Positions 1-64,000 of a stretch of DNA of 64,000 nt are shown one piece after another. The position numbers and the translations under genes were made by a program. Origin of the DNA: a virus. Lineage: Duplodnaviria; Caudoviricetes. Numbering within the stretch: the stretch's first letter is position 1; every line of letters starts with the position of its first letter. The stretch is taken from the IMG/VR virus record IMGVR_UViG_3300013902_000015, positions 661 through 64,660 of that record, one strand, 5' to 3'. The notes beneath the pieces are model-generated. The model was not told where the DNA came from. It saw only the letters and a program-made list of their open reading frames with translations, and ran no database searches.

Positions 1-63
1 TTTTAGAGGGTTCTCCTTGTTGGGCGTGCCTTTCTTGCGCCCTCCTGTTTTCATACCTTTCAT
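1..63 (-). CDS. N-terminus (partial) of a putative terminase small subunit-like protein
   Basis: Minus-strand translation from ATG at 63: MKGMKTGGRKKGTPNKENPLK, running off the window. GGRxKGxPNK is typical of phage TerS-like N-termini. Minus-strand TATCTTTG lies at 147-154. Confidence 0.5.
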   Translation of the reverse strand, partial: MKGMKTGGRKKGTPNKENPLK

Positions 64-202
64 GCTCTAATTTCCTTATCGTTTTGGTAGCCGTGGCGGC
101 TGTTTGTGGTTCACGGCCTTGTGATACAATAGTTAAAAGTGAGAGGCAAAGATACCTTATTAATTTAGCGCACGAATTATAACTTTTGAAACATAAACGA
201 TT

Positions 203-682
203 ATGGGACTAATAGGAGCAGCGGTAGGAGCCGCAGGAAGCATCTTCGGAGGCATCAGCGCGAGCAAGGCGATGAAGCGCATGAAGAAGAATGTCGAGGC
301 GCAGCGTAAGGCAAACCAAGACTGGTATGACCGCAGGTATAACGAGGACGCCACACAGAGGGCGGACGCGCAGAGGATACTCACCCAGACGGAGGAGAGT
401 ATCAAGAACCGCAACAGACAGGCGGCAGGTGCGCAAGCCGTGATGGGCGGCACGGACGAGAGCACGGCAGCGGCCAAAGCCGCCAACAACCAAGCCTTGG
501 CAGATGCCACGTCACAGATTGCAGTCAATGCGGACGCACGCAAAGACCAGATTGAGCAGACGTACAGAGCCAAGGACGATGAGTATGTGAACCAGTTGAA
601 CCAAATAGAGCAAGGCAAGGCGCAAGCCATTGGACAAGCCGTGCAGGGCGTAGCCAGTGCAGCGTCCTCCATGCCTTTCTAA
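203..682 (+). CDS. Putative DNA ejection/pilot protein
   Basis: Gly/Ala-rich hydrophobic N-terminus (MGLIGAAVGAAGSIFGG) followed by a Q/A-rich coiled coil, upstream of the giant virion protein. Confidence 0.55.
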   Translation: MGLIGAAVGAAGSIFGGISASKAMKRMKKNVEAQRKANQDWYDRRYNEDATQRADAQRILTQTEESIKNRNRQAAGAQAVMGGTDESTAAAKAANNQALADATSQIAVNADARKDQIEQTYRAKDDEYVNQLNQIEQGKAQAIGQAVQGVASAASSMPF

Positions 683-699
683 CATAAAGCACAACAGAT

Positions 700-1869
700 A
701 TGAGCACAGGAAATCCACAGATAGGCAGTGCCGACTGGCTTGACGAGCAGAACGGAGAGGACACAACTCCCGTTGTCAAGGGTACGCAAGCAGCCGCAGA
801 ACAGACTCCACAGCCCGAACCTGCCCAGAAAGGTACATTGGAATGGACTGAACAGAACAGTGGAGAGAACGCCCCGGTTACAGAGAGCAAGCCGACACCG
901 CAGAGTGATGTTGCGCCAGCGGCCGACAAGCAAGTTGGTGTTTCGCCACAGAACAATGCCGATGCCGTGATGGGATACGACCAGCAGATAGCAACATTGC
1001 AGGAAGCCGCCAACAAGTACAAGCCGGAGACCGAGGAGGAACGCAAGAAGCGTGAGCGCAAGGAGAAGTCGAAGAAGATAATTGCAGCCGTTGGTGACGG
1101 ACTGATGGCGTTGAGCAACCTCTACTTCACGACAAGAGGCGCGCCCAATATGTACGACCACAAGACCATGAGCCAGCAGACACCGCTACAAACGCATCTT
1201 GACAAACTCAAAGCCGAGCGCGAGGCCAATGCCGACAAGTATCTCCAGTATTCCCTCAAAATAGGCGACCTACAAAACGACAAGGCGAAGACATTGCGTG
1301 AAATGGAAGCCGAACAGGAACGCTTGAAACTCGCAAGGGAAAAGGCAACCCGAGAGCAAGAGGCGCACGGCTGGCTTGCAGCATTGCAGCCCGATAAGTT
1401 GCGTGAGCAGAAAGGAAAGGCCGACAAGGCAGCGTCAGAGGCTACCACAGCTGAAGAAGAGGCAAAGAATGCTCCCGAAATGCAAAAAGCCAAACTGGAG
1501 ACTGAAAAGGCACGTGGTGAAGCACAGAGAGCGTCAGCAACCGCAAGCCGGGCATCTGCCACCAATTCCTACGCATCGGCAAGGGCGCACGACCGCTCCA
1601 ACAACAATGAATTCAGCGCATGGGACGAGAATGGCAGGGAGCATAAGTTCCATACCGCAGCAGCTGCGGAGGCATTTGCAAGACAGCACGGCACGTTTGA
1701 GGAAACCGATGTTACCTCATCGAGCACTACGGACAGCGAGACAAACGGCCACTCAACCACGACTTACAAGAAGAAAAGCGGTTATGCCAAGCGCGTAGTT
1801 CCAGACAACACGCCTCCAAGCCGCAGAAGAGGAGGCAATGACAATACACCACCAAGCAGAAGAAGATAA
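700..1869 (+). CDS. Hypothetical protein, probable internal virion/ejection protein
   Basis: 389-aa ORF in operon context, with coiled coil, a central hydrophobic segment and a duplicated C-terminal DNTPPSRRR. Confidence 0.5.
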   Translation: MSTGNPQIGSADWLDEQNGEDTTPVVKGTQAAAEQTPQPEPAQKGTLEWTEQNSGENAPVTESKPTPQSDVAPAADKQVGVSPQNNADAVMGYDQQIATLQEAANKYKPETEEERKKRERKEKSKKIIAAVGDGLMALSNLYFTTRGAPNMYDHKTMSQQTPLQTHLDKLKAEREANADKYLQYSLKIGDLQNDKAKTLREMEAEQERLKLAREKATREQEAHGWLAALQPDKLREQKGKADKAASEATTAEEEAKNAPEMQKAKLETEKARGEAQRASATASRASATNSYASARAHDRSNNNEFSAWDENGREHKFHTAAAAEAFARQHGTFEETDVTSSSTTDSETNGHSTTTYKKKSGYAKRVVPDNTPPSRRRGGNDNTPPSRRR

Positions 1870-1870
1870 T

Positions 1871-4800
1871 ATGGCACAAAGTAATGACAATGACGATATT
1901 AAGTGGCTCTACGGCAAGCTGAAAGCCAAGGGCTACAACATCGGCAGTGAGGCAGAGTTCAAGTCCTCGCTTGCTAATGCGGAAGACCGTAAGTGGTACT
2001 ACCAGAAAGCCAAGGGCATGGGCTTGAACATGGGCAGTATGGCAGACTTTGAAGGTATGTATGCGCCCAAGGCTACATCAACACCACAGAAACAGAAGCC
2101 AGCTGCAACCACACAGCCGACCCATGTTGCGACATCAGCAACAACTGCAGGTACAACGCCTACGCCAAGCACGGCTCCTGCCACACAGCAGAAGAAAGAC
2201 AAACCGCTCAGTGAGGCTGACAAACAGAGATTGATGGCCAATGTGGGCAATATGATGTCCGAGACCAACGCTTCGCTCCAGCGAACTCAGAACCGCATGG
2301 ACTATGCAAGAGCCAATGCTGGGCTGAGAGTGCCTCGTGTCACCCTCGGAGACAAGAATAGTGGTGTAAGGCTGGGTCAAAACACCAAGGTTGTGGCAAA
2401 GAAGCCTAAATACAATCCACATTCTGGCAAGATGGAGCAGACCTACATCACGGAGAGTGGCAACGAGTACACAAGCCGTGGTGCGGCAGACTTGGAGCAG
2501 AACAGCATTGATGAGGCCGCAAGACAGCCTCTTGGTCTCAATATGAACGACCAGCAGGTGGACGCGGCACAGAAGCCTGCCAGTGCAGCCGTTGCGGCCT
2601 TGTGGAAAGAGGCAGAGGCGCAGTATGCAGCCGACCGCAACAAGAACGCGGAGGAGGTATATGGCGGCAACCCGTGGCTACATGGAGGGCGTGAGATGCA
2701 CATCGTTGATGCAGCCACCAACTCGCACAAAAACGAGGTGTCTCGCCTTACACGCTTTGATCTGCAGAAAATGATGGACAATGCGTGGGGACGCGTAGGC
2801 AAACAGATGACGGCATCATGCTATGCTCAACTGAAAAAGCAGTACCCCACAGCAACCGAGCAACAATTGCAGAACTCTGCTTCCACGATGGCTCGCAGAC
2901 TGTCGGACAATGCCGTGTACAAGTATGCCGTGGCAAAGAATACACCAAAGAGCACTTTGGAGTTCTTCGCCAAGACCGCAGCCGACATGAACCTATTGCG
3001 CACCATCAGCAAGGGACTGGCACGGAGCGAGGCTGGAACGACTGGCGACATGGCTGCATACGAGCAAGCGATGGGCGATTACGGCAAGAACCACCGCTGG
3101 GCGCAAATTGGTGGTACTGTCACTGGTATGCTTTTTGACCCTACCACTTATATATCTGGCGGTTTCGGCTCGTTTGCAGGTAAGACGGCACTCAACTTGG
3201 GCGGTCGTATTATAGCGAAGAAAGCAGCCACTAATGTAGGCGCACGTCTGTTTGGCAACACGCTGACAGGGCGTGTCGTGGCTGGAGCAGTAGGCGGTGG
3301 TGCAAACTTTGGTGCATACGAGGGCATTAAAGAGGGCGAAAGCCAGTTCCTGCATGGCGGACACATCAACCCCGAGACTGGCGAGAACGAGGGCTATTCG
3401 GCTGGTGACATATTGAAATCCACTGGGCGTGGCACGATGCTTGGCTCTGTGACAGGTACATTTTCCCCTTTGTTGGGCAATGTGGCAGACAAGTGGGTCA
3501 AGGCGACTGAAAGCACGGCTGGCAAGGTAGGCATTCGTGCAGGAGAACTCGCCACTTCCACCATTGCCGAGGGTACGATATTCTCTGTTCCCGAATGGAT
3601 AAGCGGTAATGGCGATGCAATGGACGTATGGACAGACAACATGGCGATGATGCTTGGTTTCAAGGCACAGCACATGGTGAAGTCTGCCCCTCGCGTCATT
3701 GCAGGACTGCGCCCCATAGAGAACCCAAAGACCATGCAGGAGCGCAACCACAACCGCATGAACTTCATGGAAAGACTGCGCACCCAGATGGACAGGAGTC
3801 CGAGCGACATGGCTTTTACCAATGAGGAACGTGAGGAACTGCGCAAGGCTGGTTATGGCGAGTTGGCCGACCTCTTCAAGCGCAGACCCAAGCAGAAGAA
3901 TACTACCAAGCCCCAGCATAAACCACAATCAACAGACGGAAAGGTAATGTATCTTGACATTCCCGAAGCCGATGTTGAGGATTTGGGCAAGCAGTGGCTC
4001 AACCAGCACCCCGAGTTTGACGGCTATGAGGCAATGGAACGTCTCATGCAAGACCCGAATGTGAGCCAGAGCGCGAGAGCCAAGGCATACTATATCCTCA
4101 CTGGACGTCAGTTGCCGATGGGAACCGTTACTGGGTACACTACGGAAAAAGACGAGCACGGCAATATCTTCGTGAAGTCCATGACCGCCAACGGAGAGGT
4201 CGTTACGAGCAGACGCTTTGCCGATGAAGCCTCGGCGAAGAAGGAGCAGGACAAGATTATGCGCCAAGCCGAACTCAACTCCGTAGATGTCGGTGAGCGT
4301 TACACCGAGGCAAAAGCCAACAACAAGGTATGGGAAGCCGCCATTGAAGCCGTTGCCCCCGGTGCAGACACCGAGACTGTAAAGCGCAACTACCAAGCAG
4401 CCAAGGAGGGCGACAAGGACGCAATCGCCAACTATGGGCAAATGGTTGATGCCATCGATAAGTTCATGGAGGAGAACAAAGGCATGGCAGACGCAGAACG
4501 CCCCGAGGCAATCCGTGCGGCCATCAAGGAGGAGACTGGCGTAGATGTGGATGTGGCAATCAAGAAAGAACCGAGCAAGCGCACCGACCCCGAAAAGGTT
4601 GCGGTGCAAGACTACATTGAGCGTCTCTTCCCCGAACAGAAAGCCGAGACCGAGCACCCCAAGTCGGACGCGGAAGCCGAGGCAGGAGCCATTTATGACA
4701 GTTCTCGTCTGCTTTGGGAAAAGGTGGAGCAAGGCGATGCGGACGCAAAAGCCGACATTGACGCTATTTCAATCCGTATGAAGGAAGCCTTGCAGGAATG

Positions 4801-7800
4801 TGAGGACGCTTTCGGCACAGACGCAGAGATGCGCATGGCGGAAATGCAGGAAAATCCGTGGGCGTTGGTCAATGACCCGGAGTTGACCGAAGACCAGCAG
4901 GACGCAGTGCTCTACTATATCCAGTCAAAGGCAGCGTTGGACGGAGTTATGGACGCATCAAACGATGCGATGGAGAACAAGCGCAGGGAGGTAGCCGCCA
5001 ATGTGGAGCGTCACACCCATAAGGACAACGGCATGGTGCAGCCAGCCACTATGAAAGTGGACGACAAGCCAGTGTATATAGTCAAGGGTAATGTTGTGCC
5101 TCTTCCCGATGGCACAGGCATTGACGTGCGCAATTCCGACCAGAGCATCGTGATTTGCGATGCCGAGACTGGCGAATACAAGTTTACCAGTCCCGACCAA
5201 ATCTTCAATCTTGGTGAGGTTATCAACCCACAGAACGAAATTGACGAGGCGTATGCCAACATTCAAGCCGAGCATGATGCCATGCTTGGTAGTACAGAAA
5301 ACGGAGAAAGCGAACCAAATTCTGAGGAAAGCGTACAGGAAACACCCGAAAACGTACAGAATGATGGCGAGAATGTACCGCAGCAGATGACCGAAGAGCA
5401 AATGCAGCAGTACGCCAAAGGTGCTTTCAATGAAGCTACCCAAGGCAATGGCGGCATCACTCTTCCGCAGGAGCAAGCAGAGCAACTGCAACAGCACAAC
5501 CAACAGATGTTGGAGCAGGAGCAACAGCGTAAGGAAGAGGAAACCAACCGTCAGCCGACCGCATTGGAGCGTGTTCCTGTCAATGAGGAGACAGGTGAGC
5601 CGATGTTTGAGAAAGCCGACAAGGAAACCGCACTTGACGCGTTGGGCGAGATAACAGGTGGCAATGATGAGAACACCACAGCCATTGTCAATGCTCAGGT
5701 GGAGCAAGCACAGAAAGCGGTTGATGCGTTGAAGAAGAAAAAGCCGACCAAGAAAGCACCAGCACTCAAAGGCTCGCCTATGGCCATGGTCAAGGCACAG
5801 CAGGAGGCTGATGCCGCATACAATGCCGCCATGGAGCAGTATAACGGACAGGTGGCACAGGCCGAGGAGACGCTGAACGCTTGGACGCGCATCTATGCAC
5901 TCATGAACGAGCGCAAACGTGCCGTGCGTGAGCAGCAGGAGGCAGAGTGGAGAGAGCGTGAAGCGAAACTGCATGATGAAGCTGTGGCGCAGTTGGAGGA
6001 ACAGAAGCGCATTGCAGCAGAGAAAGCCAAGGAGCAAGCCGAGGTGGGCACCCATGCCGTGAACCCGAAGATAAAGGCCAAGTGGGACGGAGCCGCCAAG
6101 GTGGAGGGCAATCCCAATGCGCTCACCCTTGCAGATGGTTCGACACTTCGCGGCCACTATGTGCTGACCGAGGCAGGAGCAGCCACCGCCAGCCATGACA
6201 TCAACAATGCCTTTGAGCCGACCGAGGGTTTTCCGATTGACGAGAACGGAGAGAGCGTGAACGACCGTGACTACCAGCGCGACACGGACGCTCAGCAGAT
6301 TGTGAGGAACATTGCCGACAACTACGACAGCCGTGCCTTGCAGTCACCAGTCATCGTGAGCAAGGACGGAGTTGTGCTTTCGGGCAACAACCGTACCATG
6401 TCGGGCGACATGGCCGCACAGCAGGGAACCGACAAGGCGTATGTGGATCACCTGCGTGAGTTCGGGCAGATGTATGGCTTCACTCCCGAACAGATTGACG
6501 GCATGAAGCATCCGCGTGTGGTGTTTGTCCCGGATGAGACACTGCCCTACGATGCCTCCACCTTTGCACGTTTCAATGCCGAGCAGCAGAAGAAACAGAG
6601 CAAGCCCGAACAGGCGGTGAAGTTGGGTAAGATTGTACCCGACAACGTGTTCAACAGTATTGTGGGTGACATCAGCCGTTTTGACCGCCTCTCGGACTAC
6701 TATGCAGACAGCAAGGCCGTGGACTCTGCCATCAGTCAGTTGCATAGGGCTGGAGTCATCAACGAGATGCAGTTGCCCGAGCTTCGCACTGGCAACACCC
6801 TGTCAGCGGCAGGACGCGAACTTATTGAGAACACACTTATAGGCAAGGTCTTTCAGACTTCGCCCGATGCCGTGCGCCAGATTATCAGTACGCCGACCCT
6901 GCGCCAGTCGGTCATCATGGGCTTAAACGAGATAGCGCACAACCGCACACTCGCCAAGAGTGGCTACGACCTCAGCCTAGAGTTGGGTGCAGCCGTTGAC
7001 CTTGTAGCAAGAGCCAAGGCATCAGATGCCGACCTATTCAAGGAAGGCAGACCAGTATCACCGTTTGGCCGTCAGCAAGGATTGTTTGATGACGAGTACG
7101 GAGACAGCCGTGTGACAGATGGCGTAACACTCTTACTTGCCGACCTGCTGAATAGCGGCAAGCCGAGCGATTTACGCAAAGTGCTCGCCACATATAATAA
7201 TGAAGCAGTAAATCCTGCAGGCGGTCAGTTGGATATGTTTACAGGCAACGTGACTCCAAAGGAAGATATACTTAAAAACATAAACGAATATTTCAGAAAT
7301 GCAACACCAAAAGAACAACAAGCCATTATCGATGCAGCCATTGCAGAGCGGAAACGCAACGCAGAAGCCGCAGCAGAGCCAAGTGGACGAGACGAGGCAA
7401 CTGAACAAACTGAGAATGCTGTACAGAGCAATGCAGAGCCTCAACAATCAGCAGTAGCCGGGAACGAACCTGCCAAGCAGGAAGAGAAGCCACAAGCCGA
7501 GGAACCCAATGCCGACACCATTGCCGAAGAAAAGGAGAAAGTATTGCGCCAGCGACTTACAGAAACCGATGAGGAATGGACGGAGTCAAGCGAGTATGGA
7601 AACATCTACAAGCAGAAACTGCTCATTGACGGCAAGGAAGTAATCAAGGTTGATGCTCCTGACGAGAGCAAGAACTATCCCGGCACTTACTATGAGGTGG
7701 ACGGCAAACAGTTTGGCGACCTGCAAGAGGTGGCCAACTATATTTACGGTAAGCAGCAGCCGTTGTCTGCAAAGATAAAGACTGCCTCGGCAGAGGTGAA

Positions 7801-10800
7801 CACCGAGCCTACCGAGGCACAGAAAGAGGCTGGCAACTACAAGAAAGGCCATGTGCAGGTGGGTACGTTTGACATTACCATCGAGCAGCCCGAGGGCAGT
7901 GTGCGCAAAGGCACGGATGCCAACGGCAAGAAGTGGGAAAGCAAGATGCACAACACTTACGGCTACTTCCGTGGCACGGAGGGCGTGGACGGAGACCATA
8001 TAGATGTGTTTCTCTCCAACGACATTGACGGTTGGAACGGACGCAAGGTGTATGTGGTGGACCAGTACAACCCGGACGGCACGTTTGACGAGCACAAGGT
8101 GATGCTTGGCTTCAATGATGCAGACGAGGCGAAGAGCGACTATCTTGCCAACTATGAGAAAGGTTGGCAAGACGGGCGCAGGATTGACGTGTCCGCAACG
8201 AACCTCGAATACTTTGAGAAATGGATTGGTTCAAGCCACCGCAAGACTAAGCCATTTGCAGAGTATGCTGGGGTGAAGAAAGAAACCGTGGCCAATGCTC
8301 CTGCAAAAGAAATCAAACAGACCGAAGCAAGCGAGAGCGAGGGTTACACAATCACCCCGTCCACCTATACCAACAAGAAAGGCAAGACGAGCGATGTGTC
8401 ATTGCTCACCTTTGACAATGACTTGACAGCCGACCAAGAGCGTGCCGTGAAAGAGTTTGCCAAGGAACGAACTGGCGAGGGACGCTTTGCCCCTGCCCGT
8501 GGTTGGAAAGACCGCGAGAGCGGAGGCTGGATATTCCGCAATGAGGAAGACGCACGCAAGGCCGCTGAAATGGTGGGCAGCGAGGAAGCCGTGGCCGACA
8601 ATCAGCCATTGACTGTGCAGGAGATGCGTGATGCCGTTGAGCCAAAGAAACCAACCGAACGGAAGAAAGCCGCTGCAAAGAAACCTGCAAACAAGGTTGA
8701 TGTGGCAGAAGTCGTGGAGCAATCCGAACCGACTAAGCCAGCCAAAGCGGAAAAGCCTGTGCAGAGTGGCGAGAAGAAACTTGTCATCACCGATGAGATG
8801 AAGCATGACGAGGATATTCTTCGTGAGTTGCTTGGTATTGGCGATGACGAGGTGGACGGAGGCATGAAGTTCCGCGACCCGGACGCATTGACCTCACAGC
8901 AGAGGCGGTTTGTGTACAACGCTGGAGTGAACTACTCCTTGGGCTACATTGACCAAGGCTTTGTGGCATTCCCAGAGTTTGCCAAGGCTATGGTGAGCCG
9001 ACTTGGCTACAAAATCAAGCCGTGGCTCAAATCGTTCTACGAGGGAGCAAAGCGCATACCGGGTTATGACCAGTCCATTTTTACACCGACCGAAGAGGTA
9101 GATGCCTTTGACGTGGAGAACTTCGACAAGCCACAGCCCGATGTGCTTGCCCAAGCCAACATGATTGTTGAGGAGGGTAAGGCACAGGTAGCGGCAGAGA
9201 AAGCAAACAATGAACTCAAAGAAATAAGAAATGAGCAACGAAAAGAGACCGAAAAGCAGACAGCAGCAGATACAGATGCTGTTGCAGCAGAAGCAAAGAC
9301 TGTTGCAAGCGAAGCAGAAACTATCGCAGAAACTTCAAACGATGAGCAAGAAATCAACGGAGCAGCCGAGCGAGTAGATGACACCCTCGACAAAGTGAAC
9401 GACCAACTCGCCCTGCTTGGTTACTACAAGGCAGAGCCAGTGGAAAAGGACTTCAACGAGGCATACGGCTATATGCGCAATGCCGAGAAGAAAGCCGTCA
9501 AGGATGCTGCCAAACTTGCAAGCCAGTTGATTGATGACCTTGGGCTTGACCGCTACGAGGCTACCCACGGAGAAGCCGACAAGAAAGGCAACCGCAAGAC
9601 CAAGCCCCTTGCAGTGGCAAACATTGCACCTGCTGGAGGGGACATCACCATGCACCTGCCATTGGCTGAGGGCAGAGAGTTGTATGTGAATGTTCAACTT
9701 GCACCGTCAGCAGGGAAAGGCATCACCAACTATGGAGGTGACAACCTTGAAGTAACTGGCATCATGAGCCGTGTGGAAAATCCGAATGCCAAAGGCAATG
9801 ACCGCTACGGACAGAACATGTGGTTTGCAGAAGATGTTACCTACGATGAACTGCTAAAGAATGTGCAACGAGTGGCGCAGGATTATCTTCCAGAGCCTAA
9901 GCATGGCGAGGTGGGTGACTTCTACGAAGACGGCATCAATGAGGATGCGGTTGCAGCACTACCCGAGGACACTGCCATACAACTCCATGTTGTTGATATT
10001 CTCAATCCGGGTATGACCAACAACTCCATGAAGTCAAAGATTGCCAGCCTTAACTGTCTGCTTCCGAAGATTTCTGACAAGAAGTTGGCAGAACTTGACA
10101 AGGAGTATGGCGATGACAAAGTTATGGGTAGCCACATTAAAGCGGGAGTGAAGAGACGTGAGCATGAGGGCGTGTTCAAAAAAGCGGAGCGTGTAGCCAA
10201 CGAAACCAAGGCGAAACGTGAGAAAATCCGTGTGGCCGAGCAGGAGATTGACGCATCCGACCTACCAGAACCAGCCAAAGAAAAAGCAAGGAAAGCACTC
10301 CATGGTAGTGACAGTATGACGGATAATGCCGCACTTGCAGAAATCCAAAGACGTGCTACGAAGAAAAAGACACCGAAGAAAGTTAAGCCAGAGCAGCCGG
10401 TGGGCGATTTGTTTGCCGGGCTGTTCGATGAACCAGTAAAAGAGAAAGACAATGGATTACAACGAAATGATGATGCGGTACGCACCGAAGCAGTGCCAAC
10501 CGACAATCGTGGACAACAGCAAGGACTACGAGGAGGCAAAGGAAGTACTCGCAAAGCAGCTCCACAAGAAAGTGGAAGACCTGACGGAGGAAGAGGAGAA
10601 CACGGCACTGGCAAAGATGGGGCTGTGTCCGCTGGACTTCATGGACTGACCGAGCCGAAGAACACACGCAACAACCATTCGGAGCGTGGTGCCGACCATG
10701 CCCCGACTTCGGTCAACGGACGAATAGAAGCCAACATCAAGGCTATTGAGTTGGCGCACGAGTTACTTGAGAGCGGTGAGACTGCCACTCCCGAGCAGAT

Positions 10801-13800
10801 GAATGTACTCCGACAATTCAGCGGTTGGGGCGGCCTTGGCGTAGCATTCAGCGATGGCGGTTACGACTGGAAACAGCGAGAGCGCAACAAGAAGATACGC
10901 GAGTTGCTTGGGGAGGAAGCCTACGAGCAAGCCGTGATGAGTGCCAACAGTGCCTACTACACCCCTGCCTACGTTGTAGATACCCTATGGGACATTGCAA
11001 AGCAACTTGGCTTCAAGGGCGGTAACATCTTGGAGGGTTCGGCAGGTATCGGCAACATCTTGGGACAGATGCCAACCACCATGAGCGAGCGCAGCGACAT
11101 TCACGCCATCGAGATAGACGGCACATCTGGGGGCATACTCTCATTGCTCTATCCCGATGCCAAGGTGGACATACAAGGCTTTGAGCAGACACGCATACCC
11201 AACGGCAGCGTGGACTTGGCCATTACCAATGTGCCATTTGTTACCGGGTTGCGCGTGAACGACACTACAGGCGACAACGACCTCTCCAAGAAGTTCCACA
11301 ATATCCATGACTTCTGCATTGCCAAGAACGTGCGCAAGTTGCGTGAGGGCGGTATAGGTATCTTCATCTCGTCCAACGGCACACTTGATAACAGCAAGGC
11401 ATTGCGAGACTGGGTGGTGAACGAGGGCGGTTCGGACTTCATCGGAGCGTTCCGCATGAACAACAAGACCTTTGGCGGCACAACCGTGACATCGGACATC
11501 ATCGTTATCCGCAAGCGCGTGAACGGTCAGAAATCGGCACAAGCCATTGACGTGAGCACCATCAGCGGTGAGCGCACGGCAGAGTACCAAGAGCCGGGCT
11601 CACGCAAGGCCAAGCAAGTGTCCATGGACTACAACAAGTATTTCATCGAGCACCCCGACCACATGGCAGGAGAGATGCGCTTTGCCTTTGAGGAGGGCGA
11701 CACGTTCAGACCCACCAGCAAGGGACTCTACCCTGTAAGTGGCAAAGACCAAGGCAAGATACTGGCAGACTTCGTGAAGTCGTTCACCGAGGAGGACAAC
11801 AGCAATGTGGCAAGCACCGAGAGCGCAAAGCCATCTTATGTTAGCGATGCGTCAGCCGATGGAAAGAAACTTGGCGAGATGTACATGAAAGACGGCAAGA
11901 TTGTCGTTGCCAGCATGGGCGGTTACTATCCTCTTGAAGTGAACGACAAGAAGATAAAGGGACACACCAAGCAGGAGTGTTTCAATGCCTATTCCGCCGT
12001 CAAGACCGCATTGGCAGACGTGATGAAATACCAGACCGAGAACGAGGGCGATGCCGGGCTGAAACCGCTTATAGCCAAACTCAACAAGGCATACGATGAC
12101 TTTGTGAGCACCTACGGCCACTTCAACAAGAACAACCAGTTGGCATGGCTGCGTAACGATGTGGACTATCCTAACGTGTTCTCATTAGAGACCTACAAGG
12201 AGCAGGGAGACGGCAAGGGCGGAGTTGTCAAGACCTACGGCAAGGCAGACGTGATGAAGAACCGTGTCGTGGAGAAAGAAAGCGAGCCACATCCCGAGAA
12301 CGTGAAAGACGGAGTTGTGGTGAGTATGTTCAAGAACGGACGCATTGATGTGCCATACATAGCAGGGCAGCTTGGCAAGAGCGAGGAAGCCGTGAAGCGT
12401 GAAATCATAGAAAGCGGACTTGGCTTTGAAGACCCTGCCACACGACAGATGGAGGTGTCGTACCAATATCTGAGCGGCAATGTGCGCGAGAAACTGCGAC
12501 AAGCGGAAGAGAACAACGAGAATGGCGAGTATGCGAAGAACATCAAGGCATTGCAGGAAGTTGTGCCTATGGACATTCCTGCCCACTTGATAGACTTCAC
12601 GCTCGGCTCGTCATGGCTTGACCCCAAACTCTATGACGAGTATGTGAAAGACCGCACCGACATAGACGTGCATTTCACATCAGCAGGAGGCACATGGTTC
12701 ATGAAAGCCCCGACATACGGCTTGAACGGAGAAAAGAACCGTGCCATGGGCGTAGTGAGCGAGATGCTGAAGAAAACCATCATGGGACACGAACTCATTG
12801 CAGCCGCTATCCAGAACAAGAGCATCATCGTATCACGGACGGAGAAGCACTATGACGGCACGACCGAGACCATCACCGACCGTGAGGCCACGTCAGCGTG
12901 TGCCGCCAAGATAGATGAGATACGGCAGGACTTCAAGGACTGGGCGCGTCAGAAGATGCAAAGCGATGCGGAGTTGTCGGCACGCATGGAGCGTGAGTAC
13001 AACGACCGCTTCAACAACTATGTGCCTATGAGCATACCCGAAGACTTCGTACCCGAATACTTCGGTGGCGCAACCCACAAGTTCAAGATGCGTCCACACC
13101 AAGGCAAGGCCATAGTGCGCGGCACGATGCAGCCGTTGTTGCTCGCCCATGAGGTTGGCACTGGAAAGACATTTACCCTCATCTCTACCGCTATGGAGAT
13201 GCGCAGACTCGGCACGGCACGCAAGCCTATGATTGTCGTTCAGAATGCCACCGTAGGGCAGTTTGCTGCCTCGGCCAAGGAACTCTATCCCAATGCCAAG
13301 ATACTTACGCTTGAGGACAATGACCGCAATGCGGAGGGCAGAAAGAATTTCTACGCCAAAATCAAGTACAATGATTGGGACATGATAGTCGTGCCTCAGA
13401 GCACCTTTGAGTTTATCCCGGACAGCGATGAGCGTCAGATGCAGTTTGTGCAAGACAAGATAGACGAGAAGATGCTTGTGCTTGAAAAGATGCGAGAGGC
13501 TGACACCAGCGGCAGAGACCCGATAACAAGGCGTGCCGAGAAAGAGTTAGCCGACCTGCAAGCAGAAATGGCCGCATTGTCTGACGGCATATCCAAGAAG
13601 CGCACCGCCAACAACGAGAAGAAGAAAGCCGTAGCCAAGCAGAATGCGGCCGTCAAGGCGCAAGAAATGCTTGACCGCCGTACAGACGATGTGGAGAACT
13701 TTGACGACATGGGCATTGACGCATTGCTCATTGACGAGGCGCACGAGTACAAACACCTTGGCTTTGCCACAGCCATGCAACGAGGCGTGAAAGGTGTTGA

Positions 13801-16800
13801 CCCATCGTACAGCAAGAAGTCGCAGGGCGTGTACTTGAAGACGCAAGCCGTGTTGGAGAAGAACAACGGACGCAACGTTATCTTCGCCACAGGTACGCCT
13901 ATCAGCAACACAGCCGCAGAGATTTGGACATTCATGCGCTACCTCATGCCCAAAGACACCATGAAGGAATATGGCATCTACTACTTTGACGACTTTGTGC
14001 GCAACTTCGGCAACATACAGCAGATGCCGGAGTTCAACACGAGCGGCAAGTTCAAGGAGGTGAACCGTTTTGCAGGTTACGTCAATCTTCCCGAATTGGT
14101 GCGTATATGGTCGGGTGTTGCCGACACCGTACTGACCAAAGACCAAAAGGACTTGGTGAAGAAGATACCCGAAATGGAGGGCGGCAAGGCACAAGACATC
14201 TATCTACCACAGACACGCGCCCTGCGCAGTGTGATGAAGTATGTGCGAGAAGAGCTTGACCGATTCGACCAGATGAGCGGCAAGGAGAAAAAAGAGAACA
14301 GCAGCATACCACTCACCATGTACGGAATTGCACAGGGAGCTGCTGTTGATGCCCGACTTGTGGAAATGGACGCAGAGGATGACCCCAAGAGCAAGACCAA
14401 TGAGGCCGTGCGCCAAACCATGCGCTCGTTGAAAGAGACGGACGACTACAAGGGAACGGTAGCCATCTTTGCCGACCACTACCAGAACAAACGCAGTGGT
14501 TTCAACCTGTACGAGGACATCAAGAAGAAACTCATTGCAGAGGGTGTACCTGCTGATGAGGTTGTCGTGATGAAGCCTGGTATGACCATCAAGAAAAAAC
14601 TCGACATCTTCGATAAGGTGAACCGTGGAGAGGTGCGTGTGGTGCTTGGCAGTACCGCCACACTTGGAACAGGTGTGAACATACAGGAGCGTCTGCACAC
14701 CCTTATCCATCTTGACGCACCCAACCGACCGATGGACTACACCCAGCGCAACGGACGCATTCTCAGACAGGGCAACCTGCACAAGGAATGGGGCAAGCCA
14801 GTGCGTGTACTTCGTTTCGGCGTGGAGGACAGCCTTGACGTTACCGCCTACCAACGACTGAAAACCAAGGGGGCGATTGCCGACAGCGTGATGGAGGGCG
14901 ACCGACTGATGCAAGACAGCATGAACAACCGCGTGCTTGAAGAGGAAGAAGATGTGTTCGGTGACACCGTAGCACAGCTTTCGGGCAGTGAGTATGCCCT
15001 GCTGAAGAACAATGCGGAGAAGAACGTGCGCAAGTACGAGAGCCGCAAGAAGCAGTGGGAAGCTGACCAGACCTATATCCACAATGCCAAGCCGAGACTG
15101 GAGGGACAGATAAGGTCGGCAGAGCAACGAGCAGAGGAAGCCAACGCCAATCTGCTTGCCGTTCAGAAAGCATTCCCCGATGGCAAGTTTACGGAGATAA
15201 CCGTTGGCAAACAGAAGTTCAGAACGGTTGATGATATGGCCGATTTCATCAAGGAGCACAACAAGAAAATCCTTGATGCGGTAAAGGCCATGAAAGAGAA
15301 CCCGAGCAATGCGTCACAGAGCAACACACTCACCCTGTCGTTGGGCGGCTATGACTTTGTTGTCAAGACCGAGATGTCGCGTGAGACAGTGAACAATGGC
15401 GGAACGCTCTTTGCTGAGGTACATCGCAAGATGACCTATTCGTGTCCCGAACTTGGACTGACGGATATTCCTGTCAAGCAGTCACTGTTGCGCAATGCCG
15501 TTGAGGACATCACCGAGAATGTAATCACAGGCAAAGACTTTGCGGAGCGGTTCGACAATGCCACACGAGCAGTCGCACACGGCAGGTCAGATTTGGAGCA
15601 GTTGAAACAGCGTGAGGGCAAACCGTTTGAGTTCGGCAAGGAACTTGAAGAAGCCGAGCGACAGTTGGAGGAATACACCGAGGCCATGAAACAGGAGTTG
15701 GCTGAAAAGGAAAAGAAGTATGCCGAGATGGACGCAAGCGTTGAGGCAGCTACCGATATTGTGGCAAATGATGAGGAAGATACGAGCGATGACAAGACCA
15801 AGTTCCGCTTGCTTGAGGACGATGATCCAAAGGCGATGGAACTGGAGGCACTGCCCGATAGCGAACTTGTGCCTGTCTATCGCAACGTGCAAGCCTTTGA
15901 GGACGATGCACTCGGTTCACCAATGGCATTCACCGATGCCGAGACAGGCGAGCGCAGAACCTTGGAGGGCGGCAAGTGGAACTATTCCAATCCGCCAGAG
16001 ATACATCTTACTGACGAGCAGCAGCGCAAGTTGGACGAACTCAACAAGAACGGATACATCATGGTGGACGGCAAGAAGACCACGGAACTGCCTATCAACG
16101 AGGGCTTGAAGTTTGTGAAGCCCAAGACCAAGGAAGCGCAGCTCCAATACTCCTTGAAGAAGAACCCCGAGGACAAAGGCTTGTGGGCGGCTTACGACCC
16201 CTACGACCATGCCATCGAGACACCATTGAACACACAGTTTGGCGAGGCGTACAAGCGTCCGAACCTTGTTGTAGTGCGCAGCCTTATCCCGAAATCAGAG
16301 ATAGACGAGCCGTTCCATGCCGACTATGCCCTGTTGCCCACAGGCGCACACCAGTGGAACAACGGCCGCACGCTTTACCTCTCACGCTGGAGCAAGATAG
16401 ACAAGGTGCTCACGCGCGAGGAAGAGGCGAAGATGATAGACGAGTACTGGAAGAAGCACCCCGGCAAGCGCGAGGCATTGAAGAGCCACCGCGACTACAA
16501 CCGCTTTGTGCCGCAGGTGCGCAGGGAGTTGGAGAAGATGGGCTACCGCTTCGAGCTGGACGGCAAGGAACTGACACCAGAAGAAAGCCGCGCCCTTGAC
16601 GAGCAGAACTGGGTGAGCCGTGACGTTATCCCGGGAAGAGAGGGCCAACTGCCATTCATCAGCAACGAGGACATTGCACGCATCAACGCGAAGATGGCCG
16701 GGAAATGGGTAGGCGAACCCAAGGAAGCGATGGAGAACGAGATGGCGGCAAGAGTTGAGGACTTGTCGAAGAAACTCAACACGCCAGTGCGCATTGTCCG

Positions 16801-19800
16801 CACGGACGAGGAGGTAGCCTCACTTCCGAGCGCACGCCAACGCAGAATGAAAGGCAGTTTCAATCCTTTGACTGGTGAGGTGACGATTGTCGTGCCGAAC
16901 AATGCGAACATGGCTGACATCGAAAATACCTTTGTGCATGAGGTGGTAGGACATGACGGACTGCGTGTGCTGTTCCCCGAGGAGGAGAAATTGAACAATG
17001 CCCTTGATGAACTCTATCGTGTATCCAATGCTGGTATTCAGCAGACCATAGACCGCACGGCAAAGCGAATGTACGATGCCGAGGTGGACAGACTGCGCGA
17101 GAAGAAGCGCAAGGAGCATGAGGCAAAGGGCGAGGACGCAAATGCCAGCTACTATGCGGACATGGCGGAAGCCCATGCCGAGGCGAGCAAGAAGCGCGAG
17201 CAGTTCAGACGTGATGCCACAGAGGAATACGGAGCCGACCTTGCAGGACGCATCGGTGAGAGTGGCTTTGAGAAGATGAGTGCCGAGGAGCTAACGTTCT
17301 GGGGCAAGCTGAAAGCCATGCTTCAGAAAGCCTTGCAAAGATTGCTGGACGGATTGAAAATCCCCGGCAAGAGAAAATGGAGTGACAAGGACTGGGCGTT
17401 TGTGCTGCATGAGGCGTACAAGCGCAAGAAGAACGGAGGAATACCTACTGTGTTTGACGCAGCCGATACAGAGGTGATGCGGAGAAAGACAGGGTTTGGA
17501 GAGACGAAGTTCAGTGATGGGTATAAAAAAAGTGCCCAACCCAATGAGGCAGCACTTAAGCACTTAGAGCCTATTGATGTTGAACACGATGCAAAGGTAC
17601 GGCAAAAACGTGAGAAAGCCAAAGAAGCACTTGCAAATGTCGCAAAAACATACAAAAATGCAACTGATAGCAAGGGTTTTATATCAGATTTAAGCAATAG
17701 CCTTGGTCTGATGAGAGGCAGTACTGGTAGTGGCTATGGTTCGTTTGAAACGCCCAATGGCAAGGTGTTCACTATTAGAGTGAGCAATCATAACATCAAT
17801 GCGGCCAATGTTGGAAATGACCCTGTTGAAAGCATCGTCATCAAAACGAAACGAAGCCCAAACAGATTTTATGCTGAAGATGGGAAGTTTGCCAATGAGT
17901 ATGTTTACTTCAAGGAAGACATACGCAAAGCACCAGCAGGGACATTGAGTTCTATTGCAGAAAGTATTTCTGAATTGCTTGACACTGGAGAATATCACGA
18001 CAAGACCGGGCTTGCAAAGGACAATCATAGTCCAGAAACTGACCCCGATGGAGGCATTATGTTCCGCGATGGCGACATGGGACTTGACGAGACCATTACG
18101 CAGATGAAGGTAGCTGCGAGCCAAGCCAATGCCGACAACTGGCAAGCCAAGCAGGAAGCGATGAAAGCCATAGGCGGCAACTTGAACAAACTGCGTCAGG
18201 CGATGGCACGTCAGCGAGAGTACGACTTTTCAACCGTGAAGAGCATCACCGACCTCGCCAAGGTGTTGCTTGACAACGGGCTGCTTGATGATTTGAGCAA
18301 GTACGAGACCAAGCGCATACTCTCGGCAGTGAACAATGCCCACGGCAAACAGGACACCAGCAGCCAAGTAGCCAAGGTTATGGACATCATGGTAGATAAC
18401 CAGTTGCGCATGGGTGCCAACATGCTTGGCAAGATGCTCTCCGTGCGTGGAAGCCGTGTTGATGCACGCGGTATAGAGGTGCAAGGCCAGCTTGACCCAG
18501 ACGGTCAGACCATTGCGCAGGTAGTAAGGAAAGCTACTTCCCTGCCAAAGGCAGACATTGAGGAGCGCATAGCCGACACACTGAACCGCATGGGCAGTGA
18601 CGACCGAGCCGTTGCAGACGAGGCTGCTTTGGAACACAGCGGACTGTTGCTTGCCCACCAGTATGCAGAGGACATCACCGAAAGCAAGTCAGAAGAAAAG
18701 GCATTGCGCGACAGCATCAAGCAAGCCAAGGAAGATTTGGATGCCGGAATGATGACCAAGGAAGCCTACGATGAGTATGTAGCCGCCACCAATGATGCCA
18801 TTCGTCAGAACAAGATCGAGCGTGCCGAAGCCTATCAAAGCATCGTGGAGCAGGTGGGCGGTATGCTCGGGAGCAGCGTAGAACGAGCCAAGCAGTGGCG
18901 CGAGGCAGAGAAACAGCGTGTGGAGGCAATCCACCACAATGCCAACTCCGATATGGTAGGTCGTCCGACAGACGAGCACCACAAGGAAAACAAGGCACAG
19001 AAGATAGCCAACAACAGCGCGGTGCGTTTCTTGCTTGCCCCGTTAGGTACGTTTGACCAGATGCTGAGAATGTTCGGGAAGAAGAGCGTAAACGGTGAGG
19101 GTTATCTTTGGAACCGCTATATGCGCGGTTGGGTAGAAGCCACCGAAAAGGAGTTTACCGGGTATCAGAATGCATTGAAAACTCTTGATGAGAAAGTGAG
19201 CGAGGTGTTTGGCAAGAAAATGAGTTGGGGCGACCTCTTCGCCATGGAACGCAAGATGCCCAAGGCAACCGTGACGTTCTGGGACGGAGGCGAACAGAAA
19301 GCGCACGAACTGACGCAAGGCAATCTGCTATACATCTACATGGTGGACAAGATGGCAGACGGACGCATGAAACTGCGCAGAATGGGCATCACAGAGGACG
19401 ATGTGGAGAACATCAAGGAATTTGTAGACCCACGCTTCCTTGAACTTGCCGACTGGATGCAGGAGGATTTCTTGGTAGAGAAGCGCAATGAGTACAACGA
19501 GGTACACAAACGTATGTTCGGTGCGTCAATGGCCGCTATTGAGAACTACTTCCCATTGAAGATACTCGCCAATGCGAGAATAGAAGATGTGGACGTAGCA
19601 GACGATACGACTGATACCGCCCTGCCAGCCACCTCAACAGGCAGCATCATCAAGCGCAGGCGCAACAACCTCGCCCTTGACGTGATGGGTGCGGACGCAT
19701 TCTCTGTGATACTTGACCACGTTCAGCAGATGGAACGCTGGGCAGCATTTGCAGAGTTCAACCGCGACTTGAATACCCTGCTTTCGTACAAGCACTTCCG

Positions 19801-21613
19801 CAATCAAGTGATGAACATGACCAGCGTGTACGGAGGCGGCAAGACCCTGTGGACGAACTTCCGCAACGTGTGCAGCATGGCAGCTGGAGCATACCGTCCA
19901 CCAATAGCCCAGCTTGACAAGGCAGCGGTGAACATCGCCAAGGGCGTAACCGCAGCCAAGGTAAGTTTCAGAGTGTTCACCGCCTTGAAGCAGTTCCTTT
20001 CCATGCCAGCCTACCTTTCGGACAGCAATCCGATAGACCTTGCCGCCAACATCGCCAACCCGATAGGCGCATGGAAATGGGCAATGCAGAACCTGCCCCT
20101 CTTCGAGAAACGCTGGAAGAGCCGCATGGCAGGAGACCCACGACTGATGAAGAGTGAGATGGACTGGAAGATGTGGCAGAACCATGTAGTGGAGATAGCC
20201 TCACGCATCGGTATGTCGCCCAATGCCTTTGTGGACGCTCTGACCGTAGCCATCGGTGCAAATGCCATGTACAAGACGAAGAAGAAAAAGTATCTTCGTT
20301 ACGGATATGACGAAGAGGTGGCCGAGAAGCGAGCCAAGCAAGACGCTACAATTCTGTTCAACCAGACGCAGCAGTCGAGCGAGAGCGCATTCCTGTCCAC
20401 TATGCAAGTGGACCGTTCATGGCTGAGCGTGCTGTTTACCATCTTCCGCAACTCGTCCATGTCGTACACACGCCAACTGTATGATGCCATCCGCAACATC
20501 AAGCACCGCTTTGAACCCGGTTACGAGGCTATGAGCGAGGAGTATATGGCCAAGCAGATGCGCAGGGACGGCATAGACCCCGACAAGGCTGACGCTAACG
20601 CCAAGAGCGAATACCGCAGAAGCCTCCTCAGAGACTTGGCCAGAATAGGCGTTTTCGGTTTTGCCCTGCAAATGGCTTGGAACTTGGGCGCATACCTGCC
20701 CTACCTCATAGCAGGTGACGACAAGGACGAGAAGAGCAAGATGTGGGACGATGTGATGAACCACACCATGTTTGGCAGCATCGAGGGACTGACAGGCGGA
20801 GACGTGATGAGTTCAGCCGGGCAGATGGCACTCAACGGAGAAGCCAACTGGAGTTACCTTGTCAAGGACATGCCGTTGGCAAGCGACCTTGCGACCATTC
20901 TTCAGAAAATGCCGAAAGACAAGGTAGCCGCCATGAACGATGTTGTGAACCTGCTTGTGCAGTCGGGCGTGGGTGTAAATCCACAATCGCTGACCGATGC
21001 AGTGGTGGCCATCATGGACTATTGCGGAGACGATGCACAGACCTCTCGCGAGTGCGCCCTGCTCATTGCGCGAATACTCAACTGTCCACAGAGCCAGACC
21101 GACAAAATCTATTTTGACGAGTTGGGCGCAACGGCAGAGGAGGCAGGACAGATGACACCAGCCGAGATAGCAGAGCGTTATGCACAGTACAAAATACACC
21201 GCAATGCACCGCTGACAGGCTGGGCATACAGCGAGGAAGCAAAAGACAGCGTGATGACCGCACAGCGAAACCGCGTGCTTACGCAAGCCAAGGAGAAACT
21301 GAACGGCACGGTTCAGACAGATGCTGCCAAGCAGTTGCTCTCCACCTATGACGGTGTGGCCAAGCAGCAGACCGAGTTGAACAAGTTGAAGAAGACGGAT
21401 AGAGCCGCCTACCGCGAGGGTATGAAAGCACTCCGTCAGAACAACAACATGAGGGAGCATCTGCGCGTGAAACGATACAAGCACGACATGAAACTACTCA
21501 CGGAGAAATATCTACGAAGCAAGGACACAGAGGAACGTGACAGCCTTGTGAACGTGATGTTCAAGACTCGCGATAAGATGCTTGATGACATCGGCAGAAT
21601 GAAGCAACAATAG
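1871..21613 (+). CDS. Giant polyvalent DarB-like protein (ParB-like, PPase-like, N6-adenine MTase, SNF2 helicase, zincin-like)
   Basis: Uninterrupted ~19.7 kb ORF; start taken at ATG 1871 just after the upstream stop. Motifs: VVLSGNNRT (~6370), TEAQKEAGNYKKGH...DGDHIDVF (~7810-8010), LEGSAGIG and TNVPF (~11030-11240), AHEVGTGKT, DEAH, ATGTP, QRNGRILRQG (~13140-14760), HEVVGH (~16940). Confidence 0.85.
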   Translation: MAQSNDNDDIKWLYGKLKAKGYNIGSEAEFKSSLANAEDRKWYYQKAKGMGLNMGSMADFEGMYAPKATSTPQKQKPAATTQPTHVATSATTAGTTPTPSTAPATQQKKDKPLSEADKQRLMANVGNMMSETNASLQRTQNRMDYARANAGLRVPRVTLGDKNSGVRLGQNTKVVAKKPKYNPHSGKMEQTYITESGNEYTSRGAADLEQNSIDEAARQPLGLNMNDQQVDAAQKPASAAVAALWKEAEAQYAADRNKNAEEVYGGNPWLHGGREMHIVDAATNSHKNEVSRLTRFDLQKMMDNAWGRVGKQMTASCYAQLKKQYPTATEQQLQNSASTMARRLSDNAVYKYAVAKNTPKSTLEFFAKTAADMNLLRTISKGLARSEAGTTGDMAAYEQAMGDYGKNHRWAQIGGTVTGMLFDPTTYISGGFGSFAGKTALNLGGRIIAKKAATNVGARLFGNTLTGRVVAGAVGGGANFGAYEGIKEGESQFLHGGHINPETGENEGYSAGDILKSTGRGTMLGSVTGTFSPLLGNVADKWVKATESTAGKVGIRAGELATSTIAEGTIFSVPEWISGNGDAMDVWTDNMAMMLGFKAQHMVKSAPRVIAGLRPIENPKTMQERNHNRMNFMERLRTQMDRSPSDMAFTNEEREELRKAGYGELADLFKRRPKQKNTTKPQHKPQSTDGKVMYLDIPEADVEDLGKQWLNQHPEFDGYEAMERLMQDPNVSQSARAKAYYILTGRQLPMGTVTGYTTEKDEHGNIFVKSMTANGEVVTSRRFADEASAKKEQDKIMRQAELNSVDVGERYTEAKANNKVWEAAIEAVAPGADTETVKRNYQAAKEGDKDAIANYGQMVDAIDKFMEENKGMADAERPEAIRAAIKEETGVDVDVAIKKEPSKRTDPEKVAVQDYIERLFPEQKAETEHPKSDAEAEAGAIYDSSRLLWEKVEQGDADAKADIDAISIRMKEALQECEDAFGTDAEMRMAEMQENPWALVNDPELTEDQQDAVLYYIQSKAALDGVMDASNDAMENKRREVAANVERHTHKDNGMVQPATMKVDDKPVYIVKGNVVPLPDGTGIDVRNSDQSIVICDAETGEYKFTSPDQIFNLGEVINPQNEIDEAYANIQAEHDAMLGSTENGESEPNSEESVQETPENVQNDGENVPQQMTEEQMQQYAKGAFNEATQGNGGITLPQEQAEQLQQHNQQMLEQEQQRKEEETNRQPTALERVPVNEETGEPMFEKADKETALDALGEITGGNDENTTAIVNAQVEQAQKAVDALKKKKPTKKAPALKGSPMAMVKAQQEADAAYNAAMEQYNGQVAQAEETLNAWTRIYALMNERKRAVREQQEAEWREREAKLHDEAVAQLEEQKRIAAEKAKEQAEVGTHAVNPKIKAKWDGAAKVEGNPNALTLADGSTLRGHYVLTEAGAATASHDINNAFEPTEGFPIDENGESVNDRDYQRDTDAQQIVRNIADNYDSRALQSPVIVSKDGVVLSGNNRTMSGDMAAQQGTDKAYVDHLREFGQMYGFTPEQIDGMKHPRVVFVPDETLPYDASTFARFNAEQQKKQSKPEQAVKLGKIVPDNVFNSIVGDISRFDRLSDYYADSKAVDSAISQLHRAGVINEMQLPELRTGNTLSAAGRELIENTLIGKVFQTSPDAVRQIISTPTLRQSVIMGLNEIAHNRTLAKSGYDLSLELGAAVDLVARAKASDADLFKEGRPVSPFGRQQGLFDDEYGDSRVTDGVTLLLADLLNSGKPSDLRKVLATYNNEAVNPAGGQLDMFTGNVTPKEDILKNINEYFRNATPKEQQAIIDAAIAERKRNAEAAAEPSGRDEATEQTENAVQSNAEPQQSAVAGNEPAKQEEKPQAEEPNADTIAEEKEKVLRQRLTETDEEWTESSEYGNIYKQKLLIDGKEVIKVDAPDESKNYPGTYYEVDGKQFGDLQEVANYIYGKQQPLSAKIKTASAEVNTEPTEAQKEAGNYKKGHVQVGTFDITIEQPEGSVRKGTDANGKKWESKMHNTYGYFRGTEGVDGDHIDVFLSNDIDGWNGRKVYVVDQYNPDGTFDEHKVMLGFNDADEAKSDYLANYEKGWQDGRRIDVSATNLEYFEKWIGSSHRKTKPFAEYAGVKKETVANAPAKEIKQTEASESEGYTITPSTYTNKKGKTSDVSLLTFDNDLTADQERAVKEFAKERTGEGRFAPARGWKDRESGGWIFRNEEDARKAAEMVGSEEAVADNQPLTVQEMRDAVEPKKPTERKKAAAKKPANKVDVAEVVEQSEPTKPAKAEKPVQSGEKKLVITDEMKHDEDILRELLGIGDDEVDGGMKFRDPDALTSQQRRFVYNAGVNYSLGYIDQGFVAFPEFAKAMVSRLGYKIKPWLKSFYEGAKRIPGYDQSIFTPTEEVDAFDVENFDKPQPDVLAQANMIVEEGKAQVAAEKANNELKEIRNEQRKETEKQTAADTDAVAAEAKTVASEAETIAETSNDEQEINGAAERVDDTLDKVNDQLALLGYYKAEPVEKDFNEAYGYMRNAEKKAVKDAAKLASQLIDDLGLDRYEATHGEADKKGNRKTKPLAVANIAPAGGDITMHLPLAEGRELYVNVQLAPSAGKGITNYGGDNLEVTGIMSRVENPNAKGNDRYGQNMWFAEDVTYDELLKNVQRVAQDYLPEPKHGEVGDFYEDGINEDAVAALPEDTAIQLHVVDILNPGMTNNSMKSKIASLNCLLPKISDKKLAELDKEYGDDKVMGSHIKAGVKRREHEGVFKKAERVANETKAKREKIRVAEQEIDASDLPEPAKEKARKALHGSDSMTDNAALAEIQRRATKKKTPKKVKPEQPVGDLFAGLFDEPVKEKDNGLQRNDDAVRTEAVPTDNRGQQQGLRGGKGSTRKAAPQESGRPDGGRGEHGTGKDGAVSAGLHGLTEPKNTRNNHSERGADHAPTSVNGRIEANIKAIELAHELLESGETATPEQMNVLRQFSGWGGLGVAFSDGGYDWKQRERNKKIRELLGEEAYEQAVMSANSAYYTPAYVVDTLWDIAKQLGFKGGNILEGSAGIGNILGQMPTTMSERSDIHAIEIDGTSGGILSLLYPDAKVDIQGFEQTRIPNGSVDLAITNVPFVTGLRVNDTTGDNDLSKKFHNIHDFCIAKNVRKLREGGIGIFISSNGTLDNSKALRDWVVNEGGSDFIGAFRMNNKTFGGTTVTSDIIVIRKRVNGQKSAQAIDVSTISGERTAEYQEPGSRKAKQVSMDYNKYFIEHPDHMAGEMRFAFEEGDTFRPTSKGLYPVSGKDQGKILADFVKSFTEEDNSNVASTESAKPSYVSDASADGKKLGEMYMKDGKIVVASMGGYYPLEVNDKKIKGHTKQECFNAYSAVKTALADVMKYQTENEGDAGLKPLIAKLNKAYDDFVSTYGHFNKNNQLAWLRNDVDYPNVFSLETYKEQGDGKGGVVKTYGKADVMKNRVVEKESEPHPENVKDGVVVSMFKNGRIDVPYIAGQLGKSEEAVKREIIESGLGFEDPATRQMEVSYQYLSGNVREKLRQAEENNENGEYAKNIKALQEVVPMDIPAHLIDFTLGSSWLDPKLYDEYVKDRTDIDVHFTSAGGTWFMKAPTYGLNGEKNRAMGVVSEMLKKTIMGHELIAAAIQNKSIIVSRTEKHYDGTTETITDREATSACAAKIDEIRQDFKDWARQKMQSDAELSARMEREYNDRFNNYVPMSIPEDFVPEYFGGATHKFKMRPHQGKAIVRGTMQPLLLAHEVGTGKTFTLISTAMEMRRLGTARKPMIVVQNATVGQFAASAKELYPNAKILTLEDNDRNAEGRKNFYAKIKYNDWDMIVVPQSTFEFIPDSDERQMQFVQDKIDEKMLVLEKMREADTSGRDPITRRAEKELADLQAEMAALSDGISKKRTANNEKKKAVAKQNAAVKAQEMLDRRTDDVENFDDMGIDALLIDEAHEYKHLGFATAMQRGVKGVDPSYSKKSQGVYLKTQAVLEKNNGRNVIFATGTPISNTAAEIWTFMRYLMPKDTMKEYGIYYFDDFVRNFGNIQQMPEFNTSGKFKEVNRFAGYVNLPELVRIWSGVADTVLTKDQKDLVKKIPEMEGGKAQDIYLPQTRALRSVMKYVREELDRFDQMSGKEKKENSSIPLTMYGIAQGAAVDARLVEMDAEDDPKSKTNEAVRQTMRSLKETDDYKGTVAIFADHYQNKRSGFNLYEDIKKKLIAEGVPADEVVVMKPGMTIKKKLDIFDKVNRGEVRVVLGSTATLGTGVNIQERLHTLIHLDAPNRPMDYTQRNGRILRQGNLHKEWGKPVRVLRFGVEDSLDVTAYQRLKTKGAIADSVMEGDRLMQDSMNNRVLEEEEDVFGDTVAQLSGSEYALLKNNAEKNVRKYESRKKQWEADQTYIHNAKPRLEGQIRSAEQRAEEANANLLAVQKAFPDGKFTEITVGKQKFRTVDDMADFIKEHNKKILDAVKAMKENPSNASQSNTLTLSLGGYDFVVKTEMSRETVNNGGTLFAEVHRKMTYSCPELGLTDIPVKQSLLRNAVEDITENVITGKDFAERFDNATRAVAHGRSDLEQLKQREGKPFEFGKELEEAERQLEEYTEAMKQELAEKEKKYAEMDASVEAATDIVANDEEDTSDDKTKFRLLEDDDPKAMELEALPDSELVPVYRNVQAFEDDALGSPMAFTDAETGERRTLEGGKWNYSNPPEIHLTDEQQRKLDELNKNGYIMVDGKKTTELPINEGLKFVKPKTKEAQLQYSLKKNPEDKGLWAAYDPYDHAIETPLNTQFGEAYKRPNLVVVRSLIPKSEIDEPFHADYALLPTGAHQWNNGRTLYLSRWSKIDKVLTREEEAKMIDEYWKKHPGKREALKSHRDYNRFVPQVRRELEKMGYRFELDGKELTPEESRALDEQNWVSRDVIPGREGQLPFISNEDIARINAKMAGKWVGEPKEAMENEMAARVEDLSKKLNTPVRIVRTDEEVASLPSARQRRMKGSFNPLTGEVTIVVPNNANMADIENTFVHEVVGHDGLRVLFPEEEKLNNALDELYRVSNAGIQQTIDRTAKRMYDAEVDRLREKKRKEHEAKGEDANASYYADMAEAHAEASKKREQFRRDATEEYGADLAGRIGESGFEKMSAEELTFWGKLKAMLQKALQRLLDGLKIPGKRKWSDKDWAFVLHEAYKRKKNGGIPTVFDAADTEVMRRKTGFGETKFSDGYKKSAQPNEAALKHLEPIDVEHDAKVRQKREKAKEALANVAKTYKNATDSKGFISDLSNSLGLMRGSTGSGYGSFETPNGKVFTIRVSNHNINAANVGNDPVESIVIKTKRSPNRFYAEDGKFANEYVYFKEDIRKAPAGTLSSIAESISELLDTGEYHDKTGLAKDNHSPETDPDGGIMFRDGDMGLDETITQMKVAASQANADNWQAKQEAMKAIGGNLNKLRQAMARQREYDFSTVKSITDLAKVLLDNGLLDDLSKYETKRILSAVNNAHGKQDTSSQVAKVMDIMVDNQLRMGANMLGKMLSVRGSRVDARGIEVQGQLDPDGQTIAQVVRKATSLPKADIEERIADTLNRMGSDDRAVADEAALEHSGLLLAHQYAEDITESKSEEKALRDSIKQAKEDLDAGMMTKEAYDEYVAATNDAIRQNKIERAEAYQSIVEQVGGMLGSSVERAKQWREAEKQRVEAIHHNANSDMVGRPTDEHHKENKAQKIANNSAVRFLLAPLGTFDQMLRMFGKKSVNGEGYLWNRYMRGWVEATEKEFTGYQNALKTLDEKVSEVFGKKMSWGDLFAMERKMPKATVTFWDGGEQKAHELTQGNLLYIYMVDKMADGRMKLRRMGITEDDVENIKEFVDPRFLELADWMQEDFLVEKRNEYNEVHKRMFGASMAAIENYFPLKILANARIEDVDVADDTTDTALPATSTGSIIKRRRNNLALDVMGADAFSVILDHVQQMERWAAFAEFNRDLNTLLSYKHFRNQVMNMTSVYGGGKTLWTNFRNVCSMAAGAYRPPIAQLDKAAVNIAKGVTAAKVSFRVFTALKQFLSMPAYLSDSNPIDLAANIANPIGAWKWAMQNLPLFEKRWKSRMAGDPRLMKSEMDWKMWQNHVVEIASRIGMSPNAFVDALTVAIGANAMYKTKKKKYLRYGYDEEVAEKRAKQDATILFNQTQQSSESAFLSTMQVDRSWLSVLFTIFRNSSMSYTRQLYDAIRNIKHRFEPGYEAMSEEYMAKQMRRDGIDPDKADANAKSEYRRSLLRDLARIGVFGFALQMAWNLGAYLPYLIAGDDKDEKSKMWDDVMNHTMFGSIEGLTGGDVMSSAGQMALNGEANWSYLVKDMPLASDLATILQKMPKDKVAAMNDVVNLLVQSGVGVNPQSLTDAVVAIMDYCGDDAQTSRECALLIARILNCPQSQTDKIYFDELGATAEEAGQMTPAEIAERYAQYKIHRNAPLTGWAYSEEAKDSVMTAQRNRVLTQAKEKLNGTVQTDAAKQLLSTYDGVAKQQTELNKLKKTDRAAYREGMKALRQNNNMREHLRVKRYKHDMKLLTEKYLRSKDTEERDSLVNVMFKTRDKMLDDIGRMKQQ

Positions 21614-21624
21614 TTAAACAATGA

Positions 21625-21658
21625 GGGACGGTGCAATCATATATCTTTGCATCGTCCC
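21625..21658. promoter_or_regulatory. Inverted repeat enclosing a TATCTTTG -7 element upstream of portal
   Basis: GGGACGGTGCAA-N10-TTGCATCGTCCC (11/12 complementary). TATCTTTG at 21642-21649. Confidence 0.5.
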
Positions 21659-21674
21659 AAATTACACAATGATT

Positions 21675-23627
21675 ATGGCAACAAAGAAACTACATAGAAT
21701 GAGCCGCGTAATGCCTCAGAAGAGCATGGACAGCGTGGAGACCGCCAAGCGCACAATGGGCGGCACCCGTGCGTTTGAGGTGCTGTGGCAAGCGCAGCAG
21801 TACTGGCTGGCGATGGAGACATTCCGCAGAGACCGCGAGCGAAACAAGAATTACACCTACGGTAGGCAGTGGGATGACTATGTATGCGTGAACGGCAAGA
21901 TGATGAAAGAAGAGGAACTCATCAAGAAACAAGGCAACGTGCCGCTGAAGAACAACCTCATCAGACGCATGGTGCAAGCCGTGTTGGGCGTGTACCGCAG
22001 CCAAGCCAAGGAGCCGACCTGCACGGCACGAGACCGGGACGAGCAGCGGTATGGTGAGACGATGAGCACCGTGCTCCAGTGCAACATGCAGCTGAACCGC
22101 ATGACCGAGATAAACGCGAGGTGCATGGAAGAATTCCTCATATCGGGATTTGTGGTGCAGAGGAAGTGGTACGGCTGGCGGAACAACAAACTGGACTGCT
22201 GGACGGACTATGTGCAACCCAACAATTTCTTCATAGACAACAATATGAGGGATTTTAGAGGTTGGGATTGCAGTTGCGTGGGCGAGATACACGACATCTC
22301 GTTTGAGGAGCTGTGCGGTCGTTTTGCCCACAACGCAGCCGACTACAACCGACTGGCGGAGATATATAAGTTTGCCAAGGACAAATCGTATCTGAGTGCG
22401 ATGTACGACAACTTCGGCTATCCATTGCAAGGCTACTACGACTTCCTTGTACCCTACGACCAGAGCCGATGCAGAGTAATTGAGGTGTGGAGAAAGGAAA
22501 GCAAGGCGAGAGTAAGATGCCATGACGTGAACAACGGAGACGTGTTCAAGGTAGATATGGAAGACTTCAAGGAACTTGTGCTTGACGAGAACGAGAAGCG
22601 TATGCAGCAAGCACGCGAGCTGGGCATGAGCGAGGAAGACGTGCCGCTTATCCGCTACGAGTGGTTCATGGACTCGTACTGGTACTACTACATGCTCACA
22701 CCATTCGGTGACATATTGGAGGAGGGCGAGACCCCCTACGAGCACAAGAGTCACCCCTATGTGTTCAAGGCATACCCATTCATAGACGGAGAGATACACT
22801 CATTCGTGAGCAACGTGATAGACCAGCAGCGATACACCAACCGCTTGATAACGATGTATGACTGGATTATGCGAGCCTCAGCCAAAGGCGTGCTGCTGTT
22901 CCCGGAAGAATGTCTGCCCAAGGGCATGTCAATGGAAGATGTTGCGGACGAATGGGCAAGGTTTAACGGCATCATCATGATAAAGCAACCCAAGACAGGA
23001 CAGGCACTGCCACAGCAGATAGCCAACAACTGCACACAGATAGGCATATCGGAATTGCTGAACATGCAGTTGAAGTTCTTCGAGGACATATCGGGCGTGA
23101 ACGGAGCGTTGCAGGGCAAGCCCGGCTATTCGGGGATGTCCGCCAGCCTGTACAACCAACAGGCGCAGAACGCCACCACCTCGCTCTTGGACTTGCTCGA
23201 CACGTTCTCGGCATTCATCAGAGACGGAGCATACAAGGACGTGAAGAACATACAGCAATACTACGACACCCCGAGAGTGTTCAACATTGCCGGGAAGAAC
23301 TCCACCATTGTGGAATACGACCCGAAGAAGATACGCGATGTGGAGTTTGACCTAAGCATTGTGGAGAGTACCGCCACGCCAGCCTACCGCGCCATGACCA
23401 ACGATATGCTCATGCAGCTGTGGGAGAACAAAGCCATCAGCGTGGAGCAACTGTTGGAACACGGAGACTTCCCATTTGCTGACGAACTGCTGCAAAGCAT
23501 CAAGTCGCAGAGGGAGCAGCTACAACAAGGGCAAGTGCCTGACGGAATGTCGCCGGAACTTGCCCAGCAGGTTCAGCAAGGCGCAAATATGGAAGCCGTG
23601 AACCAAGCACAGCAGATGCTGCAATAA
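21675..23627 (+). CDS. Portal protein (putative, P22-like)
   Basis: ~650-aa ORF convergent with TerL. Size, helical character and Q-rich C-terminus fit podovirus-type portals. Start adjusted to MATKK. Confidence 0.7.
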   Translation: MATKKLHRMSRVMPQKSMDSVETAKRTMGGTRAFEVLWQAQQYWLAMETFRRDRERNKNYTYGRQWDDYVCVNGKMMKEEELIKKQGNVPLKNNLIRRMVQAVLGVYRSQAKEPTCTARDRDEQRYGETMSTVLQCNMQLNRMTEINARCMEEFLISGFVVQRKWYGWRNNKLDCWTDYVQPNNFFIDNNMRDFRGWDCSCVGEIHDISFEELCGRFAHNAADYNRLAEIYKFAKDKSYLSAMYDNFGYPLQGYYDFLVPYDQSRCRVIEVWRKESKARVRCHDVNNGDVFKVDMEDFKELVLDENEKRMQQARELGMSEEDVPLIRYEWFMDSYWYYYMLTPFGDILEEGETPYEHKSHPYVFKAYPFIDGEIHSFVSNVIDQQRYTNRLITMYDWIMRASAKGVLLFPEECLPKGMSMEDVADEWARFNGIIMIKQPKTGQALPQQIANNCTQIGISELLNMQLKFFEDISGVNGALQGKPGYSGMSASLYNQQAQNATTSLLDLLDTFSAFIRDGAYKDVKNIQQYYDTPRVFNIAGKNSTIVEYDPKKIRDVEFDLSIVESTATPAYRAMTNDMLMQLWENKAISVEQLLEHGDFPFADELLQSIKSQREQLQQGQVPDGMSPELAQQVQQGANMEAVNQAQQMLQ

Positions 23628-23631
23628 AGAA

Positions 23632-23686
23632 AAAGCCTCACTAAACCTCCTTAGGCAGATAAGCCAAGGGGACATAGTGAGGCTTT
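23632..23686. terminator. Bidirectional terminator-like hairpin between convergent portal and terL
   Basis: Perfect 12-bp stem AAAGCCTCACTA / TAGTGAGGCTTT with an inner stem. Confidence 0.7.
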
Positions 23687-23693
23687 ATTGTTT

Positions 23694-25823
23694 TTAGATT
23701 GAAGCCTCGGAGACGGGGCTTCTGTCTTTTCGGAGTGTACGATTGGTGATGGAAACAAATTCGGGCATCTCCATTTCACGGTAGCAGATGTGCAGACCGA
23801 TGGCACGCGTCATGAGCAAGTCGTCATGTTTTCCCACGATAGCCCCATAAGCACCGTTCTTCTTACGTTCATAGGTGTCGTACTCATCAAGACACCGCTT
23901 GTCTCGCTCAATATAGAGGCGGTCGCGGATAACCTTTACCAAGGTAGAGATAATCATCGGCTTGGTCGCCACATTGGTATGGAAGCCATACTTGCGCGGT
24001 GCGCCCTCGCGTATCTCGTCCTCCGACTGCTTGCGCGCGTAGAGGTTGGGATAGATGTCGGAAATCTGGTTGAGGATATACTGCGACTGGTCGCCACCCT
24101 CCACCTGCCGTTCCTTGTCGTGCGTCTCCAAAGTGTTGCTCTCGATGACCAAAAGCGACTCGTTGTAGTAAGCCGCAATCTGCGCAGCACGCCATGCCAG
24201 ACGGTCAATGTCGCAATGTCCGTACCACTGCGCCACAACAGACGGAGGCTCACTGCCGTCAATCATGCTCAGACGGTCGAACACCACGATGACCGACCAG
24301 TCGGCCTTGTTGGAGCGTCCGCCCACATCAACCACTGTAAGGTAGCGGTCGGTGACCTCGTAACCGTCAAACGTCTCGGGCTTCGCCCAAATGGAAAGCA
24401 GCCCTTGGCGGTCTTCACGGAAGCGGAGGTTGGAAAGAGCCTCCTCGCCCTCGTCGGCATCGGCATAGATCTCACCGATGAACTTAGGCTTGCAGCAGAA
24501 CTTCTCAAAACGCTTGACCAGATACTTGTCGAACACCATCGTACCCGAGTGGACAAACGCCTCCACATCGTCAGAGGGAAACTCAGAGGCCATCACCGCG
24601 AAGTCATTCTTTCCTGCACGCTCATACACATACCAGTGGATAGCCTCCAGTGAAGCCCCCTTTTCCCACAATGACCACAGATAACGCCCCGGTTCCTCAC
24701 GGTTGGACGGAGTGTAGGCATTGCCTCGGTTCTCCCAAAGTTTCTTGGCAAAGGCACGCAGTTCTTCGGCCGACTTGAACGGCAGGGAGTAATGCTCAAT
24801 CTGAAACCACGCGATAAAGAGAGCCTCAAACTGCGACTCCACCTCCGGGTCGGCAGCAGCTGTGTACTCACGGTGGAAGAAATTGCCAGTGCCGTTGGCC
24901 GTGCTTTCCATGACAATCATGGTGTAAGGGCGTGCGAGAATACCCGAACAAGCCGAGCGCACGATGTCCTCGGGCGACTTGCCGTCCGTCTTTTGCCACA
25001 GACCCACCTCGGAAAGATGCACCAGCGAGTAAGCACCTCCACGGAAACCGTTAGGCCGCTCGGCAGTACCCACCTTAATCTTGCAGTTGCGCTGCGGCAC
25101 ACGGTGTGTAGAACCCGACTTGCCGACACCCACCAACTTTGGCTCGTTCTCGGAATAGGCATCACCCAGTTTGTGCAGGAACTCCACTGGATAGTTCTTA
25201 ATCATGTTGTCGAACATATCCTTGATTTCATCGGAAGCCGTACCTTGATGAGCGATGATGAGCGAGTTGAGACCTTTCTTGTGGAAGAACTGAAGCCAAG
25301 CCATATAGAGCTGCGTGGTGGTAGAGCCACCCCACTGACGCGCTTTGAGGAGAATAAGGCGTATTGGCAAGCCAGCCTTACGCTTCTCCTCAAAGCGCGA
25401 TACCAAGATGCGCTGCGGATACCACAGGCGGAAAAGCACGTCCTTGCCAGCGTCCTTGTTGTGGATATATACGAGTGTGGCCGTCCAGAAAGGAAAGTCG
25501 TGCTTGAAGCGCAAGCGTATGAGCGTGCGCGACACCTTGGTGTGGTCGGTAGGATTAGGCTCTACATGAAAAACCGAAGAAAGAAAATTGTCAATAGAGC
25601 CAGCCTCCACCAACTTCTTGACAAAAGGAATGTCCATCATCTCTATTGGCAACCACTGGACGGGAACGGCAAAGTCGGAGATGCAGACACGCACACGCTC
25701 ACCGATAGACCCCTCACCAGTGACAGGGTCGAACTTGGCGAACATTACCTCATTGCGTCTGTCATTCTCCGCAAGCAGCGCAGCAATCTCTGTATCTGTC
25801 GTATTGGTTGTCATACCATCCAT
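23694..25823 (-). CDS. terL: Terminase large subunit
   Basis: LKARQWGGST Walker A, HLSEVG Walker B, nuclease motifs VDVGGRS...ADWS and HDDLLMTRAIG. Confidence 0.9.
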   Translation of the reverse strand: MDGMTTNTTDTEIAALLAENDRRNEVMFAKFDPVTGEGSIGERVRVCISDFAVPVQWLPIEMMDIPFVKKLVEAGSIDNFLSSVFHVEPNPTDHTKVSRTLIRLRFKHDFPFWTATLVYIHNKDAGKDVLFRLWYPQRILVSRFEEKRKAGLPIRLILLKARQWGGSTTTQLYMAWLQFFHKKGLNSLIIAHQGTASDEIKDMFDNMIKNYPVEFLHKLGDAYSENEPKLVGVGKSGSTHRVPQRNCKIKVGTAERPNGFRGGAYSLVHLSEVGLWQKTDGKSPEDIVRSACSGILARPYTMIVMESTANGTGNFFHREYTAAADPEVESQFEALFIAWFQIEHYSLPFKSAEELRAFAKKLWENRGNAYTPSNREEPGRYLWSLWEKGASLEAIHWYVYERAGKNDFAVMASEFPSDDVEAFVHSGTMVFDKYLVKRFEKFCCKPKFIGEIYADADEGEEALSNLRFREDRQGLLSIWAKPETFDGYEVTDRYLTVVDVGGRSNKADWSVIVVFDRLSMIDGSEPPSVVAQWYGHCDIDRLAWRAAQIAAYYNESLLVIESNTLETHDKERQVEGGDQSQYILNQISDIYPNLYARKQSEDEIREGAPRKYGFHTNVATKPMIISTLVKVIRDRLYIERDKRCLDEYDTYERKKNGAYGAIVGKHDDLLMTRAIGLHICYREMEMPEFVSITNRTLRKDRSPVSEASI

Positions 25824-26217
25824 TCTTTATGCGGTAAATAAATTCCCCGACCGTGCGAGGTGTGAGATAGAACTTTGGCGCAGGCTGATTGACTATCTTG
25901 GTGACCAGTTCATAGACCGACTTGTCGGGATAGTCCTCACGCATGACGAGATACCTACGGTAAATCTCACCAAACATCTCACGCTTGTTGCTCCTCATTC
26001 GCGGCATGGGCTTTCCAGCCGCCATTGCGGAAATGACAATAGCCGCCCTCTCCTCGCTCACCCAGAACCGGGAAGCAGGAGACTGAGCCACCAACTCAAA
26101 AATAACAGGCATAACGATGATACTCGCCTCGGCAAGCCGCTCACGGTATGCCCTCATAAGGTCGGCATTTCGCTCCCTCGTAAACTCCAATATGCTACCA
26201 AAATACTTCATTCTCAA
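25762..26217 (-). CDS. Hypothetical protein upstream of terL
   Basis: 151-aa ORF overlapping the terL start. Minus-strand TAACTTTG at 26235-26242. Confidence 0.6.
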   Translation of the reverse strand: MRMKYFGSILEFTRERNADLMRAYRERLAEASIIVMPVIFELVAQSPASRFWVSEERAAIVISAMAAGKPMPRMRSNKREMFGEIYRRYLVMREDYPDKSVYELVTKIVNQPAPKFYLTPRTVGEFIYRIKNGWYDNQYDRYRDCCAACGE

Positions 26218-26335
26218 ATCCTTTCAGTCCTATACAAAGTTACCAATACCAACTCACAAAAGATAAAAGTAAGTCCACATCTTATATGGTTATTTTTGCA
26301 TACGAAAATGGCATATCCTAATTAAAATCAAGATA

Positions 26336-27073
26336 ATGGCTGAAAACAACGGAGTTAAGAGCAGACGCGACCAGCAGCTGGAGCGACTGAGAAAGAAATA
26401 TCCCGACAAGAAATTCGAGGATGACGAGGAAATCTACGGTCAGATTTCCGATGATTACGACCAATACGAGCACGACTTGGACGGCTACAAGGGCAGGGAG
26501 AAAGCCATGTCCGACATGTTTGCCGCAGACCCGAGGAGCGCACAGTTCCTTGCCGACATGCACAACGGCCAAGACCCCGTGCTTGGACTTGTAAAAAACT
26601 TCGGCATAGAAATCAAGGACGTACTTGACAATCCCGAGATGCAGGACAAGATAGCCGAGGCCAACAAGGAGTATGTGGAGCGCGTGGCCAAGTCGAAACA
26701 GCTTGACGAGGAATACGAGCAGAACATGGACGCGAGCCTTGAGACCCTGCGGCAGTTCCAAGAAGAGCGCGGCATGACGGACGAGCAGATAGATGCCGTT
26801 GCCGATGCCATGCTCACCGTGGTTCGTGACGGCGTGATGGGCAAGTTCTCGCGTGAGACCTTGGAAATGTTCGTCAATGCCATCAACCACGACACCGATG
26901 TTGCCAATGCTGGTGAGGAGGGACGTGTGGCAGGACGCAACGACAAGATTGTGGAGGGACTGCGCAAGCGCGACAAGGGAGACGGCACGGCACCTCTGAA
27001 CGGCAAGAACGGCAGTTCGGCAGGGCAGCACAACTCACAGAGCATCTTCGATGTAGCCAACGAAGCCATGTAG
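26336..27073 (+). CDS. Putative capsid scaffolding protein
   Basis: Acidic, helical 245-aa protein immediately upstream of the capsid gene. TATTTTTG at 26291-26298. Confidence 0.55.
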   Translation: MAENNGVKSRRDQQLERLRKKYPDKKFEDDEEIYGQISDDYDQYEHDLDGYKGREKAMSDMFAADPRSAQFLADMHNGQDPVLGLVKNFGIEIKDVLDNPEMQDKIAEANKEYVERVAKSKQLDEEYEQNMDASLETLRQFQEERGMTDEQIDAVADAMLTVVRDGVMGKFSRETLEMFVNAINHDTDVANAGEEGRVAGRNDKIVEGLRKRDKGDGTAPLNGKNGSSAGQHNSQSIFDVANEAM

Positions 27074-27077
27074 CCCG

Positions 27078-27248
27078 ATGAAAGGAGAAGTGGTGAAGTT
27101 TCCCCCGGAGGGAAAACGGCTGCGTCCCACCAAGGGCAGCGCAGGACTACGCACCCAAGTGCCGGGCGCAATGGCATCAGTAAGCAATCTCGCGAGTGCG
27201 ACAGGCGGTATAGCCCCCCGCAATCTCGTACAGACCGATAACAAGTAA
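27078..27248 (+). CDS. 56-aa small protein paralogous to the capsid N-terminal arm (not in ORF track)
   Basis: Hand translation MKGEVVKFPPEGKRLRPTKGSAGLRTQVPGAMASVSNLASATGGIAPRNLVQTDNK aligns to capsid GTAGVESQVPGAPTTVSGVAGATGGVGPGNLIQTD. Confidence 0.65.
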   Translation: MKGEVVKFPPEGKRLRPTKGSAGLRTQVPGAMASVSNLASATGGIAPRNLVQTDNK

Positions 27249-27276
27249 CATTATTCACAAACTAAAATTTCAAGAC

Positions 27277-28797
27277 ATGGACGGAGAAAACGTACCAGTA
27301 GGTGGAACAACCACCACGAAACCAGCACCGGGAACAGCCGGTGTGGAAAGCCAAGTGCCGGGCGCACCCACCACCGTCAGCGGAGTGGCAGGAGCGACAG
27401 GCGGCGTAGGTCCGGGCAATCTCATTCAGACAGACCTCGACCAGGAACTCTACAAGTTCAAGAGTGACGACACACCGCTTATGCAGCTGATGCTCAAAGC
27501 GAAGAAAGTGAAGGTAAGCTCGCCCGAGGTGGAGCACTACATGATAGACGAGCCACGCTCCAGCGTGACCTCCACCACCAAGGTGACCGCAGGAACAGCC
27601 AAGCAGTTTGTGCTTCCGCTGCTCGCCAACGATGCCGAGATACCACGTCCCTACGGCACACTGCTCGCCAAGGGTGTGGACGGCTACGCCGATGACGGCA
27701 AGACCAAGACACCGGGCAAAGACCTCCTGCTGTTCGTGACAGGCCAAGACCCCACCACGAACAATCCTATCGTGAGAGCCGTGAACGGTCCGAAGACCAA
27801 CAGCACGGACGAGAGCTGCACCACGCCCGAAATCCCTGCCGGGACAACGCTCATCATTCTCAGCAACGCCCTCTACGAGACGCAGAAGAAAGTTGACCCC
27901 GACCTCATCGTGCCACAGGGTACGACCGTGTATCTTCAGAAGCGCGGCATGAACCAGATTGTATCTGACTACTACGATGCGCAGAAGAAGAAAATCCCAT
28001 TCGGCAAGGCCGTGATTGCAGAAGCCGCCATCACCAATTTCAAGGTACGCGGCAACCGCACCCTCTACGCAGGACGCAAGGGCAAGATGACCGTGCAGAC
28101 CCCCGAGGTGGGCGCACAGACCATCTACTTCACCGAGGGCGTGCGCTACCAAGTGAAGAAAGAACTCAACCACACAGGCAAGTGGACGATTGAGGAAATC
28201 ATCGCCTTGGCAAAGATGACCTTTACAGGCGAGGACGTGCCCAAGAGCGTGATAGCCCTTGCAGGCAAGAACTTCTTGGAGAACATCCAGTGCATCGACT
28301 ACTCGAAGCACCCGGAAATCCAGATTACCACCAAGACCAACCCTGTGGGCTGGGTAGTGACCAACTTCCACACCGTTTTCGGAGACATCGAGTTCAAGCA
28401 CGACCCGACCCTTGACCGCTTGAAGTGGAGCAACTCAGCATTCATCGTTGCGCCTGACCGACTGGTACACTACCAGTACTCGGCAGAGCACTCGAGCAAA
28501 GACAGAGTGGAGGGCGAAGAGGCAACACGCGAGGCAATCCTCGTGTGGGACGCACTCGCACTCAAAGGCTCGTGCCATATCTGGATTAACGGTGAGGGCG
28601 ACAGCGAGAACAGCAGCGCAACGCAAATCCACTTGTGGGACAGCGCGGAAGCACCCGAGAGTCCTGTTGAGGGCGGTGTGTACTACCTGCTGCAGGACTG
28701 CCCCGGCATCAATGCAGACGCAGTGAGCGGCCAGATGTGGCAGTACAAGAGTGCCGCATGGGTAGAGTATGCAGGTGACGTGATGGCCAGCGAGTAA
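27277..28797 (+). CDS. Major capsid protein (putative)
   Basis: 506-aa ORF after the scaffold-like gene and followed by a terminator hairpin. Composition fits HK97-fold capsids of Bacteroidales phages. Confidence 0.7.
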   Translation: MDGENVPVGGTTTTKPAPGTAGVESQVPGAPTTVSGVAGATGGVGPGNLIQTDLDQELYKFKSDDTPLMQLMLKAKKVKVSSPEVEHYMIDEPRSSVTSTTKVTAGTAKQFVLPLLANDAEIPRPYGTLLAKGVDGYADDGKTKTPGKDLLLFVTGQDPTTNNPIVRAVNGPKTNSTDESCTTPEIPAGTTLIILSNALYETQKKVDPDLIVPQGTTVYLQKRGMNQIVSDYYDAQKKKIPFGKAVIAEAAITNFKVRGNRTLYAGRKGKMTVQTPEVGAQTIYFTEGVRYQVKKELNHTGKWTIEEIIALAKMTFTGEDVPKSVIALAGKNFLENIQCIDYSKHPEIQITTKTNPVGWVVTNFHTVFGDIEFKHDPTLDRLKWSNSAFIVAPDRLVHYQYSAEHSSKDRVEGEEATREAILVWDALALKGSCHIWINGEGDSENSSATQIHLWDSAEAPESPVEGGVYYLLQDCPGINADAVSGQMWQYKSAAWVEYAGDVMASE

Positions 28798-28833
28798 CCC
28801 ATTTTTTAGAATAACCCAATCATCAACCAATAG

Positions 28834-28862
28834 AGGCGGATAGGTAGCAATGCCGTCCGCCT
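28834..28862 (+). terminator. Hairpin after capsid gene
   Basis: AGGCGGAT-a-GGTA-GCAA-TGCC-GTCCGCCT followed by TTATTATT. Confidence 0.55.
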
Positions 28863-28888
28863 TTATTATTATAAATCAGACAAAGACA

Positions 28889-29524
28889 ATGAAAAAGAAG
28901 AGAATTACCTACGGAGTGATAGGCATGATGGAATACCAAGCCATCATCAAGATAGGCAGAGCCACCCTCAAAGTGATGTTCACGGACGGCTCAATCACCG
29001 CATTGGGACAGAACCCTGCTCAGTACACTACGGCAGACTTCCTTGTGCAGCACGCCATTGAGAACAGCAGCGACTTCAAGCGAGGACGCATTACGGTGGT
29101 GAACACCATCGAACTTGACGAGGAAGTGCATATTGAGCGCAACCCAGTAAAGGCAAGCGTACAGCAAGCACCAGTTGCAGCCAACAAGGCAGCGGTAGAA
29201 CAGAAGCCAGCCGAAGCCACCACAACGCCATCCAATGATAATGACGAAGACGACAAGGGAACAGCAGACGAGCCGACCGAGGAAGTCTGTGCAAGAGAAG
29301 CGGGGCAAGCTGAAGATGAAGCACTAAGCGACAATGAGCCAGAAGCCACGCCCGAAGAAACCGAGACTTCAGACGGCAAGACCGAGGTAGAGTTCTGCAC
29401 CAACCAAGAAGCAAAGGATTATCTTGCCAACACCTTTGGCGTGAAGACCCCTCCAAAGACGAGAGCGGAAATCATAGCCGTTGGCGAGACCTACGGAGTG
29501 AAGATAACCTTTGCCAACAACTAA
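28889..29524 (+). CDS. Hypothetical protein (acidic low-complexity linker)
   Basis: ORF from MKKKRITY, in the structural operon. Confidence 0.6.
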   Translation: MKKKRITYGVIGMMEYQAIIKIGRATLKVMFTDGSITALGQNPAQYTTADFLVQHAIENSSDFKRGRITVVNTIELDEEVHIERNPVKASVQQAPVAANKAAVEQKPAEATTTPSNDNDEDDKGTADEPTEEVCAREAGQAEDEALSDNEPEATPEETETSDGKTEVEFCTNQEAKDYLANTFGVKTPPKTRAEIIAVGETYGVKITFANN

Positions 29525-29539
29525 ACAACGTCAGACGAT

Positions 29540-30175
29540 ATGGTGTACAAGATAGAAACCGTCTCGCAAGATGTGCGTATCGCCATTGACGAGAACAAGA
29601 CGAGTGAGCAGCTCCTTGGCGATGAGGACATTGACACCTTATCGCTGAACGAGATAGTACGCTCGAAGATAGAGGAAGCCGTGCGCAGGGTGGAAACCAC
29701 CGCCCCCACCTTTCTGTTGGAAGAGGGACACACGTTTGGCGACAGCGTGTTTTGGGAAGAGAACGGCAGCGGCTGGACGCTGTTGCCCGATGACTTCATG
29801 CGGTTGATAGCATTCCGCATGAGCGACTGGGAGCGCACCTGCTACAATGCCATCTCGGTGGACGACCCATTGTATGACCTGCAATCGTCACGGTATAAGG
29901 GAGTGCGCGGCAACGTGCAGAAGCCCGTGTGTGCGGTGGTGAACCGAGCAGAGGGCAAGGCGTTGGAGTTCTACTCGTGTGACAGCGAGGAAGCCTATGT
30001 CAAACGAGCCACGTATCTCCCTTATCCCAAGATAGACGATGAAGACGGCATCGACATATCGGAGCGTTGCTACACAGCCGTGGTCTATACCACAGCATCA
30101 TTAGTATTAACCGCCTATGGCGCGAATGACCGTGCAGAGCAGTTGAACGCCTTGGCAAAATCAATATTGGAATAA
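29540..30175 (+). CDS. Hypothetical virion protein
   Basis: 211-aa ORF whose stop abuts the start of the DGR target gene. Confidence 0.55.
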   Translation: MVYKIETVSQDVRIAIDENKTSEQLLGDEDIDTLSLNEIVRSKIEEAVRRVETTAPTFLLEEGHTFGDSVFWEENGSGWTLLPDDFMRLIAFRMSDWERTCYNAISVDDPLYDLQSSRYKGVRGNVQKPVCAVVNRAEGKALEFYSCDSEEAYVKRATYLPYPKIDDEDGIDISERCYTAVVYTTASLVLTAYGANDRAEQLNALAKSILE

Positions 30176-33100
30176 TGAGTTCAATACCAACAAAACAGAT
30201 AGACGGAGATGTGGCCGTAGGCCGCAACGTCAGCATGGGCGGTTCGGGTACTGTGCGCGGCTCCATGACCGTAGGCCACAACCTGACCGTGGAGGGTTGG
30301 CTTGAAGCCAAGAACATCAAAGGCCCGAACAAGGGACTGTTCAAGACCGCAGCGCAACTGCGCGAAGCCTACCCCAATCCGCATGAGGGCTGGTGGGCAT
30401 TGGTTACCGTAGAGGGCAGTGCCTCGTCCGACCATTTGGGACAACTCTTTGTGGCAGACGGTGGCACATGGGTGGCGCAGGTGGACAGCAGCGGCAACCC
30501 ACTGCTGAAAGGCAACCCCACCGTGGACAGCACCGAGTATATGGAAGCCGTGGAGGAGATGACCGCCGACTTGGAAGCCGTCAAGGTGGACGTGAACCAG
30601 AACAAGGAGGACATCAAGAGCCTCCGCAGCACGCAGACCACCAACACGACCAGCATCAACAACCTCAACACACAGATGGCAACGGCACAGACCGACATTG
30701 CCAATCTGAAGAGTGGCGTGAACAGCGTGCAGAGCGACCTCAACGATTTCAAAAACACAAAGGGCGTTGCCAATGGCATTGCGCCACTGGACGATAACGG
30801 ACAGGTGTCCTCGCAGTATTTGCCCGGCTATGTGGACGATGTGCTGGAATTTGGCGGCATCATGGAAGTGACCGCGCAGCTCATGTCGCTGGCGAAGAAA
30901 TCGACCGATGAGGGATGCAGCATTATCTACAACAGCAAGACCAACACCTTTGTGATAGCCAACACCACAAGCACGGACGAAGGAGAAAAGACCGTCACCT
31001 ATTATAATAACTGGAGTGACGCAGATCTGTTCGGCATATCCGGGTTCAATGGCGTGACACCGCACAGCGGAAAGATATTCATGGACGTGACGACCAACAA
31101 GACCTACCGTTGGAGCGGCACGACCTTGGCCGTCATCGGTTCGGACTTGGCACTTGGCCACAAGAGCGGCACGGCATTCCCCGGAGACGAGGGAGCGGAC
31201 TTGCAGGAGCGCATGACCGAGGTGGAGAGTACGGCAGACATCAACCGCCAACTGATTGACGAGAACTCAGCGGAAACCTTGTACCGCAACACCATCAACG
31301 CTAACGACCTGCTGTCGCTTGGCAGCGGCAAGACCACGTTCTCCGTTGTGCTTGACAGCATCAGCAAACTTGCCAACTTTGCCCGATACAAGAAGCCCGG
31401 CATCGTGCTGACATTCATCACCGAGAACGGCATACAGAACAAGCAGTGGACGAACTGCGGCACACAGAGCACCGATGACTGGAAAAAGGAAAGCAACTGG
31501 ACTGACTTCGGAAGCAACGGCAGTGCCATCGGCAACACCGTGAATGTGAACGACATCTGCGAGGACACCGAATATACCCTTTCAACTGCCATCAAAGCCG
31601 TGCAGGACAAAGAGAAAGAGAGCGGTCTTTCCTATATGAAGAGCGGTGTCGTGCTGACCTACAAGACCGCAGAGACGGACGCGAACCAAGCCCCGAAGTG
31701 GGAAGCCTACCAGTTCACGCGAGCCGTGGGCGACATCAACCCCGCAGACTTGAAACCTTGGGTGGCATTCGGAGGAGGCGGCAACCAAGTGGAAACCACT
31801 GACACCGTAGAGAAAGACAGCGACAAGGCCGTAACCAGCGGAGGCGTGTACGAAGCGTTGCAGACACGCCCAGTGGCCAACTTCAATGACGAGAGCACAG
31901 CCGAGGACTATGTGTTCCAAGGTGTGAACGAGAAAGGCGAAAAGGTGGGCGACCCCATCAAGATACCCAGAAGCAACGGAGGCGGCACGCAGAGCGGAAG
32001 CACCCTCAACATCTACCCGGAGTCGCAAGCCGTGTGGGGCGCATTTGGCAGTAAGATAGTGTTGCGAGCAGCCATCAAGAGTGTAAGTTTTGACGGAGAT
32101 ACCGAGATACCCGGCACCATCAAGACCATCAGCATTATGGACGCACTCACCAAGATGGTACTTTGGAGCGAGGTAGTGAACACCTCTTCCTCTACCAGTG
32201 CAACTAACTACACGTTTGAGTTTGACTTCACCGACTTCATCACCTCGGCATCGAGCAAGGACTTCATCATCGGAGCAACGGACGCAGACGGCAACTCCAA
32301 GACACGCACCATTACCGTAACGGCAGTGGACGTGACCTGCACCTGCATACAGCCCCTGTTCTACTCATCTCCAACGGCATTGGAGGTAGGCGGAAAGGAG
32401 AAGAGCCTGCCGATGTACAAGTTTGAGAACAACGTCAGCACCAAGCAAGGCATACTCGTAACCACGGAGATGTACTACAAGGGCGAGTGGAAAACACTCG
32501 GCACAGCCACCGTCACCGACTCCTATTCGCACAACATCAGTATCAACCCCTGCAACGTGTTCGGAGGAGGCGAGCGTCTGGAACATGGAGCTTACCCCCT
32601 GCGCATAAAAGGCAGGGACGTGGCATCGGGTGTGGAGGGAAACACCATACACACAGCCGTAATGTGTATAGACGCAGCCAACCAGACACCAGTAGTGGCA
32701 TTGCGCTATGACGACAACAACAACGGCAAGGTACGCCTGTATGACAACCTCACGCTTGACATAGCCGCCTACACACCCGGCAAGACCACGACAGCCGTGG
32801 AGGTGTTGATGGACGGAATGGTGATAACCTCGGTGAACTGCCCCATCAGCCAAACATACAGCGTGAGCAAGCAGATACAAGGCTACGCTTCGGACGGCAC
32901 AAAGCACTTTGACATCTTCGCCCGAAGCGGAGAGGCGAAGAGCGAGACCATCACGCTTACCGTGGAGGGGTCAGCCATTGACGCAAGCGTCAAGGAGGGC
33001 GCACTCTTCGCCTTTGACTTCTCAACCCGAAGCAACAGCGAGACCGACCACACCATCAAGGACGGAGAATACGCCATGAGCGTGGAGGGCAGCAACTGGA

Positions 33101-36100
33101 ACTCCAACGGCTTTGTGAGCGTACTGGGCGAGACCGCCCTGCGCATAGCGGAGAACGTGAAAGCAGAGATACCCTACGCGCCTTTCGCCTCGTCTGCATT
33201 GGAGACAAGCGGTGCCGCCATACAGATGGCATTCTCCACGAAGAGCATCAAGGACAAGACCGCCAGACTGTGCGAGTGCTATGACCCTGCGGCAGGTGTG
33301 GGCTTCTACATACAGGGCAACGAGATTGTACTTACCGTGCAGAGCGGAACGCCCAAGGAGCAGCGTGTCGGTTTCAAATGCTCGGAGAAGATAACCGTGG
33401 CCGTGGTGGTAGAACCCGGAAGCAAATATGTGACCTATAAAGCCAACGGCCAGTCGGCAGGAACAAACTACGCCTTTGTGAAACTCTATGTGAACGGTGA
33501 GGAGTGTGCCGCCATCGGCTACCAACCCGGCACAAGCGCACTGCGACAGAACAAGACCATCACGTTCAACTCGGAGAGCGGAGACATCAGCGTGAACTAC
33601 GTCATGGCATACAGCAGTTATATGGAATGGTTGCAAGCATTCAGAAACTACCTGTGCAAGCTGAGTGACGTGAAAGCCATGATAGCCGAGTATGACAAGG
33701 AGAACGTGCTTGACACCACAGGCAAGCCAAGCATGACACTGATGGAAGCCAAGGGAATGCCCTACTATGTCATCGTGGCCGACCAGACCACCTTCAACAA
33801 CTACGACTATGCACTGAACGGAGGCACAAGCACCAGCGACCAGTTCGCCTGTACGTTGTACTACTTCAACCCACAGCACCCCGAGGTGAACTTCAAGGCC
33901 ATCAACGTGCTATGGAGACGACAAGGAACGACCTCGGCACAGCGACCCATCAAGAACGACCGCTTCAACTTCAACAAAAAGAACAAGGCCACAGGCAAGA
34001 AAGCCACCGTGACTCTGCTCAATCCCGATGAAAGCACGGAGTTGGGACGCAAGGCCATACTTGCCGCCAAGCACAACAAAGTGTTCGTGAGTGAGAACGG
34101 CATGTTCGTGGACGTGATAACCGTAAAGGTAGACTATTCGGACAGCAGCAACGCCAACGACTGCGGAGTGTGCGACATGATGAACGCCACGTTCCGCGCA
34201 CTCGGTGCAGCCTACCAAACCCCAGCACAACGTGCCTATGACGGCACGCAGGACTTGGGAGACGGAGACGTGCTGACAGGCTTGCAGATGGATCACTCCA
34301 CGAAGAACCACCCGATAGCCTGTTTCCGTGCTACAAGCGACACCTTGCAGGACGCATGGTTTCATGCCAAAGGCAACTGGAAAGAGGACAAGGGCGAGCA
34401 GACCGCCCTCGGCTTCAAGGACACGCCCGGCTACAACCTCGGCTGCTTGAACTACGGAGACTTTATAGAATACTTCGGCACGCAAGGCGAGACACTCGCC
34501 CAGACAGAGGCACGCTTCAAGCAAGATAGCGACCTTGACACAGGGAGCGTGTATCTCATCTCGCAATACTGCGGACAGGACTATGCCATCTACCGCTACA
34601 AGGACGGAGCGTGGAAACGCTCGACAGGCTCGATGAAGCAGGTGAACGGCAAGTGGAAAGTGACGGGAGACGTGCTGAACCCCGTGACAGGCTACGAACT
34701 GCTGCAATATGCAGGTATGGACTGGTGGCAAGGTGTGACTACCGTAGAGGACATGATGAAGCCGATAGCGCAGAAGTCATCGTGGGTCAACAAACTCGGC
34801 TTGGCCGCAGAGACCTATCCTGCATGGACATACTACTTCGAGTGCATGGTGGACAACGACCAGTTGCAGGAAGACTTGGCACTGGGAAAGAAAGTACCCT
34901 ACGACCTCTTCAACCTGCTGCGTTTCTTTGACAGTTGCGACTACTCCAAAGTGGACGGCTGGCAGAAGATATGGAAAGAGAACGCCTACAAATATATGTC
35001 TCTTGAGAGTGCGATGGCCTACACCGCATTCACCGACTACCTCGCATCCGTTGACCAGCGAGCCAAGAACATGCAGCCTATGTTCTTCTTGGAAGACGGC
35101 TGTTCGGTGGAAAATGGTGTCTATTCGGGCTACAAGAACATGATGCCGACAAGAATGTACCTCAATAAGGTATATGACTGCGACACCTGCAACCAAAGCG
35201 ACAATGATGGTGGCAAGAGCATAGACCCCGAAGTTGACCCCAACAAGCCCACCGACAACGAGACAGGCTACACCAACCCCTACATGGGAAGCGGAAGCGT
35301 GCTGTTCAACAACATGGACAAGCAGCAAGAGTGCTGGAACTCAAACGACCTCGGGGCGACAACCATATCGCTGAAATCGGTGGTGAACAAAATGCGCAAC
35401 CAAACCTCGGAGATAGACGGCAAGACGATGGTTCCGTTCTCCCCGGACGGAGCGACCCACTTCTTTGTGGACGAGCGTCTGCAGTTCTGGCCAAAGGTGG
35501 TGAGCAGCTATGACGGAGAACGCAAGTACATTGACCACACCAGCATAGCCAACCTGCCATATTTCTATGCCCTGCACGGACTGGGACTCACCTCGCTGCC
35601 ACGCTTCATAGAACAGCGGTGGACAATCAGAGACGGCTACTACCAGACAGGCGACTTCTTCACCAATCCGTTGAGCGGACGTGTGTCGGCCATCAGCGAT
35701 GACGCAAAAATATACATCACCGCAGCCGCCACCGGATATTTCGGCATAGGCAATGACGCAAGCGGACAGTTGAGCGAGACCGTGTTTCTTGAAGCAGGAC
35801 AGAGCCATGCGTTCACGCAGTTTGCCCATGACGCAGGAGCACTGCTGTACATCTATCAGCCGGGGCGCATGAGCAAGATTGACCTCTCGGAGATAACCCT
35901 TGCGTTCCACTTCAATGACCTGAGCAAACTGACGCTGTGCGAGGAGATTGTTCTTGGAGGCACGAAGCATACCGCCAACACCTCGCTGAACGGATTTGAG
36001 CCACTGAGCAACATCAAGTTGGGCGACATGCCGTTCCTGCGCAAGCTGGACGTGAGCAAGACCACCGCCACCAGCATAGACGCGAGCGGATGCCCACGAA

Positions 36101-38247
36101 TGGAGAGCATCAACGCCAGTTATACACAGCTGACCAGTTGCGACCTTGCACAGACATCACCGATAGAGAGCCTTGTGTTGCCAAGCAGCGTGACCAAACT
36201 GGAACTTGTGAACCTGCCCAAGCTGACCTATCCCGGAGGACTGGAGATAGCCAGCGTGGAGAACATCAATCGCCTGTGGGTAGAGGGGTGCAGCTTCATT
36301 GACACGGAAAGCCTTGTGCTGACCATAGCCGAGGCAGGAGCAGTGAGAGAAGTGCGCATACCGAACATCAACATGACCGCCAGTGTGAAAGTGTTGCGGC
36401 AGTTGAAGAAGACCAACGCGATAGGTCTTGACGCATCGGGTAAGGCATACGAAGAGACCGGGCAATGCTCGGGCATCACGGGACGCTGGATATTGTCGGA
36501 ACTCATCGAGGACGAGGATGTGGACGGAGAGGCAGGAATGAAGAGCCTTGCGGCCTATTTCCCCGAACTGGAACTCATCAACTCGCAGTTCTCGGTGTTG
36601 AAGATAAACGACATTGTGAGCGGAGACTTCTGCGAGAGATACAGCAATCCCGAAAACGAGACAGGCTCGGACTACGACAAGAACTTCGTGGCAAGCGGAC
36701 ACACGCTGAAGATATTGCAGAACACCCATGCCTACAAATGCACCTACAACTCCAAACTGAAACAGATGGAGGGCGTGCAGTTGAGTGATACCGACTTCAA
36801 CAACCTTGCCACAGGCGAGAGTTTCGATGTGGGCGACAGCGCAGGAGAGGGGTTTGACATCTTCCACCATCTGCCACACCACTGGTATAAAGGCGTGAAC
36901 GACTACAAGACACAGCAGAAGTACATCATCTATTCCACCACGGAGGAAGAGCCGCTATCCACCGTAACCAGCAAAAAGGAGGCGATGCTGTCGGGACTTC
37001 TCTATGCAGAGAACACAGGCGTTTATGCTGATGAAGCCGTTGTGGGCGAAGCCTTGGACGAGACCGTTATCACCACGGCAGCCAACGTGAACACCTACCG
37101 TATGGACGTGGAGGGCATGAAACAGGTGAGATGGCCGGGACTGAACCACGCAAGGCTCGGTGCGGTGTTCACGGACGGGAACGACAAGATAGTTGGCAAG
37201 TTCAACATGATGGTGAGCCACACCTACTTTGACTTTCTGATAGGCAACTATGTGTTCTGCGATGTGCCGAGCGGAGCAAAACGAATGTATTTCACCTCGT
37301 ACCGGGACATTGGCGACATCAAGTGTCTTGCTGTGGACAGTGCGCACATAGAAGCCATAGAACCCGAATGGACGGAACACACCGTGGGCGAGGTAGACAG
37401 TCTCGTAGGGACGTACCCCATCACTATTGACGGACTGAAACGGCCACGCAGCCTTTCGGGAGCGGTGCGTTCCAAGAAAGGAGACGGAACGTCACAGACC
37501 TCAACCGAATGGGCATACGACACGGACGGCAATCCTACAGAAACACCGACAGGGACAATCCACTACACGGCAAAGGACTTCCAAAACAGCGCACACATGC
37601 GCGGTGAGGGCTACCAGCTACAGGACTACGAGCAGCACAAGGAAATCAGCAATCTGTGGTGGGCGACCCACGGCACGACCAACGAGCAGTCGGTGGTGGG
37701 CAATGGCGCACATGATGCCACGCTGAACGCCCAAGACAAGATAGGCATGGCAGACACAGCGTATGTGGGCAACGCCTTGAACTCCATTATGGGACTGAAG
37801 CACTATGTGGGCTGTGACTCGGAATGGATGGACTACATAGCAGGGAACGTGAAGAGCTACGAGACATTCTACAAGAACCGTTGCGTAGATACGAACGATG
37901 ACCCCATAGATTATGTCTTCCACATCTACGACCCGGTGAAGAAAACCGAGCGCACCGTGCAGAGCGTGACCAGCAACGGCAACTGCGTGGTGAGAGTGGT
38001 GCATGGAGCTAAGTGTGACATTTTGCCCAGCAAGGTGCATCAGACAGACGCAAGCAAGTACACCACCCACTATGCGGCAGGCTTGTGGTTTCCCGGCAGC
38101 AGAGGCCGCTGTGTTCTGCGGTCTGGCTACTACTCGTTTGCGAGCAGCGGTCTCGCCTATGCGAGCGCGAACAACGCTGCTTCGTTCTCGTACGCGTACT
38201 GCGGTGGGCGGCTGGCCTTCCGCGGAAAATTCGTGATAGTCGGATAA
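30175..38247 (+). CDS. Large tail-fibre/adhesin-like protein, DGR target (coiled coil, CotH-like motifs, LRR, C-terminal variable lectin-like domain)
   Basis: 2,690 aa. N-terminal heptads then GIAPLDDNGQVSSQYLPGYVDDV. DQRAKNM and YDCDT (~35050-35190). LRR-like repeats (~35850-36450). C-terminus ...RSGYYSFASSGLAYASANNAASFSYAYCGGRLAF contains the VR. Confidence 0.8.
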   Translation: MSSIPTKQIDGDVAVGRNVSMGGSGTVRGSMTVGHNLTVEGWLEAKNIKGPNKGLFKTAAQLREAYPNPHEGWWALVTVEGSASSDHLGQLFVADGGTWVAQVDSSGNPLLKGNPTVDSTEYMEAVEEMTADLEAVKVDVNQNKEDIKSLRSTQTTNTTSINNLNTQMATAQTDIANLKSGVNSVQSDLNDFKNTKGVANGIAPLDDNGQVSSQYLPGYVDDVLEFGGIMEVTAQLMSLAKKSTDEGCSIIYNSKTNTFVIANTTSTDEGEKTVTYYNNWSDADLFGISGFNGVTPHSGKIFMDVTTNKTYRWSGTTLAVIGSDLALGHKSGTAFPGDEGADLQERMTEVESTADINRQLIDENSAETLYRNTINANDLLSLGSGKTTFSVVLDSISKLANFARYKKPGIVLTFITENGIQNKQWTNCGTQSTDDWKKESNWTDFGSNGSAIGNTVNVNDICEDTEYTLSTAIKAVQDKEKESGLSYMKSGVVLTYKTAETDANQAPKWEAYQFTRAVGDINPADLKPWVAFGGGGNQVETTDTVEKDSDKAVTSGGVYEALQTRPVANFNDESTAEDYVFQGVNEKGEKVGDPIKIPRSNGGGTQSGSTLNIYPESQAVWGAFGSKIVLRAAIKSVSFDGDTEIPGTIKTISIMDALTKMVLWSEVVNTSSSTSATNYTFEFDFTDFITSASSKDFIIGATDADGNSKTRTITVTAVDVTCTCIQPLFYSSPTALEVGGKEKSLPMYKFENNVSTKQGILVTTEMYYKGEWKTLGTATVTDSYSHNISINPCNVFGGGERLEHGAYPLRIKGRDVASGVEGNTIHTAVMCIDAANQTPVVALRYDDNNNGKVRLYDNLTLDIAAYTPGKTTTAVEVLMDGMVITSVNCPISQTYSVSKQIQGYASDGTKHFDIFARSGEAKSETITLTVEGSAIDASVKEGALFAFDFSTRSNSETDHTIKDGEYAMSVEGSNWNSNGFVSVLGETALRIAENVKAEIPYAPFASSALETSGAAIQMAFSTKSIKDKTARLCECYDPAAGVGFYIQGNEIVLTVQSGTPKEQRVGFKCSEKITVAVVVEPGSKYVTYKANGQSAGTNYAFVKLYVNGEECAAIGYQPGTSALRQNKTITFNSESGDISVNYVMAYSSYMEWLQAFRNYLCKLSDVKAMIAEYDKENVLDTTGKPSMTLMEAKGMPYYVIVADQTTFNNYDYALNGGTSTSDQFACTLYYFNPQHPEVNFKAINVLWRRQGTTSAQRPIKNDRFNFNKKNKATGKKATVTLLNPDESTELGRKAILAAKHNKVFVSENGMFVDVITVKVDYSDSSNANDCGVCDMMNATFRALGAAYQTPAQRAYDGTQDLGDGDVLTGLQMDHSTKNHPIACFRATSDTLQDAWFHAKGNWKEDKGEQTALGFKDTPGYNLGCLNYGDFIEYFGTQGETLAQTEARFKQDSDLDTGSVYLISQYCGQDYAIYRYKDGAWKRSTGSMKQVNGKWKVTGDVLNPVTGYELLQYAGMDWWQGVTTVEDMMKPIAQKSSWVNKLGLAAETYPAWTYYFECMVDNDQLQEDLALGKKVPYDLFNLLRFFDSCDYSKVDGWQKIWKENAYKYMSLESAMAYTAFTDYLASVDQRAKNMQPMFFLEDGCSVENGVYSGYKNMMPTRMYLNKVYDCDTCNQSDNDGGKSIDPEVDPNKPTDNETGYTNPYMGSGSVLFNNMDKQQECWNSNDLGATTISLKSVVNKMRNQTSEIDGKTMVPFSPDGATHFFVDERLQFWPKVVSSYDGERKYIDHTSIANLPYFYALHGLGLTSLPRFIEQRWTIRDGYYQTGDFFTNPLSGRVSAISDDAKIYITAAATGYFGIGNDASGQLSETVFLEAGQSHAFTQFAHDAGALLYIYQPGRMSKIDLSEITLAFHFNDLSKLTLCEEIVLGGTKHTANTSLNGFEPLSNIKLGDMPFLRKLDVSKTTATSIDASGCPRMESINASYTQLTSCDLAQTSPIESLVLPSSVTKLELVNLPKLTYPGGLEIASVENINRLWVEGCSFIDTESLVLTIAEAGAVREVRIPNINMTASVKVLRQLKKTNAIGLDASGKAYEETGQCSGITGRWILSELIEDEDVDGEAGMKSLAAYFPELELINSQFSVLKINDIVSGDFCERYSNPENETGSDYDKNFVASGHTLKILQNTHAYKCTYNSKLKQMEGVQLSDTDFNNLATGESFDVGDSAGEGFDIFHHLPHHWYKGVNDYKTQQKYIIYSTTEEEPLSTVTSKKEAMLSGLLYAENTGVYADEAVVGEALDETVITTAANVNTYRMDVEGMKQVRWPGLNHARLGAVFTDGNDKIVGKFNMMVSHTYFDFLIGNYVFCDVPSGAKRMYFTSYRDIGDIKCLAVDSAHIEAIEPEWTEHTVGEVDSLVGTYPITIDGLKRPRSLSGAVRSKKGDGTSQTSTEWAYDTDGNPTETPTGTIHYTAKDFQNSAHMRGEGYQLQDYEQHKEISNLWWATHGTTNEQSVVGNGAHDATLNAQDKIGMADTAYVGNALNSIMGLKHYVGCDSEWMDYIAGNVKSYETFYKNRCVDTNDDPIDYVFHIYDPVKKTERTVQSVTSNGNCVVRVVHGAKCDILPSKVHQTDASKYTTHYAAGLWFPGSRGRCVLRSGYYSFASSGLAYASANNAASFSYAYCGGRLAFRGKFVIVG
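38105..38214 (+). repeat. DGR variable repeat (VR)
   Basis: 110-nt match to 39059-39168 with 13 mismatches, 12 of them at TR adenines. Confidence 0.95.
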
Positions 38248-38276
38248 GCGGCAAGCGAAGCCACGAAAAAAGCGTT

Positions 38277-38340
38277 AGAGGGAGAGCCGACGAAAGGAGG
38301 CTGCTCCCTCTCCCTGCTTACTCGCGTAAGCGAGTTTTTT
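38277..38340 (+). terminator. Two hairpins downstream of VR (DGR cis element and/or intrinsic terminator)
   Basis: AGAGGGAG-AGCC / GGCTGCTCCCTCT stem (38277-38311). ACTCGC-GTAA-GCGAGT followed by a T run (38320-38340). Confidence 0.6.
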
Positions 38341-38364
38341 AATGAGCAATGCAAAATAAATAGA

Positions 38365-38402
38365 AAAGTTGTAGGATATATCAACTTTAAGTATTACCTT
38401 TG
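38365..38402 (+). promoter_or_regulatory. Toxin-antitoxin operon promoter with inverted-repeat operator
   Basis: AAAGTTG-N10-CAACTTT (38365-38388). TACCTTTG at 38395-38402, 4 nt before the ATG. Confidence 0.6.
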
Positions 38403-38406
38403 CAGC

Positions 38407-38742
38407 ATGAATTCAGAACGAAAGATATTGCTTTACAAAGACTACTTCCTTACGTTCTACCGCTCTTTGGAAATGGGCGCACAGAAAAAGATAGACTATG
38501 TGCTTGATACGCTGAAGACGCAGGAAAGAGTGAGCGAGAGATTTGTGAAATTCATAAGGGACGGACTCTTTGAAATAAGAGCCTCCCACAACGGAAATAT
38601 ATATCGTGCGTTCTTCATATTCGATGAGGGCAACATCGTGATGCTTTTCAACGGCTTTCAGAAGAAGAGCCAGAAGACACCCTCAAAGGAAATAGAGAAA
38701 GCACTTGAACTTAAAAAGGAATATTATGCAGCAAAGAAATGA
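38407..38742 (+). CDS. RelE/HigB-family (Gp49-like) toxin
   Basis: 111 aa with GLFEIRAS...IYRAFF...LFNGFQKKSQKTPSKEI, characteristic of this family. Confidence 0.85.
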   Translation: MNSERKILLYKDYFLTFYRSLEMGAQKKIDYVLDTLKTQERVSERFVKFIRDGLFEIRASHNGNIYRAFFIFDEGNIVMLFNGFQKKSQKTPSKEIEKALELKKEYYAAKK

Positions 38743-39028
38743 CATTACCAGTTTCGATGCCATTCTTGATGCCAAGTATGGTGCTGTAGGAACTGCGGAG
38801 AGAGAAGCATTCAGAAAGGAAGCCAGCAATTATTGTGTTGGTCAGATAATCCTTGACGCAAGAAAGCAAGAGCACATGACACAATCAGACCTTGCCAAGA
38901 AAGTGGGAACGGACAAGACCTATATCTCACGCATTGAGAAAGGTGTGATAGAACCCGGTGTAGGCATGTTCTTCCGCATCATCGAGGCATTGGGATTGAA
39001 AGTGGACATCGTGCGCCCGATTATGTAA
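38726..39028 (+). CDS. XRE-family HTH antitoxin (HigA-like)
   Basis: ARKQEHMTQSDLAKKVGTDKTYISRIEKG helix-turn-helix. Overlaps the toxin 3' end. Confidence 0.85.
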   Translation: MQQRNDITSFDAILDAKYGAVGTAEREAFRKEASNYCVGQIILDARKQEHMTQSDLAKKVGTDKTYISRIEKGVIEPGVGMFFRIIEALGLKVDIVRPIM

Positions 39029-39058
39029 CAAAAGGAACAAAGGCAGAAAATCCCACGC

Positions 39059-39168
39059 GCCGCTGTGTTCTGCGGTCTGGCAACAACTCGAATGCGAACA
39101 GCGGTCTCGCCTATGCGAACGCGAACAACGCTTCTTCGAACTCGAACACGAACTACGGTGGGCGGCTG
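39059..39168 (+). ncRNA. DGR template repeat (TR)
   Basis: Non-coding copy of the VR with 10 AAC/AAT codons in the VR frame, directly upstream of the RT. Confidence 0.92.
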
Positions 39169-39205
39169 AAATTCTTGGTGGTTAAAATAATCGGGGGACT
39201 CTGAC

Positions 39206-40768
39206 GTGGCACGAGTATTGCCGCAAACAAACTCCGAGGGATTAGAGCCTCGGCAACAGCATATAAATATGGAAAGCCGGAACATAACAACAACCACAAG
39301 TGGGGAGTTGCCAACGCACTCCCCACAGGACAGGAAGGCTGTCAATACATTGGAAGAATTATTGGAACAGGTAGGAGAAAAGACTTCTACCTGTTTTGTT
39401 GCGTACCCACTGACAAACCTTATACCCGAAATCATTGCGGACGACAACATGGAACACTCGTTCAAACGAGTGATGTCGAACCTGCACAATGCAGACACGA
39501 GGAACGGCTTGCGGTGGAGAGAGAAGATAAAGATAGACGGTGTGGAATGTACGCCAAGAATGGTGCGCTACATGAAGCGCAAGGCTGACATTATAGCCAT
39601 GCTGAAGAAGCAGATTGCAGACGGCACATTCCGCATACGACACCTTAAATCGTTTGAGACTAAGGACGGTCCAAAGGTGAGAACCGTACAAGCACCGTCT
39701 GTAATAGAACGTGTAGGCAGCAATGCCATCATGGAAGTGGTGGAACGACACCTTGCTTCCATATTGATAGAGAACACAGCAGCCTCGATAGAGGGGCGCG
39801 GTCCACATGGGCTGTATCACAAGATGCAGGAAGCGAGAGCAGACAATCCCGACCTCATCTATTACTATCAGAGCGACTACAAAGGTTACTATGACCACAT
39901 ACGGCACGACCGACTGATAGCAACCATCAAATGTTACATTGCCGACCCGATACTACTGCCCATACTCATAGACTTTGTAAAGGCATTGCACCCGGAAGAG
40001 AACGTGGGCATCAGTAAGGGACTGCGCTCCTCGCAATTCTTTGGCAACTTGTACCATAACGACATAGACCACAGAATGGAAGAGGCTTGCGGCAAAGACC
40101 GCTACTTCAGATTTTGTGATGACATCTACATATTGGGAAGCGACAAAAGAGAATTGTGGAAACTGCGCGACCTACTGCATAAGGAAAGCGCACCCTACAA
40201 TCTCATCATCAAGCCCAGTGAAAAGGTTGCCCCAGTGAGTGCAGGAATGGACGCATTGGGATTTGTGGACTATGGTGACCACTCACGGCTACGGAAGCGC
40301 ACAAAGGTGAATGCCGCGCGGAAACTGGCAAAGATAAAGTCGAGAAAGCGAAGACAACAAATTATAGGCTCGTTCAAAGGAATGGCATGTCATGCAGACT
40401 GCCAGCATTTATATTATAAATTAACAGGTAAACACATGAAGAAATTTTCAGAAATGGGCGTGACCTATACCCCTGCGGACGGCAAGAAACGCTTTCCCGG
40501 CAAGGTGACACGCTTGGGTGACATCGTGAACATCCCAATTGAAATTCACGACTTCGAGACAGGCATAGACACCAAAGAGGGCGAAGACCGCTACTTGGTG
40601 TCGTTCCGTAATCCCACTAACTCGGAATGGGGCAAGTTCTTCACCGCCTCGCAAGAGATGAAAGGAATACTTGACCAGATAAGCGATATAGAGGACGGCT
40701 TCCCATTCGAGACCATCATCAAGTGTGAGGTGTTTGATGGAAGCAAGCGCAAGTATAACTTCACTTGA
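39206..40768 (+). CDS. DGR reverse transcriptase with ~110-aa C-terminal extension
   Basis: SDYKGYYDHI, GISKGLRSSQFFGNLY (SQ motif of DGR RTs) and RFCDD. The true start may be a downstream Met. Confidence 0.92.
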   Translation: MARVLPQTNSEGLEPRQQHINMESRNITTTTSGELPTHSPQDRKAVNTLEELLEQVGEKTSTCFVAYPLTNLIPEIIADDNMEHSFKRVMSNLHNADTRNGLRWREKIKIDGVECTPRMVRYMKRKADIIAMLKKQIADGTFRIRHLKSFETKDGPKVRTVQAPSVIERVGSNAIMEVVERHLASILIENTAASIEGRGPHGLYHKMQEARADNPDLIYYYQSDYKGYYDHIRHDRLIATIKCYIADPILLPILIDFVKALHPEENVGISKGLRSSQFFGNLYHNDIDHRMEEACGKDRYFRFCDDIYILGSDKRELWKLRDLLHKESAPYNLIIKPSEKVAPVSAGMDALGFVDYGDHSRLRKRTKVNAARKLAKIKSRKRRQQIIGSFKGMACHADCQHLYYKLTGKHMKKFSEMGVTYTPADGKKRFPGKVTRLGDIVNIPIEIHDFETGIDTKEGEDRYLVSFRNPTNSEWGKFFTASQEMKGILDQISDIEDGFPFETIIKCEVFDGSKRKYNFT

Positions 40769-40843
40769 TAACGGCTCACTAAAGATAAAAAGCAGGAAAT
40801 GGTGTGTCGGTGTATCTTTGCAGCGTAACAAATTCATAGCGAC

Positions 40844-41317
40844 ATGGAGAAGATATACGGAACAACCCAACGGCAGGACGGACTGCAACGCATAGGTAAG
40901 AGCAAGTGGCAGTTGTACTACGGCTTCTACGAGGCAGACGGCAGCACCTACGAATACCGCCATACGTTCACCCACAAACCAAGCCTTGAAGAAATCAAGG
41001 AACTTGTGAGAGACGCAATTGATGCGGAAACCAAAGACAAGATAGTGAACCAGTTTGAGTATGACGGCATCAAGGTGTGGCTCACAGACGAGAAGCAGCG
41101 CAACTATGCCTCAATAGAAAACAATGAGGACATAGCCTATCCTCTGACACTGAAACTCAATGAGGAAGCAGACGCAACACCTATCTACCATACATTCCAG
41201 ACGAGAGAGGAGTTTGTCAAGTTCAGCAAAGCCGCATTCGCCTACATTCTGAAAACCATTTCTGACGGCTGGAAAGAAAAGGACAGTGTGGACTGGAGCG
41301 TGTTTGAGACAGCGTAA
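40844..41317 (+). CDS. Hypothetical phage protein (tail-associated, DUF4376-like)
   Basis: 157 aa with KDKIVNQFEYDG..VWLTDEKQRN. TATCTTTG at 40813-40820. Confidence 0.55.
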   Translation: MEKIYGTTQRQDGLQRIGKSKWQLYYGFYEADGSTYEYRHTFTHKPSLEEIKELVRDAIDAETKDKIVNQFEYDGIKVWLTDEKQRNYASIENNEDIAYPLTLKLNEEADATPIYHTFQTREEFVKFSKAAFAYILKTISDGWKEKDSVDWSVFETA

Positions 41318-41338
41318 AAGATTAGAACCCGATAAATG

Positions 41339-41375
41339 AAGGGACGCAGGAGAAAATTCCAGCGTCCCTTTTTTT
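41339..41375 (+). terminator. Intrinsic terminator
   Basis: AAGGGACGC...GCGTCCCTT followed by a T run. Confidence 0.75.
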
Positions 41376-41455
41376 CGTATGCCACAACAGATAAAAAGGA
41401 AAGAGCCTTATGTATAAATAATTTTGCATTCGTGAACATTAAACAAGTAATGAAC

Positions 41456-41695
41456 ATGAAGAAGATTATCAGATGGCTCGGAGCGAGCAACCGATACAAA
41501 CACTTTGTGGGCGGTGTGGTGATAGGACTGGGAGCAGACAGCACCTATTGCGCAGCGTATGCAGGAGTGGGCGTAGCCGCAGCCTTGGAACTCAAAGACG
41601 AGTTGTGGGGCGGCAAGTGGGATTGGATAGACTTTGGCTGCACGGTGGCCGGAGTAGTTGTAGGACGCTTAACAAGATGGGCAGTATGGCAGTAG
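41456..41695 (+). CDS. Small membrane protein
   Basis: MKKIIRWLG... with Gly/Ala-rich hydrophobic segments. TAATTTTG at 41419-41426. Confidence 0.6.
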   Translation: MKKIIRWLGASNRYKHFVGGVVIGLGADSTYCAAYAGVGVAAALELKDELWGGKWDWIDFGCTVAGVVVGRLTRWAVWQ

Positions 41696-42198
41696 TATTC
41701 AAACTTTGGAAGTTCGCGGCAATGGCCGTGGGCGCCATGGTGGGTTGGATTGTGGCAGAGTTCAGACCGACATTTCCGTTGATAGCAGTAGCCATCATCT
41801 TCATACTCTATGATGCCTACACCGCTTTCAAACTTGACAAGCGCGTACACGCAGCCTACCCCGAGAGAACCGCACGAGAGAAAGCCAAGTTCACCTCGTT
41901 TGCCTTTGGTAAGGTGGTGAAGCAGACAATTCCGAAAAGGCTTTCACTCATTATCCTTGCCTTTTTGGCAGAACACTGGGTTTTTATCCACATGCAGGTG
42001 CCGTTGTCGTACATACTGACAGGCGTGATATGCTTTGAACAGGCATGGTCGATACTGGAGAACGAGAGCAGCTGCCGACCCGAAGCCGAGCATCGCTTCT
42101 GGAAACTGTTGCAGCAAATCATGGTGGACAAGACCGCGAGACACTTTGACGTGAACCTTGACAAACTAAAAGAAGAGAAAGATGATAGTACTCATTGA
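41686..42198 (+). CDS. Putative holin
   Basis: Several hydrophobic helices, charged C-tail, directly upstream of the amidase. Start adjusted to MAVVFKLW. Confidence 0.65.
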   Translation: MAVVFKLWKFAAMAVGAMVGWIVAEFRPTFPLIAVAIIFILYDAYTAFKLDKRVHAAYPERTAREKAKFTSFAFGKVVKQTIPKRLSLIILAFLAEHWVFIHMQVPLSYILTGVICFEQAWSILENESSCRPEAEHRFWKLLQQIMVDKTARHFDVNLDKLKEEKDDSTH

Positions 42199-42835
42199 CA
42201 ACGGTCACGGTGAGAACACACCGGGCAAGTGCAGCCCCGACAAACGGTTGCGCGAATACAAGAAAGCGAGAGAGATAGCACGCAGATTGGTGAACACACT
42301 GCTTAGTAACGGAGTGGAGGCACACCTGCTTGTACCCGAAGAAGAAGACATCAGCCTTGCGGAGCGGTGCAAGCGAGCCAACAAGTATTGTGACAAGTAC
42401 GGAGCAAAGAATGTGCTCCTCGTATCGATACACCACAATGCCGCAGGAGCGGATGGTCAGTGGAAGACCGCAGGAGGCTGGTGCGTATATACCTCGCCCG
42501 GGCAGACCAGCGCCGACCTGCTTGCCACCGACCTATGGAACGCAGCCAGGGAATGCTTGAAAGGCTACATTGACGGTTTTGACAAGCACAAGGCAACTGG
42601 CGATTATGACAGCAAGCAGAAGCCCCTGCGTGCCGACTGGAGCGACAAAGACGCGGACTATGAGGCACGCTTCTATATACTGCTGCACACCAAATGCGCA
42701 GCCGTGCTGACGGAGAACCTCTTCCAAGACAACAAGGCAGACGTGGACTACCTGCTGAGCGAGGAGGGAACGCGAGCCATCGTGCAGCTCCACTACAAAG
42801 GCATTACGGACTACATCAAACGCATAAAAGGGTGA
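42182..42835 (+). CDS. N-acetylmuramoyl-L-alanine amidase (Amidase_3) endolysin
   Basis: LIDNGHG, SIHHNA and LTEN zinc-amidase motifs. Confidence 0.9.
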   Translation: MIVLIDNGHGENTPGKCSPDKRLREYKKAREIARRLVNTLLSNGVEAHLLVPEEEDISLAERCKRANKYCDKYGAKNVLLVSIHHNAAGADGQWKTAGGWCVYTSPGQTSADLLATDLWNAARECLKGYIDGFDKHKATGDYDSKQKPLRADWSDKDADYEARFYILLHTKCAAVLTENLFQDNKADVDYLLSEEGTRAIVQLHYKGITDYIKRIKG

Positions 42836-43386
42836 AGCACATATTGAGTTTTGCGGCGGGGGCATTCATTGCCCTGCTGCTTGTGGCGTGGTTCTATTCA
42901 GAACCCAAGGCAGGGAACGGCCACAACATCGTGATCCAAACCGACACCATCATAAAGCGCGACACCATTCCCTATTTGTCGCCAGAAGCAACAAGCACCG
43001 GGCAGACGGTCGGAACTGCCACGGTGAGAGTACCGACAGACTGCATCAAGATGGACGATGCAGCCCAGCCTCCCATCAGAGCCGACACTAACACGGTAGG
43101 GAATTATGTACTAGAATTAGCCGGTAATGTTGCCGACAGTGCAACAGTGGAGCTTCCCATCATGCAGAGCGTGTATGAAGCCAAGGACTACAAGGCATAC
43201 GTGAGCGGAGTGAAAGCACGGCTTGACAGCATCTTCGTGTATCCCACGCATGAGGTGGTGACCATCAAGGAGAAGCAGCCTCCTAAGAAATGGCATATCG
43301 GAGTAACGACAGGCTACGGTTTGACCACGAAAGGAATGCAGCCATACATAGGCATAGGACTAACATATTCAATAATCTCATTCTGA
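42832..43386 (+). CDS. N-terminally membrane-anchored lysis-cassette protein (spanin-like position)
   Basis: GTG start overlapping the amidase stop, signal-anchor helix, C-terminal amphipathic beta strands (WHIGVTTGYG...YIGIGLTYSIISF). Confidence 0.5.
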   Translation: MKHILSFAAGAFIALLLVAWFYSEPKAGNGHNIVIQTDTIIKRDTIPYLSPEATSTGQTVGTATVRVPTDCIKMDDAAQPPIRADTNTVGNYVLELAGNVADSATVELPIMQSVYEAKDYKAYVSGVKARLDSIFVYPTHEVVTIKEKQPPKKWHIGVTTGYGLTTKGMQPYIGIGLTYSIISF

Positions 43387-43931
43387 TGGAAACGATAACC
43401 GTACAAATATTCAAAGACGATGTGTATGAAGAAGTGGCAAAAGCCACCGACTACACAGGTGCGAAGTTGATAGACGGGGACGAGAAAGCAAGAGACCGCA
43501 TACTTGCCACCGACAGCGAGTTGTCAGACCTAAGCCGTTTCTGGGAAGAGTGCGTGCTTGCCACCAACGAGCGGCTGAAAGAGATGCTCTTATCGGGAAC
43601 AACTAAGGAAGTAGAGGTTGCGATAAAACCTCCACTGCTTTATGACACGGAGATGAGCGCACAAGCAAGCGTATTACCCATTCAGCCAGTACCGATAACA
43701 CGGACGGCATACGAAGCCGTAATAGAGGTGAGCAAGTCGTTTGACAAAGGACTGACGGACAATGTGCAGTCAGCACTGCGCAACTTCTTTATCTTCTCCA
43801 TCATCGGGCAGTGGTTCAAACTTGCCAACAAGGGAGAGGCGGCAGACAACTTCGCACAGGCTGGAGAAATGATGAACGGTGCAGAGCGGCTACTGTACAG
43901 CAGGAAGAAGCCGACACGCCCCAGTGATTAA
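43386..43931 (+). CDS. Putative head-tail adaptor/ring protein, paralog 1
   Basis: Start METITVQIF. Shares its pattern with the next two ORFs. Confidence 0.5.
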   Translation: METITVQIFKDDVYEEVAKATDYTGAKLIDGDEKARDRILATDSELSDLSRFWEECVLATNERLKEMLLSGTTKEVEVAIKPPLLYDTEMSAQASVLPIQPVPITRTAYEAVIEVSKSFDKGLTDNVQSALRNFFIFSIIGQWFKLANKGEAADNFAQAGEMMNGAERLLYSRKKPTRPSD

Positions 43932-43954
43932 CAAACTAAAATAACAAAAGAATT

Positions 43955-44461
43955 ATGTCAGAAACAAAAGGCGCAAAGAAAGAAGTGACAGCCACCATCA
44001 AGATAGACTGGTTGTTGTACGACATCATGAACGAGACATTTCTGCGTGGCCGTACTATCCAGAACAAGGAGAACCACAAGGAAGTGGCCAGCATGTTTGC
44101 CTCGGAGGACGAGGAGAACCGCGAGAAGATACTGCGCTCCATCAAGAAAGGCTTTGCCGAGGTGAAGACCGAACTTGCCGAATATCTTGACGAGGACGGA
44201 ACGACCACCGACAACAGTCACTATGACGGAAGTGAAGACCTCTCGCTGACACTCCAGATGCCAAGCAACTTTAACGAGGCGGCAACGACAGGCGTAGGCG
44301 AAGCCATACACGACTATCTGAAGAACACCGCCATAGCGGAGTGGTACTTGGTGACCAACAAGGCAGATGCGGAGCAGTATGTTGCACTGGCACAGAAGAG
44401 CCTCGTAAGCATACAGCAAGCCGTTAGCAAGCGCAGCCGCCCGAAGCGTCCAACCGAATAA
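43955..44461 (+). CDS. Putative head-tail adaptor/ring protein, paralog 2
   Basis: 168 aa, C-terminal IHDYL...IAEWY...NK.DAE pattern. Confidence 0.5.
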   Translation: MSETKGAKKEVTATIKIDWLLYDIMNETFLRGRTIQNKENHKEVASMFASEDEENREKILRSIKKGFAEVKTELAEYLDEDGTTTDNSHYDGSEDLSLTLQMPSNFNEAATTGVGEAIHDYLKNTAIAEWYLVTNKADAEQYVALAQKSLVSIQQAVSKRSRPKRPTE

Positions 44462-44473
44462 AGGAGGAAGCCC

Positions 44474-45001
44474 ATGAGTTGCTGCATTGAGAACGAGGGC
44501 GAGAAACTAAAGGTGACGCTCACCTTCAAGCGTGCGGAACTGCTCTACGACATCAAGAACTGCGCCTATGTGGAGAGCCATGTGATGACACCCGACACGG
44601 AACACGCCCGGCACATGGTGGCAGACGTAGGCGAAGAGGGCAACGTGGACAGAGTGACGCGAGTGCTTGACCTGTATGTGTCGCTATGCCGTGAACTGCT
44701 CTATCCATGGGCGAAGAAAGACATCAGCAAGACCGAGTTTGACGATACGCTGAAAGAGCGAGAGCAGTACCAGATAGAAATGAACGTGCCCAACACATTC
44801 TCGCAGACCACGCTCACACTGGTAGAGAGAATGATACACGAATATTTGGTTTGCCGTGGCGTGGCCGACTGGCTGAGCATCACCAATCCGCAGAAAGCGG
44901 AGACATGGCTTGCCAAGGCTGCTGAGGCAGAGAGCGAGATAAGGGTGGCTATCCATTCGAGAATGGAGCGGACACGGATAAGACAACATTTCTTGGACTA
45001 A
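44474..45001 (+). CDS. Putative head-tail adaptor/ring protein, paralog 3
   Basis: 175 aa, C-terminal IHEYL...VADWL...NP.KAE pattern. Confidence 0.5.
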   Translation: MSCCIENEGEKLKVTLTFKRAELLYDIKNCAYVESHVMTPDTEHARHMVADVGEEGNVDRVTRVLDLYVSLCRELLYPWAKKDISKTEFDDTLKEREQYQIEMNVPNTFSQTTLTLVERMIHEYLVCRGVADWLSITNPQKAETWLAKAAEAESEIRVAIHSRMERTRIRQHFLD

Positions 45002-45005
45002 AAGC

Positions 45006-45040
45006 AAGAGCCGAGGTGCATCACGCATCCCGGCTCTTTC
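45006..45040. terminator. Hairpin between convergent operons
   Basis: AAGAGCCG...CGGCTCTT stem. Confidence 0.55.
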
Positions 45041-45090
45041 AGTGTTACCTAAAACAATCTTACCTAAAAAACTAAAACCTAATCATATCT

Positions 45091-47934
45091 TTATCTTGGC
45101 TGGTTGGCTTGTCGCGGCGTGAACTGCACGGATGCACCGAAGATATTCTCGTCAGCATTCAGCGTTGCGACACCTGCAATGCGGTAATACTTATAGGGTG
45201 AGCCACGGAAGCCACGGAGGTAGTGGTCTTTGGAAGACCAAACCAAATGCCAGTTAACCAAATCGCGAGAGCCATAGAGGACGGTGGCGACATTGCCATT
45301 GCGGAAGAAGCCACGCTGGATCACGTTGTCAATGGTCTTGAGAACATTGGCCGCCTCCAGTTTGAGAGGGCGCGTGACGTAGAGACACTTGACCGCATCG
45401 GCCACTGGCACGGAGAAGTTGAGTACGGCATTGCTGCTGTCAACGGCAAGAGCATCTGGGTATGAGTTGAGGTGTGAAGCGATATTGGAAAATATCATGC
45501 CCCACTGCTGTGTCTTCAGCGAATACACATAGGCGTAAGTGATGCTTGGCGCATAGACGATGACACGCTGATGCACATAGTCGTAAATCATCTGACACTT
45601 CTGGAGGAACTGCGTGAACGGCAGCGTTGGCAAACATTTGTCGGTAGATGGCTCATGACCAAGCATGGCGTGCAGCTTGGTGAAGCCCGGCAACTGCGTA
45701 GCGTCAAAGGGATATTCGGAATTGATGGCTTCGGAAATGCACTGCGTCTGCGAGCCGCTGATGAGCATAATGCCACGGTCGGTTGGGAAAAGGACTGCGC
45801 TATCCAACTGCGTGATGCCATCGGGATTGATGCAGACATCGCGCGTGATGGGCTGACGCGCGGAGTATGTGCCTGTACTTGATACCTCCAATGCCCACAC
45901 GCCCTCAGTGGTGAAAGCATAGAGAGGGAACTGTCCGAATTGCCCTTGGGAGAGAGCCTTGGCAGCGGAACAGATGCCCTTTATCTCGCCTGTGCCTACG
46001 GTGTTGATGCCGAGGAGAGGGAAATAGAAAGGGTTGTTGACTTCGGAAGTGTAGATTTTGTTGGCAATCTCTATTGGAAAGTCATTGTCGTACTCCGTGG
46101 GATAGACAGACGGCAGGGAGGTGAAGTTCTTCTCTCGCACCAGTTCATAATCCAGAACGGCAAAAGCCCCGTTGAGGAACTCATGCGGTTTGAGGTCGAT
46201 GGCATAGCAGGGCGAAGAATAATTGTATATCACCATCTTATATGCGTTGGGATTTGGATAGAATACATAACAGCCCCACGAGTGCTTGCTCATGTGTGTG
46301 TACTTATTGCCACTGCTATCGGTGGACTCATATTCGGAACTATTGAACAACTGCAAATCCAATGCTGCATAGTATTCGGCAGAACAACTAACGGCATAGT
46401 CCTCGCCATTCTCTTTTATATATACGGCTATCGAATAATCGTCAGATGAAAATACAGCCATACTTATATTAAGTGTGGTTCCGCTGTAAGACCAGTTGAA
46501 CCTGCGATTGCAATAAGCAAACATGGACTGCGCCAAGAAGCCTTTGAACGGTTTGCGCTTCAGTCCTGCCAAGTTGAGACGGCTATTGTACCCAAACGAA
46601 TAGTCGGCATGAAGTTGGTCGTGAGTGAGGTAATCGTCAGTCATTGCCTCACGAGTAACCAATGACTGGAGATATTCATCATCAACGACAATATCCTTTC
46701 GGCTGTTGTCATCAATGACATCGGCTATCTCAATAGAGCATAACTTATAGAATGTGGAAGTATTCATCAGCGTTTCTGTGACCTTGCCGTCAGTAAACTC
46801 CGGCAAATGGAAAGCCGTTGATGGATAGGTACGGTCGCTTGAATAGTACATGGCATAGATTTTGGAGTACTCCCACTCGCAGTAGTAATCAAGGAACTCT
46901 TTGGAAGAGAATGCACCAAGCAGTTTGTCTTCGGCTTTGGTTGAAGAAACGCTATTCTTGTTGTCAGCATACAGACGACCAATGAACTTTGTGTTGTAGT
47001 TGTCCGTGTCAGACATAGAAGAAATCTTGCCGCTTTGGTCGTATGTATATATAGGTTTGGATATGAACACATCAATACTCTTGATGATGTCCGTCCAATC
47101 GTCCAAGTCTAAATAGTCAGAATTGCGCACCACCTTATAGTCAAGGGATGCAGCTACCATCATAATGTCGCATACCGCCTCTGTGTAACTCTTCTTACCC
47201 CTTGCGCGACTCCACCACACAATGGGCGCAGCCTTTGTGGAGGGGTTCATAAAAATGGGAGCAGAATGGTACACCAACGAACCATCGAACAGACGCAGGG
47301 CGTAACGGACAAAGAAAGGGAAACAGAAGCGTCCCTTATTGACTGTTTCCTGTGCCACAAACTTATTGACCTTAGCCATTATCTGGTCGGTTATCTTGGT
47401 CTTGTTGGTCTCGGAGAACTCATTATACAAACCGTCTTCGGAAATGCCATCAAAGTTGATGGTAAACGTACTCTTGCTGTCATCAGATAGACTGAACAAG
47501 CGAGGATGACCGACCAAGCCAAACGATACTTCAATGTCAGGAATGTGGTCGCCCAAGTTGACATACTTGCCATTCTTCCAAAGGTAATAATAGAAGCCAT
47601 TGGAAGTGAATGCCAAGAGCGTGTTGCCCACCGCATTGAAATGAGAAACAGAATACAGCGTGCCAACTTCTACACGATTATTCGTTTCTTTGTCTATTGA
47701 TGTTATCTTGTATGTAGTGTTGGAATAGACGATGTAGTGTGTAAAGGTGGAGGTCTTGTGTATAAACTTCACGACCTCGCCCTCTTCAAGCTGCATGACT
47801 TGTGAGGGAGCGAGGACAGGCTGCAATGCACCGTTTTCGGGCAGCAGGTTGATGGACACGGCAAGAGAGCCGTCAGGACACTCATAGTCGGACGGCACGG
47901 CAGAGAAGCCATTGTATTTGATTTCTTGGTTCAT
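45091..47934 (-). CDS. Putative tail nozzle/stabilization protein
   Basis: ~947-aa beta-rich protein starting MNQEIKYNG. Size and composition fit P22 gp10/T7 gp12-like proteins (inference). Confidence 0.5.
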   Translation of the reverse strand: MNQEIKYNGFSAVPSDYECPDGSLAVSINLLPENGALQPVLAPSQVMQLEEGEVVKFIHKTSTFTHYIVYSNTTYKITSIDKETNNRVEVGTLYSVSHFNAVGNTLLAFTSNGFYYYLWKNGKYVNLGDHIPDIEVSFGLVGHPRLFSLSDDSKSTFTINFDGISEDGLYNEFSETNKTKITDQIMAKVNKFVAQETVNKGRFCFPFFVRYALRLFDGSLVYHSAPIFMNPSTKAAPIVWWSRARGKKSYTEAVCDIMMVAASLDYKVVRNSDYLDLDDWTDIIKSIDVFISKPIYTYDQSGKISSMSDTDNYNTKFIGRLYADNKNSVSSTKAEDKLLGAFSSKEFLDYYCEWEYSKIYAMYYSSDRTYPSTAFHLPEFTDGKVTETLMNTSTFYKLCSIEIADVIDDNSRKDIVVDDEYLQSLVTREAMTDDYLTHDQLHADYSFGYNSRLNLAGLKRKPFKGFLAQSMFAYCNRRFNWSYSGTTLNISMAVFSSDDYSIAVYIKENGEDYAVSCSAEYYAALDLQLFNSSEYESTDSSGNKYTHMSKHSWGCYVFYPNPNAYKMVIYNYSSPCYAIDLKPHEFLNGAFAVLDYELVREKNFTSLPSVYPTEYDNDFPIEIANKIYTSEVNNPFYFPLLGINTVGTGEIKGICSAAKALSQGQFGQFPLYAFTTEGVWALEVSSTGTYSARQPITRDVCINPDGITQLDSAVLFPTDRGIMLISGSQTQCISEAINSEYPFDATQLPGFTKLHAMLGHEPSTDKCLPTLPFTQFLQKCQMIYDYVHQRVIVYAPSITYAYVYSLKTQQWGMIFSNIASHLNSYPDALAVDSSNAVLNFSVPVADAVKCLYVTRPLKLEAANVLKTIDNVIQRGFFRNGNVATVLYGSRDLVNWHLVWSSKDHYLRGFRGSPYKYYRIAGVATLNADENIFGASVQFTPRQANQPR

Positions 47935-48302
47935 AGAAACGGATTTTTGAAGATGATAGGCACGCACACGTCACCGTCCCTTGTCTCCTCCTTGCCTACC
48001 ATGAACGAGGCACGCTCCCCCTGCACCTTGCAGTTGTCGAGCATGAGCCGGGCGAGCAGCACGGAGTTGGCGCAGTAGTTGCGCGAGCCTTTCTTTGTGG
48101 GATAGCATTGCGCAATGTGTCGGCCAACGGTGCCAGCGTGCCGGGAGACGAGCAGGTAGCACTCGCCATAGTGAAAGGCGATGTTGATGCTGTCGCCCGG
48201 CTGGAGTGAGAGGAGGCGCACAACCCTTGCCGTGAGGAATATTCGTCCGTTACGGCAAAAGGTGATGTCGGGGCGGCGTGTACGCTGCAATAGTTTAATC
48301 AT
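47931..48302 (-). CDS. Hypothetical protein
   Basis: 123-aa ORF coupled to the tail gene. Minus-strand TATCTTTG at 48307-48314. Confidence 0.6.
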   Translation of the reverse strand: MIKLLQRTRRPDITFCRNGRIFLTARVVRLLSLQPGDSINIAFHYGECYLLVSRHAGTVGRHIAQCYPTKKGSRNYCANSVLLARLMLDNCKVQGERASFMVGKEETRDGDVCVPIIFKNPFL

Positions 48303-48344
48303 GTTGCAAAGATATAAAGTTGTGAGGTTGCTACGGTTTTAAGT

Positions 48345-49602
48345 TTAGAAGAGCGAGAGTTGCACATAACCGCCCTGTTCGTTGCTGAGGTCGATGAACA
48401 TCTTGCGGAAGATGTGATACAGACAGGATACGACAATGGAATTGCCAGCGAGTTTATACTGTTGCGTCTTGGATATACCAGTCTGTTGTATCTTTGCAAT
48501 GTCAGAGTCGGACACGTCCATAAGGCGAAAGCATTCGGGGGGGGGGGGCAAGTTTGCGAATGGGGAAACCACTATACACCACATGGGGACATTTGTAGTC
48601 GGTAACACGCAATGCAGGAGATATGGGGCTTATGCAATTTGCTCCACGGAACTCCAGCTTATGCCCGATTGGATTTATGGAAATCATAGGCTCTACGAGA
48701 TATTGGGCAGTCGTACCAGTCAATCCGTGGTTGGAAGCAACAATGGTATTGCTGATGTCCTTTAGGTGATGGGACACGACCTTTCCTTTCTTGTCGCGAG
48801 AATAACCCACAAAGAGCGGTTCTTTGATATAGGTGTCATACTCACGTTGTCCCTCTTTGGTTTTGATAGCACCGCTTATTCCATCTGGAGTTTGGAAATT
48901 GACCTTGAACCCACAGCCCTCTGCCACTTTCCGCTCGCAATGCTTGACGATGCGCTCCACCTGTTGGGGAGACAAGTAATAGCTCTCGTCCACATGGTTT
49001 TCGAGAATGTCTTTCAACCTACGCTGTAATGGCATGGTCTTGGGAAAGAAGAACCGCTGATGCTCACCAAGAACAGAAACCATGAAGACACGCTCACGAT
49101 TTTGCGGAACACCATAGTGCTTTGCGTTGAGAACTTGAAAGTAGTTGGTGTAGCCTTGCTCCTCCAACCACTCACGCCACTTGGAGAAGTTGGCTGCAAA
49201 CTTACGCTGCGTGAGAGCCTTGACATTCTCCATAAGCAAATACTTAGGACGCTTCACTTCAATGGCATTAGTACAAGCCCACAGCAAAGAAGACCGTGTG
49301 CCACTGCCTTGCGAGAAACCACGCTGGCGACCAGCCGAAGAAATGTCTTGGCAAGGGAAAGAGTATGTGAGCAGGTTGAAATCGGGAACTTGCGACCAGT
49401 CAATGCTCATGATGTCGCCAAAGTTAGTGGCTTCATCACCATGAATGGCACGATAAGCGGCAATGGCATACTTGTCTATCTCGGAAATGCCGACCACCTC
49501 AAACTGAAATTCGGGGTAGTCGGCTGACAGGCGTTGCAGGGCTATGGACTGCGAGCCATAACCTGCAAAGGCTTCAAAGACACGAATGTTGATAGGGTTC
49601 AT
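48345..49602 (-). pseudogene. C5-cytosine DNA methyltransferase frameshifted at a C12 tract (possibly phase-variable, OFF in this sequence)
   Basis: FAGYGS, SFPCQD, ENV and QNRERVF in frame 1. ECFRLM...YKLAGNSIVV in another frame after 12 G (+ strand) at 48537-48548. Confidence 0.85.
48537..48548. repeat. G12/C12 homopolymer within the methyltransferase gene
   Basis: Read directly from the sequence. Confidence 0.9.
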
Positions 49603-49775
49603 GTGATAATGTATTGAACGTAAAAGTGAAACTCGCGGCAGAGCCGTGGTATCTGTGGATAGTTCTGCGGTTGCTCCATGTAGGGGAGGTAGATGCAACG
49701 CTGCTTGGTGTCGCACTGGATACCTCTCCTACGGAGTTTGTAGAGCAGGTTAGCCCTGCGTTTGGGATGGCGCAT
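49599..49775 (-). CDS. 58-aa hypothetical protein (not in ORF track)
   Basis: MRHPKRRANLLYKLRRRGIQCDTKQRCIYLPYMEQPQNYPQIPRLCREFHFYVQYIIT. ATGA overlap with the MTase start. Confidence 0.6.
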   Translation of the reverse strand: MRHPKRRANLLYKLRRRGIQCDTKQRCIYLPYMEQPQNYPQIPRLCREFHFYVQYIIT

Positions 49776-50184
49776 TGGAACTATACCTTAAATCATCAAT
49801 GCGGGTTTCCAACACTTCAAGGTATGACTTCATTGCCATGCGCTGGAAGAGCAATAGGGCAGCCTGTGGAACTCCTGTAATCTTGGCTACTTGGTAAAAG
49901 TCTTTATCAAAGAGTTTTTCAATTCCATTGAACCGCACTTTTAACTCGTCATGCTCAATCTGCAAGCGATCGAGGAAACTGTCGGCACACTTGTAGGCTT
50001 GCTCAAACACCTGCTTGGGTGACCAAGAGTCGTATGTGCTGCCGTCCGGGTTGGTGTACTGAACGTGGTAGCCCTGTCGCCACTCGTGGTTGTCCTCGTT
50101 CTTGCGAGCGAATCCTTTCTCTACTGCGGCCAATTCGTCCATAGGTTCGGCCTTAACCTGTTTTGTTCCAATGTACTTTTTCAT
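49750..50184 (-). CDS. Conserved phage protein (crAss001_48-like)
   Basis: MKKYIGTKQVKAEPM...GYHVQY...SWSPK..FEQAY...LDRLQIEHDEL pattern. Confidence 0.6.
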   Translation of the reverse strand: MKKYIGTKQVKAEPMDELAAVEKGFARKNEDNHEWRQGYHVQYTNPDGSTYDSWSPKQVFEQAYKCADSFLDRLQIEHDELKVRFNGIEKLFDKDFYQVAKITGVPQAALLLFQRMAMKSYLEVLETRIDDLRYSSNAPSQTQG

Positions 50185-50203
50185 TGTCTTTTTGATTTTA
50201 TTG

Positions 50204-50449
50204 TTAGATAATACCATAACCGCCACCACGTTTAGGGCAAGCCATAGAAGTTGTTCCTTGGATTGCTATTGGCTTTGTCGGGATTGGGAATTGATGCCCA
50301 TACTTGTATGCGATATTAAGAGCATGCAGCAAGCGTGGGTTCTTGCGAATTAAGAACGAACTAAGAGTAAAACCTTGGTAGTTATTCCAATAGTTCTTCT
50401 TTGGGCTGTAATATGCCTTGAAGATTTTTCTTGCCTGTCGTAACTTCAT
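50204..50449 (-). CDS. Small basic hypothetical protein
   Basis: Starts MKLRQARKIF. Operon context. Confidence 0.5.
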   Translation of the reverse strand: MKLRQARKIFKAYYSPKKNYWNNYQGFTLSSFLIRKNPRLLHALNIAYKYGHQFPIPTKPIAIQGTTSMACPKRGGGYGII

Positions 50450-50718
50450 CGCTTTTTGTTGTTTCGTATGTGATACAATTCATCAGAATGCCACACATCA
50501 TAGCCCCGACCGTGAACCACCTTGCCATCGCGATAGGTACGAGCGTACATGTGGACTCTTCCCCACTTGTCCATGAAGTAGCTTGTATGACATTCTTTAC
50601 CTGTGAAACCAACACTCCAACGCTCATCTTTATGTATAAATAACCATATTGCTTTGTTGGTAAGATGCTTGGGAAGAACCTTGTAGTTCCTAATCTTATT
50701 CGCTATTCTTCTTTTCAT
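50446..50718 (-). CDS. Small basic hypothetical protein
   Basis: Starts MKRRIANKIR. ATGA-type overlap. Confidence 0.5.
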   Translation of the reverse strand: MKRRIANKIRNYKVLPKHLTNKAIWLFIHKDERWSVGFTGKECHTSYFMDKWGRVHMYARTYRDGKVVHGRGYDVWHSDELYHIRNNKKR

Positions 50719-50741
50719 GTTATGTACTTGTTTCTTTGATA

Positions 50742-50936
50742 CTATTGTTTGTAATAGAATGGCTTAATCTTGCCGTCCGCTACGCCATTCCAATAGTAGC
50801 GGAGAGCCTTTTGAATGTGTGGCTGGCGATATACAGCGCACCACTGGAGAGCACGGTCAAACCATGTGTCGCTCATGCGGTTGATGGGCGTGTACCTGAC
50901 CATACGGACTATCTTTCGGGCTTGTCGGGAACGCAT
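50742..50936 (-). CDS. Small basic hypothetical protein
   Basis: Starts MRSRQARKIV. Confidence 0.5.
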   Translation of the reverse strand: MRSRQARKIVRMVRYTPINRMSDTWFDRALQWCAVYRQPHIQKALRYYWNGVADGKIKPFYYKQ

Positions 50937-50938
50937 AG

Positions 50939-51319
50939 TTATTTCTTCTTGTAGTCATGAATATTGCCGACAATCTCCAATTCACCGTGATAGTCATTGA
51001 CAACCACGCCATAAAGCGGCCATGACTTATCACCTGCTGGCGTGGCGTATTCCACATCAAAGCAATAGCCACGCACGCCATCGACTACATGACCGATGAT
51101 GTTGCCGTTGTGAGCGAGAATATCACCGCCATAAATCTCATGGCCGTTCTTGTCTTTCAGCCCGGTGTTCATTCCGAGTGTACGTTCTTGAACGGTGACG
51201 GCAGCGTTTTCGGGGTCGGTATCATCAAAGATGGCAGGAATGCGACCGTTCCAAACCAAATTACCATGTACCCAGCGGCCAGAACCTACGGCCTTGCCGC
51301 GAAAATCAATGTTTCTCAT
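50939..51319 (-). CDS. YopX-family protein
   Basis: IDFRGK...WVHGNL, TGLKDKNG.EIY.GDIL and EIVGNIHD. Confidence 0.8.
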   Translation of the reverse strand: MRNIDFRGKAVGSGRWVHGNLVWNGRIPAIFDDTDPENAAVTVQERTLGMNTGLKDKNGHEIYGGDILAHNGNIIGHVVDGVRGYCFDVEYATPAGDKSWPLYGVVVNDYHGELEIVGNIHDYKKK

Positions 51320-51340
51320 TGTCCCTTTCTTTTAAGTTAT

Positions 51341-51508
51341 TTATTCAGAGTCAAGTTCCAAGATGTCCTCCACCCTGTGAATTTCTGTATCAACTTTTCT
51401 TTCCAACGCCATGCTATTAGTCAAAGCATCATGTGAGCGGAGTCTGAAATAGTCTTTCTGTGCCGTGCGCATTTCACGCACAAGCATGAAGAATGATTTA
51501 GCGTCCAT
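51341..51508 (-). CDS. 55-aa hypothetical protein (not in ORF track)
   Basis: MDAKSFFMLVREMRTAQKDYFRLRSHDALTNSMALERKVDTEIHRVEDILELDSE. TAATG overlap with the upstream gene. Confidence 0.6.
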   Translation of the reverse strand: MDAKSFFMLVREMRTAQKDYFRLRSHDALTNSMALERKVDTEIHRVEDILELDSE

Positions 51509-52365
51509 TATCTTCTGCTGCTACCTTTAAGTGGAATTACGTTGTAAGTTTTGAAGCGGTCAACCAGTCGGCCGAAGCCGTCATTGCGGTTGAACCGCTT
51601 TTCGAGAGCCTTGGAGTCAAGGTTGGTAGTGAGGTGGGCGTACTTGTTATACTGCGTCCAAATCTCGTTGCGAGCGTGCAGGAACTCATCTGTTAACAAT
51701 CCAGTGTCCATGCCGAAGAATGTGCGGTCCTGAATGCCGATGTCGTTGAGGCACACGTTTTCGGGTTTGCACTGGAAACCCCGGCTTTCCTCCTCGTGGT
51801 AGGTGAAACGGTCGAGATTGTTGTGGATGGTGTAGTAGTTGACCATCTGCGTGACCGAGAGGTTCCAGAAGAAGCGAGGGTTGTTAGTGCGGCGCAGGTA
51901 CTCGCTGAAGATTTGCATGAGGAGCGTCTTACCGACACCCACACCGCCCTGTATGAGGAGGTTCTTGTGGAGCTTGTAGCCACGACCGGGAAACACGTCC
52001 TCAGCCAAAGGGCAGTTGTTGAAGTAGTAGAGCAGGAAGCGCAGCACGTCACGGTTGTTGTCATCGATGATGAACTTGCGCCTTTGCGGAGCAAGCACAA
52101 CAGAGTTGGCAATGTAGATGACAAATGCGCTATGAGCCGAATACACTTCGGGGTCGGCAAGGTTGTAAGACTGCTTGCGAGCCTTTTCCGCCTCCTCACG
52201 AAACCGCAGGGCTATATCATGGAGAGAAACCCAAGGGGCGGCATTCTTGCGCTCGTTGCGGCACGCTTGGAGAACACAAGCGTCCCAATCGACATTACCA
52301 GTGGGACGTTTGCCGTGCTTGGCAAGTTCGTCGATGAGGGTTTGGGGGTATGGTTTGCTATTCAT
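51508..52365 (-). CDS. DnaC/IstB-like AAA+ ATPase (helicase loader)
   Basis: GGVGVGKT Walker A, CLNDIG, HLTTNL and RLVDRF. Follows the initiator gene. Confidence 0.75.
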   Translation of the reverse strand: MNSKPYPQTLIDELAKHGKRPTGNVDWDACVLQACRNERKNAAPWVSLHDIALRFREEAEKARKQSYNLADPEVYSAHSAFVIYIANSVVLAPQRRKFIIDDNNRDVLRFLLYYFNNCPLAEDVFPGRGYKLHKNLLIQGGVGVGKTLLMQIFSEYLRRTNNPRFFWNLSVTQMVNYYTIHNNLDRFTYHEEESRGFQCKPENVCLNDIGIQDRTFFGMDTGLLTDEFLHARNEIWTQYNKYAHLTTNLDSKALEKRFNRNDGFGRLVDRFKTYNVIPLKGSSRR

Positions 52366-52376
52366 AACTCAAAAGA

Positions 52377-52982
52377 TTAAATGTCCTGCCCACCGAAACC
52401 ACCATTGAACTCATAGGACGGAGGCGACAATTCGTCATCAGTGTCGGCTCGCTCAACAGGCGGATAAGCCTTGCGCGACCACGACATGAAATGCCGTTTT
52501 GCATCACCCAAGTCCTTGTGGGGCTTACCCTCAAACTCACACTGGCAGTGGTTGAGGAAAGCGTCAAGTCGCTTGGAGAAGTCTTCGGGGCTGATATGGA
52601 ACTGCATACATACAGGCTCGTTCCATGTGCGGTCGTCACGAAGTTGGTCAATCTCCTGCCGGAGAGTGAGCGTGTAGTCGGACGATGACGCAGGGACTTC
52701 GCCCTTGCTCTTGGCAGACGAGGCAGCTTTGCCTTTCTTCGGACGACCGCCAAGTTTGCCGAACTTTTTGCCATTCTCCTTGCGTTCGATGCTCGCGTCA
52801 ATGTTAGGCTTGACAAGTATAAACACCCCTTGGGCAATGTCGGAAAGTCCCTTTGGCTCTTTGCCGTTAAGTGCATACTCAACGAGCGAAGGATAGACCT
52901 CAGCCTGTACCTCGGGAGGCATAAGGCTGATAGCCTCGAAGAAACTGCGATAGAAAACAAAACTGTCTCGTGCCATAATCAA
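52377..52982 (-). CDS. Replication initiator-like protein (DUF6291-like)
   Basis: RDSFVFYRSFFEAI...YALNG.EP...ENGKK.G..GGRPKK. Confidence 0.7.
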   Translation of the reverse strand: MIMARDSFVFYRSFFEAISLMPPEVQAEVYPSLVEYALNGKEPKGLSDIAQGVFILVKPNIDASIERKENGKKFGKLGGRPKKGKAASSAKSKGEVPASSSDYTLTLRQEIDQLRDDRTWNEPVCMQFHISPEDFSKRLDAFLNHCQCEFEGKPHKDLGDAKRHFMSWSRKAYPPVERADTDDELSPPSYEFNGGFGGQDI

Positions 52983-53362
52983 ACCTCTTTTATGCGGATG
53001 CCATGAACGTGGAGCATGAGTTTCCGCTTGATGATATACTCTTTTGTGCGAACGCCCTTGGTGTCCTCAACCACGGTTTGCCCGGTAGCCTTGTCGGTAT
53101 AGACGAAATCGGCAATGTAGCGGCAGGAACGCTCGAGGAGAACGCGAGTGGCGCATCCCTTGAAATCCTTGCCACACTCGCCATACTGGGCAGGTATCAA
53201 CTCATAGGGGACTTGCTCCCGGAGGTCGGTGATAAGTCCGGCACGCTCCATGAGACGGAGTTGGGCTGCGCGGTAGTGTTCCTTTTTGGAAGCATGACCG
53301 CCGACACGCTGATTACCGTACTTATTCCGGCCTTGGAAAGCATATTGTGAGAACTTAGCCAT
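52979..53362 (-). CDS. DUF1064-like endonuclease (resolvase-like)
   Basis: NKYGN...SKKE...LREQVPYEL...YIADFVY...VEDTKG. Confidence 0.75.
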   Translation of the reverse strand: MAKFSQYAFQGRNKYGNQRVGGHASKKEHYRAAQLRLMERAGLITDLREQVPYELIPAQYGECGKDFKGCATRVLLERSCRYIADFVYTDKATGQTVVEDTKGVRTKEYIIKRKLMLHVHGIRIKEV

Positions 53363-53801
53363 TGCTTGATGTATTAACCTTGTAGCGGAACAAATCCATA
53401 ATCTTGGTTTCGTCAAGTGTGGCAATCTCGTAGTCCATGACAGAACCTTTCATGTGCTCAACTACACAGATGTGAGCGTTGTCAATACTGGAAGCACGGA
53501 CAATGAAATAAACCGCCTGTTTCTTCTCTTTGCCCGACTTCTCATCAAGCGTGATGAAAACGAGTTTTGCCTTGAACCATTTGTCGGCTTTGGACAACCC
53601 CTCTACAATCTCGGAGTAGTTGGTGCGTTTGATGGTGACCACATCAAAATCGCCAGAAATGTACGGTTGCATTTCCTGTGTGATACGTCCCTCAGCCTCT
53701 GCAAACGAGCAAGCATCAACAAGGTACAACTCGGTGACTTTCTTTGTCATTCCGTTGTCCGCAGTCTTCTCGTAGCGAACACCACATTCATAGAGTATCA
53801 T
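53355..53801 (-). CDS. DUF4494-like protein
   Basis: YECGVRYEK...KVTELYLVDACSFAEAE...YEIATLDETKIMDLF. Confidence 0.7.
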   Translation of the reverse strand: MILYECGVRYEKTADNGMTKKVTELYLVDACSFAEAEGRITQEMQPYISGDFDVVTIKRTNYSEIVEGLSKADKWFKAKLVFITLDEKSGKEKKQAVYFIVRASSIDNAHICVVEHMKGSVMDYEIATLDETKIMDLFRYKVNTSSNG

Positions 53802-54097
53802 ACGGCTGCCTCCTTTCCTGCTTCAGTGTTGAGAACCTTAACCAAGTCCTTGCTAATGCGGAACTTTGCCGACTTGTGGGCAGGGACAGTGATTGCTTCG
53901 CCAGTCTTGATGTTGCGTGCAGGACGCTCCTTGCAGTCAATGGGCTGGAACGTGCCGAAGCCACGGATAATAACAGGCTCACCCTTGGCGAGTGTTTCCT
54001 TGATTACACGGAGAATGCCGTCAACGGCTTGGAATGTTGTTGAGAGGTGGAGTTTCTCTGAAACCGCAACCTCTTTTGCCAATTCATTTTTTGTCAT
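53798..54097 (-). CDS. HU-family DNA-binding protein
   Basis: MTKNEL...LAKGEPVIIRGFGTF...RPARNIKTGEAITVPAHK..KFR.SK.L. Confidence 0.9.
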   Translation of the reverse strand: MTKNELAKEVAVSEKLHLSTTFQAVDGILRVIKETLAKGEPVIIRGFGTFQPIDCKERPARNIKTGEAITVPAHKSAKFRISKDLVKVLNTEAGKEAAV

Positions 54098-54248
54098 GAT
54101 TGAGTTTGATTTTTAATTTGTTTGTTAATTGGGTTATCATGTAAGCACGGCACTTGCATTTCTGCATTGGCAATGCTTCATAAATCTTCGCAGCCTCATC
54201 GAGGTAGGAAATGACCTTTTGAAGGTCGGTTTTGCAGAGGTCAGCCAT
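54084..54248 (-). CDS. Small hypothetical protein
   Basis: MADLCKTDLQKVISYL..., filling the gap between the helicase and HU genes. Confidence 0.5.
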   Translation of the reverse strand: MADLCKTDLQKVISYLDEAAKIYEALPMQKCKCRAYMITQLTNKLKIKLNHDKK

Positions 54249-55710
54249 CGTCATGCGGATTAAGGAACAGACTTGCAAGTTCATCGAAGTACATTTCATC
54301 CTGCGGAATGTCGTCATCGGTGGCCATAATTTGGTTTGCGATGGACTTCTTCTTGTGGATGATTGCGTAGAGTGTGCGGTCGATAGTGCCACGGCCAAGG
54401 AGGTAGTAGCACGTCACGTTGTCCTTTTGCCCTATGCGGTGAGCACGGTCTTCGCACTGGCAACAATCGGCATAGGTCCATGGAAATTCAACGAAAGCCA
54501 CATTGGAGGAAGCCGTGAGCGTAAGGCCGACACCAGCCGCCTTGATGGAGCAGACGATGAGTTGCGCCTTGCCAGACTGGAAAGCATCAACAGCCGCCTG
54601 TTTCATCATCATGGAGTCGCGCCCAGTGACGGACACAGCCTGTGGGAACGCTTTCTTTATCTCGTCCACAATCTCATGCAAGGAGCAGAAGAGAATGAGC
54701 GGTTTGCCGTTGGCGAGGAACGTGCGCGTGAAGTCGATGGCCTGTTTCACTTTACCTTTGGCAGAGAGCGAGCGCAGCGTCATGAACTTGACCAGAGCCT
54801 CCATGCGCATCTTTCTGCGAATGTCTATGTCATCGCACTCGGTGTAGGTGCGCAGATATTCGGCAAGGTCTTGCTCTGCCAGCATATACTCGTCACGGTT
54901 GGAAATGTCCACGATGAGGTCGGTGCGTGTCTTGTCGGGCAACTGCGTGAGAACCTTTGCCTTTTCTCGGCGTATCATGCAACGCGAGTAGAGTTCGGCA
55001 GACAGGCGTTCGAGGTTGCGTGGAGCGTCCTCTTCCTCCTTGTTGCGCCTCTCTTTTGTAATCTCGCCACCGCCAAATTCGGCAAGGAACTTGGAACGTC
55101 CGCCAAACTCGGACAGCCGCCCCATGATGGAGAGCTGTGCTATGAGGTCGGCAGGACGATTGACGACAGGCGTACCAGAGAGGAGAATGCGATATTCCTT
55201 GCCCTCGGCAATGCCACGCGCAAAGATGGTCTGCTGTGCGGAGGGGCCTTTGACACGGTGGCTTTCGTCAATGATGATGGAACGGAACAGTTTTATGTCG
55301 GGCGTGAAAACCACGTCTTTCAGGCGGAAACCGCCACGCGAGCCGCCCTTGATGTCCCAAACGAAATACTTGCGCAGACTTTCGTAATTGACAATCGCCA
55401 CCTGCTGCATACCCATCTTGAGGAGATACGGCCATGTGGTCATTACCGCATTGTCGAGGACGAGGGCGTGCTTGTCGGTGAACTTCTCGAACTCACGCTG
55501 CCAGTTGATTTTGAGCGAGGACGGACAGATGACCAAGCAGGGGTAAGCGTTGGCGCAGTCCACGACACCGATGCTTTGGAGCGTCTTGCCAAGTCCCGGC
55601 TCGTCACCGATAAGGAAACGATGCCAGCGCAGCCCGGCAAGAATGCCCTCCTTTTGGTAGTCGTATGGCTCAACACGAAGATGATGTCTTAATATTTCAG
55701 CCATACGCAT
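54241..55710 (-). CDS. SNF2/HARP-like helicase
   Basis: GDEPGLGKT, DESH, LSGTP, GVGLTLT and QCEDRAHRIGQ. Confidence 0.88.
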   Translation of the reverse strand: MRMAEILRHHLRVEPYDYQKEGILAGLRWHRFLIGDEPGLGKTLQSIGVVDCANAYPCLVICPSSLKINWQREFEKFTDKHALVLDNAVMTTWPYLLKMGMQQVAIVNYESLRKYFVWDIKGGSRGGFRLKDVVFTPDIKLFRSIIIDESHRVKGPSAQQTIFARGIAEGKEYRILLSGTPVVNRPADLIAQLSIMGRLSEFGGRSKFLAEFGGGEITKERRNKEEEDAPRNLERLSAELYSRCMIRREKAKVLTQLPDKTRTDLIVDISNRDEYMLAEQDLAEYLRTYTECDDIDIRRKMRMEALVKFMTLRSLSAKGKVKQAIDFTRTFLANGKPLILFCSLHEIVDEIKKAFPQAVSVTGRDSMMMKQAAVDAFQSGKAQLIVCSIKAAGVGLTLTASSNVAFVEFPWTYADCCQCEDRAHRIGQKDNVTCYYLLGRGTIDRTLYAIIHKKKSIANQIMATDDDIPQDEMYFDELASLFLNPHDDG

Positions 55711-55957
55711 TGAGTTTGTGGGTAGATAGCGTTATGTCGTAGCCTTGGCGAAATGCTTGCTTGCGCAGGTCTATGCAGTTCAAATGGCAGTGGCGAGCCT
55801 CCTTTGTCTGAGCACCCATGCCAGAGGACGAGCGCACACCGTTCTTCATGCCACCGCAGGTGTAGCCATACTGTCCAGACCATACGGCAAAGGGACACAT
55901 ACGCCTCAGCCGTTTAAGCAGACTGACCTGTGCGGTTTGTGATAATATCTTGCTCAT
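55697..55957 (-). CDS. Hypothetical protein
   Basis: 86-aa ORF in operon context. Confidence 0.5.
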   Translation of the reverse strand: MSKILSQTAQVSLLKRLRRMCPFAVWSGQYGYTCGGMKNGVRSSSGMGAQTKEARHCHLNCIDLRKQAFRQGYDITLSTHKLNAYG

Positions 55958-55984
55958 AACTATATTCGTTTTCTGTGGTTGAAC

Positions 55985-56659
55985 TTATTGGAGGTTGAAG
56001 CACCAGTATTGGAATGCGAGTTCCTCGTACTTCTCGCGTCCGCGAGTGTAGATGTCATCGCCCCGGTTGATGAACTTTTTGAAGATGCGGCAGTTCTTCT
56101 TGCTGATGGCATAGATGAAGTCGCGATCGGAATGTGCGATGTCCATATACCAAGCGCGGGAGCGGTCCCAGTCGAAGAAATCGACAGCGTTGTCGAACTC
56201 CGCTTGCGTTGAGGCAAACGTGGTCTTTAGGTCGCCACCGAAATGAGCGGACGGAAGCCACCAGTCCCACTTGCAGCGTGTGTCAAGACAGAAACAGAAA
56301 CCGCCATTGGAGAACTCCTGCTGCTTGTTGACCATGAACCGCTGTGTGTCGGACAACTCCAGCACCTTAGCAAGGAAAGGGTCTCTGCGAGCCTCGGCAC
56401 GGAGCGCACGCTGCATTTCGCGAGCATGGAGGAACTCCTCCTCGGAGCACGGCTCACCGTCAATCGTCATGTGGAGAAAGTCCACGCGCGAGGGTTCGGT
56501 GATGATGGCATCTACGATAGAGCCAAAGCGGAAAGCCGCCTCACGGTCGCCATACTGCATGTGAGGGTGTAGCAGGTTCTTCAGTTCAGTAAGGTCAGAG
56601 TTGCTGACCTCACTGCGCTGATAGTATGCGTCCGGGTTGTTAATCTTCGTCATAGTCAT
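55985..56659 (-). CDS. PD-(D/E)XK exonuclease (RecE/DUF3799-like)
   Basis: From MTMTKINNPDAYY...VSNSDL; FGSIVDA, RCKWDWW...DLKTT and SRAWY. Lies near recT. Confidence 0.7.
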   Translation of the reverse strand: MTMTKINNPDAYYQRSEVSNSDLTELKNLLHPHMQYGDREAAFRFGSIVDAIITEPSRVDFLHMTIDGEPCSEEEFLHAREMQRALRAEARRDPFLAKVLELSDTQRFMVNKQQEFSNGGFCFCLDTRCKWDWWLPSAHFGGDLKTTFASTQAEFDNAVDFFDWDRSRAWYMDIAHSDRDFIYAISKKNCRIFKKFINRGDDIYTRGREKYEELAFQYWCFNLQ

Positions 56660-56951
56660 CGTAATCGGGTTCATATTCCACTTCTCCCTCACCACCGCAC
56701 ACCTCACAAGTTTCCATTTCGCCCTTGCAGTAGTGCTGGCCACGAGCGATAGCCTCGTCTTCATCTTCGGGCAGGAGGTTGAAGGTCTGTTCGGTACATT
56801 CCATTTCGTTGCCAGTGTTGATATCGTAGGCATGGTAGTGGTAGCCTTTGCCACCACAGGCTGCACACTCGACATAAGTAGGCTCACGTTCATTCCATGG
56901 GGCGCGAGGGTCGTATTCAGCCCCAGCAGGATAATATCCACTTTCGTACAT
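56640..56951 (-). CDS. Small acidic protein with two CxxCxGxG motifs
   Basis: CAACGGKG and CEVCGGEG. Confidence 0.6.
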   Translation of the reverse strand: MYESGYYPAGAEYDPRAPWNEREPTYVECAACGGKGYHYHAYDINTGNEMECTEQTFNLLPEDEDEAIARGQHYCKGEMETCEVCGGEGEVEYEPDYDDYDED

Positions 56952-56953
56952 AG

Positions 56954-58174
56954 TTACTTGGCTTTAACTTCGTCCTCGTAGGTGATGGACGATGAATTGA
57001 TAAATTCGGGGTGGTCTTTGTCGTTGGCCACTTTCTCACAGTAGGTAATCTGTTTCTTGAAAGTCTTGGCAAGGTCTTCAACAGACAGGAACTTGCCCTC
57101 CTTAGCCCACCAAAACGACACGGCAGCGATGATGCCCTCCGGGTCGTGGAACACCATACGCTTCTTGACGGAAGTCTTTGGCTGATAGCCAGCAGGAGCA
57201 ACCACGGATTGCTGACCGAAGAGACTGCCCAGTTCGGAAGCCTCGGCTTGCATCTTCTTCTTTGCGGCTTCCTCTTCCTCCTTGCGTTTACGTTCTGTCT
57301 CAATGCGCTTTGCCTCGGCTTCTTCGCGTGCTTTCAGTTCAGCAGCCATGCGTGCTTTCTCTTCCTCGTTGGCTTTCTGCATACGTTCAAGTTCGGCTTT
57401 CTTAGAGGGAAGAGCGTCCATGATGTTGTCGCGGTAGTCGCCCACCTCAAACTGGTATTGCTTGGCGAACTGCTCCATGAGTTTGAGGGCAATGGACGTG
57501 CGCACCTCACGGAGTTTGTCCTGCATGTCGGAAATCTCGGCAGGAATGCGGACATTGGAGGGTGTCTTTGTTGTCCAGTTCTGCGGCAGGGCAACAGAAA
57601 ACTCCTTGATGGCACGGCACTGCGCCTCGTAGTTGTCAAGCGTCACATTGGCATTGAGGTCAGTAAGAGCATTGATGGACTGTGCCGTGTAAGTGTTGAA
57701 CGACCGCTTGTAGTCGTCCTCCACTTCCTGCTTGTAGCGGTTGAACGCTTGCTCACGCTGTTGGCGGAGCAACTCTTCCCTGCGTCTGCGCTCCTCCTCT
57801 GCACGTTTGCGAGCGGCATAGGCATTGCGAGCCTGTTGTATTTGGTAAGGCACAGAGTCTGTCTTGGTTGGGTCGATGGAGTTTTCCATGCCAGTAAACT
57901 CACTGCGTATCTGGTCAAAGAGTTTGGTGATGGCTGAACGGTTGGTGTTCATTTTCTTCACCGTGTTCTTGGCCTTGGTGATATAAGTGGCGCACTGCAT
58001 ATCCAGTTCGTCATTCATTCCATGCTCATTGATTTGTGCAAGGAGACGCTTGCCGTAGTCGTTGCAACGCTGGCAAGAGAGCGTGTTGTCTTGATAAATC
58101 TGTGGCGCGGACTGCGCTATCATCTGCACATTCTCCTTGCGGACAATGGCTAAATCTGTTGTTTGTTCACTCAT
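56954..58174 (-). CDS. Coiled-coil hypothetical protein (recombination module)
   Basis: 406 aa between RecT and the exonuclease. Confidence 0.6.
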   Translation of the reverse strand: MSEQTTDLAIVRKENVQMIAQSAPQIYQDNTLSCQRCNDYGKRLLAQINEHGMNDELDMQCATYITKAKNTVKKMNTNRSAITKLFDQIRSEFTGMENSIDPTKTDSVPYQIQQARNAYAARKRAEEERRRREELLRQQREQAFNRYKQEVEDDYKRSFNTYTAQSINALTDLNANVTLDNYEAQCRAIKEFSVALPQNWTTKTPSNVRIPAEISDMQDKLREVRTSIALKLMEQFAKQYQFEVGDYRDNIMDALPSKKAELERMQKANEEEKARMAAELKAREEAEAKRIETERKRKEEEEAAKKKMQAEASELGSLFGQQSVVAPAGYQPKTSVKKRMVFHDPEGIIAAVSFWWAKEGKFLSVEDLAKTFKKQITYCEKVANDKDHPEFINSSSITYEDEVKAK

Positions 58175-58197
58175 AGTCGTTTCTTGTTTAGGTTTTG

Positions 58198-59202
58198 TTA
58201 GAATGTGTCGTCATCATCGGCTGCCGCAGGGTCAACGGTAACACCTGCCGACGTGTCGGAGGCAGGGGCAAAAGACTGTTCCTGTGGCTTGACAATCTCG
58301 CCAGTAGTAGTGTCCACCTGTTCGCCATCAGCGGTGATGCCGTAGAGATCGTCATTGATTTCAACATTGTCAACCTGCTGTGACTCCAGTTGCGTGCCAC
58401 GACCGATACGCGCCTTGGGGTAGGTCTTGAAAGCGTGCTTGATGCACTTGGCCACAAGGAAACCGGGGTCAATATTACCGCCCTGTGCGGTGTAGAGGGC
58501 ATTGGGTTTGCCGTTCTCCCACTGCTTGGTTTGATAGTTGAACTTGGCGTTCTGACGAGCCGAGTAGTTGGATAGACGCTCCCAGTCCTCTGGAAGCATG
58601 ACAGCGTAGTCGGCCGAGCCGTCAGCGCGTGTAATCTTCATGAAACAAGACACTATGCGCCCAGGCTGGTGAGGGAGGCGGCAGGTATAGTTGACGAATT
58701 TCTGCCCATTGCGCTCACCATACTCGAAAGTGTCCTCTTCATAGACAATGACAGGGTTGTCGGCATGACGTATCTGACCGCAGCGTGCGCGAAGCACCAG
58801 CTCGCCATAGCCAGAAACGGTGAGAACACACTGCGTCTCGTAGCGGTTCTTCTTCTGTCCGCGCTCGTCCATATAGGAGTCCACGGCAATAGAGCGTGCG
58901 AGGAGGTAGGCTTGCGCCTTGGTGCCGGGGTCGAGAGTGAGGCCAGAGATAGCCACATCAAGGAACGATGTGAAGAGGGAGAAGTGAGTGCATTTTTTAC
59001 GGATGTCCTCTTTCTCGGAGAGAAGACGGTTGAAGTTGCGAGACTCTTTCTCGTAGGCAGCTTCGCCCGATACGCCTGTGGAGGGTGTCCACATGGCTTC
59101 GTAAATCTGAATGAACTTGTCGCGCACGTTGTCGTCACGCACGATTTCAGTTGGCTGCAACTCGTTGAGCTGCTTGACGGTGATGTCTAATTTATTACTC
59201 AT
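58198..59202 (-). CDS. recT: RecT-family single-strand annealing protein
   Basis: FLDVAISGLTLDP...AYL...GYGELVLRARCGQI pattern, acidic tail, exonuclease neighbour. Confidence 0.75.
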   Translation of the reverse strand: MSNKLDITVKQLNELQPTEIVRDDNVRDKFIQIYEAMWTPSTGVSGEAAYEKESRNFNRLLSEKEDIRKKCTHFSLFTSFLDVAISGLTLDPGTKAQAYLLARSIAVDSYMDERGQKKNRYETQCVLTVSGYGELVLRARCGQIRHADNPVIVYEEDTFEYGERNGQKFVNYTCRLPHQPGRIVSCFMKITRADGSADYAVMLPEDWERLSNYSARQNAKFNYQTKQWENGKPNALYTAQGGNIDPGFLVAKCIKHAFKTYPKARIGRGTQLESQQVDNVEINDDLYGITADGEQVDTTTGEIVKPQEQSFAPASDTSAGVTVDPAAADDDDTF

Positions 59203-59247
59203 AGTTTTGAAATTTGAATGTGATTAAATTTTTATTCATTATGCGAG

Positions 59248-59340
59248 AGCCGCAGGGCGGAGTTGAACCACCTAATGACCAGAACCTTGCTGATAGCCTC
59301 TCATGGTTACGCCTATCCGATTAGCGCATCTATCTGCGGC
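59248..59340 (-). ncRNA. tRNA-like element with non-canonical, extended anticodon arm
   Basis: Acceptor GCCGCAG/CTGCGGC, T arm GGTGG-TTCAACT-CCGCC, D-like GCGC-TAATCGGATAG-GCGT. No 7-nt anticodon loop and no encoded CCA. Confidence 0.55.
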
Positions 59341-59350
59341 AAGTGGCTTG

Positions 59351-59620
59351 CTATCTGAAATAGTCTTGCTGTGTTCTTTGCAAAAGCCGTAGGTCAGCCG
59401 TTCGGTATTCAACTTTTCCGGGTCGCTTGTAGGCTGTCACCTTGCCCTGCTTGCGCCACCGCTCCACGTTACCCCTACCAAACATGGCAAACGCCTTGTT
59501 TTGGCTGATGAATTCGGGGTCGTGTGCGTCCTGCTTCAGCATGTGTACCACCGTAGCGGCCACATCATTGAGGAATGTGGAGTATCTGACGCATTTGTCG
59601 GAGAAGTTAAGCCAGCCCAT
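59351..59620 (-). CDS. Excisionase-like small wHTH protein
   Basis: ISQNKAFAMFGRGNVERWRKQGKV...GKVEYRTADL resembles MerR/Xis-type folds. Confidence 0.5.
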   Translation of the reverse strand: MGWLNFSDKCVRYSTFLNDVAATVVHMLKQDAHDPEFISQNKAFAMFGRGNVERWRKQGKVTAYKRPGKVEYRTADLRLLQRTQQDYFR

Positions 59621-59898
59621 TAGTCTTCGTTATCCTTTAATTGCATGGGGTTAGGTGCGTTGTCTGCTTCTTCACACCACTTGAAGATTGCTTTCAGCCA
59701 TTCGTCCGTTTCTTTCCAGCGAGCAGTAAGGGTAAACATGACGACAAGCAAAATGATTGCAAAAACCTTGTCAAGGACAAAGTGGAGGAGGAACGAGAGT
59801 ATTGCTTCGTCTTGCTCCTCACCGAAGAGGAACAATGTACCGAAACCGCCAAGTATGGTGATGATGGCAATGCGGAGGATTGAAACTGCTTTTTTCAT
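59620..59898 (-). CDS. Small membrane protein
   Basis: Two hydrophobic segments from MKKAVSILRI. Confidence 0.55.
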   Translation of the reverse strand: MKKAVSILRIAIITILGGFGTLFLFGEEQDEAILSFLLHFVLDKVFAIILLVVMFTLTARWKETDEWLKAIFKWCEEADNAPNPMQLKDNED

Positions 59899-60041
59899 TT
59901 CTTTTCTGATTTTTTGATTGGAATATTTGCACATGGTGGAACAACTGCGTGTTCAACGTAGCGATTGAGCAGGGTGCAGTAACAGCCGTTGAGGGCGTTG
60001 TAGGACTGACGGCAAGAGACGCATATCTTGTTGGCCATGGC

Positions 60042-60287
60042 TTAGAAGCATTGAGTGATGCCAAGTTTGGCAAAAGCCTCTTCTTCTGATACTGAGCCGC
60101 GCCAAGCATCGAGATAGTCGTTGATGGCTTGGTCGTTGTTGCGGTCGGCCTGTTCGTTGTAGCCGAACTCCTTGCAGAACGCAGACCAACTGATGCGGTC
60201 GAGTTCCTCGTCAGAGAGGTGAGTTGTAGTGTTGCAGCTGATGAGGCTTGCAAGGAGGAGTGCGGAGGTGATGATTATCTTCTTCAT
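60042..60287 (-). CDS. Small lipoprotein
   Basis: MKKIIITSALLLASLISC lipobox. Confidence 0.65.
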   Translation of the reverse strand: MKKIIITSALLLASLISCNTTTHLSDEELDRISWSAFCKEFGYNEQADRNNDQAINDYLDAWRGSVSEEEAFAKLGITQCF

Positions 60288-60298
60288 TGTTGTATGTG

Positions 60299-60505
60299 TT
60301 AGGAAATTCTTGTTGCTGTGATTGTTCGCTGCTCGCGGTTGGTTGAGGTTGAAAACTTCTTGTCCCACTGCAAACCGAAACTGACACAAATTGATTTGAG
60401 ATAGCTGGAACGACTAACAGGGACTGTCAGTTCTTCACCAACTGCAAGGTCGGAAAGTTGTCCAAGCAGCGATTTTTTACGCTGATTTTTAGATGTTTCG
60501 TTCAT
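60299..60505 (-). CDS. Cro-equivalent small DNA-binding protein (putative)
   Basis: First gene of the early leftward operon, divergent from the repressor. Confidence 0.55.
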   Translation of the reverse strand: MNETSKNQRKKSLLGQLSDLAVGEELTVPVSRSSYLKSICVSFGLQWDKKFSTSTNREQRTITATRIS

Positions 60506-60536
60506 TGTTTCGATATTTATTTATAACTTTATACTG

Positions 60537-60567
60537 CAAAATTACACAATTGCTTAGTTTTAGCAAA
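60537..60567 (-). promoter_or_regulatory. Bacteroidetes primary-sigma promoter for the early operon
   Basis: Minus strand TTTG (60567-60564), N19, TAATTTTG (60544-60537), matching the -33/-7 consensus. Confidence 0.7.
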
Positions 60568-60621
60568 GCAAATGCTTAACTATTATTACGCAATTAAGAT
60601 TTATTAACTAAACATTTGCGT

Positions 60622-61035
60622 ATGGAAACAATTAACGACCGAATGGAAATGCTTGTGAATGAGCGTTTTAATGGCAATAAGGCGGCATTTGCGAAATCAA
60701 TAGATATGTCGCCTACAAGTATGTCAAGTTACCTTGGCACAAAACGGCGTAGTAAGCCATCTGTTGATATGGTAGCTAAGATTGTGATAAATCTTGATGT
60801 AGATGCAAGATGGCTGCTTACCGGTGAGGAAACTACACAGCAAAGTGTAAATGCAAATATGCACGGCAATGTGACCGATAGTAACGTGGCAATAGGTAGC
60901 CATAATGCTGTCGGCAATGTCTCTGTTGGCGCAGATGCTGTGTTGTCCGAGCGTGTAAAGGCACTTGAAGCCCTGCTTGCAGAGAAAGAGAGGCTGATAA
61001 AAGTTTACGAGAAAATGGTGGAGGGGAAAGTATGA
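60622..61035 (+). CDS. CI-like XRE HTH repressor
   Basis: NKAAFAKSIDMSPTSMSSYL...KPSVDMVAKI...VDARWLLTGE, C-terminal coiled coil, no S24 peptidase motif seen. Confidence 0.8.
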   Translation: METINDRMEMLVNERFNGNKAAFAKSIDMSPTSMSSYLGTKRRSKPSVDMVAKIVINLDVDARWLLTGEETTQQSVNANMHGNVTDSNVAIGSHNAVGNVSVGADAVLSERVKALEALLAEKERLIKVYEKMVEGKV

Positions 61036-61706
61036 AGAATACATTTGCTTTTGTAGCACTTGCAACTTTGCTCGCATCATGCAGTTCAACTTCTGAGGAA
61101 GATGGTGGTAGTGTTGAGGCGTATTCCTGTTATGATTGTCTTTCAACCGAGAACGCAGCAACAACAGACCCGAATGTTTGGTTTAAAATACCAGATGCCG
61201 TGCTTGAGATATTCAAGCCTACTTTGGAAGAAGGCATAAGCGATTTGTATAAAGACACATTGGACTTGAAAACAACGGTTACGGATTATAGACTGGTATT
61301 GCGTAAATCTTCAGCTGAACTTGAAGTGAAGACAAATGCCAAGATGAAAGCAAGAGTATTACAAGGCAAAAAATGTTGGTATGTATTCAAAGCTGGAGTG
61401 TATCAAGTCAATGACGTTGATAAGTACGAGGTAAGGCAAGATGGTATCTATCTTGTAGGTAGTGGGGAGAAGTGGGTAAGTCTGAATGACTTCCGCTATC
61501 TTGACTACCCATCGGATGCTGTTATTTCCTCAGAAGATTTCATAAGGCGTTACACTACAATTTTGAAGGGTTCTGCTTCTGCCGATGTATTCTTTGTTAG
61601 CAAAGCAGATACGACATACAAGTGTAGTCGCATTTCCGACAAGGAGATACAACTTGACATGATTTCACCCAAGACGGAGGATTGTACTATACTTGACAAG
61701 GAATGA
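61032..61706 (+). CDS. Lipoprotein (lysogenic accessory)
   Basis: MKNTFAFVALATLLASC lipobox. Coupled to the repressor gene. Confidence 0.7.
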   Translation: MKNTFAFVALATLLASCSSTSEEDGGSVEAYSCYDCLSTENAATTDPNVWFKIPDAVLEIFKPTLEEGISDLYKDTLDLKTTVTDYRLVLRKSSAELEVKTNAKMKARVLQGKKCWYVFKAGVYQVNDVDKYEVRQDGIYLVGSGEKWVSLNDFRYLDYPSDAVISSEDFIRRYTTILKGSASADVFFVSKADTTYKCSRISDKEIQLDMISPKTEDCTILDKE

Positions 61707-61709
61707 GCA

Positions 61710-61925
61710 ATGGACAAGACTGAGGCTATTGGCTTCCTTTTCGTATTGCTAATCACTTTTCAATCAATTGGTGATATGTGCGAATGGGTTAGCAGTTTGC
61801 CTTATCCACAATGGGTAAAGGCTATCGGATATGTGTTTGCTTTAGCACTTTGGATTTGTGGAATGGCGTTCCTATATTTCGCAGAAAAGGCCATGCGTAA
61901 CAAGAAGAAAGATGATTATGAGTGA
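61710..61925 (+). CDS. Small two-helix membrane protein
   Basis: 71 aa, two hydrophobic segments. Confidence 0.55.
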   Translation: MDKTEAIGFLFVLLITFQSIGDMCEWVSSLPYPQWVKAIGYVFALALWICGMAFLYFAEKAMRNKKKDDYE

Positions 61926-62346
61926 AGATAAAGAGTTGGTAAAACTGAAAATGCTAATGGATGCCGTCAATGAAGCCAATGAAGAAAACCAAGAGGAGGA
62001 ACTTGACGATGAGGTGGACTTCTATTCAGAACTTAAAGAAGTAGCATGGAGTATTCTCCATGAGAACCCCGGAACAGATTTCGGGGATTGGCAAGATATT
62101 CTCATTGAGCAATACCCGACAGAGGTAGTGGATGCTCTTGGTACAAATCCTTTCGATGTCTTTGCGGAACTTTCAGATTGGTGGGAAAGCATGGGGTATG
62201 ATGATGGTATTACGGATTTGTGCTACACATTCCGGGACTGGGCAGAATACTTCGCCACCGAGCGGTCGGTGGAACTCTACGACCTGCTTGTTGAGGCAAA
62301 ACGCGAAATAAGGCGTTTAGAGAGCGAAAAATCTTCGAGACAATAA
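61918..62346 (+). CDS. Acidic hypothetical protein
   Basis: From MSEDKELVK, last gene of the repressor operon. Confidence 0.6.
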   Translation: MSEDKELVKLKMLMDAVNEANEENQEEELDDEVDFYSELKEVAWSILHENPGTDFGDWQDILIEQYPTEVVDALGTNPFDVFAELSDWWESMGYDDGITDLCYTFRDWAEYFATERSVELYDLLVEAKREIRRLESEKSSRQ

Positions 62347-62576
62347 AACCCTCATCGGAGTATAGAAAACTCGTCAGAGGAACAAAAAAATGGCTCTGCA
62401 AGGCATTTGCCACGCACGGTTGTAGTGCGAGTGATTTAAGAGAATAAATGCGATTTGGGCATAAAAAGTCGTCAAAAATCGGGTTCACTTACAAACATTG
62501 CGTAACTCCTTGAATTTACAGCGAGAAAAAACGCGGCGCAGGCTGCTGTGGAGGGGTAATTCTCCATCCTCCCACA

Positions 62577-62645
62577 CAAGCGCAATTTACAAGTCAGGCT
62601 GTAATCTTCCGTGTTTACGGGGGATTACAGCCTGGTTTGCGCTTG
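62577..62645. repeat. Long imperfect hairpin near the putative prophage boundary
   Basis: CAAGCGCAA/TTGCGCTTG outer stem and CAGGCTGTAATC/GATTACAGCCTG inner stem. Confidence 0.65.
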
Positions 62646-62720
62646 GGCGGTCCGCACATCTCGTCCGGCCGGAGCGTCTGTCATTTTCTGTTTCCAAGTC
62701 TCCAGAAGAAATGCCATGTC

Positions 62721-63395
62721 CTGAATAGCGGCAGCATCGAGAAATGGCTGCTGAGCACGCTGTCGGTGAGCAACTCCCTGCTTGAGAGCAAATCCATCAA
62801 GGATAGGATTATCCTCGAAGATGTGCCAAGCGGCCGAGAGTATCTAGAGCCTATTATTGATGCTATGAAGAAGAACCGCTTCATCCATATCAACTACTTC
62901 AACTACTGGAAGGGCGATACGCGCGACCACTATGTGATGCCGCTTTGCGTGAAACTGTTCCGTCAGCGCTGGTATATGGTCGGGCGCAACTGGCCGGCTA
63001 GCAGGGATATTGTCTTCTGCCTTGACCGCATCCAGGACTTCCGCTTGTCGAGCCACACCTTCGAATATCCCGAAGACTTTAACCCACAGGAATACTTCAA
63101 TGGCAGCATCGGCGTTATCCCCGGCGACAGTTGTGGTATCGAGAAGGTGAAAATCAAAGTCAGTGCCGCTCAGGCAAACTATCTTCGTGACCTGCCTCTT
63201 CACGAGTCACAACATGAGACGGAACAGACTGACGAGTACAGCGTCTTTGAACTGCAAGTCCGTCCCACCTTCGACTTCCAACAGGAACTGCTTATGAATG
63301 GTGACGACCTGGAGGTACTCGAACCACTCTGGCTACGCAAGGAGTTAGCCGGAAAGATAAAGCGCATGTGGAACAAGTATAAGGAGAATAAGTGA
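62721..63395 (+). pseudogene. WYL-domain protein, apparently lacking its N-terminal wHTH
   Basis: WLLSTLSVSN...IILEDVPSG.EYL..II.AM...PLCVKLFRQRWY...LDRI WYL/WCX pattern. No credible start or HTH upstream. Confidence 0.65.
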
Positions 63396-63490
63396 TGCAG
63401 AAAAATAGTCAATTCATCCAACAACGTGCATTATCTACACGTTAATGGAGTCATGAATTACAAATCTAACCAACAAGAATAATCGGCAAT

Positions 63491-63942
63491 ATGCAGGACT
63501 TTGCAGCAATAGATTTCGAAACAGCCAACAACGAACGGTCATCAGTCTGCTCTGTAGGCGTAGTCGTGGTGCGTGGTGGCGAGATAGTGGATAAATTCTA
63601 CTCGCTCATCAAACCCGAGCCGGAGTATTACAACTACTGGTGCAGCCAGGTGCATGGCCTATGTGCTGACGATACTGAAGATGCAAGATAACCGGCCTCC
63701 CTCTTGTGGCCCACAACAAAGTGTTCGATGAGAGTTGCCTTAAAGCCATCTTTCGCGTCTATCAGATGGACTATCCCGACTATGAGTTCTACTGCACCTG
63801 CGTAGCCTCACGCCGAGTATGGGCCAAAGGTCAGCATACCCTCGATGTCATCGCCGCCCGCTGCGGCTATGATTTGTCAAACCATCACCACGCCCTGGCC
63901 AACGCAGAAGCCTGCGCCGCCATAGCGTTGGAAATACTATAA
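63491..63942 (+). pseudogene. DEDDh 3'-5' exonuclease (Pol III epsilon-like), broken
   Basis: AIDFETAN ... stop at 63689-63691, then GLPLVAHN..FD in another frame. The Exo III motif reads HHALANA (Asp to Asn). Confidence 0.8.
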
Positions 63943-64000
63943 AACCTAAAATCCGCAACCTTATAGTTTAAGTAGATTTTGTATGCAAAAGAAAGAGTCT

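What the first reader, a model, noticed from the sequence alone, without database searches (positions are those of the whole stretch)
38320..39270. Toxin-antitoxin operon occupies the avd slot and may drive TR/RT transcription
Seen: a hairpin plus T run (38320-38340) ends the target-gene transcript. It is followed by a promoter with an inverted-repeat operator (38365-38402), a RelE/HigB toxin and an XRE antitoxin, then only ~30 nt before TR. I saw no terminator or second TAnnTTTG between antitoxin and TR, and no avd-like four-helix ORF. Inference: TR-RT is co-transcribed with the TA pair, so antitoxin autorepression would gate receptor diversification (stress-coupled hypermutation). The TA pair could also stabilise the DGR locus.
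Basis: partly seen in the sequence, partly recalled or inferred. Interest (0 to 1): 0.78.

Follow-up and report, generated by a model that had tools for sequence, protein, structure and literature searches.

The report
Toxin-antitoxin cassette replaces DGR promoter
In this gut Bacteroides phage, a mobile toxin-antitoxin gene pair with its own promoter has replaced the promoter that normally drives the phage's tail-fibre mutating machinery (a diversity-generating retroelement, DGR), so the two are probably transcribed together, yet related phages show the pair is optional.

Summary
Downstream of the target gene there is a hairpin with a T run. Next come a 7+7 nt inverted repeat, a TAccTTTG promoter box, a Gp49/HigB-like toxin and an XRE antitoxin. 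The template repeat (TR) starts 30 nt after the antitoxin stop. No second promoter box, no terminator and no Avd were found.

Comparison with 58 related DGR loci refines the interpretation.
- The 722-nt block 38319-39040 is an exchangeable allele. Thirty-six loci carry a toxin-antitoxin (TA) pair and 22 carry a 115-240 nt TA-less spacer. The two states are interleaved among near-identical phages.
- Every TA-less spacer has one TAnnTTTG box 31-50 nt before TR.
- Every TA allele has its only box 4-5 nt before the toxin ATG and none before TR.
- The cassette (38364-39038) is a self-contained mobile unit. About 70 Bacteroidales genome loci carry it away from any DGR.
- Both alleles show recent adenine-only changes in the variable repeat (VR).

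So co-transcription of TA, TR and RT is likely but unproven. The TA pair is not needed for DGR function and does not replace Avd, because this lineage has no Avd in either allele. Stress-gated hypermutation remains speculation.

The scan noted a different TA pair (HicAB) inside a CPR DGR before (e1-1564629), which was judged a passenger.

The parts
30175..38247 (+). DGR target gene (2690-aa tail-fibre/adhesin-like protein) with the VR at its C-terminal end
   Evidence: ORF list. Homologous large target genes are annotated in phages BS-TP4 and BKO1-TP3.
38105..38214 (+). Variable repeat (VR)
   Evidence: Aligns to 39059-39168. It has 12 mismatches at TR adenines and 1 at a non-adenine.
38277..38311 (+). 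Conserved 12-bp hairpin after the target stop codon. It is the left anchor of the allelic block.
   Evidence: RNAfold. Alignment fold of 9 relatives shows compensatory changes in 6 of 12 pairs.
38319..39040 (+). Allelic block that near-identical phages swap for a 115-nt TA-less block (small hairpin plus TAnnTTTG promoter)
   Evidence: Pairwise blastn of L022 versus L030: flanks are 95.7% and 97.7% identical, and the middle is 115 versus 721 nt.
38320..38340 (+). Small hairpin plus T run, a likely intrinsic terminator of the target-gene transcript
   Evidence: Terminator scan. Folds at -9.2 kcal/mol. An analogous hairpin is present in every relative.
38365..38388 (+). Inverted repeat AAAGTTG-N10-CAACTTT, the predicted antitoxin operator, lying over the -33 region
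   Evidence: Exact and unique in the window. Invariant in type A alleles. A related repeat sits about 40 nt before the ATG in genomic copies of the cassette.
38395..38402 (+). Bacteroidetes -7 promoter box TAccTTTG, 4 nt before the toxin ATG. It predicts a leaderless or nearly leaderless mRNA.
   Evidence: The 4-5 nt spacing is conserved in 68 of 73 genomic copies. Consensus as quoted in PMC7366714.
38407..38742 (+). Toxin, Gp49/HigB-like (RelE/ParE superfamily), 111 aa
   Evidence: Pfam PF05973 E 1.4e-22. PDB HigB 6af3 E 3.4e-4. phrog_3445 'toxin'. dN/dS 0.05-0.15.
38726..39028 (+). Antitoxin, XRE-type HTH, 100 aa, overlapping the toxin gene by 17 nt
   Evidence: Pfam HTH_3 E 3.4e-14. NCBIfam Y4mF/HipB-type antitoxin hits below the curated cut-off. 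dN/dS 0.03-0.11.
39041..39058 (+). Conserved TR leader (AAGGCAGAAAATCCCACG), the right anchor of the allelic block. In TA-less relatives it lies 8-21 nt after the promoter box.
39059..39168 (+). Template repeat (TR)
39169..39268 (+). TR-RT spacer with a conserved hairpin (39234-39253)
   Evidence: Conserved in all relatives. The hairpin was picked up by the scan on the opposite strand.
39269..40768 (+). DGR reverse transcriptase (499 aa) with a conserved C-terminal OB-fold-like domain (about 40436-40765)
   Evidence: RVT_1. 64 related loci found. C-terminal domain.

Best explanation
The locus is an Avd-less DGR of a roughly 65-kb temperate Bacteroides phage. The DGR's own sigma-ABfr-type promoter, which in TA-less relatives lies 8-21 nt upstream of the TR leader, has been replaced here by a self-contained mobile HigB/Gp49-XRE toxin-antitoxin cassette.

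Shown:
- The cassette brings its own palindromic operator and a -7 box placed 4 nt before the toxin ATG. It brings no terminator.
- It is an exchangeable allele, moved between phages by homologous recombination at two conserved anchors: the hairpin after the target gene and the TR leader.
- It is dispensable for mutagenic homing.

Inferred:
- Transcription starting at the TA promoter runs through toxin and antitoxin into TR, the spacer and the RT gene. TR RNA and RT mRNA are therefore the 3' part of the TA operon, much as TR and brt follow avd in the BPP-1 operon.
- TR/RT expression then inherits whatever autoregulation the antitoxin exerts on its operator.
For: 1. Promoter logic. Each of the 58 loci that has both VR and TR carries one TAnnTTTG in the VR-TR interval (BS-TP4 has two, both upstream of its toxin). 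In the 22 TA-less loci, which comprise 9 sequence-distinct spacers, it lies at -31 to -50 from TR. In the 36 TA loci it lies at -665 to -672, just before the toxin, and none lies before TR. The window-wide motif density is about 1 per 3,900 nt per strand.
2. Only 10-16 nt separate the antitoxin stop from the conserved TR leader. No terminator-like site is present there.
3. The DGR is active in the TA allele. L023, L024 and L028 differ by 0-3 nt in 1.5 kb on either flank, 0-1 nt in the TA block and 0 nt in TR, but by 10-15 nt in the 110-nt VR, all at TR adenines. The TA-less allele behaves the same way.
4. Cassette autonomy. Homology between the window and about 70 non-DGR Bacteroidales loci runs from 38364 to 39028-39038, from the operator to just past the antitoxin stop. 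The box-to-ATG spacing of 4-5 nt holds in 68 of 73 loci, and the inverted repeat sits about 40 nt before the ATG.
5. Both genes are under purifying selection, dN/dS 0.03-0.15.
6. The allelic swap has clean boundaries. The RT tree needs at least 7 changes of TA state.
7. The same slot is occupied in divergent DGRs. L044 has 65% RT identity. L081 has an RT closest to the TA-less outgroup clade (62% to L060, 50% to the window), yet its TA proteins are 83% and 79% identical to the window's. BS-TP4 carries a different Gp49-like/XRE pair, 32-34% identical.
Against: - There are no transcript data. Co-transcription rests on a motif consensus and on the absence of a recognisable terminator.
- Promoters for ECF or phage-encoded sigma factors, or degenerate -7 boxes, would not have been seen.
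- TR/RT RNA could also come from read-through of the late operon past the two hairpins.
- RNA processing could uncouple TA from TR-RT.
- VR diversity among metagenomic contigs shows activity in the lineage, not which promoter drove it.
- Most loci come from one IMG/VR data set.
- The tree is the quick version; the careful search did not finish.
Confidence: 0.6

Rival explanations
1. Passenger moron. The TA cassette is a selfish or host-benefiting module (prophage addiction, or defence against other phages) that landed in a permissive intergenic spot. Its promoter happens to substitute for the native one. Selection acts on the TA function alone and DGR regulation is not meaningfully changed.
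For: - The cassette lives mostly outside DGRs: about 70 of 80 genomic loci.
- It is gained and lost among near-identical phages.
- DGR activity looks the same in both alleles.
Against: - The slot holds only TA cassettes or nothing in 58 loci.
- At least two unrelated-in-sequence Gp49/XRE pairs and three deep RT lineages use the same position.
- In every case the native promoter is absent rather than retained beside the insert.
- This rival is compatible with co-transcription. It disputes only selected coupling.
Confidence: 0.3
2. Independent transcription. TR-RT has its own unrecognised start inside or just after the antitoxin gene, or is made only by read-through from the late structural operon during lytic growth. 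The TA operon would then be transcriptionally separate in practice.
For: - Only the sigma-ABfr consensus was searched.
- An E. coli-type 9/12 match lies at 38996-39024.
- All genes from the target to lysis are co-oriented.
Against: - No TAnnTTTG, even with one mismatch, lies between 38539 and 39268.
- The sigma-70-type match is no more than shuffles give, and Bacteroides lacks classical -10/-35 promoters (PMC7366714).
- TA-less relatives keep a dedicated box right before TR, which argues that late-operon read-through alone is not sufficient.
Confidence: 0.1

Closest known systems
Bordetella phage BPP-1 DGR (mtd-VR, avd, TR, brt)
   Same: - Gene order is target-VR, small ORF(s), TR, RT.
- TR lies downstream of protein-coding sequence in what is probably one transcript.
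- VR/TR differences are adenine-specific.
- The target is a C-terminal receptor-binding region of a tail fibre.
   Different: - The ORFs before TR are a toxin-antitoxin pair, not Avd.
- No Avd family match exists anywhere in the phage.
- The ORFs are optional, because TA-less relatives have only a promoter there.
- The RT carries a C-terminal OB-fold-like domain.
Type II HigBA-like toxin-antitoxin modules (Gp49/PF05973 toxin with XRE antitoxin; solved example S. pneumoniae HigBA, PDB 6af3)
   Same: - Toxin-first order with overlapping genes.
- RelE/ParE-superfamily toxin and HTH-XRE antitoxin.
- A palindrome over the promoter, as expected for autoregulation.
   Different: - Sequence similarity to solved HigB is weak (E 3.4e-4).
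- The promoter is the Bacteroidetes -7 type and predicts a leaderless toxin mRNA.
- Here the operon has no terminator and runs into a retroelement template.
Phage morons (autonomously expressed accessory cassettes in prophages)
   Same: - Presence/absence polymorphism between near-identical phages.
- Own promoter.
- Located between conserved late-region genes.
   Different: - No terminator of its own.
- It removes the neighbouring unit's promoter instead of sitting beside it.
Toxin-antitoxin cassettes (including higBA) in Vibrio superintegrons that limit deletions between repeats. This comparison is recalled from my own knowledge and was not checked here.
   Same: A promoter-bearing TA cassette lies between direct repeats whose recombination would delete it. 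Here the repeats are VR and TR, 110 bp and about 88% identical.
   Different: No evidence here that deletions are counter-selected. Collapsed VR/TR loci were seen only twice (L001, L061) and could be assembly artefacts.
HicB-HicA pair between TR and RT of a Ca. Kaiserbacteria DGR
   Same: A type II TA pair sits inside a DGR that is still active.
   Different: - Different TA family, and a different slot (TR-RT rather than VR-TR).
- Seen in a single species.
I did not check this.

Membership tests
Diversity-generating retroelement | Reverse transcriptase gene next to a template repeat | tested here: met
   RVT_1 E 9.7e-11, above the cut-off. TR ends 100 nt upstream of the RT start.
Diversity-generating retroelement | VR/TR pair differing essentially only at TR adenines | tested here: met
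   Window: 12 adenine and 1 non-adenine mismatch. Relatives: 4-17 adenine and 0-4 non-adenine mismatches. VR-VR differences between near-identical phages all fall at TR adenines.
Diversity-generating retroelement | Avd accessory protein (present in most DGRs, not all) | tested here: not met
   Six-frame search of the whole 64.7-kb record with PF05635 found no match at E<=1. The only ORFs between VR and RT are the TA pair.
Type II toxin-antitoxin, HigBA-like | Toxin of the RelE/ParE superfamily (Gp49/HigB) | tested here: met
   PF05973, 79.9 bits against a cut-off of 23.9. HigB 6af3 E 3.4e-4. NCBIfam TIGR02683 is below its cut-off.
Type II toxin-antitoxin, HigBA-like | Adjacent DNA-binding antitoxin in the same operon, toxin gene first | tested here: met
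   HTH_3, 53.1 bits against a cut-off of 23. 17-nt overlap. The pair is kept together in 75 of 80 genomic loci.
Type II toxin-antitoxin, HigBA-like | Palindromic operator at the promoter (autoregulation) | tested here: inconclusive
   A perfect 7+7 inverted repeat is conserved in position. Binding and repression were not testable.
Type II toxin-antitoxin, HigBA-like | Toxin arrests growth and the antitoxin neutralises it | not testable with these tools
   Only indirect evidence: dN/dS 0.03-0.15 on both genes.
Phage moron | Own promoter and own terminator; present or absent between otherwise similar phages | tested here: inconclusive
   Promoter motif present. Polymorphism present. No terminator of its own.

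The most novel reading that the evidence does not exclude
The TA cassette is a selected part of this DGR allele, not a passenger, in two ways.
1. TR RNA and RT are made only as the tail of an antitoxin-repressed, leaderless operon. Receptor diversification would then be held low in the lysogen and pulsed when the antitoxin is depleted.
2. The cassette lies exactly between the two 110-bp direct repeats, VR and TR. Lysogens in which VR x TR recombination collapses the DGR would lose it and be killed or arrested by the toxin. Such a collapse is seen in BKO1-TP3 and L061.

This would explain why different Gp49/XRE pairs recur at this one position in three deep DGR lineages.
Probability: 0.2. Interest if true: 0.8.

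Novelty: new variant of a known kind. Interest (0 to 1): 0.55.

Why it matters
How DGRs are switched on is largely unknown outside BPP-1. This phage lineage is common in human gut samples. It offers a natural pair of alleles, one with a plain promoter and one with an autoregulated toxin-antitoxin operon in front of the same TR-RT unit. Both alleles are demonstrably active, and a cultured representative exists (BS-TP4 in Bacteroides salyersiae). That makes DGR regulation, and any link between toxin-antitoxin state and receptor diversification, directly testable. It also shows that a TA cassette can take over the promoter function of a neighbouring unit. Genome annotators would otherwise read this as two unrelated features.

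Tried and rejected
- 'TA replaces Avd' was rejected. TA-less relatives have no gene in the slot, and no Avd exists in the phage.
- 'Recent one-off insertion' was rejected. TA divergence tracks RT divergence down to 65% RT identity (dS 0.5 to over 2), and the cassette sits in the same slot of a DGR from the other deep clade.
- 'TA needed for DGR' was rejected.
- The E. coli-type promoter scan gave no more hits than shuffles and is not applicable to Bacteroides.
- A blastn search of the cassette against 50,697 phage records gave one weak unannotated hit, so isolated phages add nothing beyond BS-TP4.
- Literature searches pairing DGR with toxin-antitoxin, HigB or addiction module found no description of a TA pair inside a DGR. 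The paper describing BS-TP4 reports its DGR but never uses the word 'toxin'.
- BKO1-TP3 looked at first like a TA-less relative. It is in fact a single VR/TR hybrid copy, so it says nothing about the slot.
- The careful maximum-likelihood search did not finish in time, so the quick tree was used.
- One alignment reference (L064) was dropped because of a stop codon in the chosen range.
Full report
**What is in the window**

Reading 37000-41500 and the ORF list gives, all on the + strand:
- A 2690-aa gene ending at 38247.
- A 35-nt hairpin at 38277-38311.
- A small hairpin ACTCGC-GTAA-GCGAGT at 38320-38335, followed by a T run.
- An inverted repeat AAAGTTG-N10-CAACTTT at 38365-38388.
- TAccTTTG at 38395-38402.
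- A 111-aa ORF at 38407-38742.
- A 100-aa ORF at 38726-39028.
- A second copy of the gene's last 110 nt at 39059-39168.
- A 499-aa reverse transcriptase at 39269-40768.

The annotations are as follows.
- The 111-aa protein is Pfam Gp49 (PF05973, E 1.4e-22). The 100-aa protein is HTH_3 (E 3.4e-14). The RT is RVT_1.
- The closest solved sequence relative of the toxin is HigB 6af3. The antitoxin matches HipB/XRE-type repressors.
- The two repeats differ at 12 template adenines and one other base, so this is a DGR with VR at 38105-38214 and TR at 39059-39168.
- The terminator scan finds the small hairpin with its T run, and nothing on the + strand between the toxin gene and the end of the RT gene.
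- TAnnTTTG, the Bacteroides sigma-ABfr -7 consensus (PMC7366714), occurs on the + strand only at 38395 between 38300 and 40812. Allowing one mismatch adds a single site, inside the toxin gene.
- A six-frame search of the whole 64,660-nt virus record with the Avd family finds nothing.

**Relatives**

Two cultured Bacteroides temperate phages match the RT region.
- BS-TP4 has a 'RelE' gene and a 'transcriptional regulator' gene in the same slot. These proteins are only 34% and 32% identical to the window's pair.
- BKO1-TP3 has a single hybrid VR/TR copy fused to the target gene.

A scan of IMG/VR with the RT gave 64 loci. Locating VR and TR in each by blastn shows two architectures. The VR-TR interval is either about 830-905 nt with two ORFs of about 111 and 100 aa (36 loci, counting the window and BS-TP4), or 164-240 nt with no ORF (22 loci).

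**The key result**

- In each of the 22 TA-less loci, which comprise nine sequence-distinct spacers, there is exactly one TAnnTTTG. It lies 31-50 nt before TR, which is 8-21 nt before a conserved leader AGGCAGAWAAYCCC.
- In each of the 36 TA loci the only box or boxes lie just before the toxin ATG (665-672 nt before TR in type A), and none lies between the antitoxin and TR.
- The antitoxin stop is 10-16 nt from the same leader.
- The motif occurs about once per 3,900 nt per strand in the window, so its constant position in independent spacers is not chance.

The TA cassette thus sits exactly where the native TR promoter would be, and it brings the only recognisable promoter.

**The cassette is a mobile, self-contained unit**

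- A scan of one genome per species with the toxin returned 80 Bacteroidales loci, 61-94% identical.
- Seventy-five of them keep the antitoxin. Only about eight have DGR parts nearby.
- Nucleotide homology to the window in the non-DGR loci runs from 38364 to 39028-39038. That is from the operator to just past the antitoxin stop, and no further.
- Across 73 analysable loci, TAnnTTTG ends 4-5 nt before the toxin ATG in 68. An AAAGTT...AACTTT inverted repeat lies about 40 nt before the ATG.
- With the box centred near -7, transcription should start at or next to the ATG, giving a leaderless mRNA. This is an inference. Such mRNAs make up about 3.7% of B. thetaiotaomicron mRNAs (PMC7366714).
- Both genes are under purifying selection, dN/dS 0.03-0.15.

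**The cassette is an exchangeable allele**

- L022 (TA-less) and L030 (TA) are 95.7% identical over 3 kb to the left and 97.7% identical over 5.7 kb to the right. Between the anchors they carry 115 nt versus 721 nt of unrelated sequence. In window coordinates the block is 38319-39040.
- On a quick RT tree the two states are interleaved among almost identical RTs. At least seven changes are forced by well-supported branches.
- The state also varies in deeper lineages. L044 (RT 65% identical) has the cassette, and its sisters L046 and L047 do not.
- The outgroup clade in IMG/VR (RT about 50% identical) lacks the cassette. However, L081, a Duncaniella MAG whose RT is closest to that clade (62% to L060, 50% to the window), has it in the same slot, with TA proteins 83% and 79% identical to the window's.
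- In all 58 loci the slot holds either a Gp49/XRE pair or nothing.

**DGR activity in both alleles**

- VR/TR mismatches are adenine-specific in both alleles: 4-16 with the cassette and 4-17 without it, and non-adenine mismatches are nearly absent.
- More tellingly, L023, L024 and L028 (TA allele) differ by 0-3 nt in each 1.5-kb flank, 0-1 nt in the TA block and 0 nt in TR, but by 10-15 nt in VR, all at TR adenines.
- L014, L015 and L045 (TA-less) show the same pattern, with 13-19 VR differences.

The DGR is therefore recently active with the cassette in front of TR, and equally active without it.

**Interpretation**

The structural facts are firm:
- an autonomous, probably autoregulated TA operon has replaced the DGR's promoter;
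- it has no terminator;
- it is optional.

From these I infer that TR and RT are transcribed by read-through from the TA promoter. This matches the canonical avd-TR-brt operon of BPP-1, in that coding sequence precedes TR. I put this at about 0.6, because no transcript data exist and other promoter types were not searched.

- that the pair fills the role of Avd;
- that antitoxin autorepression gates hypermutation under stress;
- that the pair stabilises the locus.

That criterion does not contradict co-transcription, though.

One observation keeps a functional reading alive. Different Gp49/XRE pairs recur at this one position in three deep RT lineages, and the position lies between two 110-bp direct repeats whose recombination deletes the interval. 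Such a deletion is seen in BKO1-TP3 and L061, although these could be assembly artefacts.

**Comparison with what is known**

I found no paper describing a TA pair inside a DGR. The paper describing BS-TP4 reports its DGR but does not mention the toxin genes. TA pairs inside DGRs have therefore been seen before in this scan, on other DNA, with a different family and a different slot.

I class the present case as a new variant of known kinds: a DGR plus a type II TA moron. The specific new point is the promoter replacement and its recurrence.

**Limits**

- Most relatives come from one IMG/VR data set.
- Metagenome assemblies can mis-join VR and TR.
- The tree is the quick version.
- Promoter calls rest on a consensus.

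Noticed in passing
window 40436-40765: The last roughly 110 aa of the RT are much better conserved (65-93% identity) than the RT as a whole (48-90%). The AF2 model has pLDDT 79. Its best structural matches are OB-fold single-strand binders, all weak but consistent: PRD1 P12 Z 6.1, Rim1 Z 6.0, PrgE Foldseek E 3e-3. The domain also matches a stand-alone phage family, phrog_19665. It may be a built-in nucleic-acid-binding accessory domain in this Avd-less DGR.
   Followed up: partly
window 38277-38311: A 12-bp hairpin about 30 nt after the target stop codon is conserved in all relatives, with compensatory changes in 6 of 12 pairs. It has no T run. It could be a cis element for DGR homing or an RNA stability element. 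It forms the left boundary of the allelic block.
   Followed up: partly
L001 5990-6130 (BKO1-TP3); L061 3785-3900: VR and TR are merged into one hybrid copy fused to the target gene, and the whole interval is deleted. This is either VR x TR recombination or assembly collapse.
   Followed up: partly
L048 3354-3551: A tandem partial duplication of the VR (82 nt plus the full 109 nt) lies inside the target gene of a TA-less relative.
   Followed up: no
L008, L010, L011 (TR at about 3794-3900): These template repeats have lost many adenines (18, 16 and 10, against 24 in their relatives) and differ from sister TRs at 6-16 positions. Either the TR has been corrupted by VR-to-TR conversion, or the assemblies are chimeric.
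   Followed up: no
L077 780-1000; L072 3460-4391: These are degenerate DGR remnants that keep an intact TA cassette. In L077 the TR 3' end is fused into the RT coding region. L072 has TA, TR and spacer but no target gene upstream and no RT downstream.
   Followed up: no
window 40813-41317: A DUF4376 gene with its own TAtcTTTG box follows the RT. It is conserved in that position in BS-TP4 and BKO1-TP3.
   Followed up: no
L012, L013, L049 (spacer ORFs): This is a third TA variant. Its toxin is only 63-65% identical to the window's, while its antitoxin is 83-84% identical and its RT 86-90%. That suggests recombination within the cassette. In L009 the toxin reading frame ends early, at 100 aa.
   Followed up: no

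Follow-up and report, generated by a model that had tools for sequence, protein, structure and literature searches.

A variable-length C-run sets the reading frame of an orphan C5 DNA methyltransferase gene in a gut-type phage and likely serves as a reversible ON/OFF switch

Results

The window, by which we mean the whole 64,000-nucleotide stretch of DNA that was analyzed, corresponds to bases 661-64660 of a 64,660-bp IMG/VR record that is linear and 98% complete by CheckV, and it derives from a gut-type phage of ~64.7 kb. A C5 DNA methyltransferase gene occupies positions 48345..49602 on the minus strand, and since its length of 1258 nt is 3n+1, the gene is out of frame in the record. The upstream frame (48502..49602, minus strand) runs for 366 aa from an ATG at 49602 and contains motifs I-VIII together with the target-recognition region, while the post-tract frame (48345..48536, minus strand) contains motif IX (ECFRLM) and motif X (GNSIVV) in 63 codons followed by a stop. 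The two are separated by a poly-C tract (48537..48548, minus strand) of 12 C's on the coding strand, corresponding to G12 on the plus strand. The coding strand around the tract reads CGC AAA CTT G CCCCCCCCCCCC GAA TGC TTT CGC CTT ATG, and the upstream frame translates this region as K L A P P P R M L S P Y G R V R L, reaching its stop at 48502-48504, 10 codons past the tract (RMLSPYGRVRL). The ECFRLM...GNSIVV frame is displaced by one base and is open from 48536 to a stop at 48345-48347.

Motifs I, IV, VI, VIII, IX and X of C5 methyltransferases were all found on the minus strand in the canonical order, with IX and X shifted by one base: motif I (FAGYGS, 49552-49569), motif IV (PCQ, 49348-49356) with the catalytic cysteine, the column of which is invariant in our alignment of relatives (A1), motif VI (ENV, 49222-49230), motif VIII (QNRER, 49090-49104), motif IX (ECFRLM, 48519-48536) and motif X (GNS, 48438-48446), which comes into the upstream frame only at tract lengths of 3n+2 (8, 11, 14, 17). 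The Pfam C5-methyltransferase match (PF00145) is likewise interrupted at the tract. The upstream part matched profile positions 2-227 of 324 (E 6.4e-53, 180.7 bits, cut-off 22 bits), and the post-tract part matched positions 280-322 (E 0.001, 19 bits), which on its own falls below the 22-bit gathering cut-off. An earlier note, made from the letters and their open reading frames, had held that C12 breaks the frame just ahead of motifs IX-X in a gene whose other catalytic motifs are intact; the frames and coordinates confirm the break, and the second statement agrees with motifs I, IV, VI and VIII as read from the sequence and with the PF00145 match. As it stands in the record, with C12, the gene is OFF. 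The solved enzymes closest to it are M.MpeI and M.HhaI, and a protein identical to the upstream frame (P0130) is already present in public collections.

The tract is exceptional in this genome. G12 is the sole G/C run longer than 6 in the 64-kb window and the sole run of at least 10 in the record, and base composition predicts only ~0.01 runs of 12 or more, which excludes a chance run. The gene thus has a repeat of slip length within a reading frame (C12 at 48537-48548), as is found at contingency loci. The count of 12 in the record may itself be off by one, long G/C runs being prone to sequencing error.

To place the tract in the protein, an AlphaFold2 model of an allele reading TPPPE at this position was considered. 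The catalytic domain was modelled confidently and the recognition region poorly (mean pLDDT 70), and the prolines fell in a short turn between the strand at residues 341-350 and the motif IX helix at residues 355-360. At the position of the tract M.MpeI (4dkj, 8c56) has TPLE, with a one-residue gap against TPPPE in the alignment, and other relatives have PKE or PTE, indicating that the Arg of the TPRE found in tract-less relatives (see below) is not essential.

The variable region of the gene (48560-48950, minus strand; columns 270-490 of alignment A1) is modular. Recognition blocks ending in EP are gained and lost among close relatives, one of which, QKDSMVLEP, is absent from the window, and a SINPIGHKLEF...DYKCPH block alternates with a YSSPHGFNFGGG...YADNNF block. 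This arrangement resembles that of multispecific phage C5 methyltransferases. M.SPRI and M.Phi3TI, the multispecific C5 methyltransferases of temperate Bacillus phages, are orphan phage C5 enzymes with a long variable region, as here, where modules are gained and lost among the relatives. We know of no homopolymer switch in enzymes of the M.SPRI/M.Phi3TI type.

When protein collections were searched with the upstream frame, we found a 99%-identical protein that is frameshifted at the same place into the other wrong frame. The alleles compared below are 15 listed of the 18 members of a 90%-identity protein cluster and the two members of a second cluster, and all tract lengths except that of the window were deduced from the protein ends, assuming that Thr is ACC and Pro is CCC. 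After an invariant IRKL, proteins continuing with TPPE, TPPPE, TPPPPE or TPPPPPE (C8, C11, C14 and C17) read into ECFRLM...GNSIVV and are 417-420 aa long (ON). Those with TPPR or TPPPR, together with the APPPR of the window (C9 and C12), end in RMLSPYGRVRL (OFF), and those with TPPN, TPPPN or TPPPPN (C7, C10 and C13) continue in the -1 frame (OFF). The deduced lengths across the alleles thus comprise C7, C8, C9, C10, C11, C12, C13, C14 and C17 and fall in all three frames, a range far exceeding a sequencing error of plus or minus one. In nine alleles with tracts of C8-C14 or C17 the 348-residue core (INIR to IRKL) is identical, differing from the core of the window by one residue, and the post-tract sequence is the same in every listed allele whichever frame is translated, the open post-tract frame of the window being identical to that of the ON alleles. 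Since core and post-tract sequence are identical while the lengths differ, the tract is by far the fastest-changing site of the gene. Among these near-identical genomes, length polymorphism, as deduced from protein ends, sets the reading frame, again as found at contingency loci.

These alleles bear on several statements of the earlier note. Its reading of the locus as a C5 methyltransferase gene whose frame is set by a homopolymer is borne out by near-identical alleles in all three frames. Its prediction that C11 or C14 would restore the frame and that C8 would give the canonical spacing has natural counterparts in the TPPE, TPPPE, TPPPPE and TPPPPPE alleles. An invariant tract in populations, which it had named as evidence to the contrary, is not what we found: the deduced lengths span C7 to C17, every one of the three frames is represented, and the flanks are intact.

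Counted as contigs per allele among the members listed, 13 were ON and 22 were OFF, 15 of the latter being one base too long and 7 one base too short. This use of the three frames is indistinguishable from uniform (chi-square ~3, 2 df), although the contigs may be non-independent, and selection for ON is therefore not visible among the assemblies. Two alleles read TPSE, as expected if one C of a C8 tract had changed to T, and are in frame; the TPSE form is thus a broken tract, locked ON. A scan for the tract-bearing DNA of relatives in viral, metagenome and genome contig collections, using the pattern CCCCCGARTGYTTYCGYCTTATGGA, gave no match, and blastn against GenBank phages in distant mode gave nothing beyond short, ~74%-identical matches to the conserved motifs of unrelated phages.

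In alleles that are one base short, translation goes on for ~78 codons in the third frame and passes the true stop (window 48299-48536, minus strand), which gives rise to chimeric 432-434-residue "proteins" in public collections. The public entries of 365/366, 417-420 and 432-434 residues are one gene. A split enzyme made of two chains was also considered and set aside: the only in-frame starts for a C-terminal piece are the Met of motif IX and a GTG that lies within the N-terminal part, 24 codons ahead of the tract, and the -1 alleles read the entire C-terminal part in the wrong frame.

Relatives at 65-78% identity, from IMG/VR and from Bacteroidales genome contigs, carry ACG CCT CGC GAG (TPRE) at this site and lack the tract, so that the tract stands in place of the TPRE codons, as had been proposed beforehand. 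All of these tract-less relatives are in frame at the site. The second tract-bearing cluster is ~5% diverged, has an extra recognition module and consists of one ON (TPPE) and one OFF (TPPR) member, indicating that the tract has outlasted some divergence. Comparison of the post-tract codons with the sister clade showed saturated synonymous sites and a dN of ~0.07, giving a dN/dS of ~0.03-0.04. The low ratio mostly reflects the history preceding the origin of the tract, yet it excludes a long decay. An old pseudogene is excluded by this low dN/dS together with the intact, identical flanks in all alleles.

The tract-less sister clade has a homopolymer elsewhere in the same gene, TTC-G(n)-TAAAAAT, which lies inside the recognition region. 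Its lengths, read in DNA, are G6, G7, G8 and G9 (L004:4066-4073, L008:3546-3552, L007:4066-4071 and L016:3407-3415; also present in L005, L009, L011, L014 and L015). Sister-clade proteins in public clusters end in FGG, FGGVKI or FGGG as compared to the full-length FGGGKNL, and one truncated form is represented by 93 contigs. From these sequences the G-run appears to be a second switch that arose independently within the methyltransferase family. In addition, a relative in a Bacteroidaceae MAG has G8, G9 and G7 in the gene within 400 bases (L020:4703-5087), and a relative in an IMG/VR phage has C8 near the methyltransferase N-terminus (L013:776-783).

The window allele also has changes of its own. 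R347P and T352A, which are private to it as compared to the 14 other listed members of the cluster, lie within six codons of the tract (48549-48566, minus strand; FRIRKLT to FPIRKLA). The DNA changes predicted from the residues are CGC to CCC and ACC to GCC, and T352A affects a Thr that is conserved in at least 90% of the relatives. These substitutions could represent local mutagenesis near the run or the early decay of an OFF allele.

The methyltransferase gene closes a minus-strand replication and recombination module that encodes RecT, an exonuclease VIII-like protein, an SNF2 helicase, DUF4494, a resolvase-like protein, a replisome organiser, a DnaC-like loader, YopX and a crAss001_48-related protein. 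No restriction endonuclease was recognised beside it: no adjoining gene matched a nuclease family, some neighbours being of unknown function. The adjoining cognate endonuclease gene of a restriction-modification system was thus not found, and the enzyme is accordingly an orphan methyltransferase, the kind that phages use for protection of their own DNA. Searches with tyrosine integrase and serine resolvase families gave no match anywhere in the 98%-complete record, and residence in a cell genome, as in a phasevarion, is thus not indicated. The term "prophage" in the earlier note is unsupported for this 64,660-bp viral record, and so is its suggestion that the host methylome is reshaped, since only more distant relatives of the gene were found on Bacteroidales genome contigs. 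These related genes lie on contigs of Muribaculaceae, Duncaniella muris and other Bacteroidales, which suggests that the host group is probably the Bacteroidales.

Elsewhere in the window, a single 6,591-codon frame (1838-21613, plus strand) has the polyvalent-protein domains InPase (E 9e-52) and ddrB-ParB as well as SNF2 and Helicase_C; judged from these domains, its product is probably an injected multi-enzyme anti-defence protein, and if so, it would be the second investment of the phage in evading host defence. A 2,690-codon frame that matches no Pfam family precedes a reverse transcriptase (RVT_1, E 1e-10; 30175-40768, plus strand), an arrangement whose sequence is consistent with a diversity-generating retroelement. 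Near the right end of the genome (62637-63395, plus strand) lies a protein that combines WYL and WCX domains; regulators of this type are often linked to defence or anti-defence loci.

Discussion

The reading that we favor, and consider likely to be correct, is that a hypermutable C-run is a reversible ON/OFF switch of an orphan phage C5 methyltransferase, by which the phage population is hedged. The tract, its frames and the variation of its length between populations, on identical genes with intact flanks, are observed; the steps from there to a switch are as follows. A C-run has taken over the TPRE codons that open motif IX, and slipped-strand mispairing during phage DNA replication would add or remove C's and so shift the frame. 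Lengths of 3n+2 (8, 11, 14 and 17) encode the entire enzyme, in which 2 to 5 prolines make up the turn ahead of the motif IX helix, and all other lengths cost the protein motifs IX and X, which are needed for its fold and its cofactor site. Methylated genomes would escape classical (Type II) restriction enzymes, and unmethylated genomes would escape 5mC-dependent (Type IV) restriction or avoid the cost of the enzyme. For such hedging to operate, the changes in length should be frequent and reversible within a lineage and the ON forms active, as we infer, and by analogy with the agt gene of phage T2, ON and OFF would be expected to differ in a selectable phenotype.

A competitor of this proposal is that the C-run mutates neutrally, as a hot spot in an accessory gene that the phage can do without, and is hypermutable without being maintained as a switch, so that OFF alleles are knock-outs heading for decay and ON alleles have yet to be hit. 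The near-uniform use of frames is what it predicts, with about one third ON and two thirds OFF as by chance, and the two private residue changes adjoining the tract in the window allele are also in keeping with it. However, a second lesion was seen in 0/17 alleles, the downstream frame being intact throughout, and the tract has grown to C17 and has been kept in the more diverged cluster. A purely harmful run should moreover be interrupted by point substitutions, which only the TPSE subclade displays, and the sister clade evolved its own G-run elsewhere in the same gene; we regard neutrality as unlikely. An error of sequencing or assembly, with the true majority in frame (C11, for example), would explain the record by itself, given that homopolymers of 12 are error-prone and C12 is one base from C11. 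Yet C12 is also implied by an independent 64,636-bp contig whose flank differs (TPPPR as compared to APPPR), the range of C7 to C17 is much wider than an error of one base would produce, alleles in which the tract is absent or interrupted are invariably in frame, and the locus would still be variable even if the count here were wrong, so we give this explanation very little credence.

A further alternative is that OFF is leaky and the tract a dimmer, C9 and C12 being rescued by +1 slippage of tRNA-Pro on CCC-C while the ribosome stalls on poly-proline, or by slippage of RNA polymerase, so that OFF alleles would still yield some full-length enzyme. Ribosomes are known to stall at PPP, and CCC-N is among the classic sites of +1 frameshifting. 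In the shifted frame, CCC CCC CCC C-GAA, one four-base reading of CCC-C would restore motif IX, and the alleles requiring a +1 shift are the commonest OFF class (15 contigs as compared to 7), a difference that is not significant. Nevertheless, the known efficiencies are low under normal tRNA modification, and the alleles that need a -1 shift are left unexplained, which makes this rescue quite improbable. A broader version would make the tract a graded, multi-state device, in which forms with 2-5 prolines differ in activity or in the positioning of the recognition modules, +1 ribosomal slippage on CCC-C partly rescues the alleles with one base too many, and the G/C runs, having arisen independently at different sites of this methyltransferase family in Bacteroidales phages, reflect a strategy selected across the family. 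We think it doubtful that this whole set of propositions holds; if it did, one C-run would produce a spread of methylation levels across the phage population.

A reversible switch of this kind has a nearest experimental precedent, and direct functional parallel, in the A-run of the T2 agt gene, where slippage by plus or minus one base turns a phage DNA modification off and on, the run reverts ~1000-fold faster than a point mutant, and switching trades sensitivity to TgvAB against sensitivity to McrA/BC on hosts with different Type IV systems (Gomez, Barrick and Waters, bioRxiv 10.1101/2025.10.21.683753); this, by analogy, is what the methyltransferase tract may do. As in agt, the homopolymer is internal to a gene by which a phage modifies its own DNA. 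The two differ in that agt has A9 in a glucosyltransferase gene of a lytic coliphage, with reversion measured, whereas the present tract ranges from C7 to C17 in a C5 methyltransferase gene known from metagenome assemblies only. The Gomez preprint cites Liu et al. 2004 for a poly-G tract within the methylase gene of the Bordetella phages BPP-1/BMP-1/BIP-1; on that account, BPP-1 shares with the present phage a G/C homopolymer, probably of variable length, in a methylase gene, and BPP-1 carries a diversity-generating retroelement. Hypermutable poly-G tracts have also been reported in Campylobacter Fletchervirus phages (Sorensen et al. 2021, Cell Rep 35:109214); the tracts that this report describes vary in length and shift the frame as here, but they lie in receptor-binding proteins and not in DNA-modification genes.

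In bacteria, phase-variable methyltransferases are well established, both as phasevarions and as the Type II homopolymers described for Helicobacter pylori and Mycoplasma (for example, PMC3936762), and there too slippage of a repeat inside an open reading frame creates ON and OFF alleles. The bacterial cases, in so far as such sources describe them, are chromosomal, mostly Type III mod or Type I hsd genes, and re-programme host expression, whereas the gene here is an orphan phage gene in a genome without an integrase, and a regulatory role is not indicated. The kind of switch is thus already known from bacterial phase-variable methyltransferases, phage poly-G tracts and T2 agt, and the window gene adds a well-documented case. 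For annotation pipelines, the 365-, 432- and 418-residue "versions" of one gene, which differ in the tract only, need to be recognised as such.

Phage methyltransferases are a main route of escape from restriction, and methylated DNA is in turn targeted by methylation-dependent defence. The span of C7 to C17 on identical backgrounds, alongside relatives that are locked ON or lack the tract, makes an unusually clean case, at the level of populations, for such switches in gut phages, and the natural allele series is a ready-made set for direct testing. If the tract does act as a slippage switch, protected and unmarked genomes would always be present together in one phage population.
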